A stretch of DNA of 64,000 nt from a candidate division WWE3 bacterium (lineage in GTDB: Bacteria > Patescibacteriota > WWE3 > UBA101185 > UBA10185), in contig QZJF01000017.1 of NCBI GenBank assembly GCA_003599255.1, forward strand, positions 35,940-99,939, given 5' to 3'. The first letter of the stretch is position 1; each line of letters begins with the position of its first letter. The notes beneath the pieces are model-generated. The model had not been told where the DNA came from. It worked only from the letters and a program-made list of their open reading frames with translations, and searched no databases. The translations under genes were made by a program, and so were the position numbers. Of the stretch, positions 1-64,000 are shown piece by piece.

Positions 1-244
1 GGAGGCGGAAGCACAACTAGCTAAGGAAAGGAAAGAGAGAGAAGAAGCATTGTCACAGTTTCTTGATGGAGTAATGGACGGAAACGACACCACAACCGGG
101 CGTCGGGTACATGAAGCTGCCCTGAAGTTAGTTGAGGGCATGAAAGTTAATAAAAAAACACAGGAACATCTGGATGAGTTGGAAAAAAATGCTGATGTGG
201 CAGGAGATAAAGCTTATTGGACAGAATTCTTAACGCGGATATAA
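1..244 (+). CDS. hypothetical protein, 3' end (open from window edge in same frame; charged coiled-coil-like sequence)
   Basis: Frame 2 is open from nt 2 through the stop at 244. The listed ORF starts at a TTG at 50, so the gene probably begins upstream of the window. Confidence 0.3.
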   Translation, partial: EAEAQLAKERKEREEALSQFLDGVMDGNDTTTGRRVHEAALKLVEGMKVNKKTQEHLDELEKNADVAGDKAYWTEFLTRI

Positions 245-266
245 TATGACGGCTACCCTTTAATGT

Positions 267-1211
267 ATGAAACAAAAAATCCTTATTTTCGGGAACGGTC
301 AAATAGGCGCATTCTACAAAAGTCATTTCGACAAGATTGGGGTAAAGGCGGAAATCGCAAATGCCGATATCACTGATCTGGAATCAGTAGAAAGAGAAAT
401 ATCATCAATAAACCCGGACGTAGTAATAAATACAGCCGCTAAAACCAATTTGGAGTGGTGCGCTAACAACAAGCTTGAGACTTTCAACACAAATGTCTTG
501 GGAGCGGATAATATTGCGCAGACCTGCGATAAACACGGAGTCTATTTTATTCATTTCTCCAGCGGGTGTATTTTTGAAAGCAAGGATTTCAACGATGCTA
601 AGAAGGAAACTAGTATCCCCGCCCCTGCCGCATATTATTCCTGGACTAAGGTATGGTCCGAACAACTTGTGCAATTCAACAAGTCGAGAGATTTCAAGTA
701 TATTATCCTTCGGCCCAGACAACCGATATCTTCTCAATTCAATTACAAAAACACACTGGTTAAACTTCTTACATTTACAAAGTTTATTGACACTCCAAAT
801 ACGGTTACTGTCCTGGAAGACCTGATGGAATGGACAACAAAGATAATTGAGACAAAACCCGTGGGTGTTCTGAACGTGGCAAACGAAGGATGGACTACAC
901 CCTATAAAGAGGCGTTGCTACTAAAAAAATATATTTTGCCCGGGTTACCTATAGAAAAAATCACAAAATCCGAATTAAACAAACTTACCCCGAATAAACG
1001 TGTTGACACTATTCTCGATGTCACTAAATTGAAGAGACTTGTAGGAAAAGTTGATTCAATTGACCAAAAACTTGAAAAAATAATCATAGAGCTTGGAAAT
1101 AACCTTAAAGCAATGTCAAAGGAAGATATCAGTCTTCAGCTCGAAAAAACTATCCAACAGTCAAAAACCAGAACCGTAGTAAACGATCAGTGGCCTTCTC
1201 TGTATAATTAA
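267..1211 (+). CDS. RmlD-like sugar-nucleotide reductase (dTDP-4-dehydrorhamnose reductase family, NAD(P)-binding Rossmann)
   Basis: N-terminal KILIFGNGQIG Rossmann motif, followed by substrate-binding-domain-like sequence typical of RmlD/NAD-dependent epimerase family. It lies immediately upstream of a manC-like gene. Confidence 0.55.
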   Translation: MKQKILIFGNGQIGAFYKSHFDKIGVKAEIANADITDLESVEREISSINPDVVINTAAKTNLEWCANNKLETFNTNVLGADNIAQTCDKHGVYFIHFSSGCIFESKDFNDAKKETSIPAPAAYYSWTKVWSEQLVQFNKSRDFKYIILRPRQPISSQFNYKNTLVKLLTFTKFIDTPNTVTVLEDLMEWTTKIIETKPVGVLNVANEGWTTPYKEALLLKKYILPGLPIEKITKSELNKLTPNKRVDTILDVTKLKRLVGKVDSIDQKLEKIIIELGNNLKAMSKEDISLQLEKTIQQSKTRTVVNDQWPSLYN

Positions 1212-1214
1212 CAT

Positions 1215-2300
1215 ATGAAATTTGTAATCATGTGCGGCGGCCAAGGCACCAAATTGTGGCCGGTTAGCCGTGATAATTATCCGAAACAATTTATAAACAT
1301 TAAAGGGGACAAGTCGCTGTTCCAGGAAAACGTGGAGCAGCTTCTTGAAAAATATAAACCCGAAGATATCTACGTATCAACATCTGATAAATATATTAAA
1401 TATGTAACGCGTCAGGCACCAATGATCCCAAAAGAAAATCTCCTTGTTGAGCCTCACATTAAAAAAGCAACCGGTCCTGCCGCAACTTTTTCAATGATAC
1501 ATATGATGAATAAACATCCGGACGAGGTTGTAATGTTTTATGTACAGCCGGTGATTATCAGAGAACCTACTGAAAAATATCTGGAAATGATAGAAGGCAT
1601 AGAAAAGATTGTGAAAAAACATAATAAACTCGTAACAGGTGGTAAATTCCCGAAATACCCGGAAATAGGAAGCGACTACCTGGAATTAGGAGAGAAAGTA
1701 GATACTGAAACAAACCTCGAAGTTTATCAGTCCATCAGGTTCGTCGAGAGACCGAAGACGATAAAAGAATGTGAAGAGCTTCTGAAGGAACACAAACTTT
1801 CTTTACATTGCAACCACTTAACTTGGACTCCGAAAAAATACTTTGAAGCATTAAAACTGTACCGTCCGGACTGGTACGAAGTTAGTCAGGAACTAAGTGA
1901 GGCGATAAAAACCAACGCCGATGCAAAAAAAATACTTGAGATTTATAGTAAATTCGAACCGGGAAATGTGGAGCTCTTTACAAACAATTTATACAACAAG
2001 GGGGAGGTGCAGGTTGTAATCCTCCCGTTCGAATGGACGCATATCACCACCTGGAACGATATTTACGAATATTATAATAGAGCCGGTATCGAATCTAAAC
2101 AGGGACTCGTAAGAACTCTGGGTACAAAAAACAATTTAGTATTGAACAAAACAAATTCGTTGATCGGGCTTATTGACGTTGAAGATTTGATAGTTATACA
2201 AACAGAGGAGTCGCTTCTAATATGCCCGAAAAACAGCTCCGGAAAGTTACGGGAACTGCTTAAACAAATTGAGGATGATGGGTTGATTCAGTATTTATAA
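1215..2300 (+). CDS. mannose-1-phosphate guanylyltransferase-like nucleotidyltransferase
   Basis: N-terminal MCGGQGTKLWPVSR...YPKQF matches the GDP-mannose pyrophosphorylase signature (GGxGxRLWPLSR...PKQ). It starts 4 nt after the RmlD-like gene, suggesting an operon. Confidence 0.65.
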   Translation: MKFVIMCGGQGTKLWPVSRDNYPKQFINIKGDKSLFQENVEQLLEKYKPEDIYVSTSDKYIKYVTRQAPMIPKENLLVEPHIKKATGPAATFSMIHMMNKHPDEVVMFYVQPVIIREPTEKYLEMIEGIEKIVKKHNKLVTGGKFPKYPEIGSDYLELGEKVDTETNLEVYQSIRFVERPKTIKECEELLKEHKLSLHCNHLTWTPKKYFEALKLYRPDWYEVSQELSEAIKTNADAKKILEIYSKFEPGNVELFTNNLYNKGEVQVVILPFEWTHITTWNDIYEYYNRAGIESKQGLVRTLGTKNNLVLNKTNSLIGLIDVEDLIVIQTEESLLICPKNSSGKLRELLKQIEDDGLIQYL

Positions 2301-2379
2301 ATTTCCAAAATAATAAGACTTTGCTAACAATTTAAATTGTATTATTTTTCTGCGTCCGTATGTTTTTACCATATAACTC

Positions 2380-2676
2380 ATGTGCAATAATGTAAACATG
2401 AATAATAACTTGCAAATCGGGAAATTATCGGACAAGTTACACGAGATGATACTACAGGACATGGATTTCGAAGATTCCGAGGTAAATAGATATTTGGATA
2501 ACCAGGCCCTAAACTTAATACTAACCACGCTCTCTCTACAACGCCGACTAGAGTTTTACCAACTGTTGGGAAACAACGATTTTAATTCTGCTAAAGTTCT
2601 TGTTTTGAACGATATTCCGGATTTTCATAAGAAATTACTGGTAAAAGTAGAAGACAAGTTTCAAAAAATCCTATGA
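2380..2676 (+). CDS. hypothetical small protein
   Basis: 98-aa ORF whose stop overlaps the start of the downstream 518-aa gene (ATGA overlap), suggesting translational coupling. Confidence 0.35.
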   Translation: MCNNVNMNNNLQIGKLSDKLHEMILQDMDFEDSEVNRYLDNQALNLILTTLSLQRRLEFYQLLGNNDFNSAKVLVLNDIPDFHKKLLVKVEDKFQKIL

Positions 2677-4229
2677 TAGAAGGTAATCCTATAGAAGAAA
2701 TGGCAGACCCCCAAGCAACATTAATGTTGGAACATATCAATGCAAAGCTTCCTGACGAAGAAGATGAGAAAGGCATTATTAGCGAAAGAGGAAGATTAAA
2801 CAAGGAAGGACGTACATTAGTAGATGACGTTTATAGCGAATTCTTTAAACGCACAAACGGAAATTATCGGGAGGTATTAAACATATGTAAAGAGGCGGAA
2901 TCTTTGCTTCATGTAGAGGACACAGACTCCAGGGATACTGAAATGCTAAAGGTCTTGCGAAGTGTAAGAGGAAAAATTGTTTACCACGCCCATAAAACGT
3001 GGGCTGAAAAAGAAATGTTTCTTGATAAGTTTGGGGATGAATCGGCGTCTAATATTATGAGTTACGCAAAGATACTCAAAAAAGATAAAAGTATTGATAT
3101 AGATATATACGAAGAAGCAACAAGAATTGAAAAAGAAAAACATCAGTTAGACGAGGCACTCAGTATAGAAAATCTAGGGCTAGAACAGCAAAACTTGAAG
3201 TTGATTGAAGAGGATATAAAAACAATTGCAACCGAAACTCCCGAAAACGAAAGGCAATCAATTCTGGAAGGGTTAAAGAGTAAATTAAAGGCATTTTCTG
3301 AAAGAATCATGGAACCGCACACAAGGAGAAAAATTGTGGCTGGAGCACTAGCAGCGGCTTCAATAACAAGTTTTGTCTTGGGATACATCTCTCACAACAA
3401 GAATGACATCAAGACAGGTACACAAACTCTTGCTAAAGCAGAAAATCAACCAAAGAACACACACGTTTATTATGACTCTTCTGAGCTACCGGATGATTTA
3501 TATGCAGAAGAATATTTGACAGGACCTGAAGAGATCCCCGAAGTAGATTTAAATTTTCAAGTCATCGAACAACAGACAAAATCCCCTCCTTTGGAGATTT
3601 ACCAAGAGAAAAATGAAAGTATCCAAATAAACGAAGTATCACAAGAGAACTATCCTCCCGTTTACGTAGCACAAACTTTCGATGGTCAGTGCGGACCCGC
3701 ATCTATTGCAATGTTATACAGTACTTTCGGACGAGAAAAATTTAATGTAAAAACAAAAATGCAGGACATTACAAGTGAATTTATTGAGAAAAAATATATT
3801 AATCCCGATAAAGCGGATATTATATCAACCGATAGTCAGATAATTGAATTTTTATCCAACGAAGGATTTCAGGCCACGACTTCCTACGAATTTTTATCCT
3901 TTGAAAATATCAGTAAATATTTTGAAGATCCCAAAAACAAGCCGGTAATAATAAACGTTAATTCTAATTATTTAAATGAAAATACTGACCATTGGGCATT
4001 ACTTATGGGTGTGACTGAAATAGACGGAAGAAAATATATCCGACTAATGGACCCGCTAAGATCCGAAAAAGGATTGGGGGCAGAAGAAGACATAGATGTT
4101 AGGATGATTGGGATGCCTGATGGGTCGTTTCTTTTTGACGCACGGGGATGGCCTGGTGTTACAAACGGTTTGGGAATATTTATCGAAAATCAAAGCGTTG
4201 CTTCAAAAGATTCCAAACTTATGCATTAA
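2673..4229 (+). CDS. membrane-anchored protein with C-terminal C39-like (papain-like) peptidase domain
   Basis: N-terminal coiled-coil/charged region and one TM helix (IVAGALAAASITSFVLGYI). C-terminal QTFDGQCGPASIAMLYS (Q..CG.A..AM motif of peptidase C39/C39_2) with a downstream DHWALLMGV His motif. Confidence 0.5.
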   Translation: MIEGNPIEEMADPQATLMLEHINAKLPDEEDEKGIISERGRLNKEGRTLVDDVYSEFFKRTNGNYREVLNICKEAESLLHVEDTDSRDTEMLKVLRSVRGKIVYHAHKTWAEKEMFLDKFGDESASNIMSYAKILKKDKSIDIDIYEEATRIEKEKHQLDEALSIENLGLEQQNLKLIEEDIKTIATETPENERQSILEGLKSKLKAFSERIMEPHTRRKIVAGALAAASITSFVLGYISHNKNDIKTGTQTLAKAENQPKNTHVYYDSSELPDDLYAEEYLTGPEEIPEVDLNFQVIEQQTKSPPLEIYQEKNESIQINEVSQENYPPVYVAQTFDGQCGPASIAMLYSTFGREKFNVKTKMQDITSEFIEKKYINPDKADIISTDSQIIEFLSNEGFQATTSYEFLSFENISKYFEDPKNKPVIINVNSNYLNENTDHWALLMGVTEIDGRKYIRLMDPLRSEKGLGAEEDIDVRMIGMPDGSFLFDARGWPGVTNGLGIFIENQSVASKDSKLMH

Positions 4230-4241
4230 CACTTTTATACA

Positions 4242-4332
4242 TGGCGGAGGGAGGGGGATTCGAACCCCCGGGTGAGTTGCCCCACGCTTGGTTTTCGAGA
4301 CCAGCCCGTTATGACCGCTTCGGTATCCCTCC
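4242..4332 (-). tRNA. tRNA-Ser (anticodon CGA)
   Basis: Reverse complement folds as a tRNA: acceptor GGAGGGA/TCCCTCC, anticodon loop CTCGAAA, long variable arm, GGTTCGAATCC T-loop and an encoded CCA. Confidence 0.8.
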
Positions 4333-4370
4333 AGGCAACGCTTATTTATTATACAAAGTAAAGGAAACAA

Positions 4371-5033
4371 TTACTTCTGCGATAAATCGAGAGGAGCATT
4401 ATTTAAAAATATCTCAGCCTTTCTGACTGCATTGAACTGTTTTACGGTGTACTGAATTTGCTGTTCAAACCGGGGTGAGTCGCAGGTACCTCCCAGCTTT
4501 AACTCTCCAACGAGGTGGAGTTTCGCTATTCCTTGCACTATTTCAACTTTCTCCAATTTCAAATCCGACTGGTACAGAGAATTGTATAGCCCGGACTTCC
4601 CTATAAATTGGTCCTTTTGGTTGAACAAAATTTCGAGTGCAGTTTTAATCTTTTCCGAATCTTCTTTGTTTTGTACGTAAGCAGATACAGTAATCGGCAC
4701 GACGCTATCCCCACAACCGATAACTTCTTTGGATTTTCTCTTATTTCCCGTATCTACGTAATAAATCAGAATATCGTTTCCGTCGGGCTGCGGGTTTTCC
4801 GGATCCGTAAAAGCATCATTAACGGGACCGCGTTCATTTTCTCCAAGAGTTACTTCCAGCTTTGGTTCCGTTAACGGAGCATATTCCTTGTTGTACCAAT
4901 AATAAAAAGCGGCTGTTATTAACGCCACAAGCATCAAAACAATAAAAAATGTCACTTTTGCCCTTTTTGTCCCGTTTTCCTGTGTGGCCATAACTGCTTG
5001 ATTATACACCTTTGAACTTATAGTATAAAGCAT
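4371..5033 (-). CDS. GerMN-domain (sporulation/germination-like) membrane-anchored protein
   Basis: N-terminal TM helix followed by a domain with GCGDSVVPI...LYNSLYQ motifs reminiscent of GerMN/LpqB-like domains. Confidence 0.45.
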   Translation of the reverse strand: MLYTISSKVYNQAVMATQENGTKRAKVTFFIVLMLVALITAAFYYWYNKEYAPLTEPKLEVTLGENERGPVNDAFTDPENPQPDGNDILIYYVDTGNKRKSKEVIGCGDSVVPITVSAYVQNKEDSEKIKTALEILFNQKDQFIGKSGLYNSLYQSDLKLEKVEIVQGIAKLHLVGELKLGGTCDSPRFEQQIQYTVKQFNAVRKAEIFLNNAPLDLSQK

Positions 5034-5412
5034 GTCTAAATTTAGAGAAAAAGTAATAGCTGCCGTAAGAGCAGTTCCGAGGGGACAGGTTGTTAGTTAC
5101 GGACAAGTCGCATTGATGATTGGCTCCCCGCGCGCCGCGCTGCAAGTGGGATATATCCTGCACGATTATGGCGACGACGGTGTTACACCGTGGTGGAGGG
5201 TAATAAACAGGGACGGGTACATAAGTACAAATTGTGAAGAACATACTGCTCTGATGCAAAAAGAGCTACTTGAAACTGAAGACATTGCTGTTTCAGACAA
5301 AATGCAGGTGGATATGAGTAAATTCAGGTACTTGCCTGGACCGGACGTACTAAAAAAACTGGAACTGGAGGATAAATATATTGAACTTCTATATAATAAG
5401 TTTTTGAAGTGA
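5032..5412 (+). CDS. alkyltransferase-like protein (MGMT DNA-binding domain lacking active-site Cys)
   Basis: VPRGQVVSYGQVA...GSPRAA helix-turn-helix of the O6-alkylguanine-DNA alkyltransferase family. PWWRVIN replaces the PCHRV motif, as in the ATL/YbaZ-type proteins. Confidence 0.6.
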   Translation: MSKFREKVIAAVRAVPRGQVVSYGQVALMIGSPRAALQVGYILHDYGDDGVTPWWRVINRDGYISTNCEEHTALMQKELLETEDIAVSDKMQVDMSKFRYLPGPDVLKKLELEDKYIELLYNKFLK

Positions 5413-5418
5413 CACCGC

Positions 5419-6083
5419 CTAATCCTTGGTGTTTTCTCCGGAGCGAACTTCTTTAATGAAATAACTGAAAACCGTAAACGCAAAAAACAGAACTGTAAGG
5501 ATTTTTGCGACAAAGTTCACGGATAAATTTCCTCTGATTAGCGAATTTACGATACTAATACCGCTGATCACAAAAGTTACAAAGGCAACTGTCAGGGTTG
5601 CGTAAACAAGAGTAGCCCGCGTTTTTACTGTTTTTATCCAGGTGTTTTCCTTGGCCAGTTTTTCAACCTTGTTGAACAAGAACAGAAAAAGAGGCATGGT
5701 AACAATTAGAGCAGAGAGTGGCCCTTCTATTCCATAGATGCCGCCGGTCGAATTAAAAGATCCAGAATATCGACTTCTAATAGGCAGATAATAGTTGATC
5801 ACTTTAAAGATTATGTCCACCATAGAGTAAATGGAAATGTACATAGAAATAAACATTAGTACATTTAGAAACATGTCCCATTTGCTTTCGTGTGTTTCTT
5901 TATCAAAGATATTTATGTTGTCGTATGGAGGTAATGGCGTATCCTGCGCTAAATCCGATTTGAGAGCAAATTCAATGTCCTGCGATTTCCATCCGGCTTT
6001 TTGAAGCTCTTGTCTGATTTCATCATCTGAAATCTTCTTTACTCTGCGCGTACTAATAAAACTTAAGAGCTCGCGTGTGATCA
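5419..6083 (-). CDS. hypothetical membrane protein (N-terminal soluble region, ~4 TM helices)
   Basis: The long ORF 5419..6261 runs 5' into the tRNA-Ala and its repeats, so the true start must be downstream. A GTG at 6083 (VITRELL...) or a later Met is plausible. The C-terminal half is strongly hydrophobic. Confidence 0.4.
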
Positions 6084-6120
6084 CGTTTAAATTATATACC
6101 ACAAACGTCTGGTTTGTCGC

Positions 6121-6212
6121 TTGGTCCGGTCCTGGTGGACCGTAGACGTGCTGCTTGGTCCGGTCCTGGTGGACCGTAGACGTGCTGCTTGGTCCGGTCC
6201 TGGTGGACCGTA
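6121..6212. repeat. tandem 34-bp direct repeat (2 full copies plus the native copy) duplicating the 3' end and trailer of tRNA-Ala
   Basis: Unit ttggtccggtcctggtggaccgtagacgtgctgc occurs at 6121-6154 and 6155-6188, and 24 nt of it again at 6189-6212. Each copy contains the rc of the tRNA 3' end TACGGTCCACCA and a GGTCC/GGACC palindrome. Confidence 0.85.
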
Positions 6213-6276
6213 CCGGAGTCGAACCGGTGACCTCTGCAATGCGAATGCAGCGCTCTACCAACTGAGCTAACGGCCC
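6201..6276 (-). tRNA. tRNA-Ala (anticodon CGC)
   Basis: rc GGGCCGTTAGCTCAGTTGGTAGAGCGCTGCATTCGCATTGCAGAGGTCACCGGTTCGACTCCGGTACGGTCCACCA. It has the G3:U70 pair, anticodon loop TTCGCAT and an encoded CCA. Confidence 0.8.
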
Positions 6277-6381
6277 ATAACGTATTTAATTCTATCAACT
6301 ATCCCCGGCAATACAATTAAACAAAATGGCTTGTAAGGCGAATAAAACCTGTACAAGCCATCTTTTTGATACCAGACGGTT

Positions 6382-6786
6382 CTAACCACTTAAAGCGGCC
6401 ATGGCGGCATCAATTTGCCTCTGCCTATCAGCTGCTTTTGTGTAGTCTGCTTCAGAAACCAACTCGAGAGCTGCTTTCAACTCCTCCGGTGTGAATTGCC
6501 CTTTGAAGGAAATGGCTGCGCGGGTTTCGTCAATTTTCTGAAAATCAACCTCCATGACGTGATTGCCATTCCCGGTGTCAATCATTATGGTCACTTTCTC
6601 ATAAGTCGCCTCTACCGCCGGAGACACTATAAACCTCAAATAGTACCTACATGTGTTGGAGTCCCCGACAAGATCGGTAAGCAGCGCACTGGTGTGTCCG
6701 GCATCTGCCAATAAAGTCGGTATTCTTTCCTCCAACAGAGAAAGGGCCTTGTCAAACCCAATCTTATGATCGAGTGGAATACTCAT
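6382..6786 (-). CDS. hypothetical protein (higher-GC islet between two tRNA genes)
   Basis: 134-aa ORF with a protein-like composition and no recognisable motif. It lies between tRNA-Ala and tRNA-Arg. Confidence 0.4.
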   Translation of the reverse strand: MSIPLDHKIGFDKALSLLEERIPTLLADAGHTSALLTDLVGDSNTCRYYLRFIVSPAVEATYEKVTIMIDTGNGNHVMEVDFQKIDETRAAISFKGQFTPEELKAALELVSEADYTKAADRQRQIDAAMAALSG

Positions 6787-6875
6787 GATCTCTATCCTTT
6801 CGTATTTAGGGATTTGATTGTCTCAATATGGGAATTTTATAGGAACGCTAGCTTTATTGCAAGCTATAGGTCCTA

Positions 6876-6951
6876 TGGTGCACCCGGAGGGACTCGAACC
6901 CCCGACTTCAGCGTCCGCAACGCTGCGTTCTATCCTCTGAACTACGGGTGC
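6876..6951 (-). tRNA. tRNA-Arg (anticodon GCG as read from sequence)
   Basis: rc GCACCCGTAGTTCAGAGGATAGAACGCAGCGTTGCGGACGCTGAAGTCGGGGGTTCGAGTCCCTCCGGGTGCACCA. It forms a canonical cloverleaf with anticodon loop TTGCGGA. Confidence 0.7.
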
Positions 6952-6998
6952 ATAAACAAAGAGTATGTCGTCATCAGCAAAAAAGCAAATACTACCTT

Positions 6999-8618
6999 CT
7001 ACAGCTTTCGGACTTCATATTCTACTACTACTTCGTCGCTGGTATATTTTATGTAGGGTTCATTAAGTCTTTTTAATTCGTATCCGTTCTCATTTACATA
7101 TTCTTCAAACAGTGCAAAAGACCAACCCAACCCGCAAAAAACAAGTTTTCCGGATTCACCGATAATATCAGATAGCATTGAAAGCTGCCCTAGATACTCA
7201 ATCTTATAAGGTTTTTTCCATGCATTAAATGTGTATGCATCTCCATAAACGCTTGTGTAATGATCCGAATAATAATAATTTGAGTAACTGTTACCCAAGT
7301 ATAGACCGGCATCAGGGACGCTGCACATATATCCAAACAGTTTGAGACCTTGTGAAGAACTTAAAATTTTGTGTTGCTCTCTACGATTGACTGAGTATTT
7401 CTTAAAGACATCAAAATAGTTATACAGATTTAGAGAAATATAAAAAATCAGAAACACACCCAAGACTAATTTTACCCTGGCTGATGCTAATATAGCCCTG
7501 CTCAACTTACCGTTAAACATATAACTACTTATCAAACTAAAAAAGGCTAGTCCAAACGGTATAGTCAAAAAAACTGTGGGCAAAAAATACCGCAGTGTGT
7601 GGTTTTTAAAAAAAATAATTAACTGCAACGAAATTATCACTAAGCAGATGAGAATTAATCTATAACGAGAGTTTCTTGAAAAATTCTTTGGAACTCTCCC
7701 CGACAGTCTAAAATAAATTAGGAATATTGGAAACATTAAAACAAGGAAAAACATTACCGGTTCCGCGATCAAAAGTGTCGTGACCCCATTCAAAGCGATA
7801 TGGGGTTCCCATAAACCAAAACTGCCACTTCCGTAAGCTTGGGTACTTAAAATATTAACTGCGACAAATTCCAGGCTTCTATGAAATTGGGGCAGGATCG
7901 GAACAATAAAAATTGTAAAAACCAGGAAAGTTACAATTAAATACTTAATCTTTTCTTTCCTGCCATTTAGTACAACAAGAGGCAGTAGTATCAATGGAAG
8001 AAATGTGTATTTTAGCGCTAGACCCAAACCCGACAGTATCGAGAATTTTAAATAAAGCATAGGATCTTTCTTGTCGTGAGATCCTCCGAAAATGCTGATG
8101 ACTACAAACGTTATCAACAGCTGAGTTACAAACACTAGTGGGGTTTCCGGACGAAACCTCGCCAGGCTTTCGTATACAGTCAAACTTGAAAAGAACGGGC
8201 CGGCCTGGACCAAAAGTGCCAACCAAAGTGATTCGGTACTTCTATAGACCATTAATCCCGAGACAAAAAACACCAAAAACGTCAACGCTATGAGCGCCCA
8301 CACTATAGCGGTAATGTAAAATTCCGGGTTTTCAAATATCTTGTTTATAAGAACTGAATCTGAATCAAATGGGTGCAAGAACCTGATAACAATTCCTCCA
8401 AACAACTGGAGAGGCGTTCCGGGGTGGTCGGTATGACCGATAAGGTCAAATCTCAAAATCGCCACGTTTAAACTGCTGACCAAATATACATAGGCGGGAT
8501 CCGCACTAAAAGAATAGAAAAACGGACCCCGTTCCCTTACAAGGAGCAAGGAAACCACGACCAGCAAACAAGGAACAATTGCTAATATTAGTAAATTTCG
8601 TTTGATCGGGAATCTCAC
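6999..8618 (-). CDS. polytopic membrane protein, GT-C-type glycosyltransferase-like
   Basis: 539 aa with more than 10 predicted TM helices and a C-terminal soluble domain. The architecture resembles ArnT/PMT-like GT-C enzymes, but no specific motif was verified. Confidence 0.4.
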   Translation of the reverse strand: MRFPIKRNLLILAIVPCLLVVVSLLLVRERGPFFYSFSADPAYVYLVSSLNVAILRFDLIGHTDHPGTPLQLFGGIVIRFLHPFDSDSVLINKIFENPEFYITAIVWALIALTFLVFFVSGLMVYRSTESLWLALLVQAGPFFSSLTVYESLARFRPETPLVFVTQLLITFVVISIFGGSHDKKDPMLYLKFSILSGLGLALKYTFLPLILLPLVVLNGRKEKIKYLIVTFLVFTIFIVPILPQFHRSLEFVAVNILSTQAYGSGSFGLWEPHIALNGVTTLLIAEPVMFFLVLMFPIFLIYFRLSGRVPKNFSRNSRYRLILICLVIISLQLIIFFKNHTLRYFLPTVFLTIPFGLAFFSLISSYMFNGKLSRAILASARVKLVLGVFLIFYISLNLYNYFDVFKKYSVNRREQHKILSSSQGLKLFGYMCSVPDAGLYLGNSYSNYYYSDHYTSVYGDAYTFNAWKKPYKIEYLGQLSMLSDIIGESGKLVFCGLGWSFALFEEYVNENGYELKRLNEPYIKYTSDEVVVEYEVRKL

Positions 8619-8619
8619 A

Positions 8620-9213
8620 CTAAATGTTGAATTTGTCTAAGACGGACTTATAAGTCTTATCCAGAAACGATTCCGGAGGGACCTGCAGGAAATGGATCTT
8701 ACTGAGGAGAATGCTCTTTAACTTTTCAACATCGACCCCCGAAGTAGTGATATATAATCTGGACGTCACTGCAGAGGCCATTTCAATTACAAAAGCATCG
8801 TGACCTTCTTCCTGTGAAAAGAAAAACCTGCGCATTTCCTGCCAATAAAACTGTTGATTATCAATCATCAGTCCATGAGAACTTACTTCGTAAGACACGT
8901 TATCCGGAGGTGTCTCGGACAAAACATGTGTTACGAAGATCAAACTGGCGATCACGAGAATCAGGAAAAATTCCTGCAGTATTACAAGTATAAGAGCGAT
9001 AACAATTCCGATAATCATAAACGTACGGTTCAGACTGCTATTGAAACCGGTTTTTACGGGTCTTGAAGGGGCACTCCATGTCAAGAAAACTTCTTTGGGG
9101 GCAAGCTCCTCGACCTTGACCACATCCGGGAGATTTCTTTCCGCTTCGTCTGTCCCGGGCTCCCTTGTTTTCGTAATACCCAGCAAATCGGTAACTTGAT
9201 TGAGTTTTAACAT
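8620..9213 (-). CDS. hypothetical membrane protein
   Basis: The ORF 8620..9318 extends into tRNA-Ser, so it is trimmed to the ATG at 9213 (MLKLNQV...). It has one strongly hydrophobic segment. Confidence 0.4.
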   Translation of the reverse strand: MLKLNQVTDLLGITKTREPGTDEAERNLPDVVKVEELAPKEVFLTWSAPSRPVKTGFNSSLNRTFMIIGIVIALILVILQEFFLILVIASLIFVTHVLSETPPDNVSYEVSSHGLMIDNQQFYWQEMRRFFFSQEEGHDAFVIEMASAVTSRLYITTSGVDVEKLKSILLSKIHFLQVPPESFLDKTYKSVLDKFNI

Positions 9214-9270
9214 ACTGTAATTATTATCAATTATATTTGTGAAAATGGCAATCGGAGATGCCCTGAATCC

Positions 9271-9358
9271 TGGCGGAGGGTACAGGATTCGAACCTGTGG
9301 ACGGCAATTAACCGTCACGGCTTAGCAAGCCGCTGCATTACCGCTCTGCCAACCCTCC
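9271..9358 (-). tRNA. tRNA-Ser (anticodon GCT)
   Basis: rc GGAGGGTTGGCAGAGCGGTAATGCAGCGGCTTGCTAAGCCG...GGTTCGAATCC...ACCCTCCGCCA with a long variable arm. Confidence 0.8.
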
Positions 9359-9395
9359 GTACAGTTTTACATTATAGAACAAATAATATACTAGT

Positions 9396-10085
9396 TCATA
9401 CTTTTCTGCTGAGTGCAAAACATTTTACATCTGATGCACCATTCTCATATAGTGTTTTTGAGGCCTCCAAAAGAGTGGCGCCGGAAGTACATATATCATC
9501 CGCCAAAAGGAATTTCCCGTGAGTGACCAGATTTTCGTGACCCTTTCTGATGGAAAATGCACCTTTTACGTTGTCGTAGCGGTCTAGTCTGTTGTTTGTG
9601 TACTGAGGTCTTGAGTCAACATTTCTGAGCAATATTCGAGTATTTACAACCATAGAAGTTTTTTTGCTAAGTGCCTTTGTTATGGTAGTTACCTGATTGA
9701 ACCCACGTGTTCTTAGCCTTTCATCTGAGATGGGGACAGGTATCAGTACATATTTGGTCATCTGTGAGAACTCTTCTTTTACAATTTCTGCTGCCGCCTC
9801 TGAAATAATACGTAGTCCAAGAAACTCCCTACGTGCATATTTTGCTCTTCGTATAACAGATCTGACCAGTGAACAGTATTTGAACACAGATACAAAACTC
9901 GAAGGCACTACATCATTTCTGCATGAAAGGTGTGTTGTGCCATCTTCCGAAAACTTGCCACATACTAAACACTCGCTGTACTCCATTGTCACCATTTTTG
10001 ATACGCATAATTCACAGATAAATCTGCCGTCACGTAAGCAGAATAAACATTTCGGAATAAAAATTAAATCTAAAAAGCTATCCAT
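9396..10085 (-). CDS. comFC: ComF-family protein (double zinc ribbon + phosphoribosyltransferase domain)
   Basis: N-terminal CxxC...CxxC zinc ribbon. C-terminal PRTase motif FLLADDICTSGATL (hhhhDDhhTTGaT). Confidence 0.7.
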   Translation of the reverse strand: MDSFLDLIFIPKCLFCLRDGRFICELCVSKMVTMEYSECLVCGKFSEDGTTHLSCRNDVVPSSFVSVFKYCSLVRSVIRRAKYARREFLGLRIISEAAAEIVKEEFSQMTKYVLIPVPISDERLRTRGFNQVTTITKALSKKTSMVVNTRILLRNVDSRPQYTNNRLDRYDNVKGAFSIRKGHENLVTHGKFLLADDICTSGATLLEASKTLYENGASDVKCFALSRKV

Positions 10086-10310
10086 ATATTATCCACAATC
10101 ACGTATTTGCTGACTTAACAAGATAATCCGCCAACCACACCTATAGTATGATTGATGTCCAGTCCTATAGTTATATATGCGGGGGAGTAATCATTCAATA
10201 CAGTAGATTCCAATGAAATTGGACAAAAAATGGCAGGAAAAGGTGATTTTTAAATCAACCGATTCCTGCCTTTCGGCTCTCCCAACTTCGCTACATTTGC
10301 CTAAGTTGTC

Positions 10311-10529
10311 CTATACAGGACAGGGCTTGCCGGATACTAGTGCGGCTTTGCAGGATCCACAAATTCGTCTACCGCACGACGGGCATCTGTTTGAGAATTT
10401 TGAACCGTTCTCTCCTTTCTCAGTTTCACAATGCCCACAAATTTTGCCGTCGGAAGACGGTATCCACCCTGCCATCTGGACAATCATTGCCGTAAGTACG
10501 GCGGCCACAAAAAACGTAAGATGTTTCAT
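10311..10529 (-). CDS. small secreted Cys-rich (zinc-ribbon-like) protein
   Basis: 72 aa with a signal-peptide-like N-terminus (MKHLTFFVAAVLTAMIVQMAGW) followed by CGHC...CPSCGRRICGSC. A GGAGG sits 5 nt upstream of the ATG. It is preferred over the overlapping + strand ORF 10213..10635. Confidence 0.4.
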   Translation of the reverse strand: MKHLTFFVAAVLTAMIVQMAGWIPSSDGKICGHCETEKGENGSKFSNRCPSCGRRICGSCKAALVSGKPCPV

Positions 10530-10649
10530 TCAAACCTCCGGGTTGTCTGGTCTAGCCTTGTTTTCGGCTGTCGGGAAAGTGAAAACAGTATACTACCTTA
10601 TGGATTTTTTCCAAATTTATGCAACAATCTGGTAAATTCGGATACTAAG

Positions 10650-12047
10650 ATGGACGAAAAAACGAAAAAAGAGATGGATAGTCTGGCAAAGATCAGAGAC
10701 TTCTATATCAACAAAAACAATTACTATTACACACAGCTGGTAAAACATATAAACTTGTTGCTTAACAAAAAGGGTTCTGTACTTGAACTTGGATGCGGAA
10801 CCGGGTACGTGCTAAATAAGCTCCACGGCATAGCAAAAACAGGTATAGATATTTCTCAGGAAATGATAGAAATATCAAAAGAAAAGTACTCAGGTATTGA
10901 ATTTGTATGCACGGAAAAACCCGAAACTCTCGGAAAGAAGTTTGAATACATAATAGTATCGGATACGCTTGGATATCTTTCTGATATACAGGAATTTTTA
11001 GGAACCATAAAACCTCTTTTCGAAAGAGAGTCCCGTCTTATCATTACCATTCACAATCACATTTGGAATCCGATTTTAAGATTGGCGGAATCTTTCAAGT
11101 TAAAAATGCCCTATGTTCATGAAAATTGGCTTCAGCAGTCCGAAGTTATCAACCTACTTAACCTCGAGGAATATCAGGTAATTTCTCATTCCAGAAAAGT
11201 CCTGTTACCTATTTACATACCGTTCGTCTCAAACTTTATTAACAGATATATTGCCCCGCTCCCAATCATAAATTGGTTTTGCCTGATAGAAATTATTGTT
11301 GCAAGGCTGGTTCCGCTACAAAAAGATTATTCCGTTAGCGTAATTGTGCCTGCGCGCAACGAAGAGGGTAACATATCAAAAATAATTAATGGGGTACCTA
11401 ATATGGGAAACGGAACCGAACTAATATTTATTGAGGGAAATTCGTCCGATAAAACATATGAGGCAATTCAAAGTGAATCGGAAAAGTATTTAGGGGAGAT
11501 CGACATAAAGTACTTTAAGCAAAACGGAACCGGTAAAAAAGACGCTGTATACAAGGGTTTCGAAAAGGCGACGGGAGAAATACTAATGATTCTGGACGCG
11601 GATGCCACTGTAAAACCGGCGGAATTGAAAAAGTTCTATGCTGCCATTTCGAAAGGTAAGGGCGAATTCATTTATGGATCAAGGCTAGTTTATCCAATGG
11701 AAAAGGAGGCTATGCAAACCCTAAACCAAATTGCAAATGAAGCATTCGCCTCAATTTTCAGTTGGATTTTTAATCAACGCATCACGGACACACTATGCGG
11801 AACCAAGGTACTATTTAAATCCGACTGGGAATCTCTAAAATCGGATATCATGAGTTTCGGAAAAAACGATCCGTTTGGTGATTTTGACCTTTTATTTGGT
11901 GCGTATAAAGGTAACCTTAAATTTCTGGAGATTCCGATAAAATATCGGGCCAGGGACTATGGAAACACAAATATCAGCAGATTTAAAAACGGGGGGGATC
12001 TACTCAAGATGACTTTTAAAGCTGCCGGAAGAATAAAATTCGTATGA
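10650..12047 (+). CDS. bifunctional class-I SAM methyltransferase / family-2 glycosyltransferase
   Basis: N-terminal VLELGCGTGY methyltransferase motif I. C-terminal SVIVPARNEE...ILDADATV (GT2 DxD region). Start set at the internal ATG at 10650; the upstream part of ORF 10431.. is not protein-like. Confidence 0.6.
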   Translation: MDEKTKKEMDSLAKIRDFYINKNNYYYTQLVKHINLLLNKKGSVLELGCGTGYVLNKLHGIAKTGIDISQEMIEISKEKYSGIEFVCTEKPETLGKKFEYIIVSDTLGYLSDIQEFLGTIKPLFERESRLIITIHNHIWNPILRLAESFKLKMPYVHENWLQQSEVINLLNLEEYQVISHSRKVLLPIYIPFVSNFINRYIAPLPIINWFCLIEIIVARLVPLQKDYSVSVIVPARNEEGNISKIINGVPNMGNGTELIFIEGNSSDKTYEAIQSESEKYLGEIDIKYFKQNGTGKKDAVYKGFEKATGEILMILDADATVKPAELKKFYAAISKGKGEFIYGSRLVYPMEKEAMQTLNQIANEAFASIFSWIFNQRITDTLCGTKVLFKSDWESLKSDIMSFGKNDPFGDFDLLFGAYKGNLKFLEIPIKYRARDYGNTNISRFKNGGDLLKMTFKAAGRIKFV

Positions 12048-12775
12048 GTATTCTGGAAAAACACAAAAAAGCATGGGATTCAAACGAAGTGCTCAGATAC
12101 GTATATTGCAAATGGTATAAACAAATAGTAGCTGATCTAAGCCAAAAAGGCACCGAACAGGAAAAAACTGTTGAGATCGGTTCAGGAATTGGCAGTTTTA
12201 AAGAATTTTATCCCAAATGCATATCTACCGATATTGGAGACAACCCCAATGCGGAAATGCGCTTTGATGCACACGAGATGCCTTTTGAAAACGAAAGCGT
12301 AGATAATTTAGTTCTCATTGACGTATTGCACCATTTGCAGAATCCTTTGAAATTTCTCGGAGAGGGCGCACGTGTTCTCAAAAAGGGTGGAAGGCTCATC
12401 ATGCTCGAACCGTACCCTTCCATTATGTCACGGTTGATTTTTGGAATGTTTCACCGGGAACCGTTTGACTTCAGGATCAACATCTACAATGTGAATCAAA
12501 ATTCCGATAAGGATCCATGGGAGGGCAACCAAGCTATACCGTATTTAATTTTTTGTAAGAATGGTTCAAAGTTTGAGGATGATTTTGGGGGCGCTTACAT
12601 TATCAGGAAAAAAGATTTTGTCACTACACTTGTTTATCCTGTGTCGGGTGGATTTAGCTTCGGCCCCCTATTGAGTGGGAATCTTGTTAGTACTGTTGAG
12701 AAATTTAACCGAATCACCGCCAAATTCCCCGGACTATTCGCCTTTAGAATCTATATTGTGTTAGAGAAAAAATAA
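12044..12775 (+). CDS. class-I SAM-dependent methyltransferase
   Basis: VEIGSGIGSF motif I and LKKGGRLIMLEP motif (Methyltransf_11-like). There is a 4-nt start/stop overlap with the upstream gene. Confidence 0.6.
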   Translation: MSILEKHKKAWDSNEVLRYVYCKWYKQIVADLSQKGTEQEKTVEIGSGIGSFKEFYPKCISTDIGDNPNAEMRFDAHEMPFENESVDNLVLIDVLHHLQNPLKFLGEGARVLKKGGRLIMLEPYPSIMSRLIFGMFHREPFDFRINIYNVNQNSDKDPWEGNQAIPYLIFCKNGSKFEDDFGGAYIIRKKDFVTTLVYPVSGGFSFGPLLSGNLVSTVEKFNRITAKFPGLFAFRIYIVLEKK

Positions 12776-12779
12776 CTTT

Positions 12780-13187
12780 TGGCGGAGATGGCGGGAATCG
12801 AACCCACGTGCTGAAAAAACTGCATATAAGTCCTACAAGCTTAGTCAAGTTTATCTTAGGCAGGAATGGTACATGACAAACCTATACCTGCAGCAAGTCC
12901 GACGGGTTACCCTTTTGAGATTACCTCTCCCGGCACTAATACTAGGACTACCTTTACAAGCGGCCTCATCTCGGTTTTATAAAGATCTTAATTCCCTTCC
13001 GAGCAAGCGATGTAAGACCTGCAGTCTAAATAAATTAGGCTGCTACACCGGCGTATGCGGGAACCGCAACATCGGCGTATGCGAAGTCATTATCTTCGGC
13101 ATTTATATTTTTGCTGTATTTTACGCAGTACAGCACTTCGGCCTGCACTTATATTTGGTTATTTCCAGTCAAATCCTGGTCATCTCC
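12780..13187 (-). ncRNA. ssrA: tmRNA (ssrA)
   Basis: The 5' end GGAGAUGACCAGGAUUUGACUGG resembles the canonical tmRNA start. The 3' end is a tRNA-like T-arm GGUUCGAUUCCCGCC plus acceptor and CCA. An internal ORF ends ...AYAGVAA-stop (ALAA-like tag). It lies next to smpB. Confidence 0.65.
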
Positions 13188-13240
13188 ATTTTTAAAAGTA
13201 GAATTTTGTGCCGGAATTATAGCAAATAAAACCCGAAGCT

Positions 13241-13711
13241 TCAAGCCTCTATAATGCGTTTTATCTCTTTGGTATCACGCTCGAGATCCTTCTGAATTTG
13301 CCTGTCTTTTGCGGTCTGTTTCTTTTCGTATTCCTTCTTTCCTTTCACAACAGCAAATTCCAGCTTTATATAATTATTGTTCATCACCAATGCTAAAGGA
13401 ACGGCAGTCCTGCCTTTTTGTGTGAGTTCCTTTCGGATTTCTTCAATTTCGTTGGCGTTAAGCAGCAGGTCTCTGTTCCGCTTTTCATCTCCTAGACCTG
13501 AAGGCCTGCCCTTTTTGGAATAGGTTCCTATATGCATGTTTACAACACAGGGGCGCCCCTCGAAAAGCTGAACATAAGTACCTTCAAAACTGACTTTCTT
13601 TTCTCTGACTGCCTTAACCTCATCCCCCCGCAAAGCTATACCGGCAACGTATTTTTCTATTATAGTATGGTCGTGCAGAGCACCCCTGTTTTTCGCTAGT
13701 AATAAAGACAT
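13241..13711 (-). CDS. smpB: SsrA-binding protein SmpB
   Basis: 156 aa with the typical SmpB length and sequence (IAKNRGALHDHTIIEKYVAGIALRGDEVKAVR...) and a basic C-terminal tail. Confidence 0.85.
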   Translation of the reverse strand: MSLLLAKNRGALHDHTIIEKYVAGIALRGDEVKAVREKKVSFEGTYVQLFEGRPCVVNMHIGTYSKKGRPSGLGDEKRNRDLLLNANEIEEIRKELTQKGRTAVPLALVMNNNYIKLEFAVVKGKKEYEKKQTAKDRQIQKDLERDTKEIKRIIEA

Positions 13712-13764
13712 ATAATAACTTTCAATCTTTAACTCTCAATATACACAAATCTTCAAAAAAAGTA

Positions 13765-16700
13765 ATGTTCGATGTTATAATTGCAATTGAAATGGTACGC
13801 AGTATCCTTCGAAAAAAAACTTTTAAATCTTTTCTGTTTTTATCCTTGATAAGTCTTATAAGCGCGGGTACATTTCATGTTTTTGCTCAGGGTGTAGGAG
13901 ACAATTATGTTATGGGAGGTCCCCCTCCATGGTGTCCTCCCCCTGAACATCCGGGACTTTCCTCTGTGTGCGGAACGGTGAGAGGTTCTCAACTCGAAGT
14001 GGACGGACGTGGTAATTACATGCCTAATCTCCCGAAGGAAGGTATTACAGTAGCTATTTATGAGGAAAACCCTCTTACACCTACAGGAAAAGTTAGTGAC
14101 GAAACAATAAATGCTGAGGGTGCCCTTTCTAATATTTTTGCCTCTACATCTACAAACAGCGAGGGCCGCTATCATATCGTGATGAGAAAAGTCGGACCTC
14201 CGATGGTCAGAACACACCTCGTTTTTCTGTGTGGAAGTACTGTTGTAGGTCATAAAGAGCTTGATTCCTGGCATGATTACTGGGAAGTGAACGAACAGGT
14301 AAACTGTCCTGGAACTCCTGCGTATACACTTCCCGGGTTTCCCCAAAACTATGTCGATCGATCGGGGTTTTTAGGATGTTTTAATGACCCTGTTGTGGAT
14401 ATTCCCACCGGACTGTCCAAAAACGAACAACCGACGGTAAACAACATTGGGAGGGAGGACAATTATGATCACAGGTATAATAGAAATACTTTCAGTTTTA
14501 CACATCCATTTCCTGATCCACCGGTACCGCCTTTGAGTTTTGAAAGTCCAGGAGGTTTGTGGGAACCGGACTGCTTATTAAGGAAAAACAAATACCTGTG
14601 TAATGCCGGCCCTGCGAATGCCGCGCCACCGGCCCCGACATCTTGTGATTGGAATACACTGAGCACTCAACCCCAGATAGACAATCGGGACACCCCCCTC
14701 TGGTATGCCGGATATACGGTAGATGGTGAGCTTTGCGAGGACCCCTACACCCCTATGCAAGAAGATGATAGGAGAGACTATATTACAAGACCGTTCTTTA
14801 TGTTTATTCCTAAAATCGCAACCACAACAGAGGGATATCGACGATTTGATATACGCGTAAATCTTGAAAACTACATCGCGGACCCTCTGATACCGCTTCA
14901 GTGGATGTGCAAATTTTGGGGATGCTCTGCAGGGGCGCCCAGTGAGCCTCCGCATGTGTTCCTTAGAAAATTCATGCAGGATAATACAACGTTAGATCTT
15001 CTTCCGGACTGTGAAGAACTGAATAAGAGGAATAATGCCTATAAGATTTTCAGAAATCCCGAAAGAAATAAACAATTAAACGGGGGTCCGTTTGGAGGCA
15101 TGGCTTCTCCTTCTGATGATTTGGAAAACGCATACTACGCATCACTTAGAGACCTTAGTGAGCCTATCTGCGTTACACCCACGAGAGATCAAACCAATCC
15201 CGTGCGACTATGCGAAATTCAACCGACATGGTCACCTGCAGGGGTTTGTACCGTAGGAACTCCGGGATGCAATGACCCCGAATTTTCAACAAGATTGAAT
15301 CAGACGCTTAGTACGGCAACTGACCCCAACGTCATAACAGGTATTACTAATGCCCTGTCCTTATGCACCGGTGATTTTGTTCTTGGCAGTGAATACTTCC
15401 CAACTGACGCAATTTTCAGAAATCAAGCTTCATACACCGGAATGACTTCCAGGACAGCCAATGACTCACAAGGTAACACTGCAACCAAAAAACCGGTTGT
15501 ACACGAAGCTTTTGACTCCGAAGATGTAAGTACTCATGAGTCAGGATCCAGGGCAGTACAAGATCCCGGCGGTAGATTCAAAGGCAATTCCGCATTGAGC
15601 CCGGAATCCGTAATAAACCTTCAAATGCAGGTACCGGGAGCGGAATCGATGACTGATCCGTTTACAATACCTTATGCTGATGTCAAAGTTGATTATCTGG
15701 ACGAAGTTAGCTGGGGTATGGCGGATTTCGGAACGAATCAAATACCTAAATGTACCATTGGAAATCCCTTTAGCTATTTGTTGAATACGTTAGCCCAGGA
15801 ATCAGATACAAATTTTCATCCGGATAACATCTATAGGGGTAATTTGGATCATGTAGAACATAGGGCGGTAGGAACCGGAACCTTCTATCCCTCACTAGAT
15901 TCTAAGGATAGAGATATTGCTATGGGAACCAGAACATTTATCGGATATTACTGGGGAGTCGGCTTCAGGGAGTTAGGTGTCCAAAGCGATCTGGTAAATA
16001 TAGCGTTAAATACTTTATGGGGAAGAGACGTTTGGGACAGTATATTGTCTATAGCGGGCGGTGACACCAATATCCATAACTTCACATTTGACATAGGCGC
16101 CGTATTGGCAACCGGGTGGGATGCGCTTGCAACACCGGAGCATATTTTTAAAACATTCGGGGACAGAGACCCCTCACAACAAACCCCATTTGAGAAGCCT
16201 TACTATGAAATAGAGTATCCCGTTAATGAAGCCAATTTCACCACATTCTTTGAATTACCAAGTATAGCTGCCGGAGATCAACTGCTTCCTACTGATTGGG
16301 GTCCTGCACACGTTTGTTATGCCTTTGATCCTCCAAATCCAAATGTACCTGAGGGAGAAGTGTGTGGCACGTACAGAGAAGATCCTGATGGAATATCAAG
16401 AACGTGTCGTGTAGATGAATGTATTGCTTTCTGGCAGGTCGAGAGCCAAAGATGTGAGTGTACAACCAGCGATGGAGTTAACTTTAATTGTGACTGGGAA
16501 GATCCTACATGGGACATTGATTTCGGCGATTGCGATGTGACTGAACGTCTTGAATGCGCATTTGAACAGGAAACAACTCCAAGGAGCGCGGACGGCAGAC
16601 TTGGAGGAGGAGATCCTGAAGCACCTAATGAAATCATCCACGATGAGGACCCGGATGTGGATCCGGGCAACGGTGGAACTCACGACGATTATGTCGGTTG

Positions 16701-18075
16701 CTATAACAGTAGTGGCGGCAGATGTCCTTACGATCCCCCCAGTGTCGAAGCGACTCATAACTGTACTGATAGCAATATTAACTGGAGCAATTGCTTTGAT
16801 TCATTAGGTGTATGGATCTGCGGAACCATAACAAGGGGGTACACCCGTACTACCACAGGGGATACAAAACCACGCTGCGATATGTCCGTTGCAGGACCTT
16901 TAAAGGGCGGTATTGGATGCAATGCCACACTAACAATAGGCGATGTTGCCTTGAGATACAGTCAACAAAATCCATATGACCCGGGCGACACAATCAACCC
17001 TTATTACAAGCCCCAAGTAAACCTGGATGATATGTACATATCCGGGGTAAAGCTTTCCCTTTCTTTCAGAGCGCCTTATCATCCCGCAGTGAAAGGTTCT
17101 AAAAAGGCGACTTTGGATGCAAGAACCACAAACAGTCCTATGGCCACCGAATATGCTTATACTTACGGTGCGGAATTAGATACCGGAGGATGGTCGGACT
17201 ACGCCAATATTGCTCTTATAGCTACTCCTCCGGTTTTCGACGGCGACCCGACGGATGACCTCGCAGAATTGTTCTATCACTGCGATACCATAGGCTCCTT
17301 TACACCTATTGGAGCAAACGATCCTCCTGCCGTGCAAGTTGCAAGTATGAATGTACTTACAACATATGATCCTGAATTAGGATTAGCGGTGACAGACACA
17401 GATGGGGACGGGGTAGCCGATGCAGCATTAATGGGCTGGCAATGTCCAATAGACAACGAACCGGTACCTCCTGTAGCCGAGTTGTCTGATGTCAGCAACA
17501 ATTGTACGGTAGACGCAGGCACTCTTGCTTCTTGCGGGGCAGCGTTTCCCGAAGTACCGGATTTACTCTCAGAAACATTTAGAATTGTAATAAATAACGC
17601 CGCCACCAGATTCGATATACCAGCGGGCGCCCTAATTGCAATTCTTGCCAACGAGGGTGGTTTTGCCTCTGTTTATCATTCTCTGTGGGCAGATGATCTC
17701 ACGGTGCAAAGATGGAGCCTTCCTTACTACGGACGTATGGATGTTGGGGGGCCTGTAACATGTATCGATATGGTATGGTCGGCACAAGGTCCTTATCAAT
17801 TCCTCAAAACTTCATTTGACTCCTTCCTGGCACAATCGGGCGCTCCAAATGAAAGCCTTTGTGCGGCATTAAATGAAATTTCACCGGGCAGATGTCTGTC
17901 TGCCAGCAGATGCAATTTCCTCGATGCATCGTACGCCGCAGCAAGACATATGCAAGCGGGAGGAACTTGCGGCAGCTTTAACTTCGCCACTGCGATGGAC
18001 AGTTATAGCGGGGGATCAATTGCGATTGAGGGAGATATCGGATATCTTCAGAGCATATACAACGCATGTAATTAA
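13765..18075 (+). CDS. giant secreted/surface protein (1436 aa), Cys-rich, with possible C-terminal lysozyme-like domain
   Basis: Signal-peptide-like start (FLFLSLISLISAGTFHVFAQG) and many Cys and Pro/Gly-rich segments. The C-terminus has ILANEGGF...GPYQFLKTSF, resembling the SLT E-S...GLMQ motif arrangement. Its GC is higher than the flanking DNA. Confidence 0.5.
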   Translation: MFDVIIAIEMVRSILRKKTFKSFLFLSLISLISAGTFHVFAQGVGDNYVMGGPPPWCPPPEHPGLSSVCGTVRGSQLEVDGRGNYMPNLPKEGITVAIYEENPLTPTGKVSDETINAEGALSNIFASTSTNSEGRYHIVMRKVGPPMVRTHLVFLCGSTVVGHKELDSWHDYWEVNEQVNCPGTPAYTLPGFPQNYVDRSGFLGCFNDPVVDIPTGLSKNEQPTVNNIGREDNYDHRYNRNTFSFTHPFPDPPVPPLSFESPGGLWEPDCLLRKNKYLCNAGPANAAPPAPTSCDWNTLSTQPQIDNRDTPLWYAGYTVDGELCEDPYTPMQEDDRRDYITRPFFMFIPKIATTTEGYRRFDIRVNLENYIADPLIPLQWMCKFWGCSAGAPSEPPHVFLRKFMQDNTTLDLLPDCEELNKRNNAYKIFRNPERNKQLNGGPFGGMASPSDDLENAYYASLRDLSEPICVTPTRDQTNPVRLCEIQPTWSPAGVCTVGTPGCNDPEFSTRLNQTLSTATDPNVITGITNALSLCTGDFVLGSEYFPTDAIFRNQASYTGMTSRTANDSQGNTATKKPVVHEAFDSEDVSTHESGSRAVQDPGGRFKGNSALSPESVINLQMQVPGAESMTDPFTIPYADVKVDYLDEVSWGMADFGTNQIPKCTIGNPFSYLLNTLAQESDTNFHPDNIYRGNLDHVEHRAVGTGTFYPSLDSKDRDIAMGTRTFIGYYWGVGFRELGVQSDLVNIALNTLWGRDVWDSILSIAGGDTNIHNFTFDIGAVLATGWDALATPEHIFKTFGDRDPSQQTPFEKPYYEIEYPVNEANFTTFFELPSIAAGDQLLPTDWGPAHVCYAFDPPNPNVPEGEVCGTYREDPDGISRTCRVDECIAFWQVESQRCECTTSDGVNFNCDWEDPTWDIDFGDCDVTERLECAFEQETTPRSADGRLGGGDPEAPNEIIHDEDPDVDPGNGGTHDDYVGCYNSSGGRCPYDPPSVEATHNCTDSNINWSNCFDSLGVWICGTITRGYTRTTTGDTKPRCDMSVAGPLKGGIGCNATLTIGDVALRYSQQNPYDPGDTINPYYKPQVNLDDMYISGVKLSLSFRAPYHPAVKGSKKATLDARTTNSPMATEYAYTYGAELDTGGWSDYANIALIATPPVFDGDPTDDLAELFYHCDTIGSFTPIGANDPPAVQVASMNVLTTYDPELGLAVTDTDGDGVADAALMGWQCPIDNEPVPPVAELSDVSNNCTVDAGTLASCGAAFPEVPDLLSETFRIVINNAATRFDIPAGALIAILANEGGFASVYHSLWADDLTVQRWSLPYYGRMDVGGPVTCIDMVWSAQGPYQFLKTSFDSFLAQSGAPNESLCAALNEISPGRCLSASRCNFLDASYAAARHMQAGGTCGSFNFATAMDSYSGGSIAIEGDIGYLQSIYNACN

Positions 18076-18244
18076 TCGCAATGCACGTACCACCCCCGAC
18101 GCTATCAACCGACAAACTCAACAAACACACACGCAGACATCGATAAACAAGGGGTTCATTAAATTAACTGTTTACCTGTTTGAAAACATGAAAATGAAAC
18201 TAAGTAATTGGTAATTGATGAGTTGATGCTCGTCGACAGAAAGC

Positions 18245-19597
18245 TTATCTGCCTTTCTTCTCGTTCATTATGGAGCTGTATATAAGGTCTGGTACCTTGA
18301 AAGCGTAGCCGTACCCGAATATGAATATGAAAAGAATTCCGAAGACAGCGTAGAGATAACCGGAAAAGCCTTGGAAATACCCATCCGGAGTCAATCCGTT
18401 CCTAATAATGATTATACCGAACATGTGAATAAGTTGTATTGTGGCGCTTATCGCTACTATCCCAAGACCCCAAGCTATCATCTGCTTAAACCAGTTGATC
18501 ATTTGACTGTCGTTCCCGGGTATCGCCGAGAGAGCAAACTTAAGCGGAGCGGTAACAATCGAGGTTATCATTTTCATATAAATCATTAATGCTTTAAATA
18601 GCGCAAAAAGGTACATGCCAAAAAGTATAACCATTGCTATAGCAACTATTATACCTACGGCCAGCCCACTACCTCCGGAGGCGATTATAAAACCTATTAT
18701 GACCATAGCAATAGCCCCGATACCGCCTTGAAGTGACGCTGTGTAATCCGTTCCTCCGCCCGTCGAGGCAGCAAGTGAGGCAATAATGCTTTGGGCGCTG
18801 TAGTAGAGAGACCATGCCAGACTGGTCATAAACGCACCAATGGGATAGCTAAAAGCTATAAGAACAAGCGCAACCACTATTTTGGGAAGAGCATATTGAA
18901 CGTTAACAACAACCTGTTGATTGATTCTCCTTCTGGTTATGATTGTAATGCCCACATACAGCATAATTAACGCCATTAAAGCGTAAGCGATATTTCGTGT
19001 AATTTTCCAGATATCAAGAATTGCGTTTATAAAAGTGTGCTGATAATCCACCGAATCGGCTGCAAAAGCCTGTTCACCCACAATCGGGATTTTTTTACCG
19101 TAATCCAGGAAAAAAAATGCGGTACTTACAGGAAGAGGCTCATACTTCAGATTATTGTCCAGGTAATAGGCTAAACCAAGTATGCTCCCGGAGACTTTGC
19201 TGCTTGCAAAACGTTGACGATCAAACTGTCCGTTATAAACAAACTGGTTGACTATGTTCCTACAAGTGTCTTCATCAGTAGCACTGCATCCCCAGGCCTG
19301 CATTTCTGATTGAACTTCAGGGAAATATTGGGAAACATAATCCGTGCAATTCATAAACTCGGCCATTTCAGTACCGGTTGTTGTTGTCCAAGTAAAATCG
19401 ACGACAGAGCTTGTCAAATGGTTGACCGCAGTTTCTCTGATATTTCTGTCATAAGAACTCTGAATTTTTCCAAACCATCCCTCAGGGGGATCGCACACAT
19501 TTTGGGCACTAGCACCAGGCGACAATAACATAGCAACAAATAAGAAAGGTAATATATAAAGAGTCTTTAAGGTTAAAGTGTTTTTATCTCCCAGCAT
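18245..19597 (-). CDS. VirB6/TrbL-like polytopic membrane protein
   Basis: Signal peptide, then an ~150-aa Cys-containing extracytoplasmic domain, then 6-7 Gly/Ala-rich TM helices (IGFIIASGGSGLAVGIIVAIAMVILFG), which is the TrbL/VirB6 architecture. Confidence 0.5.
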   Translation of the reverse strand: MLGDKNTLTLKTLYILPFLFVAMLLSPGASAQNVCDPPEGWFGKIQSSYDRNIRETAVNHLTSSVVDFTWTTTTGTEMAEFMNCTDYVSQYFPEVQSEMQAWGCSATDEDTCRNIVNQFVYNGQFDRQRFASSKVSGSILGLAYYLDNNLKYEPLPVSTAFFFLDYGKKIPIVGEQAFAADSVDYQHTFINAILDIWKITRNIAYALMALIMLYVGITIITRRRINQQVVVNVQYALPKIVVALVLIAFSYPIGAFMTSLAWSLYYSAQSIIASLAASTGGGTDYTASLQGGIGAIAMVIIGFIIASGGSGLAVGIIVAIAMVILFGMYLFALFKALMIYMKMITSIVTAPLKFALSAIPGNDSQMINWFKQMIAWGLGIVAISATIQLIHMFGIIIIRNGLTPDGYFQGFSGYLYAVFGILFIFIFGYGYAFKVPDLIYSSIMNEKKGR

Positions 19598-19695
19598 TTT
19601 TAATATTAAAGAAGTACAAGTAAAGTATAGCTAGTACAGAATCATTTAGCAATGATTCTTCCGAACAAGCTGAATCTATTATAGAATAGAAGCAT

Positions 19696-22600
19696 ATGGC
19701 AGACAATCCTTTTTATCCCGGATATAAACCGGAGCCCTGGGAACAAAAACCCTCGGAATTCTATCCCGGTTATTTCCCGGGAGCACCTCAACCCAGAAAG
19801 GGATACATTCCCCCTAATATAGGTCCGCTTCCTTATAACTTTGATAGTGTTCTAAAAGAGATCGATATGATTCAGGGGAATGTCGATCTTATGACCTCTG
19901 ATCTTCCTAAATGGGTGTATGAACGCGCCGTCGACGACTTCAAAAGATCCCTGCAGGTTACTATGAAAACCGCAGATATTAAGCCCGAAGAGCTGGATGA
20001 CTTCGATGCTGAATCAATACCGGGTGCATTTAATATAGGGGTGAGTTTGAATCCCATGGATTGGTGGAAAGATCCGGCGGGACAGGCTCAAAAAACGGTT
20101 AAAAACTGGGCAAAGGAAGCCTTTTCATGGAAAGACATAGACACTCGATTCAGAAGGGACCTATGGAGCCAAATATTGGACGAAAAACCAAACTATACCT
20201 TTATAGGTTCAAAAGAAGCGGCAGATGCACTGATGGAAAGGGTTGGTAGACGTCCCGCGGGCGCAGGTACGCCGTCAATCTCCGCACCGGGGGAAAATCC
20301 ACTGGCACTCAGAGGACTTGGTGTCATGGCTTACGATCCGGATACAAGTGGAAGGTCACAGAGGCAATATTTTGACTTCGCTATTGAAAGAGATACCGCA
20401 GGTCACGTTAAAAGGGAAAATAGAATTTTTGTAGACCCCTCCGGTGCTGCTGTGGTGAGAAGAGTACCGAAAAAGTCGGCGACAGATGTTGACGTTTACC
20501 GTCAAAGCGGGAGATATGACGCTTACGGCAAGCTGGCAAGTTCGGTAATCGAGTTTGAAACAAAATCAGGGTATGCAGCAAGTCGTCAAAATGCATACAC
20601 CGATGTACTTAGAGACACAGTACATGCTATTGACGCGGATCTTGGGCAAGCAAAGTACCGTAATGTTATTAATGCCGACGTTGACAGAAAGAGAGCATAC
20701 GATATCTTCAGATCCCAGGCCGACACTCTAGCAGACATGGAAGTATTACAAAAAAGGTTTGGAAAAGCGGTCTCCGATATAAAGGAGGGAACACTTCTTA
20801 ATTCAGACCGCACAGACTGGGACCGCTGGGATTCTATAAATGAGCAGCTTGATAAATCTCTTGCAAATATTGAAACAAGCTACGGAGTGGGGGGAAAGAT
20901 TGACCTTGTGGACAGAAAAGAAGCGGAGAAGATGCGCCATTTTATAGATCCTTATAAGCAGCATCTTGAACAAATGCGTGATCAGGAGCTGTTGCAAATT
21001 GCAAGGGAGAGAAAACGCCTTTTAACGGAAAAGGAACGCTCCCTTCCGGCACAGCTGCGTGCCGGTACCATAACGCAGGATCAGTTTGACACCCAGATCA
21101 AATCAGTCAATGACAGACTTAACGATATTCACCGCACCGCCTCACAAGGAAAAAGGACTCACGCCAGAAACCTTACCAGCTTGGGAAGAGGCCCTTTTAA
21201 CGGCAGAGGGTATCTTTATAACAACTCTTATATAGAGGTTTACGAGCGCAGACTCCTAGAAGAAGTCGTAACAGTTGACTTCTTACGCCCCAGAGCAAGA
21301 GGTAAAAACAAAAGGATTGGAGATGTAATAGCGGAAGTACCCGGAACGCACGCCTCAAGAGCTATTGGGGTTTTGAACAGAATTGAATATGAAAATCAGG
21401 TAATGGCCATAGATGAGGTGTTTGATGCGTTGACCGAAGGAAAATTCCTAGAGAGATATGTCTGGAACAAGGTTAAAACCTATATTGAGCCCCTCACCCC
21501 GGCATATTGGACAAACAAGGCTTTGGATGGTGTGCATTACTTTGGGTTGAAATTAGGTAAGGACGTTGACTTTGAAAAAACATGGCTTGGCAATATTGCC
21601 GGCACCGGTCGTGCGGCAGGGTCTTATGCCGCTCTGTCTAAAAACCAGTTACAACTTTCCAGAGACATAATCGCAACCCAAAGTGAGTTGAAAAAAGCAG
21701 GGCTTTCGGCCGCAAATAGAGCCAAGTTGAATAGCGATTTAGCGACATTACAGACAAACCTGACATCCGTTCGGGGAAGAATAGACGCACTAAGCGAAAA
21801 AGGTCCCGGTAAATTCTGGGGTAACTGGTTCAACATGGAATTTGACGGAGGTCACCCAAATAGACGGGGACAAGTGGATGCATTTGTATCAAACGTACGA
21901 ATCAGTGGGAGATTTTACGGAGGCGCTCATTTCGCAAGTATAGGGGGTCTGGCTCAGTTAAGAGGCATGGTTCACTCAGGGGAATGGACTCCTGAAGCTC
22001 TAGCTTATTTTATAAAAAATGTAGATCACACAGGTTTGGCGAATCCGGCGTTTTTACAGCGTTTAATGGCTCTCAATGGAAATCGGGCTATCGTTCTTCC
22101 GCCCGGAATCAATGCTGAGGAATTTGCGAATCAAGTTATCAACCTCAGGCAATGGGTTCTAAAAAACAGAAAGAATTTCAGTTCCAACGTAAACATGGAT
22201 TCGGATGCCTTCTGGCTCGGTTTTGTGGATATGGTAGCCCACAAGATGAAGGACCCGGATTTCAAATTAATTGGAATCACCAAGAGATATGCAGGATTGT
22301 TTGAAAAACTGTGGAATAAACTGAACGAATTCCAAACAATGCTTTTCACCAAGTTCGGTAAAGTGTTGGCACCTCTTTCTTATATTAAGACGTTTATTGC
22401 CGAAAAAATAGCCGATATGATACCCAAACTGCTATCACTAATAGCTGGCGGTGCCTCCGGAGGAACTCTCGCTATTGTTACAGAAACCTTGGGGCGTGTG
22501 CTTAGACCCATCATACGTTTTGTCGTAAGAAAAACTCTGGATTTCGCACAAAACTTCGTTGGCGGGCTGATACGAGGAGATTTCTTTAAGGCTTTTGCTG

Positions 22601-23382
22601 AACTGGAAAAACAAGTTCAAGCGTTTATGAGAGCCATGTTGATGGTTTCCGCGGTACCTATGCTCATCATTCTTGTACTTACAACAGCTTTTTTTGGATC
22701 ATCGTCTACAACCATTTCCCCGGTAGATCCTACTAGAAGTCCTGGAACAATAGACGCTTTTGAGACATGGACAGCGGGCGGAGGTGGGAGCATGATAGAA
22801 ATCTTGAATCCAACATCAAGGCCATCTACCACCAGCTGTTTCGAATTTGTAGATGCTCCGGGATCCACAATTGGTCAACACCCTATCGGTACTTGGCCTA
22901 CCTACGAAGTCGATGCCCTCAATGCTGCAATTGTCGAGCTTCAAGCAGTTTCAGGTGGTTATCTGGACAGATTGTGTGCAGCCGGGACCATTGAACTTTA
23001 TTGGGCTCCGTGGGATCCCGGTTGGTGCGGACACGTGTTTGGGAGCATAATAGTATTTACGGACACTTGTTCTTATAGCAGAGCGTATTACAATGCGTAT
23101 CTGTTCGCACACGAAACAGGACACGTTTACAATAACAGAGTCGGATGGGATTCTGTTCCGGGATTAATTCAGTTTGCGGAAGTTGACGACCGCGACGGCG
23201 GAACACTGCCTACCTACCCTGGCGACTGTAGTACCAGTAACACTTCCGGAGAAGATTTTGCAGAAACAATAGGAAATTGGGTCAGAATTAATACTTTTGA
23301 TTGCGCGGGAATAGACGCCACACTTTGGGGACAATTCCCGGCACACTTTGAATTTGCAGACGAAGTATTAACCAGACCTTAG
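19696..23382 (+). CDS. large bitopic protein (1228 aa) with Pro-rich cytoplasmic N-terminus, single TM, and extracellular HExxH zinc-metallopeptidase-like domain
   Basis: No signal peptide and an N-terminal PGY/PxP-rich region. A TM helix near residue 960 (AMLMVSAVPMLIILVLTTAFF). The C-terminal domain has AHETGH and a later Glu-rich EDFAE. No Walker A was found. Confidence 0.45.
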   Translation: MADNPFYPGYKPEPWEQKPSEFYPGYFPGAPQPRKGYIPPNIGPLPYNFDSVLKEIDMIQGNVDLMTSDLPKWVYERAVDDFKRSLQVTMKTADIKPEELDDFDAESIPGAFNIGVSLNPMDWWKDPAGQAQKTVKNWAKEAFSWKDIDTRFRRDLWSQILDEKPNYTFIGSKEAADALMERVGRRPAGAGTPSISAPGENPLALRGLGVMAYDPDTSGRSQRQYFDFAIERDTAGHVKRENRIFVDPSGAAVVRRVPKKSATDVDVYRQSGRYDAYGKLASSVIEFETKSGYAASRQNAYTDVLRDTVHAIDADLGQAKYRNVINADVDRKRAYDIFRSQADTLADMEVLQKRFGKAVSDIKEGTLLNSDRTDWDRWDSINEQLDKSLANIETSYGVGGKIDLVDRKEAEKMRHFIDPYKQHLEQMRDQELLQIARERKRLLTEKERSLPAQLRAGTITQDQFDTQIKSVNDRLNDIHRTASQGKRTHARNLTSLGRGPFNGRGYLYNNSYIEVYERRLLEEVVTVDFLRPRARGKNKRIGDVIAEVPGTHASRAIGVLNRIEYENQVMAIDEVFDALTEGKFLERYVWNKVKTYIEPLTPAYWTNKALDGVHYFGLKLGKDVDFEKTWLGNIAGTGRAAGSYAALSKNQLQLSRDIIATQSELKKAGLSAANRAKLNSDLATLQTNLTSVRGRIDALSEKGPGKFWGNWFNMEFDGGHPNRRGQVDAFVSNVRISGRFYGGAHFASIGGLAQLRGMVHSGEWTPEALAYFIKNVDHTGLANPAFLQRLMALNGNRAIVLPPGINAEEFANQVINLRQWVLKNRKNFSSNVNMDSDAFWLGFVDMVAHKMKDPDFKLIGITKRYAGLFEKLWNKLNEFQTMLFTKFGKVLAPLSYIKTFIAEKIADMIPKLLSLIAGGASGGTLAIVTETLGRVLRPIIRFVVRKTLDFAQNFVGGLIRGDFFKAFAELEKQVQAFMRAMLMVSAVPMLIILVLTTAFFGSSSTTISPVDPTRSPGTIDAFETWTAGGGGSMIEILNPTSRPSTTSCFEFVDAPGSTIGQHPIGTWPTYEVDALNAAIVELQAVSGGYLDRLCAAGTIELYWAPWDPGWCGHVFGSIIVFTDTCSYSRAYYNAYLFAHETGHVYNNRVGWDSVPGLIQFAEVDDRDGGTLPTYPGDCSTSNTSGEDFAETIGNWVRINTFDCAGIDATLWGQFPAHFEFADEVLTRP

Positions 23383-23396
23383 TATATAATTAAAAT

Positions 23397-24038
23397 ATGA
23401 ACATAAGCAGGTTTATAAGTTTCAACGACGCCAAGACAAGAAAAAGAGCCGTGGGTGTGATATTTATGGCAATAGTACTGTTATTGATAATTTTGGTCTC
23501 AGATCCCCAACCTCAACAACCTACAACCGATACAGACGTTCCCGGCGAAAGTCCTGCTGTTGTTCAGGACTACGAGAGCCCAAATGCGTGGAACGGTATA
23601 AAACCTGGTACTCATAAAATCACCGATGTGGCGAATTTCTTTGGAACTGAAATACGCGACGATTATCAAGGGGATGGCAAGACAAAATATTTATATGATT
23701 ACTACGGTAAGGGAGGCCATCCGATGGAAGTCATAACCGATTATGTGGGAACTATTGAATACATGCGTGTTCCGTTAAATGAAACTAAAGTAGGTAGTCT
23801 GGACACGTACAGAGAAAGTCTCAAGCTCGGCGTAGCGGACATGGAATTGTATAAAATTGGTGAGCCTGAAGGCATCAAAGTATATGTTTTTCTTGAGGAG
23901 GGCGTAGCATTCGAAGCAAATCAGTATGTAAGGGAAACATACGCCATCAGATTTTTTGTCCCTACTGATAAAGATACATTTTTAAGATTATACGGCAGAG
24001 ATTTATCCGAAAATATTGAGGACGCTTCAAAATTTTAG
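23397..24038 (+). CDS. N-terminally membrane-anchored hypothetical protein
   Basis: 213 aa, TM helix AVGVIFMAIVLLLIILV, then a Pro/Gln-rich linker and a soluble domain. It starts 15 nt after the 1228-aa gene. Confidence 0.4.
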   Translation: MNISRFISFNDAKTRKRAVGVIFMAIVLLLIILVSDPQPQQPTTDTDVPGESPAVVQDYESPNAWNGIKPGTHKITDVANFFGTEIRDDYQGDGKTKYLYDYYGKGGHPMEVITDYVGTIEYMRVPLNETKVGSLDTYRESLKLGVADMELYKIGEPEGIKVYVFLEEGVAFEANQYVRETYAIRFFVPTDKDTFLRLYGRDLSENIEDASKF

Positions 24039-24502
24039 TTTTGATAGTTGGTAATTTCCGCAGCATCGAGGAAATTAATGAGACCAAGTTCTATTCTGTC
24101 CAAAAGGAAATTAGGTGAAAGTATTGAACCAAAACCCACAAGATTGGCGATTATCATAAAAAGGGCAAAAAATCCTGCAACAACTAAAGCTCCTATCAAT
24201 GCATATGTCCATGTCTTTTGAGCACCCTGAAAACCCTTGGGATCCCCAAGAGCCATCGATAACTTTATAGCACTGTACGCGACTACAAAGATAAATACTA
24301 AACCTACCAAAAGAACCGCAACGTTTAGAAGTCGGGCAATCATGCAGACTATTGCTAAAGGACTTGGAGCTTCTCCGGCCGCTACCTGTGAGTCAAAATT
24401 GGCACAATTGTATGTGAGTGCATACGCCGGAGCTGATCCAAAAGTCAGGACCAGAACAAAAAATAATATTGAAAATAGCCTATTAAAATCCCGGATCTTC
24501 AT
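24035..24502 (-). CDS. VirB2/TrbC-like pilin-family protein (paralog 1)
   Basis: Signal peptide, then a two-helix hairpin with the connecting loop motif LGDPKGFQGAQK that it shares with the neighbouring paralogs. Confidence 0.45.
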   Translation of the reverse strand: MKIRDFNRLFSILFFVLVLTFGSAPAYALTYNCANFDSQVAAGEAPSPLAIVCMIARLLNVAVLLVGLVFIFVVAYSAIKLSMALGDPKGFQGAQKTWTYALIGALVVAGFFALFMIIANLVGFGSILSPNFLLDRIELGLINFLDAAEITNYQN

Positions 24503-24836
24503 TTATTAATCCATTGGCGTTGGCGCCAAAACTTCTAAACACAATAGTCTTAATGGCAACTGCCATTAAAGAAAGCATAATACCAAGAATACTCCAGAAG
24601 GCTGCGTCGCGAGCCTTTTCTATAGCCTTGGGATCGCCCTTGGTCATAAGAAACTGAATAAATGCCCATGCCAAGCCTATTGTTGAAACACTAAAGCCCA
24701 ATCCAATAAAAATATTCACAATGAGAGAAGCTATAGAATAGATGTCCGTAAATTGCGTTGCCCTTTCTCCCGGAGGAGCAGCACTTGTGAGGGCATTTTC
24801 TAGTTCATTAAACATACTTTCCTTTATGTATTCCAA
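24483..24836 (-). CDS. VirB2/TrbC-like pilin-family protein (paralog 2)
   Basis: 117 aa with two hydrophobic helices separated by a TKGDPKAIEKA loop. Confidence 0.5.
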   Translation of the reverse strand: MEYIKESMFNELENALTSAAPPGERATQFTDIYSIASLIVNIFIGLGFSVSTIGLAWAFIQFLMTKGDPKAIEKARDAAFWSILGIMLSLMAVAIKTIVFRSFGANANGLINEDPGF

Positions 24837-24901
24837 AGGGCCTGAGCATGCCCAGGCCCCGTGTTAAATAGTCTAAAACTATTATGCACACAATGGTGAC
24901 G

Positions 24902-25234
24902 TTAGATGGTAACGTTAGTACCAACGTTAACGTTGTTACCACCGGTGAACTGAGTTATAACAGCTCTCAGTACGAATACCAAGAACAGACCAACTCCTCC
25001 GACGACTGCGTAAGTAACCCATTTCTGGGCCTTTTCAACACCCGCCTTATCACCCTGCGACATAATATACTGAATGAAACCGAGGGCAAGCATTATAAGT
25101 ACTAAGGCGAAACCCACACCAAGGACTAAGTTTAATATGAAGGCCAACAACTCCGCCAGCGAGCCTATTCTTCCTCCTAAAGGATCGCTTACAGAAGTAT
25201 CAACCTGTGCGTATACTCTTTGTAATAATTGCAT
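24902..25234 (-). CDS. VirB2/TrbC-like pilin-family protein (paralog 3)
   Basis: 110 aa with two hydrophobic helices separated by an SQGDKAGVEKAQ loop, followed by a Gly/Asn/Val-rich C-terminal tail. Confidence 0.5.
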   Translation of the reverse strand: MQLLQRVYAQVDTSVSDPLGGRIGSLAELLAFILNLVLGVGFALVLIMLALGFIQYIMSQGDKAGVEKAQKWVTYAVVGGVGLFLVFVLRAVITQFTGGNNVNVGTNVTI

Positions 25235-25268
25235 ATGTTTAAGTTTTTATCTATTCACCTCCCTTACA

Positions 25269-27080
25269 TTAAAACCCAACTGATACACCTAGTATCGACC
25301 TAATTATAACCCGTAAAATCGCTACAGACAACAGAATGAAGAATGTACCGATGATTGCGGCTGTCAGCTCTTCCTGACCGTCTTTGACTTTTTGCGGGTT
25401 TCCTTCGCTGGTCATTAGGGTATAGCCTGCTTTCACTATAAAGGCTATGCCTATGAACAACGCGATCGGAAATAGAAGGGTATATAGCCGCGAGATTAAA
25501 TCATGGAATTCGATAATAGGACCTGTGTAGGCAGCGACGATTACTGTAGGATTGCAAGCACCTGTAGGATCTGGAACACAATAGCCGGATTGGCAGACAT
25601 ATCCTGATGTACCCGAGCAACACCCGGTTCCAGTGCACTGCGTTCCTGTTGTGTTGATAATACACTCTCTAGGAAGAGTAGTTGAGCAGGTCCAGTTCGG
25701 GTGCGTGGTGGGACAACAGTCTGCGGGACCTGAACAGGGGTCGCCCAGACTGGCAGTACAAGTGGCAGTCTCACAAATATACTCCGGTCCATAGTATACG
25801 CAGCTATAATCCGCACCAGTGTCACAACACGGGTCCCCTGTAGGCGTACAAAGGTTACCCGGTGCTTCACACGCACCTGTGGGCTGACAAGTAGGTGGCG
25901 CAAGAGTTGAGTCGCACGTATAAACAACCCCGCTCACATCACAACACTCCGCATCGGGATCCGGATTGGAAGAATCACAAACAGGATCGCTGGGCAGACT
26001 GCATAATGAATTGGGATCAAGGCAATTAAAGGTACCGTCATTTTCAGGATCCAAGCACTGGTCGGTTGTAATTTCGCATACACAGGAGCCGTCTACCCCG
26101 GAGCACGCGCCACCAGTAGGCACTCCTAGGCAACGCTTAATGCCGGAAGCATCAAAGTCACACACCCCACTACCACATTGACTATTCAGCCAGCATAACT
26201 CACCGTTGGAAGCTAACCCGCCACACTGATTGATCGGGGGGGCATCCATACATCCAGCTGTAGTGGTGCCTGTCAGCAAATTCTGGGCTGTCTCGTACAT
26301 ACCATCAATACACTGAATGGCACTCGTAGTATCGTTACAGCAGAGAACGCCCAGCGAGTCACTGCAAAGCGTTGGAGGGTCGCTGACGGGACTTGGCGTA
26401 CTGCCTCCGGCACACTGCCCACACTCCCCGGTCGTGGCACTGTTAGTATAAATACACTCTTGTGACGGACTAGCTCCTGTAACCTGTTCGCAACAGGCCA
26501 TGGTACCGGGAGGATCGCTAGCAGGTGGCGGAGTGTTGTCACAGGCCCCGCCAGGTCCGGTACAGCAGGCACCATCCGGATTATAGGCACACCAAAGCTC
26601 GTAACAAGTTGGGGCAAAGCCATTATTTCTGCCCATCATTCTGAATCCTGCCGGACATAAATTATAATTCGGGCCCGCAGGGGGAACATCGCTTGCGTCT
26701 CCGTTCGAACAACTCGGTGCCAAAACTGTATCATCTACATCCCAATAGTTTGCTTCATGTAACCATCCCCACCCCGTCCAAGTAGCATCGGTGTGACACT
26801 CGTTACCAAACAAATTGGCAGGATCCGCACAAAAAGCCTTGTCTATCGCGTTATATCTTAAAAGTGCATCCGCATCAAAAGTGTAAGGACAGCAAGAAAA
26901 ATTTGAGGAAGCAGGACAACCAGCTGCCGCCCCTGTCTGTGAGGAACACTTTATCGCTTCGGGCTGACCTAAAAGTACCGAACACGAAACCGTTCCCGAC
27001 TGTGCATAAGACACATTAGAAAACAAAAGAATGGCAAAAGAAAATAAAAATATTAGCTTGAATGTTCGTACAAATTTCAT
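25269..27080 (-). CDS. extremely Cys-rich secreted protein with C-terminal pilin-like two-helix hairpin (pilin fusion; candidate tip/adhesin subunit)
   Basis: Signal peptide, then ~500 aa with very frequent Cys (many CxxC/CC/CxC), Gly, Thr and Pro. The C-terminal ~80 aa (IGIAFIVKAGYTLMTSEGNPQKVKDGQEELTAAIIGTFFILL) repeats the helix-GxP(K/Q)-helix motif of the adjacent pilin paralogs. Confidence 0.5.
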   Translation of the reverse strand: MKFVRTFKLIFLFSFAILLFSNVSYAQSGTVSCSVLLGQPEAIKCSSQTGAAAGCPASSNFSCCPYTFDADALLRYNAIDKAFCADPANLFGNECHTDATWTGWGWLHEANYWDVDDTVLAPSCSNGDASDVPPAGPNYNLCPAGFRMMGRNNGFAPTCYELWCAYNPDGACCTGPGGACDNTPPPASDPPGTMACCEQVTGASPSQECIYTNSATTGECGQCAGGSTPSPVSDPPTLCSDSLGVLCCNDTTSAIQCIDGMYETAQNLLTGTTTAGCMDAPPINQCGGLASNGELCWLNSQCGSGVCDFDASGIKRCLGVPTGGACSGVDGSCVCEITTDQCLDPENDGTFNCLDPNSLCSLPSDPVCDSSNPDPDAECCDVSGVVYTCDSTLAPPTCQPTGACEAPGNLCTPTGDPCCDTGADYSCVYYGPEYICETATCTASLGDPCSGPADCCPTTHPNWTCSTTLPRECIINTTGTQCTGTGCCSGTSGYVCQSGYCVPDPTGACNPTVIVAAYTGPIIEFHDLISRLYTLLFPIALFIGIAFIVKAGYTLMTSEGNPQKVKDGQEELTAAIIGTFFILLSVAILRVIIRSILGVSVGF

Positions 27081-27168
27081 CTACTATCAAATTATCGGGG
27101 TTAGACACACAACAGTCAAGTAAATCGGGTCTTCAGTCGGGACAATGTTTTGATATAATCAGTATTGC

Positions 27169-28977
27169 ATGAAAGGTAATATTGTCATACACAACCTGCT
27201 CAAGTCTTTTCTACTGCTGTCGCTTTTTTTTACAGCTTCATCCTTTCTCATTTCTAAAGCGGACGACCCCTGCAAAAACATTCAGGATCTTGATGACCGC
27301 GCTGCTTGTTACGAAAAAGAAATTGAAGAAAGAGAGGAAGAGTATCAATCCACGTCAAAAAAACTGTCTGAGGTCAGATCAAAGAAAAACGACATCTCCA
27401 GCAAAATAAATGAACTTGCGGGGCAATTGAACGTAACCCAGGCAGAGTTGAATGAAGTCGATAGTGATATTAAAAGCTTGCAGGCGGTTCTTGAGGAAAT
27501 TAACAAAAATCTTACCGACAGAAAGGACAAACTGTCAGAAAAGATTGCCCTTAGAAATCACGTTATAAGGAATTATTCAAAAAGAACCTTAATGAACGAC
27601 CTCGAACTTTTCTTTGGGGCAGGTATGGGAGATACAAAACTATCAGGATTTCAGCTATCGTATATGACCTACATGTTTAATAAGTCGGTGAGTGATGAAG
27701 CAATAAAATTGATTAAGGCACTAAATGCGGAAATTGGGAATTTTGAAAAAGATAAGGCGGAAGCTGAAAAATTAAAGGGGGAATTGGAGACAGAAAAGAA
27801 TAATCTTGTGGCACTAAAGAACGATCTTGATAACAGAAAAGCTAATGCACAGGGAGAATACAGTGAACTTGACGAAAAAGAAACCGGGTATGAAAGAGAC
27901 CTGGAGAACATTGAGGAAGAAATTGAAGATCTTTCCGAAAAACAACAGGCAATATTGAAAGCAAAGTATGGGGACGAAAACGGAACCGTAGGTGATTATG
28001 CGTCTCCCACGGCAAAAACACCAGACCCTCCCTTTAAACCAGCTTTTGCAGCATTCAGTTATGGGGCGTACACGCACTACAACGGAATGAGCCAATACGG
28101 TGCAAAAGGACGCGCCGAAGACGGTGACGATTACAAGGAGATTTTGGAATTTTATTACAAAACCGGAGTCGAAGAAAAAGACGGCTTTCCCGATTCAATA
28201 GAGGTACAAGGTCACGGAAAGATGGATTTCCAGAAATATCTATACGGTATAGCTGAAATGCCCGGCGACTGGCCCATGGATGCTCTAAAGGCGCAAGCAA
28301 TAGCTGCAAGAACTTATGCGTATAGATCAAACAAACCTATATGCACGACTCAATCCTGTCAGGTTTTCCTAAAGAGCAAATCGGATAACCCGCCCTCAAG
28401 ATGGAAACAGGCAGTTGATGATACTGAAGATAAAATACTTAAAGATCCCAAAACGTCCCAATACTCATCCACGACCGGAGGTTATATAAACAACGTAGGA
28501 TGGGATGCGGACGGAAAATGGCCGGGAGACGCATACGAAAAGAAAGCCGGATCTCCCTGGTTCTACAAAGCCTGGTACACAAAAAGCTACAACACCTCTG
28601 AAAGCTGCGGACATCCTCATCCATGGCTCACTGAAAAAGAGATGGCGGACATACTTAATGCCTGGGTCGTATGGAGAAAAGGATCTAACAGTGACAAGGA
28701 CAGAATTTCTCCTGTTACCACAAGCTGCTGGGGCGGCGATCCCTATTCTGTAGACAAAATGGCGGATAAGGCAGCAGAATTCGGTGAGAAATACACATCG
28801 GTCAGCAGCGTAGATGTGGACATAAGCAACGGCGGTTATACTTCCAAAGTCTACTTCCAGACAAATAGGGGAAGCGTCGCCATTGACGGAGATACTTTTA
28901 AAACAGTCTACAATCTAAGAGCCCCTGCATATATTTCAATTAAAAGCAGACTCTTTGATCTGGAAAGAAGAAACTAA
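27169..28977 (+). CDS. SpoIID/LytB-domain protein with N-terminal coiled coil
   Basis: Signal/anchor sequence, a ~250-aa heptad-rich charged region, then YLYGIAEMPGDWPMDALKAQAIAARTYA matching the SpoIID amidase-enhancer domain signature. Confidence 0.6.
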   Translation: MKGNIVIHNLLKSFLLLSLFFTASSFLISKADDPCKNIQDLDDRAACYEKEIEEREEEYQSTSKKLSEVRSKKNDISSKINELAGQLNVTQAELNEVDSDIKSLQAVLEEINKNLTDRKDKLSEKIALRNHVIRNYSKRTLMNDLELFFGAGMGDTKLSGFQLSYMTYMFNKSVSDEAIKLIKALNAEIGNFEKDKAEAEKLKGELETEKNNLVALKNDLDNRKANAQGEYSELDEKETGYERDLENIEEEIEDLSEKQQAILKAKYGDENGTVGDYASPTAKTPDPPFKPAFAAFSYGAYTHYNGMSQYGAKGRAEDGDDYKEILEFYYKTGVEEKDGFPDSIEVQGHGKMDFQKYLYGIAEMPGDWPMDALKAQAIAARTYAYRSNKPICTTQSCQVFLKSKSDNPPSRWKQAVDDTEDKILKDPKTSQYSSTTGGYINNVGWDADGKWPGDAYEKKAGSPWFYKAWYTKSYNTSESCGHPHPWLTEKEMADILNAWVVWRKGSNSDKDRISPVTTSCWGGDPYSVDKMADKAAEFGEKYTSVSSVDVDISNGGYTSKVYFQTNRGSVAIDGDTFKTVYNLRAPAYISIKSRLFDLERRN

Positions 28978-29014
28978 CTTTCAATAACTCTTATCTGCCT
29001 GTAAAATTCCAAGT

Positions 29015-30463
29015 ATGGCAAAAAGTACAAAGTGGATTAACGTATTGCTCGTAATCATGGGCACATTGATGATGTTCAGCACTCCGTCTGATCCTGACTT
29101 CGGGTGGCACTATAAATATGGGGAACATTTTTTTTCTACAGGACAGCTGCTTAAGGAAAATATTTTTTCGTACACATATACCGATTATATGTGGGTCAAT
29201 TCTTACTGGCTTTTTGAATTGATTTTATTTTTTACGCACAGTTATTTTGGACACATAGTTCCTACGCTAATATTGGGTTTTGCGGCCAGTGTTTTTTGTC
29301 TAGCGATTATCAGAAAACTCGCCAAAAACGAGATTGCAGTATATCTAAGTTTTGTGTTGTTGGCGGGAATACTCAGCTCCTACAACATAACGGTCAGACC
29401 CCACTATTATAGTTCCCTGTTCATGTTATTTTTGCTTTATTCCCTTATCTTTGTCCCAAAACTTAAAATGTATCTTCCATTAATATTTTTATTTTGGGTT
29501 AACCTGCACGCGGAATTTGTGATAGGGCTTTTTGTCCTGGGAACGTACACATTTTTCGAAGCGATCCGGATGTATAGACAAAAGAGTCCGGTAAAGGACC
29601 TGGCAAGTCTGTTCGGGATACCTGCTCTTTGTGTGGCTGTAACACTTATAAACCCGAATGGGATTAATCTGCATATTACATTATTTAAAGAACTTACACT
29701 TCCGGTAAAAAGTTATGTTCAGGAGTGGTCGCATTACGATATTGAAAAATTCGAACGGTACATTACATATATTTTCATTTTGACTGTAGCCTTGGTAGGG
29801 GGATTCTACATGCGAAAAAAAGCCGGTCTATGGTACTTTCTGCTGGCAATATTTTTTGCACTGTTCTCCATAAAAGCAGTGTATATGATCAGAGTTATGT
29901 TTGTTGTGACTTTTTACGGATTTCTTCTTGGAACCGACAAATTTTTTACGGACCTTATGAACTTCCTAAATGACACCAACAAAGCAATCATAAGAAGATT
30001 CATTACTTATACTTATTACGGAGCGTTTCTTGTAGTCCTAGTGAACAGTCTTTGGAAAATAATGCTGGCTACTGACACAAGGTACTGGTCAATTAATCAC
30101 AAATATCCGTACGACGCCATTTCTTTTGTTAAGCAGAATCCAATTAAAGGCCGAATGCTAAACGCATACAACTGGGGGGGCTATCTGATTTGGCAACTAC
30201 CTGAATATCAGACCTTTATTGACGGAAGAATGACTTCATGGAGAGAAACGGATAATTATTTTATGAGCGACTATTACAGAATCCACGAGCCGAAAATTTT
30301 AAATAAATATGTTACTCAATATGGAATAACGTGGGTGATAGATTACCCCACCTCAAAGCTGGCAAAATATTTGAAACAACAGCCTGGGGAATGGGAAGAA
30401 TATTACAAGGACGAAAACAGTGTTATCTATGTAAAAAAAGACAGCAACTCAGAAACTATTTGA
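29015..30463 (+). CDS. polytopic membrane protein, GT-C glycosyltransferase-like
   Basis: 482 aa with ~11 TM helices and a C-terminal soluble domain (YNWGGYLIWQLPEYQTFIDGRMTSW). Confidence 0.45.
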   Translation: MAKSTKWINVLLVIMGTLMMFSTPSDPDFGWHYKYGEHFFSTGQLLKENIFSYTYTDYMWVNSYWLFELILFFTHSYFGHIVPTLILGFAASVFCLAIIRKLAKNEIAVYLSFVLLAGILSSYNITVRPHYYSSLFMLFLLYSLIFVPKLKMYLPLIFLFWVNLHAEFVIGLFVLGTYTFFEAIRMYRQKSPVKDLASLFGIPALCVAVTLINPNGINLHITLFKELTLPVKSYVQEWSHYDIEKFERYITYIFILTVALVGGFYMRKKAGLWYFLLAIFFALFSIKAVYMIRVMFVVTFYGFLLGTDKFFTDLMNFLNDTNKAIIRRFITYTYYGAFLVVLVNSLWKIMLATDTRYWSINHKYPYDAISFVKQNPIKGRMLNAYNWGGYLIWQLPEYQTFIDGRMTSWRETDNYFMSDYYRIHEPKILNKYVTQYGITWVIDYPTSKLAKYLKQQPGEWEEYYKDENSVIYVKKDSNSETI

Positions 30464-32135
30464 ATACATAAACTTCATACCGGGCATCTTTAAATATTTG
30501 TGTCGTTTGTTCCGCGTAATGCCTGTAAAAAAATTCCACAAAATATTTGCAACTACTGAACTCCTCTAGATTTTCTACGGACACACGTTCGATGACCACG
30601 GTCTTTATACCTAAGCTTCTTATTTTTTCCATAGTTTCAACATACAGTTGTTCGGGATTTTCCAGATCTCTATAATCAACCCCACATGTGATAGATCGCA
30701 GATTTTCCGCCAAATAGGAATTGGCTTTGGGTCCTGCGGCGGATTGATTTATCGCTCCGTCCAAAAGTTTTTTCCCTGAATATGAAATAAACATGTTCCT
30801 CTCAAAATGCCTGATTGAGACAGGCAATACTAAAATCGCCTCGCCCGGACTCTGTCTTATGACGGAAAGCATCTCTACGGGAATTTCTGTTTTATAAGGA
30901 ATTTTAACGTAGAAAAAAGTTGAAATAACTGTTAAAACCACAAACAAATAAACGTTATTTTTATTCAGAAAAGAGGGTAGCAACAAAACAAGCAATGAAA
31001 TTAATAATTGGAGAACTATGGTAAATCTGACACCTTCATAATATCCGGGCAACTGCAACAGGGCCGCGCTCAGCAGGATGTAAGCCGTCGTGAAACCCAA
31101 CAACGTAAATTGTACGGGTTTTTTACCGGAAAAAAAGAGAAAATATAGCCAAAACAAAAGGGCTGGAACCCCCAAAAATATTACTTTTTCGATGTGCGGG
31201 GGAGAATTATTAAATGAGGTCAGCCATCCGGACAGAAATGAATTCGGTACGAGAAAATCGATCAAGCGGACATCAAAAGTGAAGTTTTTGAAAATGATTA
31301 AATCACCGGTGAAGAGTCCGAACACAAATCCTCCGAACATAAACAGAAATAGAACCATAAATCCTGAAAAAATAATAAAGAATACCCCAAAAGTACCGGT
31401 TAGTTGTCCAATTATTTTATTGAATGTTTTTATAAAGGTATTTTTTGTGGTCAGCAAAAAAAATGCTGCGATAGCGACGGCTATGTAAGCAAGTATTATT
31501 AGATACTGAAGTGACCCAAATGCTATTGCTAAGATCCCTGTAAAAAGTCGGGCGTAGTCCTTGTAATCAAAAGGGATGTCATTCCTTAATTTTCTTTCGA
31601 AAACCGCAATACTGTAAATAAGAACAGGAAATCCACCTATAAAAGCCAGGTTTAAATGTCCGAGAATTCTGGCAAGAAAATAAGGAGATAAGGCAAACAA
31701 AAAAGCGCTAAGAACCGGTCTTCCACCTGCAAGATCGTCGATGTTGTAGAGTTTGCCGATCTTGTTAAAAAAAACCAGAGAAAGAAAAATGTTTGTCATG
31801 AATATTAGAAATATGACCAAATTAAATGCAACCGTGTGCTCAAGAAATATACTTAACAGGGCGCCTGTTAATATTGCAAACAAGCCATCGGTGTTTAATC
31901 TGAAATTTATCCCGAGGGGATATCGCATAAAGTCTGTACCTGCAAAGGGATCTGAGAATGTCAAAATGTTTCTTTTTACAATATCGAAAAAAGAAATAAA
32001 TATGAAAGAATCCGGCTCACCGGATATTATTTCCCGTTGAATATTGATTGTGAAAATTCCTGAGAGTGAAATTGCTAAAACTAAGGCGATCAAAAAATAC
32101 AAAAGATTTATTTTTCCGAAAGTTAACTTTTCCAT
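30456..32135 (-). CDS. polytopic membrane protein (paralog of 33305..34972), GT-C-like
   Basis: Shares FAGTDFMRYPLGINFRLNTDGLFAIL and ARILGHLNLAFIGGFPVLIY blocks with the 33305 gene. Confidence 0.45.
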   Translation of the reverse strand: MEKLTFGKINLLYFLIALVLAISLSGIFTINIQREIISGEPDSFIFISFFDIVKRNILTFSDPFAGTDFMRYPLGINFRLNTDGLFAILTGALLSIFLEHTVAFNLVIFLIFMTNIFLSLVFFNKIGKLYNIDDLAGGRPVLSAFLFALSPYFLARILGHLNLAFIGGFPVLIYSIAVFERKLRNDIPFDYKDYARLFTGILAIAFGSLQYLIILAYIAVAIAAFFLLTTKNTFIKTFNKIIGQLTGTFGVFFIIFSGFMVLFLFMFGGFVFGLFTGDLIIFKNFTFDVRLIDFLVPNSFLSGWLTSFNNSPPHIEKVIFLGVPALLFWLYFLFFSGKKPVQFTLLGFTTAYILLSAALLQLPGYYEGVRFTIVLQLLISLLVLLLPSFLNKNNVYLFVVLTVISTFFYVKIPYKTEIPVEMLSVIRQSPGEAILVLPVSIRHFERNMFISYSGKKLLDGAINQSAAGPKANSYLAENLRSITCGVDYRDLENPEQLYVETMEKIRSLGIKTVVIERVSVENLEEFSSCKYFVEFFYRHYAEQTTQIFKDARYEVYVFK

Positions 32136-33308
32136 TTAGATAAAACCTTCCCGTGCGGATTTATTGATTTTGGAACTCAATAGCAAAAAGTACGAGGCGG
32201 CTGCCAATAATAATAGCGGATTCAGCCCCACCGTTTTCCCCCAAAAAATTCCTGTTGTTACATAAATCAATACCAACGCAAAAAGATTTGCTGATTCCTT
32301 TCTTCTTTTGAAGAGATACAACATCGGGAGAAGGGTGATGCTAAGATCCTGAATTTGTATATGGGGTGACAAAAATAGAAACATATATATTGATGCCATC
32401 CAAAGATTCAGGGTGTCTGCTTTATTCCTTAGTAGATAAAGCACACCAAGGAAAGCCAAATACAATGGTATCTTTATATAAAAACCGACACCTTCCCCGA
32501 AAAATTTCCCAGTTAAACTCTCCGAAGAAAAAATGTGTCCACTGAATGTTCCGTAAGCTTCCGATTCCGTCGTCATTAAAAATTCCGGGTAACCCAGCAG
32601 TGCCCTCCCTGAAATCATGAAGTTCATCAACATCAATAGAAGCAAAGAAGGAACGAGTCCCTTTAAAAATTTACGTATTGCGGAAATATCCAAAGTCGTC
32701 ATAAATAAAGGGAGCAGTAATAGATAATTGAATTTTAGCAACAACAGAGAAGAGAACATTCCGGCATAGAAATATCTCTTACTATGTACGCAATATAAAA
32801 TACCGGAAATTATGAGCAGAAGAACAATACTAAACTGGCCCAACGAAAGTGTGAGAAATACCGGGGCATATCCCAGAGACATTATAAGGAATGCCCAATA
32901 ATCTCGGGAAAACACTCGAAGAAAAATACCTGCAAGGATCCCCAACACCACGACGCTTATGAGAACAAATAATAAAAACCCGGTTTTTACGTCCAACAGA
33001 AGAAACGGAAAATATACTAATGCACCGAATGGTAAATTCCTGAAAGGAAGAAGGAACTTCAAAGCAGAGTTTTCAAACACCTCCTTTTGATAATATTCCT
33101 GAACAGATAAGTCATATAATTCATTGCCACGACCATCCGCGATAATTTTGGCCCCCATGAGCTGCGGAATGAAATCCTGTATTAGGTACTGTTTTGACGA
33201 AAAACTCCATATCAAAATTGTTCCTCTCTGGAGTACAGCTAACACAACGAATATAATTAAAAACGTAAGCAATATAGCATTAACATTAAAGATTTTGCGG
33301 TCCATCAT
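32136..33308 (-). CDS. polytopic membrane protein (glycosyltransferase-like, DUF2029-type architecture)
   Basis: 390 aa that is almost entirely TM helices. It is contiguous with the flanking membrane-protein genes. Confidence 0.4.
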   Translation of the reverse strand: MMDRKIFNVNAILLTFLIIFVVLAVLQRGTILIWSFSSKQYLIQDFIPQLMGAKIIADGRGNELYDLSVQEYYQKEVFENSALKFLLPFRNLPFGALVYFPFLLLDVKTGFLLFVLISVVVLGILAGIFLRVFSRDYWAFLIMSLGYAPVFLTLSLGQFSIVLLLIISGILYCVHSKRYFYAGMFSSLLLLKFNYLLLLPLFMTTLDISAIRKFLKGLVPSLLLLMLMNFMISGRALLGYPEFLMTTESEAYGTFSGHIFSSESLTGKFFGEGVGFYIKIPLYLAFLGVLYLLRNKADTLNLWMASIYMFLFLSPHIQIQDLSITLLPMLYLFKRRKESANLFALVLIYVTTGIFWGKTVGLNPLLLLAAASYFLLLSSKINKSAREGFI

Positions 33309-34972
33309 CTTTTCTTGATTAAATATATATCGTATATCTGTGTGCTTTCCACAAGTTCCAATTCACTGATGATTGCCTCCAGGTTCTGCCTGGCATACAC
33401 ACACTCAGACATGTTTATGTTGGGGTATCTGTCTTTAATAACAACCACAACACGGGTGTCGTTGAGTTCCATATATTCCCAAAAGACCTCCGGATCCGAT
33501 GCAGGATCCTTGTAAATATCCCTTATATATATTTCTTCGAAAACACAGGTAAATCTGGCTATGGGAGAGACGGCAAGTTTTTTGTAAAAATCCGTTGTAT
33601 TTGCCATATGATGCATATGTCCGTCATACAGACTTTTGGAAGTATACAAAAGAATATAATTCCTGAACGCATCTCTGGTAGTAACCGGTATTACCAATAC
33701 GGTACTGCCCGGAAGTTCTTGCATCGTCTCCCCAAGTCGGTAAGGTGTTTCCGTTGAATAAACCGTAAAAGTTAACCTTTCCAGGAGGATTAATGACAAA
33801 ATTAAAAATCCCAAAGTCTTTTTCTTGAACAAGTCTGACAATAGCAGCATAACCGCAAATAGTAAGGTGGCCAATACAACAGAGCGGGGAGGCTCCGTGT
33901 ACAAAGGGATTTTGAGAACATTTGTACCTGCCGCAGAAAATAAAACACAAAAGATAGTTATTAATATTCTCAAGTTCCGATTTTTAATCCGAACAAACAA
34001 AATAAAGAAAATAACCAGCTCGATTACTCCTATGGAAGCTATGTGCTCTATACCGATTGTAGATGGGTTTAGATTGCGCCAAAATTTCCCGAGGTATCCG
34101 TTTGGGAGAAATAAATCGTACACAGAACCCGTATAAGGAAAGGTAGGCAACGAAACATTTTCCTCAAAAAAAGTGACAACGTATCCCTTAAAAAATGCCG
34201 TAAAAACAACAGTAAACATCAGAAATGACAACAATAGTCCAACCACATTAGAGAAAAGGAAATATTTTACTGCAGAAAAAATTCTTTCAACCGATATCCG
34301 GTAGATAACAACGTAAATCGTAGAAAAGATGACCGAAACCCAAAGCAATAGAATCAAGTACTGTATGCTCCCTAACGAGACCAGCATAAGACCTGTAAAG
34401 AACTTGGCGTAATCCCACGCATTAGTTTTTTCTTCGGATGTAATCTTTGAAATCAAAGCATAAGACCAATAAACCAAAGCAGGAAAACCTCCTACAAAGG
34501 CCAAGCTGGGGTGGCCGTTTAATCTTGCTACGACAAATGGAGATAGGGCAAATGCTATTCCCGCGGAGATAACTGCCAAAAAAGTTTCCGGGGTTTCTGA
34601 ATCATCTTTGATGGCAGTGCGAATTTTTTCGAAGAAAATAAACGACAGAAGTAAGTTCAGAAAGACGATAGCCAAAATTACCAGGTTGTAGCTCACAATG
34701 ATGGGGAAAAACATGCTCAAAACTGCCCCCAAAAGAATGGCAAAGGCGCCGTCATTTGTACGTGTAAAATCGAATCCATAAGGAAAGTGCAGCCTTGTAT
34801 TGCCCGTAAAAAAATATTTTCCTTCCTGAATGTTGTCTCCTGCCATATCCATATGAAGCGCAAATTGGGCTGAATCTCCTCCGTCTCCCAAGAGTTCAGT
34901 ATTTATATCAACAAAGGGCAATTTTGTAATAAGCATGGCGAGTATTAAACTGATTAATATCTTCTTAATCAT
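33305..34972 (-). CDS. polytopic membrane protein (paralog of 30456..32135), GT-C-like
   Basis: Start placed at the internal ATG (MIKKILISL...) because the upstream extension overlaps the next gene. It has paralog blocks FTGNTRLHFPYGFDFTRTNDGAFAIL and ARLNGHPSLAFVGGFPALVY. Confidence 0.45.
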   Translation of the reverse strand: MIKKILISLILAMLITKLPFVDINTELLGDGGDSAQFALHMDMAGDNIQEGKYFFTGNTRLHFPYGFDFTRTNDGAFAILLGAVLSMFFPIIVSYNLVILAIVFLNLLLSFIFFEKIRTAIKDDSETPETFLAVISAGIAFALSPFVVARLNGHPSLAFVGGFPALVYWSYALISKITSEEKTNAWDYAKFFTGLMLVSLGSIQYLILLLWVSVIFSTIYVVIYRISVERIFSAVKYFLFSNVVGLLLSFLMFTVVFTAFFKGYVVTFFEENVSLPTFPYTGSVYDLFLPNGYLGKFWRNLNPSTIGIEHIASIGVIELVIFFILFVRIKNRNLRILITIFCVLFSAAGTNVLKIPLYTEPPRSVVLATLLFAVMLLLSDLFKKKTLGFLILSLILLERLTFTVYSTETPYRLGETMQELPGSTVLVIPVTTRDAFRNYILLYTSKSLYDGHMHHMANTTDFYKKLAVSPIARFTCVFEEIYIRDIYKDPASDPEVFWEYMELNDTRVVVVIKDRYPNINMSECVYARQNLEAIISELELVESTQIYDIYLIKKR

Positions 34973-36561
34973 CAATATATGTCTTTTAAGAAAATTTCTC
35001 TGTTCTCCGATGTTAGTATACAAACCGGGGCAATATTTACACCTTGCAACATTTCGTTTATTTCATGTCTTTCAAGATTTTCACCTAATTTGTACTTGGA
35101 TATACCTGTATAACCGTTTAATGTAGGTGTATTTAGGTCCATGCCGGCCCACATGGCATGAATATGTTCAGCGATATATAGTTCCTGTTCGGGGCTTGTT
35201 TCCAGATAAAAAACGCCACATTCATAGGTTTCCACAATATTCCCGACCTTATCCACATAGGTTAACGCCGTATCCTTGCTTACACTGGATTTAAAAAAAA
35301 CAAGTTGTTCTGCAATGAAAAAAACGATTAGAGAAAAATAAAATATTTTGAATAAAATGCTTCCTTGGTATTTTCTTACAAAATGGCTAAGCATAATCGC
35401 GAAGGCAGTGTATAGATAAAAATAAGCAATAACCCAAATCCTGGATACGTATCTGATTCCGTCGGCACCCGGAACAGTGTGATAAAAAAAGTACCAAAGC
35501 GAGTAGCCGTTTATCCGAAGTGAAATAAGCAATAACAGTAAGCCAACAATTGTAAAAGATTTTATCAGTCCGGAAAACTCCCGATTGTCCTTAATCCTGA
35601 ACAAATAAACAATACCGCCAACAACTGAACTAAACAGAAACAAACCGTTGAATAGGTACTGTTCCAAAGTGGGTTTTATTAATATTGGCAGGTGTTTTAG
35701 TAACGGATACCAAATATTCGTGATTGGAACGAGAAAGTATGAGTAAGGAGAGGCAAGATTATCTCTGATATTTGACCAGTCCCACAGATCTCTGTAACGA
35801 AAACTAGTAAATATATAGGGAGCCCAGAAAACACCAAATATTAGAACCCATATAAAGAGATGGACCGCTACTTTCTTCTTCCTCTCGGCTACAAATTTTA
35901 GAACCTTCCTGAAATCATCCTGCATGAAAACGGGAAGAGCCAAAATTAGAAATCCCAGACTCAATATTAAAAACCATCCAAGATAATAACCCGCAGCCGC
36001 TTGCATAAAGACAAGAAAAATGAAAGCGTTCATATCTTTAATGGCGGGTCGTCGCAGAAATCTATACAAAAAAATAAATGCAAGAGGCGTGAAGAATTGT
36101 GGCAGAAGCTGAGGGTGAGATAGCTGGATAACTCGGGATATTCCGAAAACATATACAAAAGATGTAACAGCTGCAACAGAAGGGTGCACTTTGATATGAC
36201 GCAACCAAATTATCATGGCAACATAGGTGAGAACACTAACTGATATTTCCCAAAGCTCAAAAGACGTTACCCAATCAAACATGGTTCTAAATATCCAATA
36301 GAGCGGCGCGGCCCCGAGCAGATTGTCCGAATAAGTTGTTACGAGTTTTGTCGGATAAAAAAAGGCGGGAGAATAAAATGAAGCATCATATGAAGTATCA
36401 AAGAAAGACTTATAGCCATGCTCAAGTACAAATGCGTTAAAGTAGGCATCACCTAGATTAGGTTGTAAATTGTTAAATCCCGAACTTATTGATGGATAGA
36501 AAAGATTAAATACACCGATAACACCAACTAAAACATATAAAACTACATTTCCAGCTCGCAT
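34972..36561 (-). CDS. polytopic membrane protein, GT-C-like
   Basis: 529 aa with more than 10 TM helices and a C-terminal soluble domain. Confidence 0.45.
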   Translation of the reverse strand: MRAGNVVLYVLVGVIGVFNLFYPSISSGFNNLQPNLGDAYFNAFVLEHGYKSFFDTSYDASFYSPAFFYPTKLVTTYSDNLLGAAPLYWIFRTMFDWVTSFELWEISVSVLTYVAMIIWLRHIKVHPSVAAVTSFVYVFGISRVIQLSHPQLLPQFFTPLAFIFLYRFLRRPAIKDMNAFIFLVFMQAAAGYYLGWFLILSLGFLILALPVFMQDDFRKVLKFVAERKKKVAVHLFIWVLIFGVFWAPYIFTSFRYRDLWDWSNIRDNLASPYSYFLVPITNIWYPLLKHLPILIKPTLEQYLFNGLFLFSSVVGGIVYLFRIKDNREFSGLIKSFTIVGLLLLLISLRINGYSLWYFFYHTVPGADGIRYVSRIWVIAYFYLYTAFAIMLSHFVRKYQGSILFKIFYFSLIVFFIAEQLVFFKSSVSKDTALTYVDKVGNIVETYECGVFYLETSPEQELYIAEHIHAMWAGMDLNTPTLNGYTGISKYKLGENLERHEINEMLQGVNIAPVCILTSENREIFLKDIY

Positions 36562-36617
36562 ATTATCCTATTGTACTTAGATTTTAATAAATAACCTAAA
36601 TGTTATAATAATGGCGT

Positions 36618-37184
36618 ATGTCAGCACTATCTTCATTTATTGAAAACCCAAGAAATACCATGTACGACGGTGAAGATAATGACGAGAAAATCCTGTATGT
36701 GATACGCAGAAGTAGAATAACAAATCTCTCCTGGATCCTACTGGCAGTAATAATGTTTTTTGTGCCCTTTTTGGCTAACCCGTTCCTGAGAAGCTTTAAA
36801 GTCGCAGGGGTCAGTCTTGTTTCAATAAAATTTGTGATCATATTTACCTTGTCTTGGTATCTGGCCACAATAGGTCTGGCATTCTTTAACTTCCTAAACT
36901 GGTACTTTAACGTCTATGTAATTACCAACAAGAAAATTATTGATTTCGACTTTTTCGGAATCACTTACAAAAACATTACCGAAACTACTCTGTATAACGT
37001 AGAAGATGTGACCTCCACCATAAGCGGCCCCTTCCATACCATTTTTAATATTGGCGATGTATTTATTCAAACAGCAGGTGAAAAGAGAGAGTTTGATTTT
37101 GTCCTGGTAGATAACCCCGGGAAAGTAAGGGATATTATTTCGGATTTAGTTGCGGAAAAAAGGGATCACCATGGAAATAACTAA
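36618..37184 (+). CDS. membrane protein with PH-like (YdbT/bPH_2-type) domain
   Basis: Two TM helices followed by a ~100-aa domain ending FIQTAGEKREFDFVLVDNPGKV, typical of bacterial PH domain proteins. Confidence 0.4.
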   Translation: MSALSSFIENPRNTMYDGEDNDEKILYVIRRSRITNLSWILLAVIMFFVPFLANPFLRSFKVAGVSLVSIKFVIIFTLSWYLATIGLAFFNFLNWYFNVYVITNKKIIDFDFFGITYKNITETTLYNVEDVTSTISGPFHTIFNIGDVFIQTAGEKREFDFVLVDNPGKVRDIISDLVAEKRDHHGNN

Positions 37185-37410
37185 TTCAATGTTAAACTTA
37201 TTCTCGCCTCAGGGATTTAGCAGCATCATGCAAATGTTGGCTATGTTCATACAGGTTGTCTATGTTCTGTTTAGTTTTATGTTGACCAGACAAGTTAAGA
37301 TTATGAACCGAAGTTTCTCGACCAGCATGGCTACTCCGTTTTCATTCTTTGCTAATCTCCACTTTTTGGTTGCCGTTGCTTTAGTTATAATGTCGCTGAT
37401 TATCTTATAA
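37150..37410 (+). CDS. small hypothetical membrane protein
   Basis: 86 aa with two hydrophobic helices. It overlaps its neighbours by a few nt, suggesting an operon. Confidence 0.3.
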   Translation: MRKKGITMEITNSMLNLFSPQGFSSIMQMLAMFIQVVYVLFSFMLTRQVKIMNRSFSTSMATPFSFFANLHFLVAVALVIMSLIIL

Positions 37411-39137
37411 TGAATAAAAAATTAACTGCTAAAACTCAATACCTGAACCCCATTCTAGGTGAGAATATCATGAGCTTCTCTAGAGCAATGACCGTTACTC
37501 CGGACAGCGACGAGTTAATGCTAAAAAAAGGTACGTTATATGCGATCGTCAGCGTTGCCGGAAATTCAGCTTATGATCCTGAATTGGTTTCAAAAGTAGT
37601 TTCCGATGTGCTCCATGAATCTTATTATCAATCCGATAACATTTCTCCCACGCAATCATTAGAGAAAGCAATAGTAGATGTACGCGACAAAGTTCTTCAG
37701 CTTTCAAATGAAACTATCAGTCCGGAGGAACAGTCCAGTGTTTTTAGCATAATTACAGCTGTTTTGTGGGGAAATGTTCTTTACGTCGTACAATACGGAG
37801 ATGCCAAGGGATACGTAACACGGGCAGGCGAAATTAAACCCATAAATACTACACCGGAAGGTGCCTTTGCCGCATCTACCGGAGTGGTTAAAGACGAAGA
37901 TGTGATAATTCTCTGTTCCTCGGAATTCGGGAATAACTATCCGCCTGAAAGACTCTTGACGATGTCCATAGGGGAACAGGAGCTAAAACCCGGGGAAGCC
38001 TGTTTATTAATGAAATTCTTGGTGGACACAACCTTTACGCAGGATGAGATCGTAGATTTCGGAATTGATACAATCGTAAGCAAAAATAAGCCGGGCAGGG
38101 TTTTTTCTTCATTACTGGAAAGGCTTTCGGCACTGAAGAAACCGCGAAAAATTCAGGAAGAGAAACCCGAAACATTTTCAATCCGACTTAAAAGTCCTGA
38201 CAAAATCAAGATGCGATTTAAATTTAAAACCTGGATGCTCGTCCCGATCATACTAACAGCCTTAGCGGTATCTGTTTTTTACACTGTTAAAAATAGAGAT
38301 GAATCCGGGAACCTGGAGAGCCCTGAACAAAACACCGTTCTTTCCGAAACATCAACTGAAGTGGGGATGCCCCCCAACGAAGAGGTGGATGAAGAAGTAT
38401 TTTATGACATAAAGATCACTGATGCAGGAGCTTCCCCTAATAGTATCGCGGTGTTTTCAGACTATATCGTGGTATCGGATAAAAGTACCGGAAAAATTTA
38501 CAAATCTGGCGTGGAAACACCAAAATTTGAGGCCGTGGATGTTTCGTTTCCGGGGATAACAAACATGATCAATATCGGGGGAATGCTTGGATTTACAGAT
38601 AACGAAGGGTACAAAGTATTTGACCTGGAGGAAACTAAGACAACCGAAAGCTATGCTCAAGGCGATTTGGGGGCCACTTCGGCATATACTGACTTTGTAT
38701 ACACAATACAAGAAGACAAGATTACCAGATATTCCAAAGAGGAATCTGGACTAAGCGGAGTCCTCTGGGGCCAAAGTGCTGATTTTAAAGGAGCGCGTTC
38801 TCTTTCCGTAGCGTACAGTATATATGTACTTACTGAATCCGGAGGCCTGGTTAAGTTTACATCTGGTACGAAAGAGGACTTTCAGGTTTCCGGTGACAAT
38901 AGTGCCCTCTCCGATCCTATTCAGATATTGGCCGACATCGATTTCGATTATATTTATGTAGCAGATAAAGGAAATATGCGTGTGGCTGTGTTTGACGAGG
39001 AAGGGGAGTTTATAAGAGAATACCGGGCAAAAAAAGAGACCCGTTGGAATGATATGAGAGGGATAGGGGTTTCCCCTGACGAGAAAACTCTGTTTGTCCT
39101 AAGCGGTACCAGAGTATACAAAACGGCGCTTGAATAA
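37410..39137 (+). CDS. bitopic hypothetical protein with extracellular beta-propeller/NHL-like C-terminal region
   Basis: A TM helix near residue 270 (MLVPIILTALAVSVFYTV). The C-terminal region has repeated motifs (YIYVADKGNMRVAVFDEEGEFIREY). The alternative start at 37470 is noted. Confidence 0.4.
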   Translation: MNKKLTAKTQYLNPILGENIMSFSRAMTVTPDSDELMLKKGTLYAIVSVAGNSAYDPELVSKVVSDVLHESYYQSDNISPTQSLEKAIVDVRDKVLQLSNETISPEEQSSVFSIITAVLWGNVLYVVQYGDAKGYVTRAGEIKPINTTPEGAFAASTGVVKDEDVIILCSSEFGNNYPPERLLTMSIGEQELKPGEACLLMKFLVDTTFTQDEIVDFGIDTIVSKNKPGRVFSSLLERLSALKKPRKIQEEKPETFSIRLKSPDKIKMRFKFKTWMLVPIILTALAVSVFYTVKNRDESGNLESPEQNTVLSETSTEVGMPPNEEVDEEVFYDIKITDAGASPNSIAVFSDYIVVSDKSTGKIYKSGVETPKFEAVDVSFPGITNMINIGGMLGFTDNEGYKVFDLEETKTTESYAQGDLGATSAYTDFVYTIQEDKITRYSKEESGLSGVLWGQSADFKGARSLSVAYSIYVLTESGGLVKFTSGTKEDFQVSGDNSALSDPIQILADIDFDYIYVADKGNMRVAVFDEEGEFIREYRAKKETRWNDMRGIGVSPDEKTLFVLSGTRVYKTALE

Positions 39138-39235
39138 TCATCTAGTTGACCTTATTGCTTTAAGAAAGTAAAATACCAGTTATCCTGCTTGAAAGGCAGA
39201 GGGTAGACGCAAGTTTTACCCTTTAGTAAAGGCAC

Positions 39236-39589
39236 ATGCTTGAGAAAAGATTCATAATAGAAAATCTACAGAAAACATACTGCTATAGGTGCGGGACCAG
39301 TCTCGAAGGAGCTAAATTGATCACCATATCAGAAGCGCCGATAGCTTTGGTTGCGCATGCAGTATGCGCTATATGTAAAGCTGAAAGCATGGTCACAATT
39401 ACGCCTACCGGCAGTGGGAGCGTGCCCGTACAATCTGACTTGAATGGAGAAGAATTTAAAAAATTTATAGGGGCAAAAGCAGTTAGTTACGATGAGCTTC
39501 TTGATTTGCACGTTGCCCTAAAAAAGAAAAACATATGGAGCTTACTGGCCAAAAAAGAGAAAAAACCGGCAAACAAACGAAAAGCCTGA
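39236..39589 (+). CDS. hypothetical zinc-ribbon protein
   Basis: CYRC...CAIC pairs and a basic C-terminal tail. It overlaps the start of rplY in another frame. Confidence 0.3.
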   Translation: MLEKRFIIENLQKTYCYRCGTSLEGAKLITISEAPIALVAHAVCAICKAESMVTITPTGSGSVPVQSDLNGEEFKKFIGAKAVSYDELLDLHVALKKKNIWSLLAKKEKKPANKRKA

Positions 39590-40206
39590 GAAAAACAGGA
39601 ATTATACCCGCAGTTGTATACGGAAACGATATCACTCCTTCGTCCATTCAGTTGAATTTGAATGAATTTATCAAGGTTTATGGCGAAATAGGCGAAACCG
39701 GTCTTATTGACCTTAAGCTTGAAAAGGAAACACACAAAATACTTATTAATGATGTGCAGTATGATCCTATTTCCGGAAGAATAATACATACAGGACTTTA
39801 CAAACCCAACCTTAAGGAAAAAACTGAGGTTGAAGTTCCTGTTGAAATCATAGGAGAGGCTAAAAATCCGTTACTAAAAAGCGGGGGGGCAATATTATTG
39901 ACCTTACTTAACGAAGTCCGTGTAAGCGCACTGCCGACTGATTTACCGGACGCATTTGTGGTTGACGTATCGGGACTACTAGAACCGGGAGCCGGCATTA
40001 CAGTTGCAGAATTAAAGTATGACAAGGGTAAAGTGGAAATTGTTGATAGTGACCCCGAAGAACTTGTTGTTAAACTTGATGTACCTACCATGGAAGAACC
40101 TGAAGAGGAAGTTCCCGTAACTGAGGAAGAGGCAATTGCACAGATGGAGGCAACAGAAGAGAAAGAAGAAGACGAAGAAGAGGCATCTGAGAAGGCGCAA
40201 GAGTAA
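39535..40206 (+). CDS. rplY: 50S ribosomal protein L25 / general stress protein Ctc
   Basis: N-terminal KSLRKTGIIPAVVYG signature and the acidic C-terminal extension typical of Ctc-form L25. Confidence 0.8.
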   Translation: MELTGQKREKTGKQTKSLRKTGIIPAVVYGNDITPSSIQLNLNEFIKVYGEIGETGLIDLKLEKETHKILINDVQYDPISGRIIHTGLYKPNLKEKTEVEVPVEIIGEAKNPLLKSGGAILLTLLNEVRVSALPTDLPDAFVVDVSGLLEPGAGITVAELKYDKGKVEIVDSDPEELVVKLDVPTMEEPEEEVPVTEEEAIAQMEATEEKEEDEEEASEKAQE

Positions 40207-40340
40207 TTCCCCGATTTTACAATATATTCCAAAAGTTATATCATAGGTATCACCAAAAATCGTAGGTCGTAAACCCATGAATCGTGCGGAATTCCTGAGG
40301 TATGACAACAAAACCATATTCAGAGTAAAGAGGAGACAGT

Positions 40341-40472
40341 ATGCTAACCTACATTAAGTGTGTCGTCAGTCGTGTGCGTCATTTCGTGAACGCAGGATGG
40401 TGTCCGAGGTGCAAACAGAATTCAGTTGTGGACGGTATCTGTGAAATTTGCGGGTGGCCGCACTGCAAGTAG
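40341..40472 (+). CDS. 43-aa zinc-ribbon mini-protein (not in ORF track)
   Basis: Sequence is MLTYIKCVVSRVRHFVNAGWCPRCKQNSVVDGICEICGWPHCK, preceded by AGGAGA 5 nt upstream. It carries CPRC...CEIC motifs. Confidence 0.3.
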   Translation: MLTYIKCVVSRVRHFVNAGWCPRCKQNSVVDGICEICGWPHCK

Positions 40473-40623
40473 CCTCGTAGGTGAGCAACCATTGATTTAC
40501 CGGTAATATCTTTAGGGGAATTTGATACTCCGCACTATCATTTTCCCCTTTTTTATTTCAAAAAACAAAACAGGGAAGTGGAAAACCAATTGAATGGTTT
40601 TGAACTTCCCTGGAATTTTCAGA

Positions 40624-41934
40624 TCATTCTGCGGGCACAGGATGGGTTGCAGACCAGACGAGAAGGGCCTTTAACGCATCTTCCGCACGGGCGGGACGTT
40701 TTCTGCTCCTGCGGCGCTGGCGTTTGCCGGCATCTTCCTCGGATTGCGTTACATCTTCCTCGGAACCACCGGAATCCTCCTCCTCTTCTTCCTCACTTTC
40801 AGCAGTGTTGCGCCACATCAAACGGTTAACTTGCTGCATCTCCTGAAGAAATGCAGGGGAAGCAAAATCTTCAATCTGGCGCGTCCGCGTGTTAGCCACG
40901 TTAAGCTTGGGCCATCCAGACTTTTGGATTTTGATAAGTTCCCACCAAGCGGTCATCACAGAGGGACCTACTTCCTCAGCAAGGGCAGCCTCGTGGGAGG
41001 GTTTCCCGCTTTCAGCACCGAGCATAGTACTTATAATCGTCAACGTACCACACTCAAAATGCCCGGCAGTAGCAAGCAATCTCTTGGTTGCAGAAACACT
41101 CGCCGTGGAAATACCACCTGAAATCATACCTGCGTTTGCAGGCTTTATGATTTCATCTGAACGACTGTGGCTCATGAGAATACGGGAAGCCGAATCCATT
41201 AGTACCACAACATCAAACCCGCTGCGCGTCAACTGCTTTGCACGTTCCAAAACAAAACGGGCAACCCAGTAGTGTGCGGCCTCGCGGTCTCCATCAGGAG
41301 TTGTATACAGTTCGACCTGCTCCCGATCGTGCTCCACCTCGCGAAGGATGCTGTAAAATCCCGTTCCATCCTCCGCACGCTCACCTACGTGAAGAATCAA
41401 AATCTTCATCTTAGGATTGCTGCGGGAAACATTAAGCAGTCCCCTAAGCACATCCCGGATGAGCCATGTCTTACCAGTGTCCGGGGGTGAAACAATTCCA
41501 AGCCTTTGCCCATATCCGATAGGACTCAGCAAAGTAGCGGCCCGGATAGAGTGAATGCCGAATTTGTCAATTCGAAGTGCCCTTTTGGCGTAGTCAGCAC
41601 GAAGTGCGCCTACTCCTTCGATTTTCGGGCGATCCAGCACTTTTCTCGGATCTGTCAAACCATTTACGGAAATTATTTTGCCGTTTCCGTTAATGGCTAA
41701 CAAATCACCAGTACCAAGTCCCCACTCTACGACAACATCCTTGGGCAGCTCAATACGGTTCTCCCTCATTACTGTGGGATCCGTAAGGTGGTCCCAGGCA
41801 AAAATCCTGAGCCAATCCGCCGAAGGTATGAACGCAGTATTGGGAATAGGCAACTGGCCACTCTTAACCTGCTGCACAGTGGGTTGCAACTCTTGCTGCA
41901 ACACATATGCGTACTTCAAATCTGCCATACCCAT
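40624..41934 (-). CDS. rho: transcription termination factor Rho-family ATPase with unusual acidic/basic C-terminal tail
   Basis: LLSPIGYGQRLGIVSPPDTGKT (Rho Walker A context), VVVLMDSASRIL (Walker B/ITRLARA region) and GTLTIISTML. The C-terminus has E/D/S-rich then R/K-rich ~70 aa not typical of Rho. The gene is GC-rich. Confidence 0.65.
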   Translation of the reverse strand: MGMADLKYAYVLQQELQPTVQQVKSGQLPIPNTAFIPSADWLRIFAWDHLTDPTVMRENRIELPKDVVVEWGLGTGDLLAINGNGKIISVNGLTDPRKVLDRPKIEGVGALRADYAKRALRIDKFGIHSIRAATLLSPIGYGQRLGIVSPPDTGKTWLIRDVLRGLLNVSRSNPKMKILILHVGERAEDGTGFYSILREVEHDREQVELYTTPDGDREAAHYWVARFVLERAKQLTRSGFDVVVLMDSASRILMSHSRSDEIIKPANAGMISGGISTASVSATKRLLATAGHFECGTLTIISTMLGAESGKPSHEAALAEEVGPSVMTAWWELIKIQKSGWPKLNVANTRTRQIEDFASPAFLQEMQQVNRLMWRNTAESEEEEEEDSGGSEEDVTQSEEDAGKRQRRRSRKRPARAEDALKALLVWSATHPVPAE

Positions 41935-42097
41935 CTCCTTCTTTTTTATTTCCTACCCGAATTCGGGGTTAGGATCATATAATCTTTTTGGTACGAAATT
42001 ATTAGCAAAAAAACTATCTGATCACAACCCCTGTATTTTTAAAAGAACCTCGGAAGGCAACAGTCACTTTTCAGTTTACTATTGCCTTCCGTAGAAA

Positions 42098-43132
42098 TTA
42101 GTGAGGACGTTCGCTCGACAAAATGTCAAACTCGCTTACCTCTAAACGCTCCGGCTCAGGCACGGGTAACCCGGTCTTGCGGTCCCAAAGCCAGGGATCC
42201 TCCACAAGATACAGATCGAAAGGTTCGCCTTCAGGAAACACCGTGTCTCTGCGCGAGGCAATCGAATGTACTTTGTCAGCGCTTGTCCTGGGGTTATGCG
42301 GTTGCGCAAAGTCACCTACGGCAGCCTGTGCTATTGCGCCAGGGAAAATTCCCAAGGTTCTTTGCAAATCTCCACAGCGTTTGCCAATTGTTCTTGCACA
42401 ATCCACCGTACCAGGTGCCTGATCAAACCATGGTGAAAGGTCGGCGCCTCCTACAACACGGGTCGGCCAGTATATAGACGCGATTTTGAACATTGCCGTC
42501 AATATCCTGGAGAACGTATCCCGCAAAACGCCTGTCTTCGGTCCGCCGATTTTTTCAACATCGGTATCAATCTTCACTTCTTCCAAAAGCGCTGTTGGGC
42601 CGGATGATTCGTTGATATCGTTGCCGGGTATCAGCCCAAAAAACAGCAGTGTCAACCAGACAGGGCGTGCCGTGGCAAAATATGTGGTGTCGGTACAGAC
42701 CACAAATCGTTGCCCTCTTATCCGTTTCCACTCATATACCCAGTAGACAAAAGGTATAGTGGCAATACTTACAAAGATAATTACCAAAATGGTAATGGGG
42801 GACATTTCCTCCGACACAAAAGTCGTCGAACCGAAGTTCGAGAGATTGATTATGGAAACGCGTACCCGTTCGATCAGCAGTCCGAGCAGCGGGGCGAGAA
42901 TTACAAGAGCAATAGTATACATTCCTACGCTCCACACTGTGGTTGCTACCTTTGAAGGCACAACAACCATTTCAAGCCGTGCTCCCGGTCCGGGCCGAAC
43001 AGTCCGTTCCATAAGCCATATCTTGTCGAAATACTTCAGAACCGGTTTTTCAAGCAGCACTCCAAGCGCCACCATCAAACAAGTCCAAAGTATCAAAAAC
43101 AGCCCTATTAGCATGTAAGGTGCTGCGTCCAT
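42098..43132 (-). CDS. hypothetical polytopic membrane protein (T4SS-cluster associated)
   Basis: 344 aa with 4-5 N-terminal TM helices and a C-terminal soluble domain. It lies in the GC-rich block next to the hydrolase and ATPase genes. Confidence 0.4.
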   Translation of the reverse strand: MDAAPYMLIGLFLILWTCLMVALGVLLEKPVLKYFDKIWLMERTVRPGPGARLEMVVVPSKVATTVWSVGMYTIALVILAPLLGLLIERVRVSIINLSNFGSTTFVSEEMSPITILVIIFVSIATIPFVYWVYEWKRIRGQRFVVCTDTTYFATARPVWLTLLFFGLIPGNDINESSGPTALLEEVKIDTDVEKIGGPKTGVLRDTFSRILTAMFKIASIYWPTRVVGGADLSPWFDQAPGTVDCARTIGKRCGDLQRTLGIFPGAIAQAAVGDFAQPHNPRTSADKVHSIASRRDTVFPEGEPFDLYLVEDPWLWDRKTGLPVPEPERLEVSEFDILSSERPH

Positions 43133-43278
43133 TAGAATCTTTCTGTACGCTCCTCTCTTTCTAGTATTTGACCCTTTTTTTAATTGGGTAGAATTTGATC
43201 ACAAAAATATTATGTTCAAAACCCACCGAACTAAATTCCAAAGAGCGGTCAAAAAGGATATACCTTTAGTAACCGCTC

Positions 43279-44715
43279 CTATCTTGCATACTCTCTCGGA
43301 TCAACCCATTTTCCTAAGAAATTGTGCGGGTTGAGCCATCCCGGATCCATTTGATACCACTTAACAAAATCGTCCGGATGAAGGTCTGTGACACCAAAGT
43401 GAATATGGGAACCATGGGCGAACCCAGTAGCACCGCACTCTCCAATGACATCGCCCTTCTTAACAGAATCGCCGTAATTAACGCGTAAGGCACTAAGATG
43501 GCCATAGAAGCTGAATATGCCTCCGTGATCAACCCAAAGCGCCAGACCCCAACCAAAAGGATCGTTTTTGTACACGTAACGACTTGGGTTAACCACAACT
43601 CCGTCCGCTACAGCCAGGATAGGCTTGCCGACAGCACACCCATAGTCAACACCTAAGTGAAATGGTGCAGGAGGCGAGACTAATAGGGTAGAACCCCAAT
43701 CCTGACTTAAACCATTATTATCTTGAGGCTTCAACGGAAGCGATAGCCATTGCTGGGCTTCCCCTGAAGCTGCTACGGAAATGTTTTCCGGCAGAAGATC
43801 AAACATTTGCAGGAAGGCCACAAGCATAGACGCCAACCATCCCTCAGCGGAATCATTGTAAACAGTATGCTGAGAAACGTTCAGATCGCCTACTATCGGA
43901 CCGAGCTCCTCATTGATTTTATGAGACCTTCTGACAAGTAGCTCACGGTAGGCTTGGTTACGATTCCAACCGTAAAGTCTGTTGATCTTTTGGGCATCGT
44001 CCAAATCTGCTGAATATCTGATTGCGTCCAACCACCATGCACTTGCATGCGGGGCGGTTTTAGGCAACCAGTAATCGCAGGAGGCGATATCCTGATCTTC
44101 TGACTTGCTCAAACCATCGCGGCAGATTTTGAGTCCGGTTGAGGGAAGTATCCCCTGAGAACCCATCTCTGCTGCAGCACAGTGTCCAATGTAACCGCTG
44201 TAATCATCATAAACGTATTGTGCGGCTATCGGATTGTGTGCTCTGATATCGAATTCCTGCCAGTGCTTTAGATGCCAATCAATGGCAGCCAACTCGACGG
44301 CGGGATTTATATTGGTCAGACCTGCTGCAACGGTTTTAGCGTCACAACTGCCCATGTTTCGGCCACCTCCGGATTCATACTGGAAAATGGCTAACATGAT
44401 ACCAATATCGATATCGGCGTCAAAATCTTCCTTCACCCAGTTGATAGCTGCTATTGTGTTGGCGACAACCTCAGGATCGTATCCCAGGGCTGCAACCTTT
44501 TCCGCATCCGACTGGGATAAACTATACGTTGAGCTTGCGGTTGCCTGAATGCCCAGGATACCGGACAAGGTGCTTTCGAACCAATCCGGCATGGAATCCT
44601 TGAGAACCCCCAACGCTACAACTGTTCCAAATGTAAGCAAACAGAGCAGCGTTGGGAGTATCAGGGCAACAAGCAGAACCGCGCGCATTAAGCACGATCC
44701 TGGATTTATGCGCAT
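43279..44715 (-). CDS. bifunctional peptidoglycan hydrolase: lysozyme-like/SLT domain + M23 (LytM) peptidase (VirB1/PrgK-like)
   Basis: N-terminal TM, then IGIMLAIFQYESGGG (SLT E-S motif). C-terminal HLGVDYG...ALWVDHGGIFSFYGHL...GATGFAHGSHIHF (M23 HxxxD...HxH motifs). Confidence 0.7.
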   Translation of the reverse strand: MRINPGSCLMRAVLLVALILPTLLCLLTFGTVVALGVLKDSMPDWFESTLSGILGIQATASSTYSLSQSDAEKVAALGYDPEVVANTIAAINWVKEDFDADIDIGIMLAIFQYESGGGRNMGSCDAKTVAAGLTNINPAVELAAIDWHLKHWQEFDIRAHNPIAAQYVYDDYSGYIGHCAAAEMGSQGILPSTGLKICRDGLSKSEDQDIASCDYWLPKTAPHASAWWLDAIRYSADLDDAQKINRLYGWNRNQAYRELLVRRSHKINEELGPIVGDLNVSQHTVYNDSAEGWLASMLVAFLQMFDLLPENISVAASGEAQQWLSLPLKPQDNNGLSQDWGSTLLVSPPAPFHLGVDYGCAVGKPILAVADGVVVNPSRYVYKNDPFGWGLALWVDHGGIFSFYGHLSALRVNYGDSVKKGDVIGECGATGFAHGSHIHFGVTDLHPDDFVKWYQMDPGWLNPHNFLGKWVDPREYAR

Positions 44716-44735
44716 CGGGGTGTCCTTTCGAGGGG

Positions 44736-46679
44736 TTACCCCTTTGCAACGGTATCCCGACGACGAAGGTAGGCCTCGAGACCGTGCGGAAGTTTGATAT
44801 AAAGGTCCTTGACCAGTATATGACCTCCCTGCCTCGCTTCACGTACAGTAGCCCACTGGTAATCATCGAGGCTAAGCTCCACCACGATCGAGAACGAATG
44901 GGCAAAACCCATAGGGAATTCCCTAAGTTCTTCTTCAGTGTGAGCCGCCATGATTGTTCTGATACCCGCCTTACGGCAGTTGTCCAGAAACCAGCGGAGA
45001 AACTTGCGAAGATTTCCACCAACCTCAGAAGGTACCGTACCAAGGTACACATCGGAATCTGAAGAGGGGATGCCTACCAGATCATCGACCATAACAACAC
45101 ATCGACGCCCGGTTTCCCTGTGGATCTGCTTCCATGCCTCGGTCCATTTGATTAAAAAGGTGTGCACCCACTGAAAGTACAGGGTACTGCCTTCAATTTC
45201 AGGACGGATAACGAGAGGAAGTACCTTCCCGCTGCGTCTGTAATCTTGGATTGCTTCTGCAACAAAGGCAGTTGCGTCCTCGATTATGACTTTCAGTCTC
45301 TCGCGGATCTCTTCTTCAGTGCCGGGATCCTGGATGAGCGAAGCTTCCAAGACCTTGACCTGCCCTCCAAAATCGGGTGCCCAAAAGTTGGCGCCTGCTT
45401 CCGGATCGGCAGAACACTGAATTGTCACGCTCTCTGTTCCTTGCTGAAGCATCCAGGCCGTTGCCAGCGTGGTTTTTCCAGCATTGGAGGGTCCCAGCAA
45501 AAGAATCGACGGAACCTCTTCAATCGGTATGAAGTATTGAGTCTCCTTACCGATCCATCCAAGACACAGATTACCTCCCAGCATAGCATGGCTCACACCT
45601 GACGTGAGTTGCTCCAGAACAAAAGACGGCTTTGCCAACGTGTGTTCAAACCAGCGCGGGGGCGGTGCGGCACCGGGCACATACGCCTTGAATGCAACAC
45701 GCACTTTCTTTCCCCGCAACAGTTCGAACTTACCTAAACGGGCAAGCTGGTTTTCGATAACACGAAAGTCCGGCTCACCGTTGGCCAAGAACGAAGACGT
45801 CTCCGCACGAATGATAATCGTGGCATAGACCTTGAATCTGGTTTTACCGTTCACGTTAGGTAAGAACTTCCGACGCAACCGGGCGAGAACATCAACATCA
45901 AGTGCCATCAGACCTTCGACATTGTGATCTCCCAGAATTCCTGTGTAGAAGCGGTATGCCTTCTTTTGACCCGGGGTGACTTCTATTGTGTAATAGCTGT
46001 CTTCCCAAGTTACTTCCGTGGCCGCATACACCATCGGATCTTCCAGAACCGGGGTATACGAGAGCGGCATCCGCAACAACACGCTTCGCAACATGGGTCC
46101 CGCGTTATTAAAGTCTCCGTCATACTGAGGAATTACTCCCCCAAGTGCGCCGGTGGCTTCTTCTCCGCTGGGGATCATGCTTGAAGCGGGCCCCCACATG
46201 ACCATATCACGCCCACGCTTGGGTTCCAGATTTGAGGGAATGCTCCATTCTTTCTGGACTCCGAGGTATTGTTGATACGACCTCAAGGGGCGATGTTTTG
46301 CCGCAGCATTGAGTAAATCAACATGGGGCTGAACATCTTTTTTTACCGCCCGGATCAACACCATTACGGGGTTGTTCCCATAGAAACGAAATGCTTCTAA
46401 AAGGTTAACGGGACGATGATGAGTTGCCAGTGCCGTCAAGTGCCTAAACTTTTCAGCACCGTTCCCTGTTCCTGTTCTCAGAAACGAAGGATAAAAAACC
46501 GTATGGTTGCGCCTGCCCAAAGACAGAGCACAAAGCTCCAAAAGATCCATCGCATTTTGATACTCTATGTTTCTTTCGGGGCTTAATTCCACTTCTTCCC
46601 CAGACCCTAAGAGTGCGGGGTGGTTTCCGTTTTTCTGAGGCGCCTGCCTCTTCAACAACGGGGCCAACAGATTCTTCAT
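44736..46679 (-). CDS. VirB4/TraC-like secretion ATPase (Walker A/B P-loop NTPase)
   Basis: 647 aa. Walker A LLLGPSNAGKTT sits ~400 aa in, followed by hydrophobic-DD (VVMVDDLVG). The N-terminal non-ATPase domain suggests a VirB4/HerA-FtsK superfamily architecture. Good RBS GGAGGT. Confidence 0.5.
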   Translation of the reverse strand: MKNLLAPLLKRQAPQKNGNHPALLGSGEEVELSPERNIEYQNAMDLLELCALSLGRRNHTVFYPSFLRTGTGNGAEKFRHLTALATHHRPVNLLEAFRFYGNNPVMVLIRAVKKDVQPHVDLLNAAAKHRPLRSYQQYLGVQKEWSIPSNLEPKRGRDMVMWGPASSMIPSGEEATGALGGVIPQYDGDFNNAGPMLRSVLLRMPLSYTPVLEDPMVYAATEVTWEDSYYTIEVTPGQKKAYRFYTGILGDHNVEGLMALDVDVLARLRRKFLPNVNGKTRFKVYATIIIRAETSSFLANGEPDFRVIENQLARLGKFELLRGKKVRVAFKAYVPGAAPPPRWFEHTLAKPSFVLEQLTSGVSHAMLGGNLCLGWIGKETQYFIPIEEVPSILLLGPSNAGKTTLATAWMLQQGTESVTIQCSADPEAGANFWAPDFGGQVKVLEASLIQDPGTEEEIRERLKVIIEDATAFVAEAIQDYRRSGKVLPLVIRPEIEGSTLYFQWVHTFLIKWTEAWKQIHRETGRRCVVMVDDLVGIPSSDSDVYLGTVPSEVGGNLRKFLRWFLDNCRKAGIRTIMAAHTEEELREFPMGFAHSFSIVVELSLDDYQWATVREARQGGHILVKDLYIKLPHGLEAYLRRRDTVAKG

Positions 46680-46960
46680 CAGTAGAAACCTCCTGTTCGT
46701 TTTTTTGCCTCTTAACCTGTATGGCTAGGGCTTAGATCCGCTTTCCTAAATAAAGAAAAACAGGTCAAAGCCCTAGTTCAACTTACGGTTAAAGGCACTT
46801 TCTAGATTGTAAAAGTACAACTTAAGCTGTTTCGATCTCAGTCATTTAATTGACGCGATCTCATCAGGCCCGGGAATTACCGGACTACAGGATAAGAAAT
46901 TAAAAGGAGCGGGTGCCCAAAACAGAACTATTGTTTTGTCTTGGGACACCCGTAGTGCTC

Positions 46961-47254
46961 TCATTTGAACCGATGCTCGGTAATTCTGGTGGCCATGGAA
47001 GGCTCCCGAATGTGCGAGGGCTCTATGTAAATTTTCCTATACCGTCGATCCTGGAACTTCAAAATGATCTTGAAGCACAAAAACACCAGGAAAACGGCCA
47101 GAATAACCGGGAGTGCATACTCCGGCATTCTGTATACAAGGAAAAAGGACATAAACGCCAACCCGTAACCGATCTTTGTAATCTTTCGAGGTTTATACGT
47201 CGGATCACAAAGTTCGAACCAAGCATCAACGAGACGTCTAAGCTGTTTTCTCAT
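46961..47254 (-). CDS. VirB3-like small membrane protein
   Basis: 97 aa with two hydrophobic helices. It lies upstream of the VirB4-like ATPase and overlaps the stop of the VirB6-like gene, i.e. the VirB3 position in T4SS operons. Confidence 0.35.
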   Translation of the reverse strand: MRKQLRRLVDAWFELCDPTYKPRKITKIGYGLAFMSFFLVYRMPEYALPVILAVFLVFLCFKIILKFQDRRYRKIYIEPSHIREPSMATRITEHRFK

Positions 47255-49209
47255 GTCACCTCCTCTTCTACAATATCGTCGTCGTACTTGCTCAGATCCG
47301 GCGGCTGTAGAGATTCAGAGGAAGACTGTGTTGGTGACTGAGGTCGTTCTTCCGGGACAAAGACGTCCACCAGAGTTCCGGCTATGCCCAGCACAACTTT
47401 CGCGCGGGGGTCACTTACCATCCCTGCACCGACATGCGCTAGATCTCCTACAGTCCGGGCAACGTTACGTCCGTTTACACGGGGGCGTTCGGTCACTTGG
47501 AGCTCGGAAACCTCAACGTAGGTAGCGTCGGGATGGGAATCAGCCACAATGGTGTCCAAATCAATTTCCCTAGTGGTCGTTTCCACTACGTTAGCGTCAA
47601 CGACTCCGTCTGCCTCTCCTGGGGATATAACACGATCTTGACGATCGTAACGAGCAGCAGCCTCAACTCCCTGAACATCCGGGAAATCAAAACTGTCGCG
47701 CACGTCATCCTGAAGAGAAACAGAAACTTCCTCCGCAACGTTGGTGTCTTGCAAGACCGCATCCTCGTCCGCACCTGTAATATCGGGCGTTCTTCCAACG
47801 CGGTCCAACGTCTCCGATGAAATGACATCAAGGTCACCGCCGGATATAATCGGGGAATCCCCACCAACAGCAACAGCTGAATCGCCGGCTGTGATATCGG
47901 AATTATCCCCGAGATTTTCAATGTCAGTTTCTTGAATTTGGGAACTGTCTCCCTCAACCGTCACGGCCGAAAGATCCAAGTCTCCTCCTTCAATGCCTTC
48001 CGATTCAACAACACTCGTATCATCATTGCTATCGATCAGCAATGAATCATCCCCGTCTACAACTGTGTCCCCGAGTGAACTTTCCTCGGAAACTACGGTA
48101 CGAGAGTCGATATCGGTTTCGGCAGAATCGCCCGGTTGATTTGCATCCTCGGGAGATCCTAGCACCACATTGGGATCGGCATCTTGCCCATCACCGTTGC
48201 CACCAACGCCGCCTGGACCACCGGGGGCACCGCTGCCTCCTCCGTTTGGACCCGAAGGACCATTGGATGTGGATGAAGAAACGGTATTGTCGCCATCTTC
48301 GCCATCACTTCCGTCAATAGGAAAGGGAAGAGCTACGATTGCGCCATCTATACCGTCTGCATCGCGGGCTGTCCCGTCAACCGCGTCCGAGTCATCGGCC
48401 GAGGTTTGTTGGTTTGTAGACACGGTCTGAGTGTTCGTGCTCCTGCGGGTTGACAACCCTAGTGCGGGAGCAAAAACAATCATGAGTGCCGGCGGAACCA
48501 CGGTCATTGTGATGAACAACAGGATTACAGCTATAAGATAGCTCCCGTTGTAGTTCGACAATGTGGCCTCTACTACGTTGGGCATTCCTTCGGCGAACTC
48601 CGTTACCAGAGTGTAATACGCCATAGGAAACATTGCCCAAGCGCCTGCTAAAACCCATGCCATAAGAATGGGTTTGAAACTTACATTGATGACTGCGATC
48701 GCTACTAGCGTAATGATCGTCAGCCCCAGGAGCATTTCCCAGATTTTGTAATAATTAGGGATTTCCCTGGTAAAGCCTGCAGCCAGGTTCACAGTGACCG
48801 GATTAGAGTCACCCTCCAGAATCTCCAGCCACCCCATCAGGTCTGCGACCCAGGGAAGACCTAGCTCCTCCGGAAAGAACATGCCTTGGCCTATCTGTGT
48901 TAACAGATTGAAGACCATTGGCGTAATGGCTGCAGCTATCATCAAACCCATGCCCTTACCATACTCAAGACCCCAGTCTCCGCCTGTAATAACGGGTACC
49001 AGAGTGAGAATCAAAAGGGGAGGGATAGTCAACAGGTAGAAGGCCGATGCCAACCTATTGAGCAGCTCTGGAGCAATCGTGACGTAAAAAGATTCGCGCC
49101 ACGGTGGCTCGTTAGCGATAGTATCGGCCAAATTGTCACCACATCCGCTTAGAATAAGCGACATGGCAACTAGGGATACTATCTTTAGGAGAAGTCGCCT
49201 TTTTGCCAT
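47251..49209 (-). CDS. VirB6/TrbL-like polytopic lipoprotein with long acidic low-complexity C-terminal region
   Basis: Lipobox LSGCG, 6-7 TM helices in the N-terminal ~280 aa, then ~370 aa extremely rich in D/S/G/E/T/V (DGSDGEDGDN...GGGSGAPGGPGGVGGNGDG...). Confidence 0.5.
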   Translation of the reverse strand: MAKRRLLLKIVSLVAMSLILSGCGDNLADTIANEPPWRESFYVTIAPELLNRLASAFYLLTIPPLLILTLVPVITGGDWGLEYGKGMGLMIAAAITPMVFNLLTQIGQGMFFPEELGLPWVADLMGWLEILEGDSNPVTVNLAAGFTREIPNYYKIWEMLLGLTIITLVAIAVINVSFKPILMAWVLAGAWAMFPMAYYTLVTEFAEGMPNVVEATLSNYNGSYLIAVILLFITMTVVPPALMIVFAPALGLSTRRSTNTQTVSTNQQTSADDSDAVDGTARDADGIDGAIVALPFPIDGSDGEDGDNTVSSSTSNGPSGPNGGGSGAPGGPGGVGGNGDGQDADPNVVLGSPEDANQPGDSAETDIDSRTVVSEESSLGDTVVDGDDSLLIDSNDDTSVVESEGIEGGDLDLSAVTVEGDSSQIQETDIENLGDNSDITAGDSAVAVGGDSPIISGGDLDVISSETLDRVGRTPDITGADEDAVLQDTNVAEEVSVSLQDDVRDSFDFPDVQGVEAAARYDRQDRVISPGEADGVVDANVVETTTREIDLDTIVADSHPDATYVEVSELQVTERPRVNGRNVARTVGDLAHVGAGMVSDPRAKVVLGIAGTLVDVFVPEERPQSPTQSSSESLQPPDLSKYDDDIVEEEVT

Positions 49210-49236
49210 GGCCTATTCCTTTTGGGCTCTTCGAGC

Positions 49237-49509
49237 TTAGGGAATAAGCCCGATAAAGAAACTGGAAATCTTGTCTACCAGCCCGCCGGGAGCAACACCG
49301 TTTTCGACGATGTTGAATGCAAAACCGACGGCCAAGGCGGCTGCCAGGAACAGCTGGAGAACCATCATAAGTCCGCCGCTATCCTTGCTGTCGCCAGCGC
49401 CCTTTACGAGACCCTTTGGACCCAAAAAGACGTTCCAAAGGAGCCCGATGATCCCCGCCAACATGATGAATTCAAGGATTTGGCGGGCCAAGGTGTTTAA
49501 AGCTTCCAT
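49237..49509 (-). CDS. VirB2/TrbC-like pilin-family protein (paralog 5)
   Basis: Start set at the internal ATG at 49509 with GGAGGT upstream. 90 aa with two hydrophobic helices separated by an LGPKGLVKGAGDSKD loop. Confidence 0.45.
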   Translation of the reverse strand: MEALNTLARQILEFIMLAGIIGLLWNVFLGPKGLVKGAGDSKDSGGLMMVLQLFLAAALAVGFAFNIVENGVAPGGLVDKISSFFIGLIP

Positions 49510-49842
49510 CGTATACCTCCGTATAGGTTGGGACGCGTCGCAACAAAGCGGCACATCCATTGGATTAGTGGCACCCTCTTTTTCAGGGATGAACACAAGC
49601 TACCCTCCAGTAGGGAACCTGAAAGGCAGTTCGTGTTCATCCACGAAGGGTGTGCGCCGATTATTGGTTCAAATGAATAAAATTTTAAAGAGCACAAACA
49701 CAACACTTCACACCATAGGTGCTACATGCTTTATTCTATTACTCTCTTTCCTCTCTTTTATTTGGGCAAAAAAAGCTGTAAAGCTTTTCCATTACAAACA
49801 ACTAAATCTTAATTGTCTGTATTTGAAAAGTTTTAAAACTTG

Positions 49843-49889
49843 AAGGGAAGGAAAAAATTCGGATAGAATCCGTAACGTTTTCCTTCCCC
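49843..49889 (-). terminator. hairpin terminator downstream of 49905..50585
   Basis: GGGAAGGAAAA...TTTTCCTTCCC perfect 11-bp stem, 4 nt after the stop codon. On the minus strand it is followed by a T-rich stretch. Confidence 0.35.
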
Positions 49890-49904
49890 TTTTCTCCGAA
49901 ACTG

Positions 49905-50585
49905 CTAAGCGGGTACTGCTTCTGCTTCTACAGGAACAGGTATTTCTTCCGCAGCAGGTTCGGGGGATGTATCGTGGCCGTTCTTGCCGTAGGGCTTGAA
50001 CATTTTGGCCTGTTCCTCTTCAGGAACATTATGCACCTTTGCCAGGGCCTCGAAGAATTCTTTCATACCCTTGGCGACCGGAACCAGCGTAGAGACACGT
50101 CCCTCGATACCGTTGATGCTGAATACGAAGTTGTGCGTTTCCGGGTTGTACATCACCGCAAATTCGCCGGACACAACTTGTGTTTTGGCCGGGGAGGGAG
50201 TGCGCACTATGTTCAGAAATTCCACCATTTCGACAGGGGTGCCAAAAAGGTTGAACTCGATGTTCCCACCGCCACGCCGAGGCTCGAGTTTCATGGTGGA
50301 CTTAGCCGCCAGATCCTTAATTGCCTCTTTCAATGCCTGGGGATCGTTCAGAAGGGCTAACAGCACGGCTAACTGGCGAAGTTCTTGCCATGCGGCTCCC
50401 CATTCAGTATCCAGGCGTACCCGTTCTTTCAAGTGGCTCTTGAGTGTATCCGGGTCAACATTGAACAGCGTCGATATCTGTTCCGGCAAAAGAAAAGCCT
50501 GCAGGTTGAGCCGAGTGTTTGCCACCCGCTGACGAGCTGGCTTTGCAGTGCCCTTATCATTGTGATTGTCTTTACTCATGATCAA
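49905..50585 (-). CDS. hypothetical cytoplasmic protein
   Basis: 226-aa ORF, GC-rich, with no recognised motif. Confidence 0.4.
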   Translation of the reverse strand: MIMSKDNHNDKGTAKPARQRVANTRLNLQAFLLPEQISTLFNVDPDTLKSHLKERVRLDTEWGAAWQELRQLAVLLALLNDPQALKEAIKDLAAKSTMKLEPRRGGGNIEFNLFGTPVEMVEFLNIVRTPSPAKTQVVSGEFAVMYNPETHNFVFSINGIEGRVSTLVPVAKGMKEFFEALAKVHNVPEEEQAKMFKPYGKNGHDTSPEPAAEEIPVPVEAEAVPA

Positions 50586-51021
50586 TCTCCTTTATACGTC
50601 TGATGGAATCGGTTAAAACTGAATTCAGCAATTCGGTTTTTCCTACGATATGTTGTTCAGGTGCACACCTCTCTTTCTTATTTTTTTTTCCTAGCTGGAT
50701 TAAGCTGGGATCATAGGTACTCGTATTCTCCAACAATTTGAAGAGAATAAGGGTATGTAAAATCCAAGCTTGAATCTGCTATAAGATAACCGAAACGGAA
50801 TGCTTGAAGTTTACACTAATGAAATAAAATGTCAACACATCGCATAGGGAATAAGTGGGCTATAGCTGGATAAAATACACATGAGATGTTGCGTTTTAAT
50901 TTACTCCAAGTATAATGACGACACATCTATATAGGCTAAGACCTAAAAGAAGGAGAGCTTATGAAAATTCGCACGTTGATCTCTAATTCCACATTCTCTA
51001 TTACGAAAGGATAAGGGAAAA

Positions 51022-52500
51022 ATGAAGAAATTTGTAACCACCTTGTTGCTGGCCGCGCTGGTGTTAGCGGGAGTTATGCCCTTGTTTAACAGCCGAAATG
51101 CAATGGCAGAAGCGCCGGTTTCCGGGCTTCCTGAAGCCCCTGCCGGTAGGAATGATTTAACCCCCATTTACGATGCAGAGGGAGTTCAGATCTATCCAGT
51201 GTTCCCTGACAAAACGGCTTTCGGTCAGGAACAGATAGTTTTTACGGTGGATATACCAACTGACCTGCAGGATGAAGTCTGTGAAGACCTGGATGATCCG
51301 TATATAGACCCGGCAACATGGGGCGACATGGACGACGCAGACAACCATGCCCGCCTGGACGTTGTTTACTGCAACGGAGCGTATCATTTCCGAGCATGGT
51401 CTGTCTGGGCAGGGCGTCCGCCAATGATCGGTGAATGGAACCTTCAGAGGCTTGTCCTCGACTGGCAACTTACCAACCTTACCGACAATGTGATTTATGA
51501 CAGTGGGCATTTGGAAACTGTCGAAGATCCTGTCGAGGAAGGCGGACCCGCGGTTGTTGAGGGACAAGTGGTGCTTCCCGTGTCGGGCAAGACCTACCGA
51601 ATGCATGTCATTGCGTACACCAGACAACTGGGGTGCGATAACGGCAGTGGTCAGATAGAGTTTATCTCAACACAGGTCGCGCCGGTCGGTCAGATCGACG
51701 TCCTGAAAACCGATCAGAACAACAATCCCGTTTCCGACGTTACAATGGAAATGTGGTTCCGAAACAAGGTCGGGGAGTGGGAACTTGGATCCGTTAAACA
51801 AACCGATACGGCAGGCAACGTTTCTTTCGCCGCGCCGCAAGGTAACTATAAAATCGCGGAACAGCTGGACACCCTGCCGACAATGTCTTATCCGGTGAGT
51901 CCTGCAACAGGAGAAACCGAAGAGTTCTTGGTAGATCCTGAGCATCAGGTTGTGCAGGTAGAATTCGTCAATTTTGTGCCGAAGGTTATCTATCTGCCGC
52001 TGATCATCAAATCAGGACCTCCGGAGGTCTGTACCCGCTCGGCCCAGATTTCTTACATTGACCGGGCCGGTCTGTACCAGTCGGTGATCCGTAAGTTCAC
52101 TTCAACCGGTGCCGAAGTATTCAGTGTAGGAGTTCTTCCATACGCAAGAGTGCTGACAATAAGCATGACCGACGGGAATCCCGTTGAACTCATGACTATT
52201 CAGTCAGTTACGGCGGACGGGGGCAGATATACATACACCGACGACCAAGGACCCGTATGGAAATACGCGGGAACCTGGGACCACGACAAGGACATCCTTC
52301 CTGCCGATGTAACGTGGCTGCGTGTTGTGGACATTCACAACGCCATTGCCGAGTACCATGAGGGGGATGAGTTGTGTGTGCTTAATGTGCAGGCCCAGTG
52401 GGATCCGCCCGAGCTTCAGCAGCTTCAAGAGCAACTAGTCGGGGGCGCCATTACTCCTGCAACTTTCTACGAAGCGGCAGCTATTCTTTCAGGAAAATAA
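51022..52500 (+). CDS. secreted hypothetical protein
   Basis: Clear signal peptide MKKFVTTLLLAALVLAGVMPLFNSRNAMA and a 492-aa mature protein with no recognised catalytic motif. Confidence 0.5.
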   Translation: MKKFVTTLLLAALVLAGVMPLFNSRNAMAEAPVSGLPEAPAGRNDLTPIYDAEGVQIYPVFPDKTAFGQEQIVFTVDIPTDLQDEVCEDLDDPYIDPATWGDMDDADNHARLDVVYCNGAYHFRAWSVWAGRPPMIGEWNLQRLVLDWQLTNLTDNVIYDSGHLETVEDPVEEGGPAVVEGQVVLPVSGKTYRMHVIAYTRQLGCDNGSGQIEFISTQVAPVGQIDVLKTDQNNNPVSDVTMEMWFRNKVGEWELGSVKQTDTAGNVSFAAPQGNYKIAEQLDTLPTMSYPVSPATGETEEFLVDPEHQVVQVEFVNFVPKVIYLPLIIKSGPPEVCTRSAQISYIDRAGLYQSVIRKFTSTGAEVFSVGVLPYARVLTISMTDGNPVELMTIQSVTADGGRYTYTDDQGPVWKYAGTWDHDKDILPADVTWLRVVDIHNAIAEYHEGDELCVLNVQAQWDPPELQQLQEQLVGGAITPATFYEAAAILSGK

Positions 52501-52587
52501 CGTCCTGAGTACCTGCCTGGCAACGTAGACCAAACCAAAGAGCTATGATCAGAAATCTGAACATAGCTCTTTTTTTATCTGTAAAAA

Positions 52588-54840
52588 TTAGGCTTGAGGC
52601 CAGGGACTTGCCGCGAGATCGACAGAATCCGCTCGGGGAATTTCCTGCCAGATCGCTTCGGTAACAAAAGGCATAAAAGGATGTAAAAGTTTCAAACATT
52701 CCGTCATTACATGATGCAAAACACCCAGGGAAACTTTCTTGTCCTCCAGGTTTTTAACATGTTCTATATAGTTATCTGCCACCTCGTGCCACATGAATTG
52801 ATAAATGTCCTCTCCGGCATCGGCAAATCTGTATTTGACCAGGTTTTTGTCCACCTTTTTTATTAGACCTTCCAGCCCTTTCAAAACCTCCTTGTCCTTC
52901 TTGGACATGGCTTTCTCCGCTTCTTTTGAAGGAAGAATCAAGTCAGCGTATTTAGTAATGTCTTCTTTTTCCATCATCATCAGCATAAATCTGGTCATAT
53001 TCCAGATCTTATTGGCAAAATTTCTATATCCGATGATTTTATCCCTGGGAAAATTGAAATCTTTCCCGTTAGCGGTTCCGCTGATCAACCCCATACGTAA
53101 AGCGTCAACCCCGTATTTTTCCATATACTCTTCAGGATTTATTACGTTGCCCAAGCTTTTACTCATTTTTTTACCGTCAATGGCACGAATATGCCCGTGT
53201 AGGTAAACCTCGTGGAACGGCACGTCTCCCGTCAGATAAATTCCAAACATAACCATTCGGGACACCCAGCGTGTAACAATTTCCCAACCGGTCTCAAGAA
53301 CACTGGTGGGATAATAGTACTTGTAGTCTTCAGAATTGGGATATCTAAGGGTAACCAGTGGCCATTGCCCGCTGCTGAACCACGTATCAAACGTGTCTGT
53401 CTCCTGCAAATATCCTGTGCCTGGGCTAGTCTTGGAAACTACATATTTACTGGATTTCGGCGCATACAATGTCTGTAGTCCTTTTTCTATTGTTTCCAAT
53501 GAATAATCTTTCAGAAGTTCCCCGGCCTTGCCCGTGATAAAATTGCCGGTATCGTCAAGAAAAGCAAGAGTGATTTCGGGATTTTCATCCAATTTGTACC
53601 ATGCGGGAACCCTGATTCCCCACACAACCTGTCTGGAAATGGCCCAATCGTGCATATTTTCAACCCATCTTGTATAAGTTATCTCCCGCCATTTGGGAAA
53701 TATTTTAAGTTTCTTTTGTTTAACTACATCAAGCGCAGGTTTTTTTAACGATTTCTTGGGGTGATCCACTTTTATAAACCAATTTGGCAAAACCAGCTGT
53801 TCTATGTAATCTTCACTCCTATAGTCAACCGGAACTAGATGTTCATAGGACTCATCGATCTTTTCAATTGAACCTAGAGCCTGCAGATCCTCGGTTATCT
53901 GCTTTCTGGCTTCCAGAACCTTTAAATCTGCGTATTTTCCGGCGTTAGCACTCATTCTACCATCAGTGCTAATAACGTTTTTTACCTCCAACCCGTGCCT
54001 AATTCCTATCTCGAAGTCATTTTTATCGTGCGCAGGGGTAACTTTCAACACACCCGTGCCGAACTTGGGATCGACATAGCTATCGGCTATAACTTTTAGA
54101 CTATTAGGGCCTGTAACATCTTCAAACTCTATGACTTTGCCAACGAAGTTTTTGTATCTTTTGTCTTTAGGATTTACCGCCAAAGCAGTGTCTCCCAGTT
54201 TCGTTTCCGGACGAACAGTAGCCACGGTTAGGGGGCCGTACTTTATGTAGTACAGAGGGTCTTTCCTTTCTTTGAAAGTAATTTCCGCGTCGCTGAAGGT
54301 GGTACCCCATTTGAAAGAGTAGTTAACAACATAATCATCCCTATAAACCAGGCCTTCCTTTTCCATTTTTTCAAAGGTGGAGAGCACTATATCCACGGCA
54401 TCATTATCAAGTGTAAAAGTGTACCTGCTCCAGTCAACACTGGCGCCCATCTGACGGATCTGCGTTTCTATCAACCCTTTGTTTTCCTGCACAAAATTCC
54501 AAATCATGGAATAAAGAGTATTACGGTCGTAGTCAAAACGCGATTTACCCTTTTTCCTTAATTCACGTTCAAAGGTAGTCTGGGTTTCAAACCCTGCGTG
54601 ATCCGTACCGGGGAGCCACAAAGCAGAATATCCCTGCATTCTTTTCCAACGGATTAACAAATCCTCAATTGCAATCATCAGAACATTGCCTGTGTGCATC
54701 TTGCCGGAGGCATTTGGGGGCGGAAGCACTATAGTAAAGGGCTTTTTCTTGGGGTCTCTTTCCGCGTGAAAATAATTACCTTCTTCCCATCTTTTAAGTA
54801 TCTTTTCTTCTATTTTTTTATGCTCAAATTTTGAATCCAT
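52588..54840 (-). CDS. valS: class-I aminoacyl-tRNA synthetase, most likely valyl-tRNA synthetase (short form)
   Basis: TIVLPPPNASGKMHTGN (ValRS-type PPPN..G..H.G HIGH region) and KMSKSLGNVI. The 750-aa length lacks the long C-terminal coiled coil. Confidence 0.6.
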   Translation of the reverse strand: MDSKFEHKKIEEKILKRWEEGNYFHAERDPKKKPFTIVLPPPNASGKMHTGNVLMIAIEDLLIRWKRMQGYSALWLPGTDHAGFETQTTFERELRKKGKSRFDYDRNTLYSMIWNFVQENKGLIETQIRQMGASVDWSRYTFTLDNDAVDIVLSTFEKMEKEGLVYRDDYVVNYSFKWGTTFSDAEITFKERKDPLYYIKYGPLTVATVRPETKLGDTALAVNPKDKRYKNFVGKVIEFEDVTGPNSLKVIADSYVDPKFGTGVLKVTPAHDKNDFEIGIRHGLEVKNVISTDGRMSANAGKYADLKVLEARKQITEDLQALGSIEKIDESYEHLVPVDYRSEDYIEQLVLPNWFIKVDHPKKSLKKPALDVVKQKKLKIFPKWREITYTRWVENMHDWAISRQVVWGIRVPAWYKLDENPEITLAFLDDTGNFITGKAGELLKDYSLETIEKGLQTLYAPKSSKYVVSKTSPGTGYLQETDTFDTWFSSGQWPLVTLRYPNSEDYKYYYPTSVLETGWEIVTRWVSRMVMFGIYLTGDVPFHEVYLHGHIRAIDGKKMSKSLGNVINPEEYMEKYGVDALRMGLISGTANGKDFNFPRDKIIGYRNFANKIWNMTRFMLMMMEKEDITKYADLILPSKEAEKAMSKKDKEVLKGLEGLIKKVDKNLVKYRFADAGEDIYQFMWHEVADNYIEHVKNLEDKKVSLGVLHHVMTECLKLLHPFMPFVTEAIWQEIPRADSVDLAASPWPQA

Positions 54841-55192
54841 CTTAAACTACCTCAAAAATAAGTATACCTCAGGCAGAAAACAAAAAAACCTCCGCAAAAT
54901 CGAGAGGTTCTACTAATAGTAGAAGGTACCAACCTTCTCCGTACTTATTGTAGCTGTTACGGGCTTTCCCGTCGGGGTCTAATTGCCAGCGCCTATGACC
55001 TGCATAGCTTTCTTCCCGAGGCTAGCCGAACGACATTAGTTCCGGCTTAAACGCCTTTTCGAATTTTACAGATTATAACATAAGAAAAATGTTAGTGATC
55101 CTAGATGCAGTATACGACTTATAGTAGTTGCGGGCGGGGAATTTACCCTGTATAATGGGCAAATCATATAGGACACCTACAACGGAGGAAAA

Positions 55193-55393
55193 ATGGACGA
55201 AAAATTGTTCAAGGTAATTTTTTTGGTTGCCGCCTTCTCACTCACCATGCTGACGGGCGCATACAACCAGAACCGGCTGATCAAATACGAGGCGCGAAAC
55301 TATGGCACCGTCAGCCGCCTCACCCTGAATCTGGGAAATGCCGGCGCTTTCACCACAGCCTTCTTTGCTGTCGTAGCGGCCCTCCTCATCTAA
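55193..55393 (+). CDS. small hypothetical membrane protein
   Basis: 66 aa with two hydrophobic helices and a GGAGGAAAAATG-type RBS. Confidence 0.3.
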   Translation: MDEKLFKVIFLVAAFSLTMLTGAYNQNRLIKYEARNYGTVSRLTLNLGNAGAFTTAFFAVVAALLI

Positions 55394-55494
55394 ACGTGCC
55401 CTGCAACACCGCAACCGCTCTTCCTGAGACATAAAATCATCAAATCTCCGGAAGGGCGGTATTTTTTTTAACAATACGCTATAATACAAAGTAA

Positions 55495-57222
55495 ATGCGA
55501 TACTCCAAAATATTCGGAAAAACAAATAAAAGCGCGAAAGAATACGATTCCGTCAATGCAACTCTTTTGATCAGGGGAGGATTCATTGACCAAACCATGG
55601 CCGGTGTATATACATATCTTCCGCTCGGCTTGCGGGTACTAAACAAGCTTTCCGGCATTGTTCGGGAAGAAATGAATAAAATTGCAGATGAAATGTTAAT
55701 GCCTGCATTGGCACCTAAATCGTTGTGGGAAGCAACGGATAGGTTAAACAATGTGGACATACTCTACAAAGTGGTTCCGGCCAATCCGGCTTCAAAACTA
55801 AAAAACGACGCGGATTACGTACTAAACTCGACTCATGAAGAGGTTATAACCCCGATCGCAAAAAACTTTAATTATAGTTACAAAGATCTACCTTTTGCCG
55901 TGTACCAGATTCAATTTAAATTCAGAAATGAGGCGCGTCCTAAATCAGGCCTTTTACGCGGAAGGGAGTTCTTAATGAAAGATCTCTATAGCTTCCACAG
56001 GAGTGAAGAGGATTTGAAATCTTACTATTCGGTTGTTAAAGAAGCATATTTTAAGGTGCTGGATAGAGTGGGACTAAAGAACGATTCCCATTATGTCGCG
56101 GCTTCCGGAGGAGATTTTACCGACGACTTCTCGCATGAATTTCAGGTAAAGTGTGATACCGGCGAAGACACAATATTTTACTCACCCGACGATGATGTTG
56201 CGTACAATAGGGAAGTTGCTCCATCTCTGGCACCGGAAAAAGCACAAAGGGAGAAACCCCAGGAAATGAAAGAGGTGCTAACACAAGGAGTAACCGGGGT
56301 TAAGGAATTATGTGAATTCCTGAACGTATCTCCTGAAAAAACCACCAAAACTATTATTTACGAGTCGGATCAGGGCCCCTTGATAGCATGTGTGAGAGGG
56401 GATTACGAAATCAACGAAGAAAAACTGAGGAAATCAGCGGGAGTCAAATGGATAAAACTGGCCGATAACGAAATCGTTAAAAATCTCACCGGCGCCGAAA
56501 CAGGATACGCAGGAATAATTAACCTACCGGACAATGTTAAGCTCTTTGTAGATGAATCAGTAAAATATCTTACCAATTTTGAAACCGGAGCAAACAAAAC
56601 CGATTATCATTACACAAACGTGAACTGGTACAGGGATGTCCCTATGCCGGAAGTACTATACGACATAAAACTCGCAAAGGAGGGGGATTTATATCCGGAT
56701 ACAGGCAAACCCTATGTGGTATTTAAAGGCAGTGAGGTTGGAAATATTTTTCCTTTGAATACCAAGTTTTCAAAAGCCTTTAACTACTTCTTTACTAATG
56801 AGAAGGGACAACAGGAGATAGTATATACAGCCAGCTATGGCCTGGGGATCAGCCGGTTAATGGGAGTGCTGGTGGAAAAATTTCACGACGAAAAAGGAAT
56901 CGCATGGCCTGAAAATGTTGCCCCTTATAAAGTGCATCTCATAGGATTAAATCTTGACGCAGCCGATGTTAAGACAAGAACAGAGGGCGTTTATACAATG
57001 CTCAAAGATCGGAACGTAGAAGTACTATATGACGACAGGGAAAACGTATCTCCAGGAGAAAAGTTTGCAGATGCGGATCTGATAGGTATTCCCGTAAGGT
57101 TAGTTGTTTCAAGCAAAACAGGAAACAAAATCGAATTCAAGAAACGCAACGAGAACAAAGCAAAAACAATAACAGAAGAAGAAGTATTTGCTGAATTAAA
57201 GGAGGGCCAGAAAAATGGATAA
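55495..57222 (+). CDS. proS: prolyl-tRNA synthetase
   Basis: N-terminal MRYSKIFGKT...LLIRGGFIDQTMAGVYTYLPLGLRVLNKL matches the bacterial ProRS signature. 575 aa. Confidence 0.8.
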   Translation: MRYSKIFGKTNKSAKEYDSVNATLLIRGGFIDQTMAGVYTYLPLGLRVLNKLSGIVREEMNKIADEMLMPALAPKSLWEATDRLNNVDILYKVVPANPASKLKNDADYVLNSTHEEVITPIAKNFNYSYKDLPFAVYQIQFKFRNEARPKSGLLRGREFLMKDLYSFHRSEEDLKSYYSVVKEAYFKVLDRVGLKNDSHYVAASGGDFTDDFSHEFQVKCDTGEDTIFYSPDDDVAYNREVAPSLAPEKAQREKPQEMKEVLTQGVTGVKELCEFLNVSPEKTTKTIIYESDQGPLIACVRGDYEINEEKLRKSAGVKWIKLADNEIVKNLTGAETGYAGIINLPDNVKLFVDESVKYLTNFETGANKTDYHYTNVNWYRDVPMPEVLYDIKLAKEGDLYPDTGKPYVVFKGSEVGNIFPLNTKFSKAFNYFFTNEKGQQEIVYTASYGLGISRLMGVLVEKFHDEKGIAWPENVAPYKVHLIGLNLDAADVKTRTEGVYTMLKDRNVEVLYDDRENVSPGEKFADADLIGIPVRLVVSSKTGNKIEFKKRNENKAKTITEEEVFAELKEGQKNG

Positions 57223-57448
57223 AAACTTTAAAAAAGCTGTACTTATTTTTTTTATTTCCGTGCTGTCCTTTATCGCGGGTGTTTGGACGCTTGACACATT
57301 CAACAGGAAAATGGGCGCGGATATTGATGGGATAAAAGAATGGGTGGAGAACATCGAAAGAATAAGAAATTCACCTACAGAGATCATCGAAACTACTTCC
57401 TCAACAGAATCACTTCCATCTTTGGATACAGCTCCCGCCGTAAATTAA
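57215..57448 (+). CDS. small hypothetical membrane-anchored protein
   Basis: 77 aa with an N-terminal TM helix. It overlaps the proS stop. Confidence 0.3.
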   Translation: MDKNFKKAVLIFFISVLSFIAGVWTLDTFNRKMGADIDGIKEWVENIERIRNSPTEIIETTSSTESLPSLDTAPAVN

Positions 57449-58488
57449 ACTTTACTCAAAATAGACAAGGAAGGATCTGCCTTGAGCTGACTCAAAGGTC
57501 TGGGTGTGTAATTGAAATATGCCGCTGATGCAATATATATCGCGTTGTCAGTACACAGATTCATTGGAGGTATTTTAACGGCAAGGCCTGCAGCCACGGC
57601 TTCCGTATTCATTCTGGAGCGCAGTTTGGTATTAGCTGCAACCCCTCCACCGAGCAGAAGGCTCTTTGCTTTGAATTCTTTTGCGGCCCGCATAGTCTTA
57701 CTCACCAGAACATCCACTACGGCCTCCTCAAACTCATAGGCTATTTTGTCTGCGGAGTAGCTTGAGTTTTCAACAACACGTTTCACAGAAGTTTTCAAAC
57801 CGGAAAAAGAAAAGTCGTAATTATTTTTATCCAAAAGAGGTCTTGGGAGAAAACTATCCGCATCCTGGGCGTTAAATGAAGAAGCTAATCGGGACAGCTC
57901 CGCACCTCCCAGATATTTTGAAAGTCCGAGAAGGCGTGCTGTTTTATCAAAAGCTTCCCCGGCAGCGTCATCCAGCGTGCTTCCTATAAATTCCAGGTTT
58001 CCGTGACCTTTCATAAGTACAAGATCCGTGTGTCCTCCGCTTACTATTAAAACCAAAGCCGGAAATTCAATAGGATTCTCACCATTTTCCGTATTCACAA
58101 AATTTGCATAAATGTGTCCAACCAAGTGGTTAACGGGTACAATAGGCTTTCCCCAGGCGAGGGAAAGGGTTTTTGCCGCCTCAACTCCTATTAACAACGA
58201 ACCAATAAGTCCCGGGCCAACCGTAACGGCCAATGAATCAATAGCTGCTATAGTTTCCACGCGATTTCCGGCATTTATTGCCTTTCCAAAATCCGCTAAC
58301 GTTTTCGATAAGACAGGAATAATAAACTCTATTTGTTTACGGGCTGCAATCTCCGGAACTATTCCCCCTGTGGTTTCGTGCAGTTCTTTGGAGGAAGCTA
58401 TAGTAGAGGCGACAAGATCGGTGCCATCCCCAACTACCGCTGCAGCCGTTTCATCGCAGGATGTTTCAATACCCAAAATATATTTCAT
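57445..58488 (-). CDS. tsaD: tRNA N6-adenosine threonylcarbamoyltransferase TsaD
   Basis: MKYILGIETSCDETAAAVV... is the hallmark Kae1/TsaD N-terminus. 347 aa. Confidence 0.85.
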   Translation of the reverse strand: MKYILGIETSCDETAAAVVGDGTDLVASTIASSKELHETTGGIVPEIAARKQIEFIIPVLSKTLADFGKAINAGNRVETIAAIDSLAVTVGPGLIGSLLIGVEAAKTLSLAWGKPIVPVNHLVGHIYANFVNTENGENPIEFPALVLIVSGGHTDLVLMKGHGNLEFIGSTLDDAAGEAFDKTARLLGLSKYLGGAELSRLASSFNAQDADSFLPRPLLDKNNYDFSFSGLKTSVKRVVENSSYSADKIAYEFEEAVVDVLVSKTMRAAKEFKAKSLLLGGGVAANTKLRSRMNTEAVAAGLAVKIPPMNLCTDNAIYIASAAYFNYTPRPLSQLKADPSLSILSKV

Positions 58489-58516
58489 AACTCAGCTATT
58501 ATATAGTAAAGGAAAC

Positions 58517-59836
58517 TTATTTGGAGTTAATAACCTTATCTTTAGCAGTTTTAAGAACAACTGCCGGGTCTGATTTGGTTACTGCAACTTCATTTACAGC
58601 GGTAAAGAGAGCATCCACCGCAGTTTTATTACCGGATCGGGCGGTTATACGTCCCGTATTAGCAAAAGAGGCGGTATCCAACAAAGGCTTCAAATAAGGA
58701 TTGGAGTCCAGCTGGGATCTTAATGTGACAGAGCTGTAGGCAGAACCGAATTTGCGGTAGACACTATTTTCGCTGTAATAAGAGAGTTGCTGATCGTCCT
58801 GAGAAAGGAAATTTATAAAATCCCAGGCAGCTGCGGAATTGGAGCTACCTGCGGGGACAGCCAACATCCAAAAAGACGCCCATGCCGCGGGAGTATCAGG
58901 CAAAGCCTGCGGAACCGGAGCAACCCCTATCTCCAAATCAGGGCGGGCTGCAACAATATCAAGAAGGTTCCAAGTGGGAACAAATATCATCGAAACTTTT
59001 TCCTGTGCAAAAGCAGCGGAAGCTTCAGGCATGCTTAAATCCCAGACTTTATCTTCAGTCATGAAATTTGTATAAAAAGATAGAGCGTCTTGAGCTGCTT
59101 TAGAATCGAGATCTGCAGGTATATTCACCTGAGCTTGAGAAAACATCAGACCGAGTATATCGGAAAAAAAGTGAATGTTGTCTGCGGCACCCATAGCTGC
59201 CCCTGCGCGGACGATTGTATTTTGCTGACCTCGTATAGTGAGTTCAAGGGCCAATCTTCTGAACTCTTCCCAAGCGGTCGGAGGCTCTGTCTGATCAATT
59301 TCTTCAAAATGGGCCTTGTTGTAAACCAGTACAAGCCCGTCATAGTAAAGGGGAATTGCGTACACGTTGTTATCCATAACTGCGGATCTCTGTGCAGCGG
59401 GATAAAATTTATTCACATAATCCTGAGAAGATATCACACCGGAAGGTGCAGGCAACAAAGCGTCTTTAAGTCCCGGTACCCACGTATTGTGCACAAAAAC
59501 TATATCAGGGGCGCCTTCCTGTCCGGCCCTTGTATACACTGTTTCCTTATAGTCCTCCAGTTTTAATACGGAACGATCGTCGTAATTAATAGTCACATTA
59601 GGGTGAGACTCCTTATATTTGTTTATGAGTTTTTCCATTGTGGCTGGATTTTCCCACAACCCCCAAATGTTTAGGGTCACGGGCTGACCTGTAGGAACAG
59701 AAGGAGTCTGTCCGCCTCCAAAAAATCTCCCTATAACCGGGAGGTCCTGAAGAGTACAGGCAGTAATAAAAAGAGGGAGAACTATTAATAGGGCAGTAAC
59801 AAGAATTTTATTTCTCATTATGTAAATTATATTCAT
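58517..59836 (-). CDS. ABC transporter substrate-binding lipoprotein (sugar/solute-binding family 1-like)
   Basis: Lipoprotein signal (LFITACTL) and a ~410-aa periplasmic-binding-protein-like domain. Confidence 0.55.
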   Translation of the reverse strand: MNIIYIMRNKILVTALLIVLPLFITACTLQDLPVIGRFFGGGQTPSVPTGQPVTLNIWGLWENPATMEKLINKYKESHPNVTINYDDRSVLKLEDYKETVYTRAGQEGAPDIVFVHNTWVPGLKDALLPAPSGVISSQDYVNKFYPAAQRSAVMDNNVYAIPLYYDGLVLVYNKAHFEEIDQTEPPTAWEEFRRLALELTIRGQQNTIVRAGAAMGAADNIHFFSDILGLMFSQAQVNIPADLDSKAAQDALSFYTNFMTEDKVWDLSMPEASAAFAQEKVSMIFVPTWNLLDIVAARPDLEIGVAPVPQALPDTPAAWASFWMLAVPAGSSNSAAAWDFINFLSQDDQQLSYYSENSVYRKFGSAYSSVTLRSQLDSNPYLKPLLDTASFANTGRITARSGNKTAVDALFTAVNEVAVTKSDPAVVLKTAKDKVINSK

Positions 59837-59852
59837 ATCATGCAGTCATTGT

Positions 59853-61100
59853 CTAGACGTGATCCTGTAAATCAGACACATTAAGTACGATCCCTAATGT
59901 CAGCCAGAGCAGCAACCAGGGTTGATGTATCGTTACAAAGTAATGATCAAAACACCCAAGAAATATAATTTGAAGAAGCGCCGCCTGCAAAAATAGAGTA
60001 TTAGATTTTAATTTGGAGAAGCCTGTATAGAATAATGATAAAAAGAGCAACAGACCTATAATTCCGATTTCAAGAACCAAAAGAGCATATATGTTGTGAA
60101 CAGGCTGCACAAAACGAATATCCCGCGTCCATGGAATATTTTTTTCCAGTAAAACGACTGAATTGTTAATCCCTACACCAAACAGATAATCGGATTTTAC
60201 AATTTTGTACGAAGCATCAAGTAAGTTGCTTCGACGGTAAATGGAGGGATTTTCGCTAGCACTGAGAAAACGAAAAACAGGAATAAAAAAACTGAATACG
60301 AAAGCGCTTAATACAAAAGCCCTTGCAAGAAAAGTCCCGGTTCTGCCCAGAAAATAAATCAGCAAGCCAATCCCAAACGATATCCAGGAGAAATAACTGA
60401 ATGTGAAAAGCAATGCAAAGCTTCCAAATAAAACTACCATTCGGAATATCTTGGGAGAAATTAAATAATGCAAAAAAACAATAATTACTAAATATATACT
60501 GAGTATTCCACCGAAAATATTCGGGTGTCTGAACAACCCGTAGGCAGGAACTTTTGTATGCCCAAGGACGTTTTCCTTGGAAATACTAGGAGTATTTGCG
60601 CTGTAAGGCTGCTCTCCAAGAATCAAATAGTTATCGAAAACGGAGCCTTGAAAACTGTATTGCAATATGCCTAAGATACCTAAAGCCAAAGTGGTTACGG
60701 CTATAATATTTGCATAAATTTTTAAATCCCGCGCGTAATCAAAACGTAACGAAGCATAAAGCATCACCCCTGTGTATAAAAACGTTCTTGTAAAAAAAGT
60801 GGCTGAGGGCAGAAATCTATTCGACATAAACAAAGAAAGAAACATTACAAACAAAAACCACACGGCAATAGCAAAATAACGTTTACTTAACAGGGATTTT
60901 AAATCATTCTTAAAATTCCTTTCCAGTGCCCAAGCTCCAATTAAAAACGTCGCAACGATATCAGGTAAAAAAATGGTAGGAATTAAATAATCTATCAGGA
61001 GTCCTCCTGCGTAAGCCTGCGTGATTATAAAGTGGTACCCCAAATTCACAGGCAGTGCTGCAAGTAATGAAAAAAATAAAAATTTTGACAATTTTCTCAT
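59853..61100 (-). CDS. O-antigen ligase/polymerase-family polytopic membrane protein
   Basis: 415 aa with ~10 TM helices and a larger loop region. The architecture resembles Wzy_C/WaaL. Confidence 0.5.
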   Translation of the reverse strand: MRKLSKFLFFSLLAALPVNLGYHFIITQAYAGGLLIDYLIPTIFLPDIVATFLIGAWALERNFKNDLKSLLSKRYFAIAVWFLFVMFLSLFMSNRFLPSATFFTRTFLYTGVMLYASLRFDYARDLKIYANIIAVTTLALGILGILQYSFQGSVFDNYLILGEQPYSANTPSISKENVLGHTKVPAYGLFRHPNIFGGILSIYLVIIVFLHYLISPKIFRMVVLFGSFALLFTFSYFSWISFGIGLLIYFLGRTGTFLARAFVLSAFVFSFFIPVFRFLSASENPSIYRRSNLLDASYKIVKSDYLFGVGINNSVVLLEKNIPWTRDIRFVQPVHNIYALLVLEIGIIGLLLFLSLFYTGFSKLKSNTLFLQAALLQIIFLGCFDHYFVTIHQPWLLLWLTLGIVLNVSDLQDHV

Positions 61101-61870
61101 TGTTTAAGTTTTTTTGAGGCAGTGTGAGCAGAATGAATCAGTGTATCGTCAAGAGCCTTGAGTTCCTCTCCGGAAATTTTCAAAGCCTTGGCAATAAGAT
61201 AGTCCGCGAAATGGGGATTTCTTGCCAGAAGGGGACCGTGAAAATAAGTTCCGTAAGAATTTTTGAAAACAGCACCCTCGGTGTTATCCTCTGCATTATT
61301 TCCATATCCCGTTAATACCTTCGCCAAAGGGCGTAACTCAGCACCAAGGTATGTTCTACCACCATGATTTTCAAAACCGACTAAGGTATCCCCAAGCTTA
61401 TTTACATTTTTAAATATTTGATCTCCTAAAATATCAGAAGAAAGTTCTGCTACAGTATTTCCGATACATCGGGGCTTTCTCTCCCCAAAATGTTCTGTAT
61501 ACAAATCAAATATCCCCGCCCCATTCAATATGGTCCCGTCTGCCGCTTTGTAGTAATGTCCCAACAATTGATAAGACCCGCAGATAAAAAGTCCCGTACC
61601 CTCACCCTCAATGTAATCTTTCAAATAAGGCCCCTTATTTTTTAAAAGGTCCTCGTACATACTTTTCTGACTTGAATCCGGACCACCTCCCATAAACACA
61701 AGGTTTACATGAGCCATTAACATGCTGTCTACTCTTGTATCAGGCGATATTCTCAGTAGCTCTACCTCAATATTCCGTAAAAAAGACCGCTGACTGAGTA
61801 TTTCAACATTTCCGTTATCTCCGTACAGATTCAATAGTTCAGGATAAAAATACGCAAGTACAATTTTCAT
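61097..61870 (-). CDS. gatD: lipid II isoglutaminyl synthase glutaminase subunit GatD (CobB/CobQ-like GATase)
   Basis: GLFICGSYQLLG catalytic Cys context and FHGPLLARNPH His region. It is 4-nt overlapped with the upstream murT-like gene. Confidence 0.6.
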   Translation of the reverse strand: MKIVLAYFYPELLNLYGDNGNVEILSQRSFLRNIEVELLRISPDTRVDSMLMAHVNLVFMGGGPDSSQKSMYEDLLKNKGPYLKDYIEGEGTGLFICGSYQLLGHYYKAADGTILNGAGIFDLYTEHFGERKPRCIGNTVAELSSDILGDQIFKNVNKLGDTLVGFENHGGRTYLGAELRPLAKVLTGYGNNAEDNTEGAVFKNSYGTYFHGPLLARNPHFADYLIAKALKISGEELKALDDTLIHSAHTASKKLKQ

Positions 61871-63015
61871 AATATTTGTCTGCCTAGCAGCACCTCTCTA
61901 AGTTCCAGCATAGCAGAATAGTTAGGCAGGGCTGCTACGGACTTTACATGAGGTGTTCCGGAAATTTTTTTAACTAACTTAGCCAAACTCAAAGAAATGT
62001 TATCCTTTTTAACGGGAATACCTGCATATTCAAGACGAACGGCCATATCCAAACATCGGGAACCTGAAACAAATATCTCTTTGTTTCGACAGGCCTCAAA
62101 AAGTTTTTCTCTGGAAATGTCATAAATCCAGGACACGTCTCTCCCGTCCCTGGGATCGTCGTTCAAAATAAATAGAATAGTATCAGGAAACGTTTCTCCT
62201 GAAGTAAGTAAATCCATATTGTTATTAAAACTTGTGGGATTTTTTGCCAAAAAAAGATGGTACATTTTTTCCGAGTATTCTATTATTTCACCACGGCCGT
62301 ACGCGGCATCAAAACCCTCAAGGCTTTCAGCTGCTTTTTCCGGTCCTATACCTAAAACACCTGCAGCGGTTACTGCAGCATTAACGTTTTTAGCATTAAA
62401 GTCTCCCAAAAGTTTTGTATGACGGACATTATCTAAATTGTCATTAAAATAAAAGATTTTTCCTTTAAACGCTTTTGACAAAACATCGAATTTTTTTTGC
62501 GTAGCATCAAGAATCAACACAGTTCTTGGATCAAGTTCTGCAAGGATACGTTCCCAGCGTTCAAGAATAACATCAATTTCCCCGTATCTATCCAGCTGAT
62601 CTCTGGAAAGATTTAGTAGTATGAGTACAGTAGGTGGTATTTTTTTTATCAAGTGGGGAAGTGTAAACTCATCCACTTCGAAAACAGCGAGATCTGCCAA
62701 GGCTTTGCCAAAAATATTTCTGTCCAACAAAATTGTCGAAGCAATCCCATTCAAAAGGTTTGCACCACTTTTATTGTGCAGAACTTTAACACTATTATTT
62801 TCACAAATATGAGTAATCAACTTCGTGGTTGTTGTTTTACCATTGGTACCTGAAACATAAATAATTCCTCTGGGAAAATGTATTCGCGTATTTTGAAATA
62901 GGGAAGGGTAGAGTTTTAAAGCTAAATGTCCCGGCCAAGTGAAACCAGCACCTTTTTTAAAAATACGTATAAGAAAGTTTGTTAATTTTGCAAGGTATAA
63001 AACTACATAGAACAT
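61867..63015 (-). CDS. murT: Mur ligase-family protein MurT (lipid II isoglutaminyl synthase)
   Basis: VSGTNGKTTTTKLI P-loop of the Mur ligase central domain, a C-terminal DUF1727-like region and pairing with gatD. Confidence 0.6.
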   Translation of the reverse strand: MFYVVLYLAKLTNFLIRIFKKGAGFTWPGHLALKLYPSLFQNTRIHFPRGIIYVSGTNGKTTTTKLITHICENNSVKVLHNKSGANLLNGIASTILLDRNIFGKALADLAVFEVDEFTLPHLIKKIPPTVLILLNLSRDQLDRYGEIDVILERWERILAELDPRTVLILDATQKKFDVLSKAFKGKIFYFNDNLDNVRHTKLLGDFNAKNVNAAVTAAGVLGIGPEKAAESLEGFDAAYGRGEIIEYSEKMYHLFLAKNPTSFNNNMDLLTSGETFPDTILFILNDDPRDGRDVSWIYDISREKLFEACRNKEIFVSGSRCLDMAVRLEYAGIPVKKDNISLSLAKLVKKISGTPHVKSVAALPNYSAMLELREVLLGRQIL

Positions 63016-63039
63016 AAGTTTAGTTATCCCGATTTAAAA

Positions 63040-63348
63040 TAATTCACAATTAGTAGCATTATATTTTATATATATAATTAGTAGTAGTATTAGTAGTCAC
63101 TGTTGATATGTGTACTTTGTACTTTTTTAGGGCAGTTGCGCGGGTTTATTAAATCCCCTATTGTTAATAACTATTTTACCTTTACCTGTAGCCTTTGAGC
63201 CTCTCTCACTTTGTGTTTTGGTTTTATCTTTGTGCTTCATTGTGTGTTTATACATTGTGGATAACTGTGTGTTTTTTGTGGATATCCTTTGGAAGTTTTC
63301 CACGTTTCTTTTTTGCTTTTTATTTGTTTTTCCCCATTTTCCCCAAAC
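63040..63348. promoter_or_regulatory. putative oriC region with DnaA boxes adjacent to dnaA
   Basis: A perfect TTATCCACA (rc tgtggataa, 63257-63265) and a near-perfect aTATCCACA (63287-63295). A very AT-rich stretch at 63040-63130 is a candidate DNA-unwinding element (DUE). Confidence 0.4.
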
Positions 63349-64000
63349 TTATTCACCGTAAATTAACATTTTTACATTTTGAATATCCTGCTTCAATTTT
63401 AACCGTTGTTGCTGCTCGGAACTTATTTTACCCACCCCATGCATTATTGTTGTATGATCTCTTCCCCCCAGAAAATCCCCAATAGTCATAAACGGCGTAT
63501 CAGTTAATTCTTTAATTAAAAACATTGCTACTTGTCTGGGTAGCACCAGTTCTTTCGTTCTCCGCTTTCCCTTAATGTCTATAGATTTTATGGAATAATA
63601 ATTACACACTGCGTTCAGTATCTGATTCATGTTAACCGGTTTAGATGCTTCTTTTTCTTTTAATGTTTTTCCTAGCGCGTTTGCAGCCATTTCAGGAGTA
63701 ATTTCCCCGCCTGCGGCTTTTGTATAAGTCAGTACCTGAAGATAGGCGCCTTCAAGTTCTCTTGTGTTAGTTGTCACCATTTCCGCTATAACGTCTATCA
63801 CAGCGTTTGATATAGGATCATTCATGGCATCTCTGCGGGTCCTCAATATTGCCATTCTCATTTCCAAATCCGGTGGCTGAATGTCGGTAATTATTCCACT
63901 GTTAAATCTCGATGTAATCCTCTCTTCGATATTTGTGAAATCCTTTGGTGGGCGGTCGGATGTAATTACAATTTGTTTTTGGGCCAAATACAGCGTATTG
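63349..64000 (-). CDS. dnaA: chromosomal replication initiator DnaA (C-terminal part; N-terminus beyond window)
   Basis: ITSDRPPKDF...LEGAYLQV (AAA+ sensor 2 region) and the domain IV DNA-binding helix RQVAMFLIKELTD...DHTTIMH. The frame stays open to the window edge. Confidence 0.85.
   Translation of the reverse strand, partial: NTLYLAQKQIVITSDRPPKDFTNIEERITSRFNSGIITDIQPPDLEMRMAILRTRRDAMNDPISNAVIDVIAEMVTTNTRELEGAYLQVLTYTKAAGGEITPEMAANALGKTLKEKEASKPVNMNQILNAVCNYYSIKSIDIKGKRRTKELVLPRQVAMFLIKELTDTPFMTIGDFLGGRDHTTIMHGVGKISSEQQQRLKLKQDIQNVKMLIYGE

Follow-up and report, generated by a model that had tools for sequence, protein, structure and literature searches.

What kind of protein is made when a large cysteine-rich protein ends in the same two-helix hairpin that makes up the small proteins encoded beside it, and what could such a fusion be for? 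This question is raised by a locus in the window, by which we mean the whole 64,000-nucleotide stretch of DNA analysed here. An earlier note on this DNA had described three small genes (155, 117, and 110 aa) next to a 603-aa gene, and all four open reading frames were confirmed on the minus strand (Table 1). We refer to their products as p155, p117, p110, and p603. The last of these is identical to NCBI C4561_03680 (candidate division WWE3 bacterium, an uncultured and ultrasmall organism). The 3' end of the p117 gene overlaps the start of the p155 gene by 20 nt, and an alternative ATG start 7 codons into p117 would give a protein of 110 aa. A signal peptide of its own, two Cys residues, and a tail at the C-terminus are found in p155; p110 and p117 have no classical signal peptide. 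A TTGACT-17-GATAAT site precedes the p603 start by 10 nt but was not counted as evidence; promoter-like and terminator-like sites were not more frequent than in shuffled sequences.

Table 1. Position, strand, and basis of assignment of the features of the locus (window coordinates)
Feature	Position	Strand	Basis
1436-aa predicted secreted protein, 44 Cys, conserved cluster edge	13765..18075	+	ORF and orthologs
450-aa polytopic membrane protein, signal peptide, conserved neighbour	18245..19597	-	ORF and orthologs
1228-aa membrane protein, conserved neighbour	19696..23382	+	ORF and orthologs
213-aa single-pass membrane protein	23397..24038	+	ORF
p155, pilin 4	24035..24502	-	ORF, 155 aa
p117, pilin 3	24483..24836	-	ORF, 117 aa, TTG start
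p110, pilin 2	24902..25234	-	ORF, 110 aa
p603, gene 1 of the four-pilin operon, modular pilin (proposed)	25269..27080	-	ORF, 603 aa
p603, YTGPII junction and pilin hairpin, residues 516-603	25272..25535	-	models
p603, four six-Cys modules, residues 360-509	25554..26003	-	Cys spacing
p603, ectodomain, residues 27-515 (489 aa)	25536..27002	-	composition
p603, predicted Sec-type signal peptide, residues 1-26, MKFVRTFKLIFLFSFAILLFSNVSYA followed by QSG	27003..27080	-	hydrophobic segment 1-27; modelled helix 2-21
SpoIID-domain coiled-coil protein, divergently transcribed	27169..28977	+	PF08486, E 4e-18

According to hydropathy, the hairpins of the four proteins consist of two hydrophobic helices and a short polar loop (LGDPKGFQGAQK, KGDPKAIEKARD, QGDKAGVEKAQK, and EGNPQKVKDGQE). 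The hairpin that had been described with the motif G(D/N)P(K/Q)xxxK is indeed common to all four, but p110 contains GDK instead of G(D/N)P. Residues 527-591 of p603 matched the Pfam family PF18895 (T4SS_pilin) with 30.2 bits, and p603 was the only one of the four proteins to pass the gathering cut-off of 26.6 bits. Just under this cut-off were p117 (24.1 bits, E 3.9e-5) and p110 (23.6 bits, E 5.5e-5), and p155 had no Pfam match. With an independent family HMM, built solely from 149 unrelated database C-termini, the scores were 32.6 bits for p110, 26.5 bits for p117, and 24.0 bits for p155, while the best of 800 shuffled control sequences reached 10.0 bits. Pairwise matches between the paralogs were about 23-35% identical. 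By these sequence comparisons, the similarity of the four hairpins exceeds chance, and p155, p117, and p110 belong with the C-terminal part of p603 to one pilin-like family, PF18895.

Members of PF18895 are treated as VirB2-like pilins in the literature, and there was also a weak NCBIfam match to Mbov_0395, a pilin-like protein of conjugal transfer. None of the window proteins, including p603, matched PF04956 (TrbC/VirB2) at E<=0.1. Two relatives of p603 showed sub-threshold PF04956 matches over model residues 35-96, the mature-pilin region (P0033, E 4.9e-4; P0097, E 5.8e-3). A search of PDB sequences with the hairpin profile found no pilin, and fold searches returned generic helical hairpins only, with no significant match to solved VirB2/TraA pili. 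The designation as pilin-like paralogs holds at the level of the shared PF18895 family, but direct similarity to solved VirB2/TraA pilins was not demonstrable. A proposed fifth paralog at 49237-49509 had to be given up, as it scored 4.3 bits on the independent HMM, within the range of the shuffles, and had no Pfam match even at E<=10. The island around it was not identifiable as a T4SS, phage, or plasmid; it encodes small two-helix membrane proteins near an M23 peptidase.

In p603, the sequence suggests removal of the signal peptide between SYA and Q. Gly, Thr, and Pro abound in the ectodomain that follows. All 58 Cys residues of p603 (9.6%) lie within residues 33-509; most other window proteins contain 0-1.7% Cys, with three exceptions at 3.1-4.4%. 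Outside the hairpin, p603 had no Pfam or NCBIfam match and no recognised binding domain, and BLAST detected neither similarity of the ectodomain to other window proteins nor internal repeats. The CxxC, CC, and CxC patterns claimed previously came down to eight CC pairs, but a single CxxC and a single CxC. The recurring pattern is C-x6/7-C-x5/10-CC-x7/8-C-x7/8-C. Three of the six-Cys modules (residues 360-398, 404-436, and 441-473) have the order C-C-CC-C-C, and one has C-CC-C-C-C. In the AlphaFold model of residues 398-603 (pLDDT 86.8), each of the last three modules forms a beta-hairpin; a model of full-length p603 was discarded (pLDDT 53). Foldseek matches of the modules to spider knottins (1kqh, 5irx_E, 6ax2, and 2n9z) were weak and not significant (E of at least 0.77), the best being 1kqh (E 0.77, probability 0.38, 29% identity over 38 residues). 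The proposed Cys-knot passenger is at most suggested by the Cys spacing and by these weak matches. In the same C-terminal model, the hairpin helices span residues 525-556 and 562-597 (pLDDT 90-96) and flank the loop TSEGNPQKVK. Since the net charge of this loop is negative, the positive-inside argument for its topology is weak. The mature protein would comprise ~577 aa, compared to about 70-90 aa expected of canonical TrbC/VirB2 pilins after leader removal. The 603-aa protein is, as the earlier note had proposed, a fusion of the hairpin with a large predicted secreted Cys-rich domain.

Word-index homolog searches yielded 2, 2, and 12 relatives; the family emerged from an exhaustive HMMER search, which returned 2909 database clusters, and the best 150 representatives were examined. 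In 96 of these best 150, a Cys-rich ectodomain precedes the same hairpin. The fusion had been called unusual, which is true in comparison with canonical VirB2/TrbC pilins, but in this lineage it is common. An [YF]xGP junction is found in 80 of the 96 Cys-rich forms versus 2 of the 21 short forms, and the total number of Cys residues is even in 69 of 91 long forms, as would suit disulfide pairing. Members of other lineages continue for 600-2560 aa beyond the C-terminal end of this hairpin. The hairpin therefore tolerates large passengers at either terminus, which fits both of its ends lying outside. No description of a PF18895 hairpin fused to a Cys-rich domain was found in the literature searched, while the tandem VirB2-like pilin array itself is already published and ordinary for Patescibacteria.

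Orthologs of p603 occupy the same operon position in 20 species-level genomes. Their complete open reading frames range from 110 to 620 aa, and the bare versions (110-134 aa) consist of a signal peptide and the hairpin, like an ordinary prepilin, and agree with the small mature size of canonical TrbC/VirB2 pilins. Across these 20 genomes, the length of gene 1 varies, but its hairpin and the nine genes of the cluster around it are conserved. Most of the genomes have the same four pilin positions, and each paralog has position-specific orthologs (p110 at position 2, p117 at 3, and p155 at 4). With orthologs that are 42-90% identical, p110 is the most conserved of the small paralogs; it is likely the major subunit. 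A comparison of p603 with its closest ortholog, from WWE3, revealed 84% identity in the hairpin and 55% in the ectodomain, with 55 of the 58 Cys residues aligned. The hairpin loop and its flanks (GY.LMTSEGNP..VK.GQE.LT.AI.G) are near-invariant across 38-40 distant sequences. Because of this difference in identity, the near-invariant loop, and the position-specific orthologs of all four paralogs, the p603 hairpin is, judged by its sequence conservation, more than a passive anchor.

The neighbouring genes belong to the conserved cluster as well. The SpoIID-domain protein family comprises peptidoglycan lytic transglycosylases, and orthologs that are 48-63% identical adjoin the pilin operon in related loci. 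Orthologs of the 213-aa protein are part of seven related loci (L001-L005, L015, and L016). None of the 1436-, 450-, and 1228-aa proteins had a match in Pfam, NCBIfam, or PDB; the 1228-aa protein contains an HETGH motif (residue 1139) that is kept in only 5 of 13 orthologs. A profile of 12 orthologs of the 450-aa protein found nothing in PDB or Pfam either, so that this protein could not be designated VirB6-like. The 450-aa protein is possibly an assembly platform. That such membrane and envelope-remodelling proteins are conserved beside the operon agrees with the interpretation that follows.

With moderate confidence, we interpret the locus as a conserved chromosomal four-paralog VirB2-like operon of WWE3 and related Patescibacteria, in which p603, as a modular pilin, presents a variable adhesin. 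The N-terminus of p603 would be exported via the Sec pathway, the signal peptide would be removed, and the 489-aa ectodomain would fold extracellularly into an N-terminal beta-rich part and a chain of small modules locked by disulfides. The hairpin at the C-terminus would remain membrane-embedded, with its two ends on the outer side and its basic loop on the inner side, comparable to other VirB2-type prepilins, and would join p155, p117, and p110 in a hetero-oligomer. The most plausible form of this assembly is a short pilus or stub of the conjugative type. With the loops facing the lumen and the termini pointing outward, the ectodomain would be displayed on the surface or at the tip. As a 50-kDa passenger on each subunit would misfit a 5-start pilus lattice, p603 would serve only as a minor or tip subunit. 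The absence of a classical signal peptide from p110 and p117 and the negative net charge of the p603 loop count against this interpretation. The variable ectodomain would be the part that determines specificity, and we infer that these epibionts probably use it to adhere to the surface of their host cells.

A filament is not the only structure that PF18895 hairpins could form. They may assemble into a hetero-oligomer within the membrane, for instance a pore or platform that includes the 450- and 1228-aa proteins, with p603 as a cell-surface adhesin or a wall-spanning stalk anchored by this complex. Indeed, no VirB4-type ATPase or other recognisable T4SS component was found in the nine-gene cluster or within 10 kb in the 20 related loci. 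The cluster gave no VirB4, VirB6, or VirB3 family matches, and no Walker-A protein occurred consistently within 10 kb across 24 loci. This absence from more than 20 loci speaks for an assembly without a filament, as do the conserved polytopic membrane proteins that the cluster has of its own and the presumed misfit of a large passenger in a pilus lattice. Moreover, a pilus of this type has not been observed in any Patescibacterium, and the literature raises its existence as a possibility. The profile relationship of the family to TrbC/VirB2 pilins, however, points to a pilus, and so does the genomic context of its relatives: a pilin gene lies near virB4 in 1135 of 1948 assemblies, a feature that is not universal (PMC12102498), and in Southlakia epibionticum (SEML1_0006-0019) an essential PF18895 pilin array resides inside an essential T4SS cluster (PMC12102498, PMC10633639). 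On balance, we regard the assembly without a filament as possible but doubtful.

The long p603 ectodomain can also be viewed as a leader. Canonical VirB2, TraA, and TrbC are synthesised with long leaders that are later removed. By the same token, p603 could be a pro-pilin with a giant leader, processed at [YF]xGP. The Cys-rich domain would then be secreted as an effector, inhibitor, or toxin that resembles knottins, and what enters the pilus would be the hairpin alone. The accumulation of the junction motif in the long forms and the resemblance of the C-C-CC-C-C modules to secreted knottins would agree with this scenario. We consider it improbable, as the motif is equally explicable as a structural neck, cleavage of p603 at this site is hypothetical, and the cluster does not consistently encode a protease, the HExxH motif of the 1228-aa protein being kept in only 5 of 13 orthologs. 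That the small membrane proteins are holin-like and act with the adjoining cell-wall hydrolases, with no relation to pili, is very unlikely: two-helix proteins do adjoin SpoIID and, in the other island, lie near an M23 peptidase, but the operon is chromosomal and core and keeps one gene order throughout 20 species, holins are not characterised by signal peptides or large ectodomains, and Pfam assigns the family to pilins.

The modular pilin that we favour shares features with several known systems. It resembles the VirB2-like arrays of Patescibacteria, of which 441 with 2-11 divergent genes are known from 383 assemblies (PMC12102498), in PF18895 family, phylum, and the tandem arrangement of divergent paralogs, whose pairwise identity of about 23-35% compares with a published mean of 25%. 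The published pilins, however, are small proteins for which large ectodomains are unmentioned, whereas here a Cys-rich passenger of 489 aa is part of gene 1, the orthologs of each of the four paralogs keep its place in the operon, and no virB4 is nearby. VirB2/TraA/TrbC (PF04956) and Gram-positive PrgF (bioRxiv 10.64898/2025.12.18.695078) are alike in the signal peptide, the two-helix hairpin, and basic loop residues. Canonical conjugative pilins, in contrast, measure ~70 aa in the mature form and bear no passenger, and p603 lacks a PF04956 match or a significant match to a solved pilus. The modular type IV pilins PilB and PilC of Streptococcus sanguinis (PMC8179133) likewise combine a pilin module with an adhesive or functional module in a minor, filament-decorating subunit. 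Type IV pilins, however, are unrelated in fold and machinery and possess an N-terminal class III signal peptide, a single long helix, and a C-terminal passenger, while p603 starts with a Sec signal peptide, carries its passenger on the N-terminal side, and ends in the hairpin. The pilus-tip adhesin VirB5/TraC and PrgB of Gram-positives are comparable in the proposed contact with target cells and the T4SS context, but these adhesins are separate proteins and not pilin fusions. By description, p603 is also similar to the large Cys-rich extracellular proteins of Peribacteria (CPR), which have a high Cys content, are secreted, and have a proposed role in attachment; these average ~1650 aa and ~7% Cys, with no pilin hairpin reported (PMC4736985). 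Inhibitor cystine knot (knottin) peptides share the C-C-CC-C-C spacing with three modules of p603 and a small modelled beta-hairpin core. Knottins, however, are free peptides, whereas the p603 modules are chained within a predicted membrane-tethered protein, and the matches are not significant.

A PrgB-type adhesin was not found in Patescibacteria (PMC12102498), which leaves room for an adhesin borne by a pilin. In the sole Patescibacterium testable, epibiotic growth depends on the T4SS-like system and its pilin array. Widespread VirB2-like pilins with large, fast-diversifying, disulfide-rich outer domains, encoded in every case by the first gene of a fixed four-gene operon, are concrete candidates for the host-recognition component. 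The modular-pilin reading predicts a hetero-oligomeric assembly of the four pilins and carries the idea of the modular pilin, known for type IV pili, over to pilins of the conjugative type. Quite tentatively, and at low confidence, we suggest that gene 1 may be the host-range determinant of WWE3 and related Patescibacteria, a VirB2-type pilin that extends and swaps chains of small disulfide-rich modules at an exposed N-terminus and presents them on a pilus built by a novel machinery (the 450-, 1228-, and 1436-aa proteins and the SpoIID-domain protein) rather than by a neighbouring VirB4 system. If this were true, the conjugative-pilus class would have its first modular pilin, and p603 would provide a handle on host choice by epibionts.

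The four minus-strand pilin-like proteins p603, p110, p117, and p155, named after their lengths in residues and numbered as pilins 1-4 of the operon, have in common two hydrophobic helices with a short polar loop between them. The Pfam family PF18895 (T4SS_pilin), comprising VirB2-like pilins of Patescibacteria, recognized this hairpin in p603 above threshold (30.2 bits; cut-off 26.6 bits), and scored 24.1 bits for p117 and 23.6 bits for p110 (both with E about 4e-5); Pfam returned no PF18895 match for p155. An independent HMM drew on the C-terminal parts of 149 relatives in the database, leaving out the window's own proteins, and 800 composition-matched shuffles served as the control. It gave 32.6 bits for p110, 26.5 for p117, and 24.0 for p155, the top shuffle reaching 10.0 bits. 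Thus, four of the five hairpin paralogs claimed in an earlier note are related beyond chance. The fifth, at 49237-49509, scored 4.3 bits, within the shuffle range, and had no Pfam match even at E<=10; judged from its sequence, the product is a two-helix protein without demonstrable kinship to the pilins. Among ten diverse long relatives of p603, two gave sub-threshold matches to PF04956 (TrbC/VirB2) that covered the mature-pilin region of this model, and apart from these two matches the ten carried no Pfam domain besides PF18895. At the sequence level, these sub-threshold matches are the only direct bridge to canonical pilins that we obtained; a search of PDB sequences with the hairpin profile found no pilin.

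Features of the pilin operon and of other genes in the window
Feature	Position	Strand	Description
p603 (pilin 1), 603 aa	25269-27080	-	ORF, head to tail with the other three
p603 junction YTGPII	25515-25535	-	residues 516-522, directly before helix 1
p110 (pilin 2), 110 aa	24902-25234	-	ORF
p117 (pilin 3), 117 aa	24483-24836	-	ORF, TTG start; 20-nt overlap with next gene
p155 (pilin 4), 155 aa	24035-24502	-	ORF
1436-aa secreted protein	13765-18075	+	44 Cys, no known domain
1228-aa membrane protein	19696-23382	+	HETGH (HExxH) at residue 1139, extracellular C-terminal part
436-aa Rho-like ATPase	40624-41934	-	charged C-terminal tail; adjoins ribosomal protein L25

The start of p117 (24815-24836) is ambiguous, as TTG yields 117 aa and an ATG seven codons downstream yields 110 aa, the size picked by the gene caller for the ortholog in the related locus L001.

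In p603, a Sec-type signal peptide (residues 1-26) is followed by a hydrophilic ectodomain (residues 27-515), and the hairpin closes the protein. Counting confirmed the Cys richness of the ectodomain, which contains 58 Cys besides 53 Gly, 51 Thr, and 46 Pro. The Cys content of p603 is 9.6%, compared with 0-1.7% in most other proteins of the window (three lie at 3.1-4.4%). The earlier description of CxxC, CC, and CxC patterns holds for CC, with eight pairs; CxxC and CxC occur once each. Toward the C-terminal end of the ectodomain, a six-Cys module, C-x6/7-C-x5/10-CC-x7/8-C-x7/8-C, recurs at residues 360-398, 404-436, and 441-473, and these three C-C-CC-C-C modules are followed by a C-CC-C-C-C variant at residues 482-509. 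The structure model of full-length p603 was poor (pLDDT 53), but the two C-terminal helices were clear nonetheless. For residues 398-603, a 38-sequence alignment gave a confident model (pLDDT 86.8) in which three small modules, each a beta-hairpin, are accompanied by an extended linker and by helices at 525-556 and 562-597. Foldseek found no significant match for this model in the PDB. The weak matches included spider knottins (1kqh, E 0.77; DkTx; Magi3) and R-spondin furin-like repeats, and the Aeropyrum pernix conjugation pilus 8dfu ranked 21st with a non-significant E of 3.0. Fold comparison thus speaks neither for nor against the pilin assignment, a hairpin of two helices being too simple to discriminate.

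The p603 sequence equals that of C4561_03680, a hypothetical protein from a candidate division WWE3 bacterium (Patescibacteria/CPR), and a word-index homolog search listed a 620-aa WWE3 protein, 56% identical, as the sole further relative. When 1.84 billion cluster representatives were searched exhaustively with HMMER, using a profile made from p603 plus its ortholog, 2909 matched at E<=1e-3, of which 286 reached E<=1e-10. Among the best 150 of the 2909, 100 comprised at least 200 aa, and 90 of these 100 had at least 8% Cys ahead of the C-terminal hairpin; with a cut-off of 170 aa, 96 of the 150 combined a Cys-rich ectodomain with the hairpin. The fusion is thus widespread among relatives, one of which (565 aa) carries the NCBI name 'pilin [Patescibacteria group bacterium]'. 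They share a design in which the signal peptide leads into small Cys-rich modules, variable in number, followed by a [YF]xGP junction and the strongly conserved hairpin (consensus GY.LMTSEGNP..VK.GQE.LT.AI.G); a few members have Cys-poor, beta-rich domains instead of the Cys-rich modules. The junction was present in 80 of the 96 long Cys-rich forms but in only 2 of 21 short Cys-free forms, and 69 of the 91 long forms that are complete had an even total of Cys. In two loci, L023 (9749-20165) and L024 (5146-9499), one of them from a Magasanikbacteria genome, a signal peptide precedes the same hairpin, which occupies residues about 50-138 and carries its passenger, 600-2560 residues, on the C-terminal side. 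Either end of the hairpin can therefore carry passengers.

A context scan with one genome per species yielded 20 loci, mostly from WWE3 and otherwise labeled Saccharibacteria, Patescibacteria, or Magasanikbacteria, in addition to loci fetched through individual proteins. The layout is fixed: divergently from a SpoIID-domain protein run pilin 1, pilin 2 (about 110 aa), pilin 3 (about 100-120 aa), and pilin 4 (about 140-180 aa), followed by proteins of about 210 aa and about 1030-1290 aa in the opposite orientation, one of about 450 aa in the pilin orientation, and an opposed secreted protein of >1300 aa. Nearly every genome had the best match of p110, p117, and p155 at the identical operon position, p110 being the best conserved small paralog (42-90% identity). 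Pilin 1 is the variable member, with complete ORFs from 110 to 620 aa, and is duplicated in two genomes with differing ectodomains. In these tandem pairs (L008, 7764-10264; L013, 297-2911), the hairpins are nearly identical, and one ectodomain consists of another repeated module, CP.PP.GFC..G.C.GG.VPDPQ.R.C. The short forms of pilin 1 are ordinary prepilins of signal peptide and hairpin only, so the ectodomain seems to have been inserted after the signal peptide, ahead of the N-terminus of the mature pilin. Compared with its closest ortholog, p603 shows 55% identity in the ectodomain, where 55 of 58 Cys align and identity outside Cys is 50%, and 84% in the junction plus hairpin; past the closest relatives, the BLAST alignment of the ectodomains is lost.

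Besides the pilins, the nine-gene cluster contained no recognizable T4SS component. The 450-, 1228-, and 1436-aa proteins had no match in Pfam, NCBIfam, or the PDB, and a 12-ortholog profile for the 450-aa protein likewise found nothing. In related genomes, the 1436-aa protein is the conserved outer boundary of the cluster. As only 5 of 13 orthologs of the 1228-aa protein retain HETGH, a metalloprotease role is doubtful. No large Walker-A protein recurred within 10 kb around the operon in related loci. The sole Walker-A protein of the window, a 647-aa ORF within a stretch of higher GC content at 42-51 kb, could be assigned neither to VirB4 nor to another family and had no phage or plasmid match. 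In a published survey, pilins lay near virB4 in 1135 of 1948 assemblies (PMC12102498), so their separation is not unusual. The stretch itself (42000-51000; GC 0.48-0.51 vs 0.36-0.48 elsewhere) carries only minus-strand genes without recognizable family, encoding a 344-aa membrane protein, an M23 peptidase, the 647-aa P-loop protein, a 652-aa polytopic protein whose tail is long and acidic, the 90/119-aa two-helix protein, and a 226-aa protein. None had homologs in the related loci; the stretch is possibly an island specific to the strain, or else a secretion module that has diverged strongly. The Rho-like ATPase matched Rho models with E 3e-31, far below their cut-offs; in L004, from a distant WWE3 relative, an ATP-synt_ab protein likewise adjoins L25.

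VirB2-like pilins of Patescibacteria, detected with PF18895 among other profiles, occur in 383 assemblies as 441 arrays, each with 2-11 genes, and identity within an array averages 25% (PMC12102498). The tandem family noted earlier is thus real for four genes but an already known feature of the phylum; the family assignment, too, is already present in Pfam and in NCBI names. In Southlakia epibionticum, a pilin array inside the T4SS cluster is essential (PMC10633639; review PMC12857230), and a VirB2-like role was recently proposed for PrgF in Gram-positive conjugation (bioRxiv 10.64898/2025.12.18.695078). The literature searched on these arrays and on PrgF makes no mention of large extra domains on pilins, and that on Patescibacteria/CPR, pilins, and Cys richness offers nothing beyond general comments about Cys-rich extracellular proteins and MdbA/VKOR disulfide enzymes. 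Nor did we find described there the ectodomain-bearing gene 1 and its frequency, the position-specific four-gene operon, or the conserved nine-gene neighborhood without virB4.

We conclude that p603 belongs to the PF18895 family, bears a secreted N-terminal passenger rich in Cys, and is encoded by gene 1 of a conserved four-paralog operon. Whereas this passenger is variable in both length and sequence, the hairpin and the remaining three paralogs stay constant. From the cleavable signal peptide and the 489-aa Cys-rich domain, we infer that the N-terminus must be outside. Helix 1 would cross inwards, the basic loop (K564, K566) would be cytoplasmic, and helix 2 would return outwards. In solved conjugative pili, basic loop residues point to the lumen, and both pilin termini face outwards, as in the F-pilus structure. 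A passenger at either end would consequently be displayed on the filament surface, and this is the location we propose for the ectodomain. Because the loop and the helix faces are strongly conserved and the set of four paralogs is fixed, we favor a specific hetero-oligomeric assembly over a passive anchor. A less likely alternative is that p603 acts as a surface protein held in the membrane and that no filament forms. The [YF]xGP junction may serve as a structural neck or be processed, and cleavage at YTGP with release of the Cys-rich part appears improbable. Holin-like roles for the pilin-like proteins deserve very little credence. Within a hetero-oligomeric pilin assembly, a 50-kDa passenger on every subunit of a 5-start lattice would be impossible, and p603 is therefore more likely a minor or tip subunit, with p110 as the major one. 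No PrgB-type adhesin has been found in Patescibacteria (PMC12102498). For a hypervariable, disulfide-stabilized surface module in an epibiotic bacterium, the natural role would be host attachment, and we favor, with moderate confidence, the reading of p603 as a passenger displayed for this purpose on a hetero-oligomeric pilin assembly.
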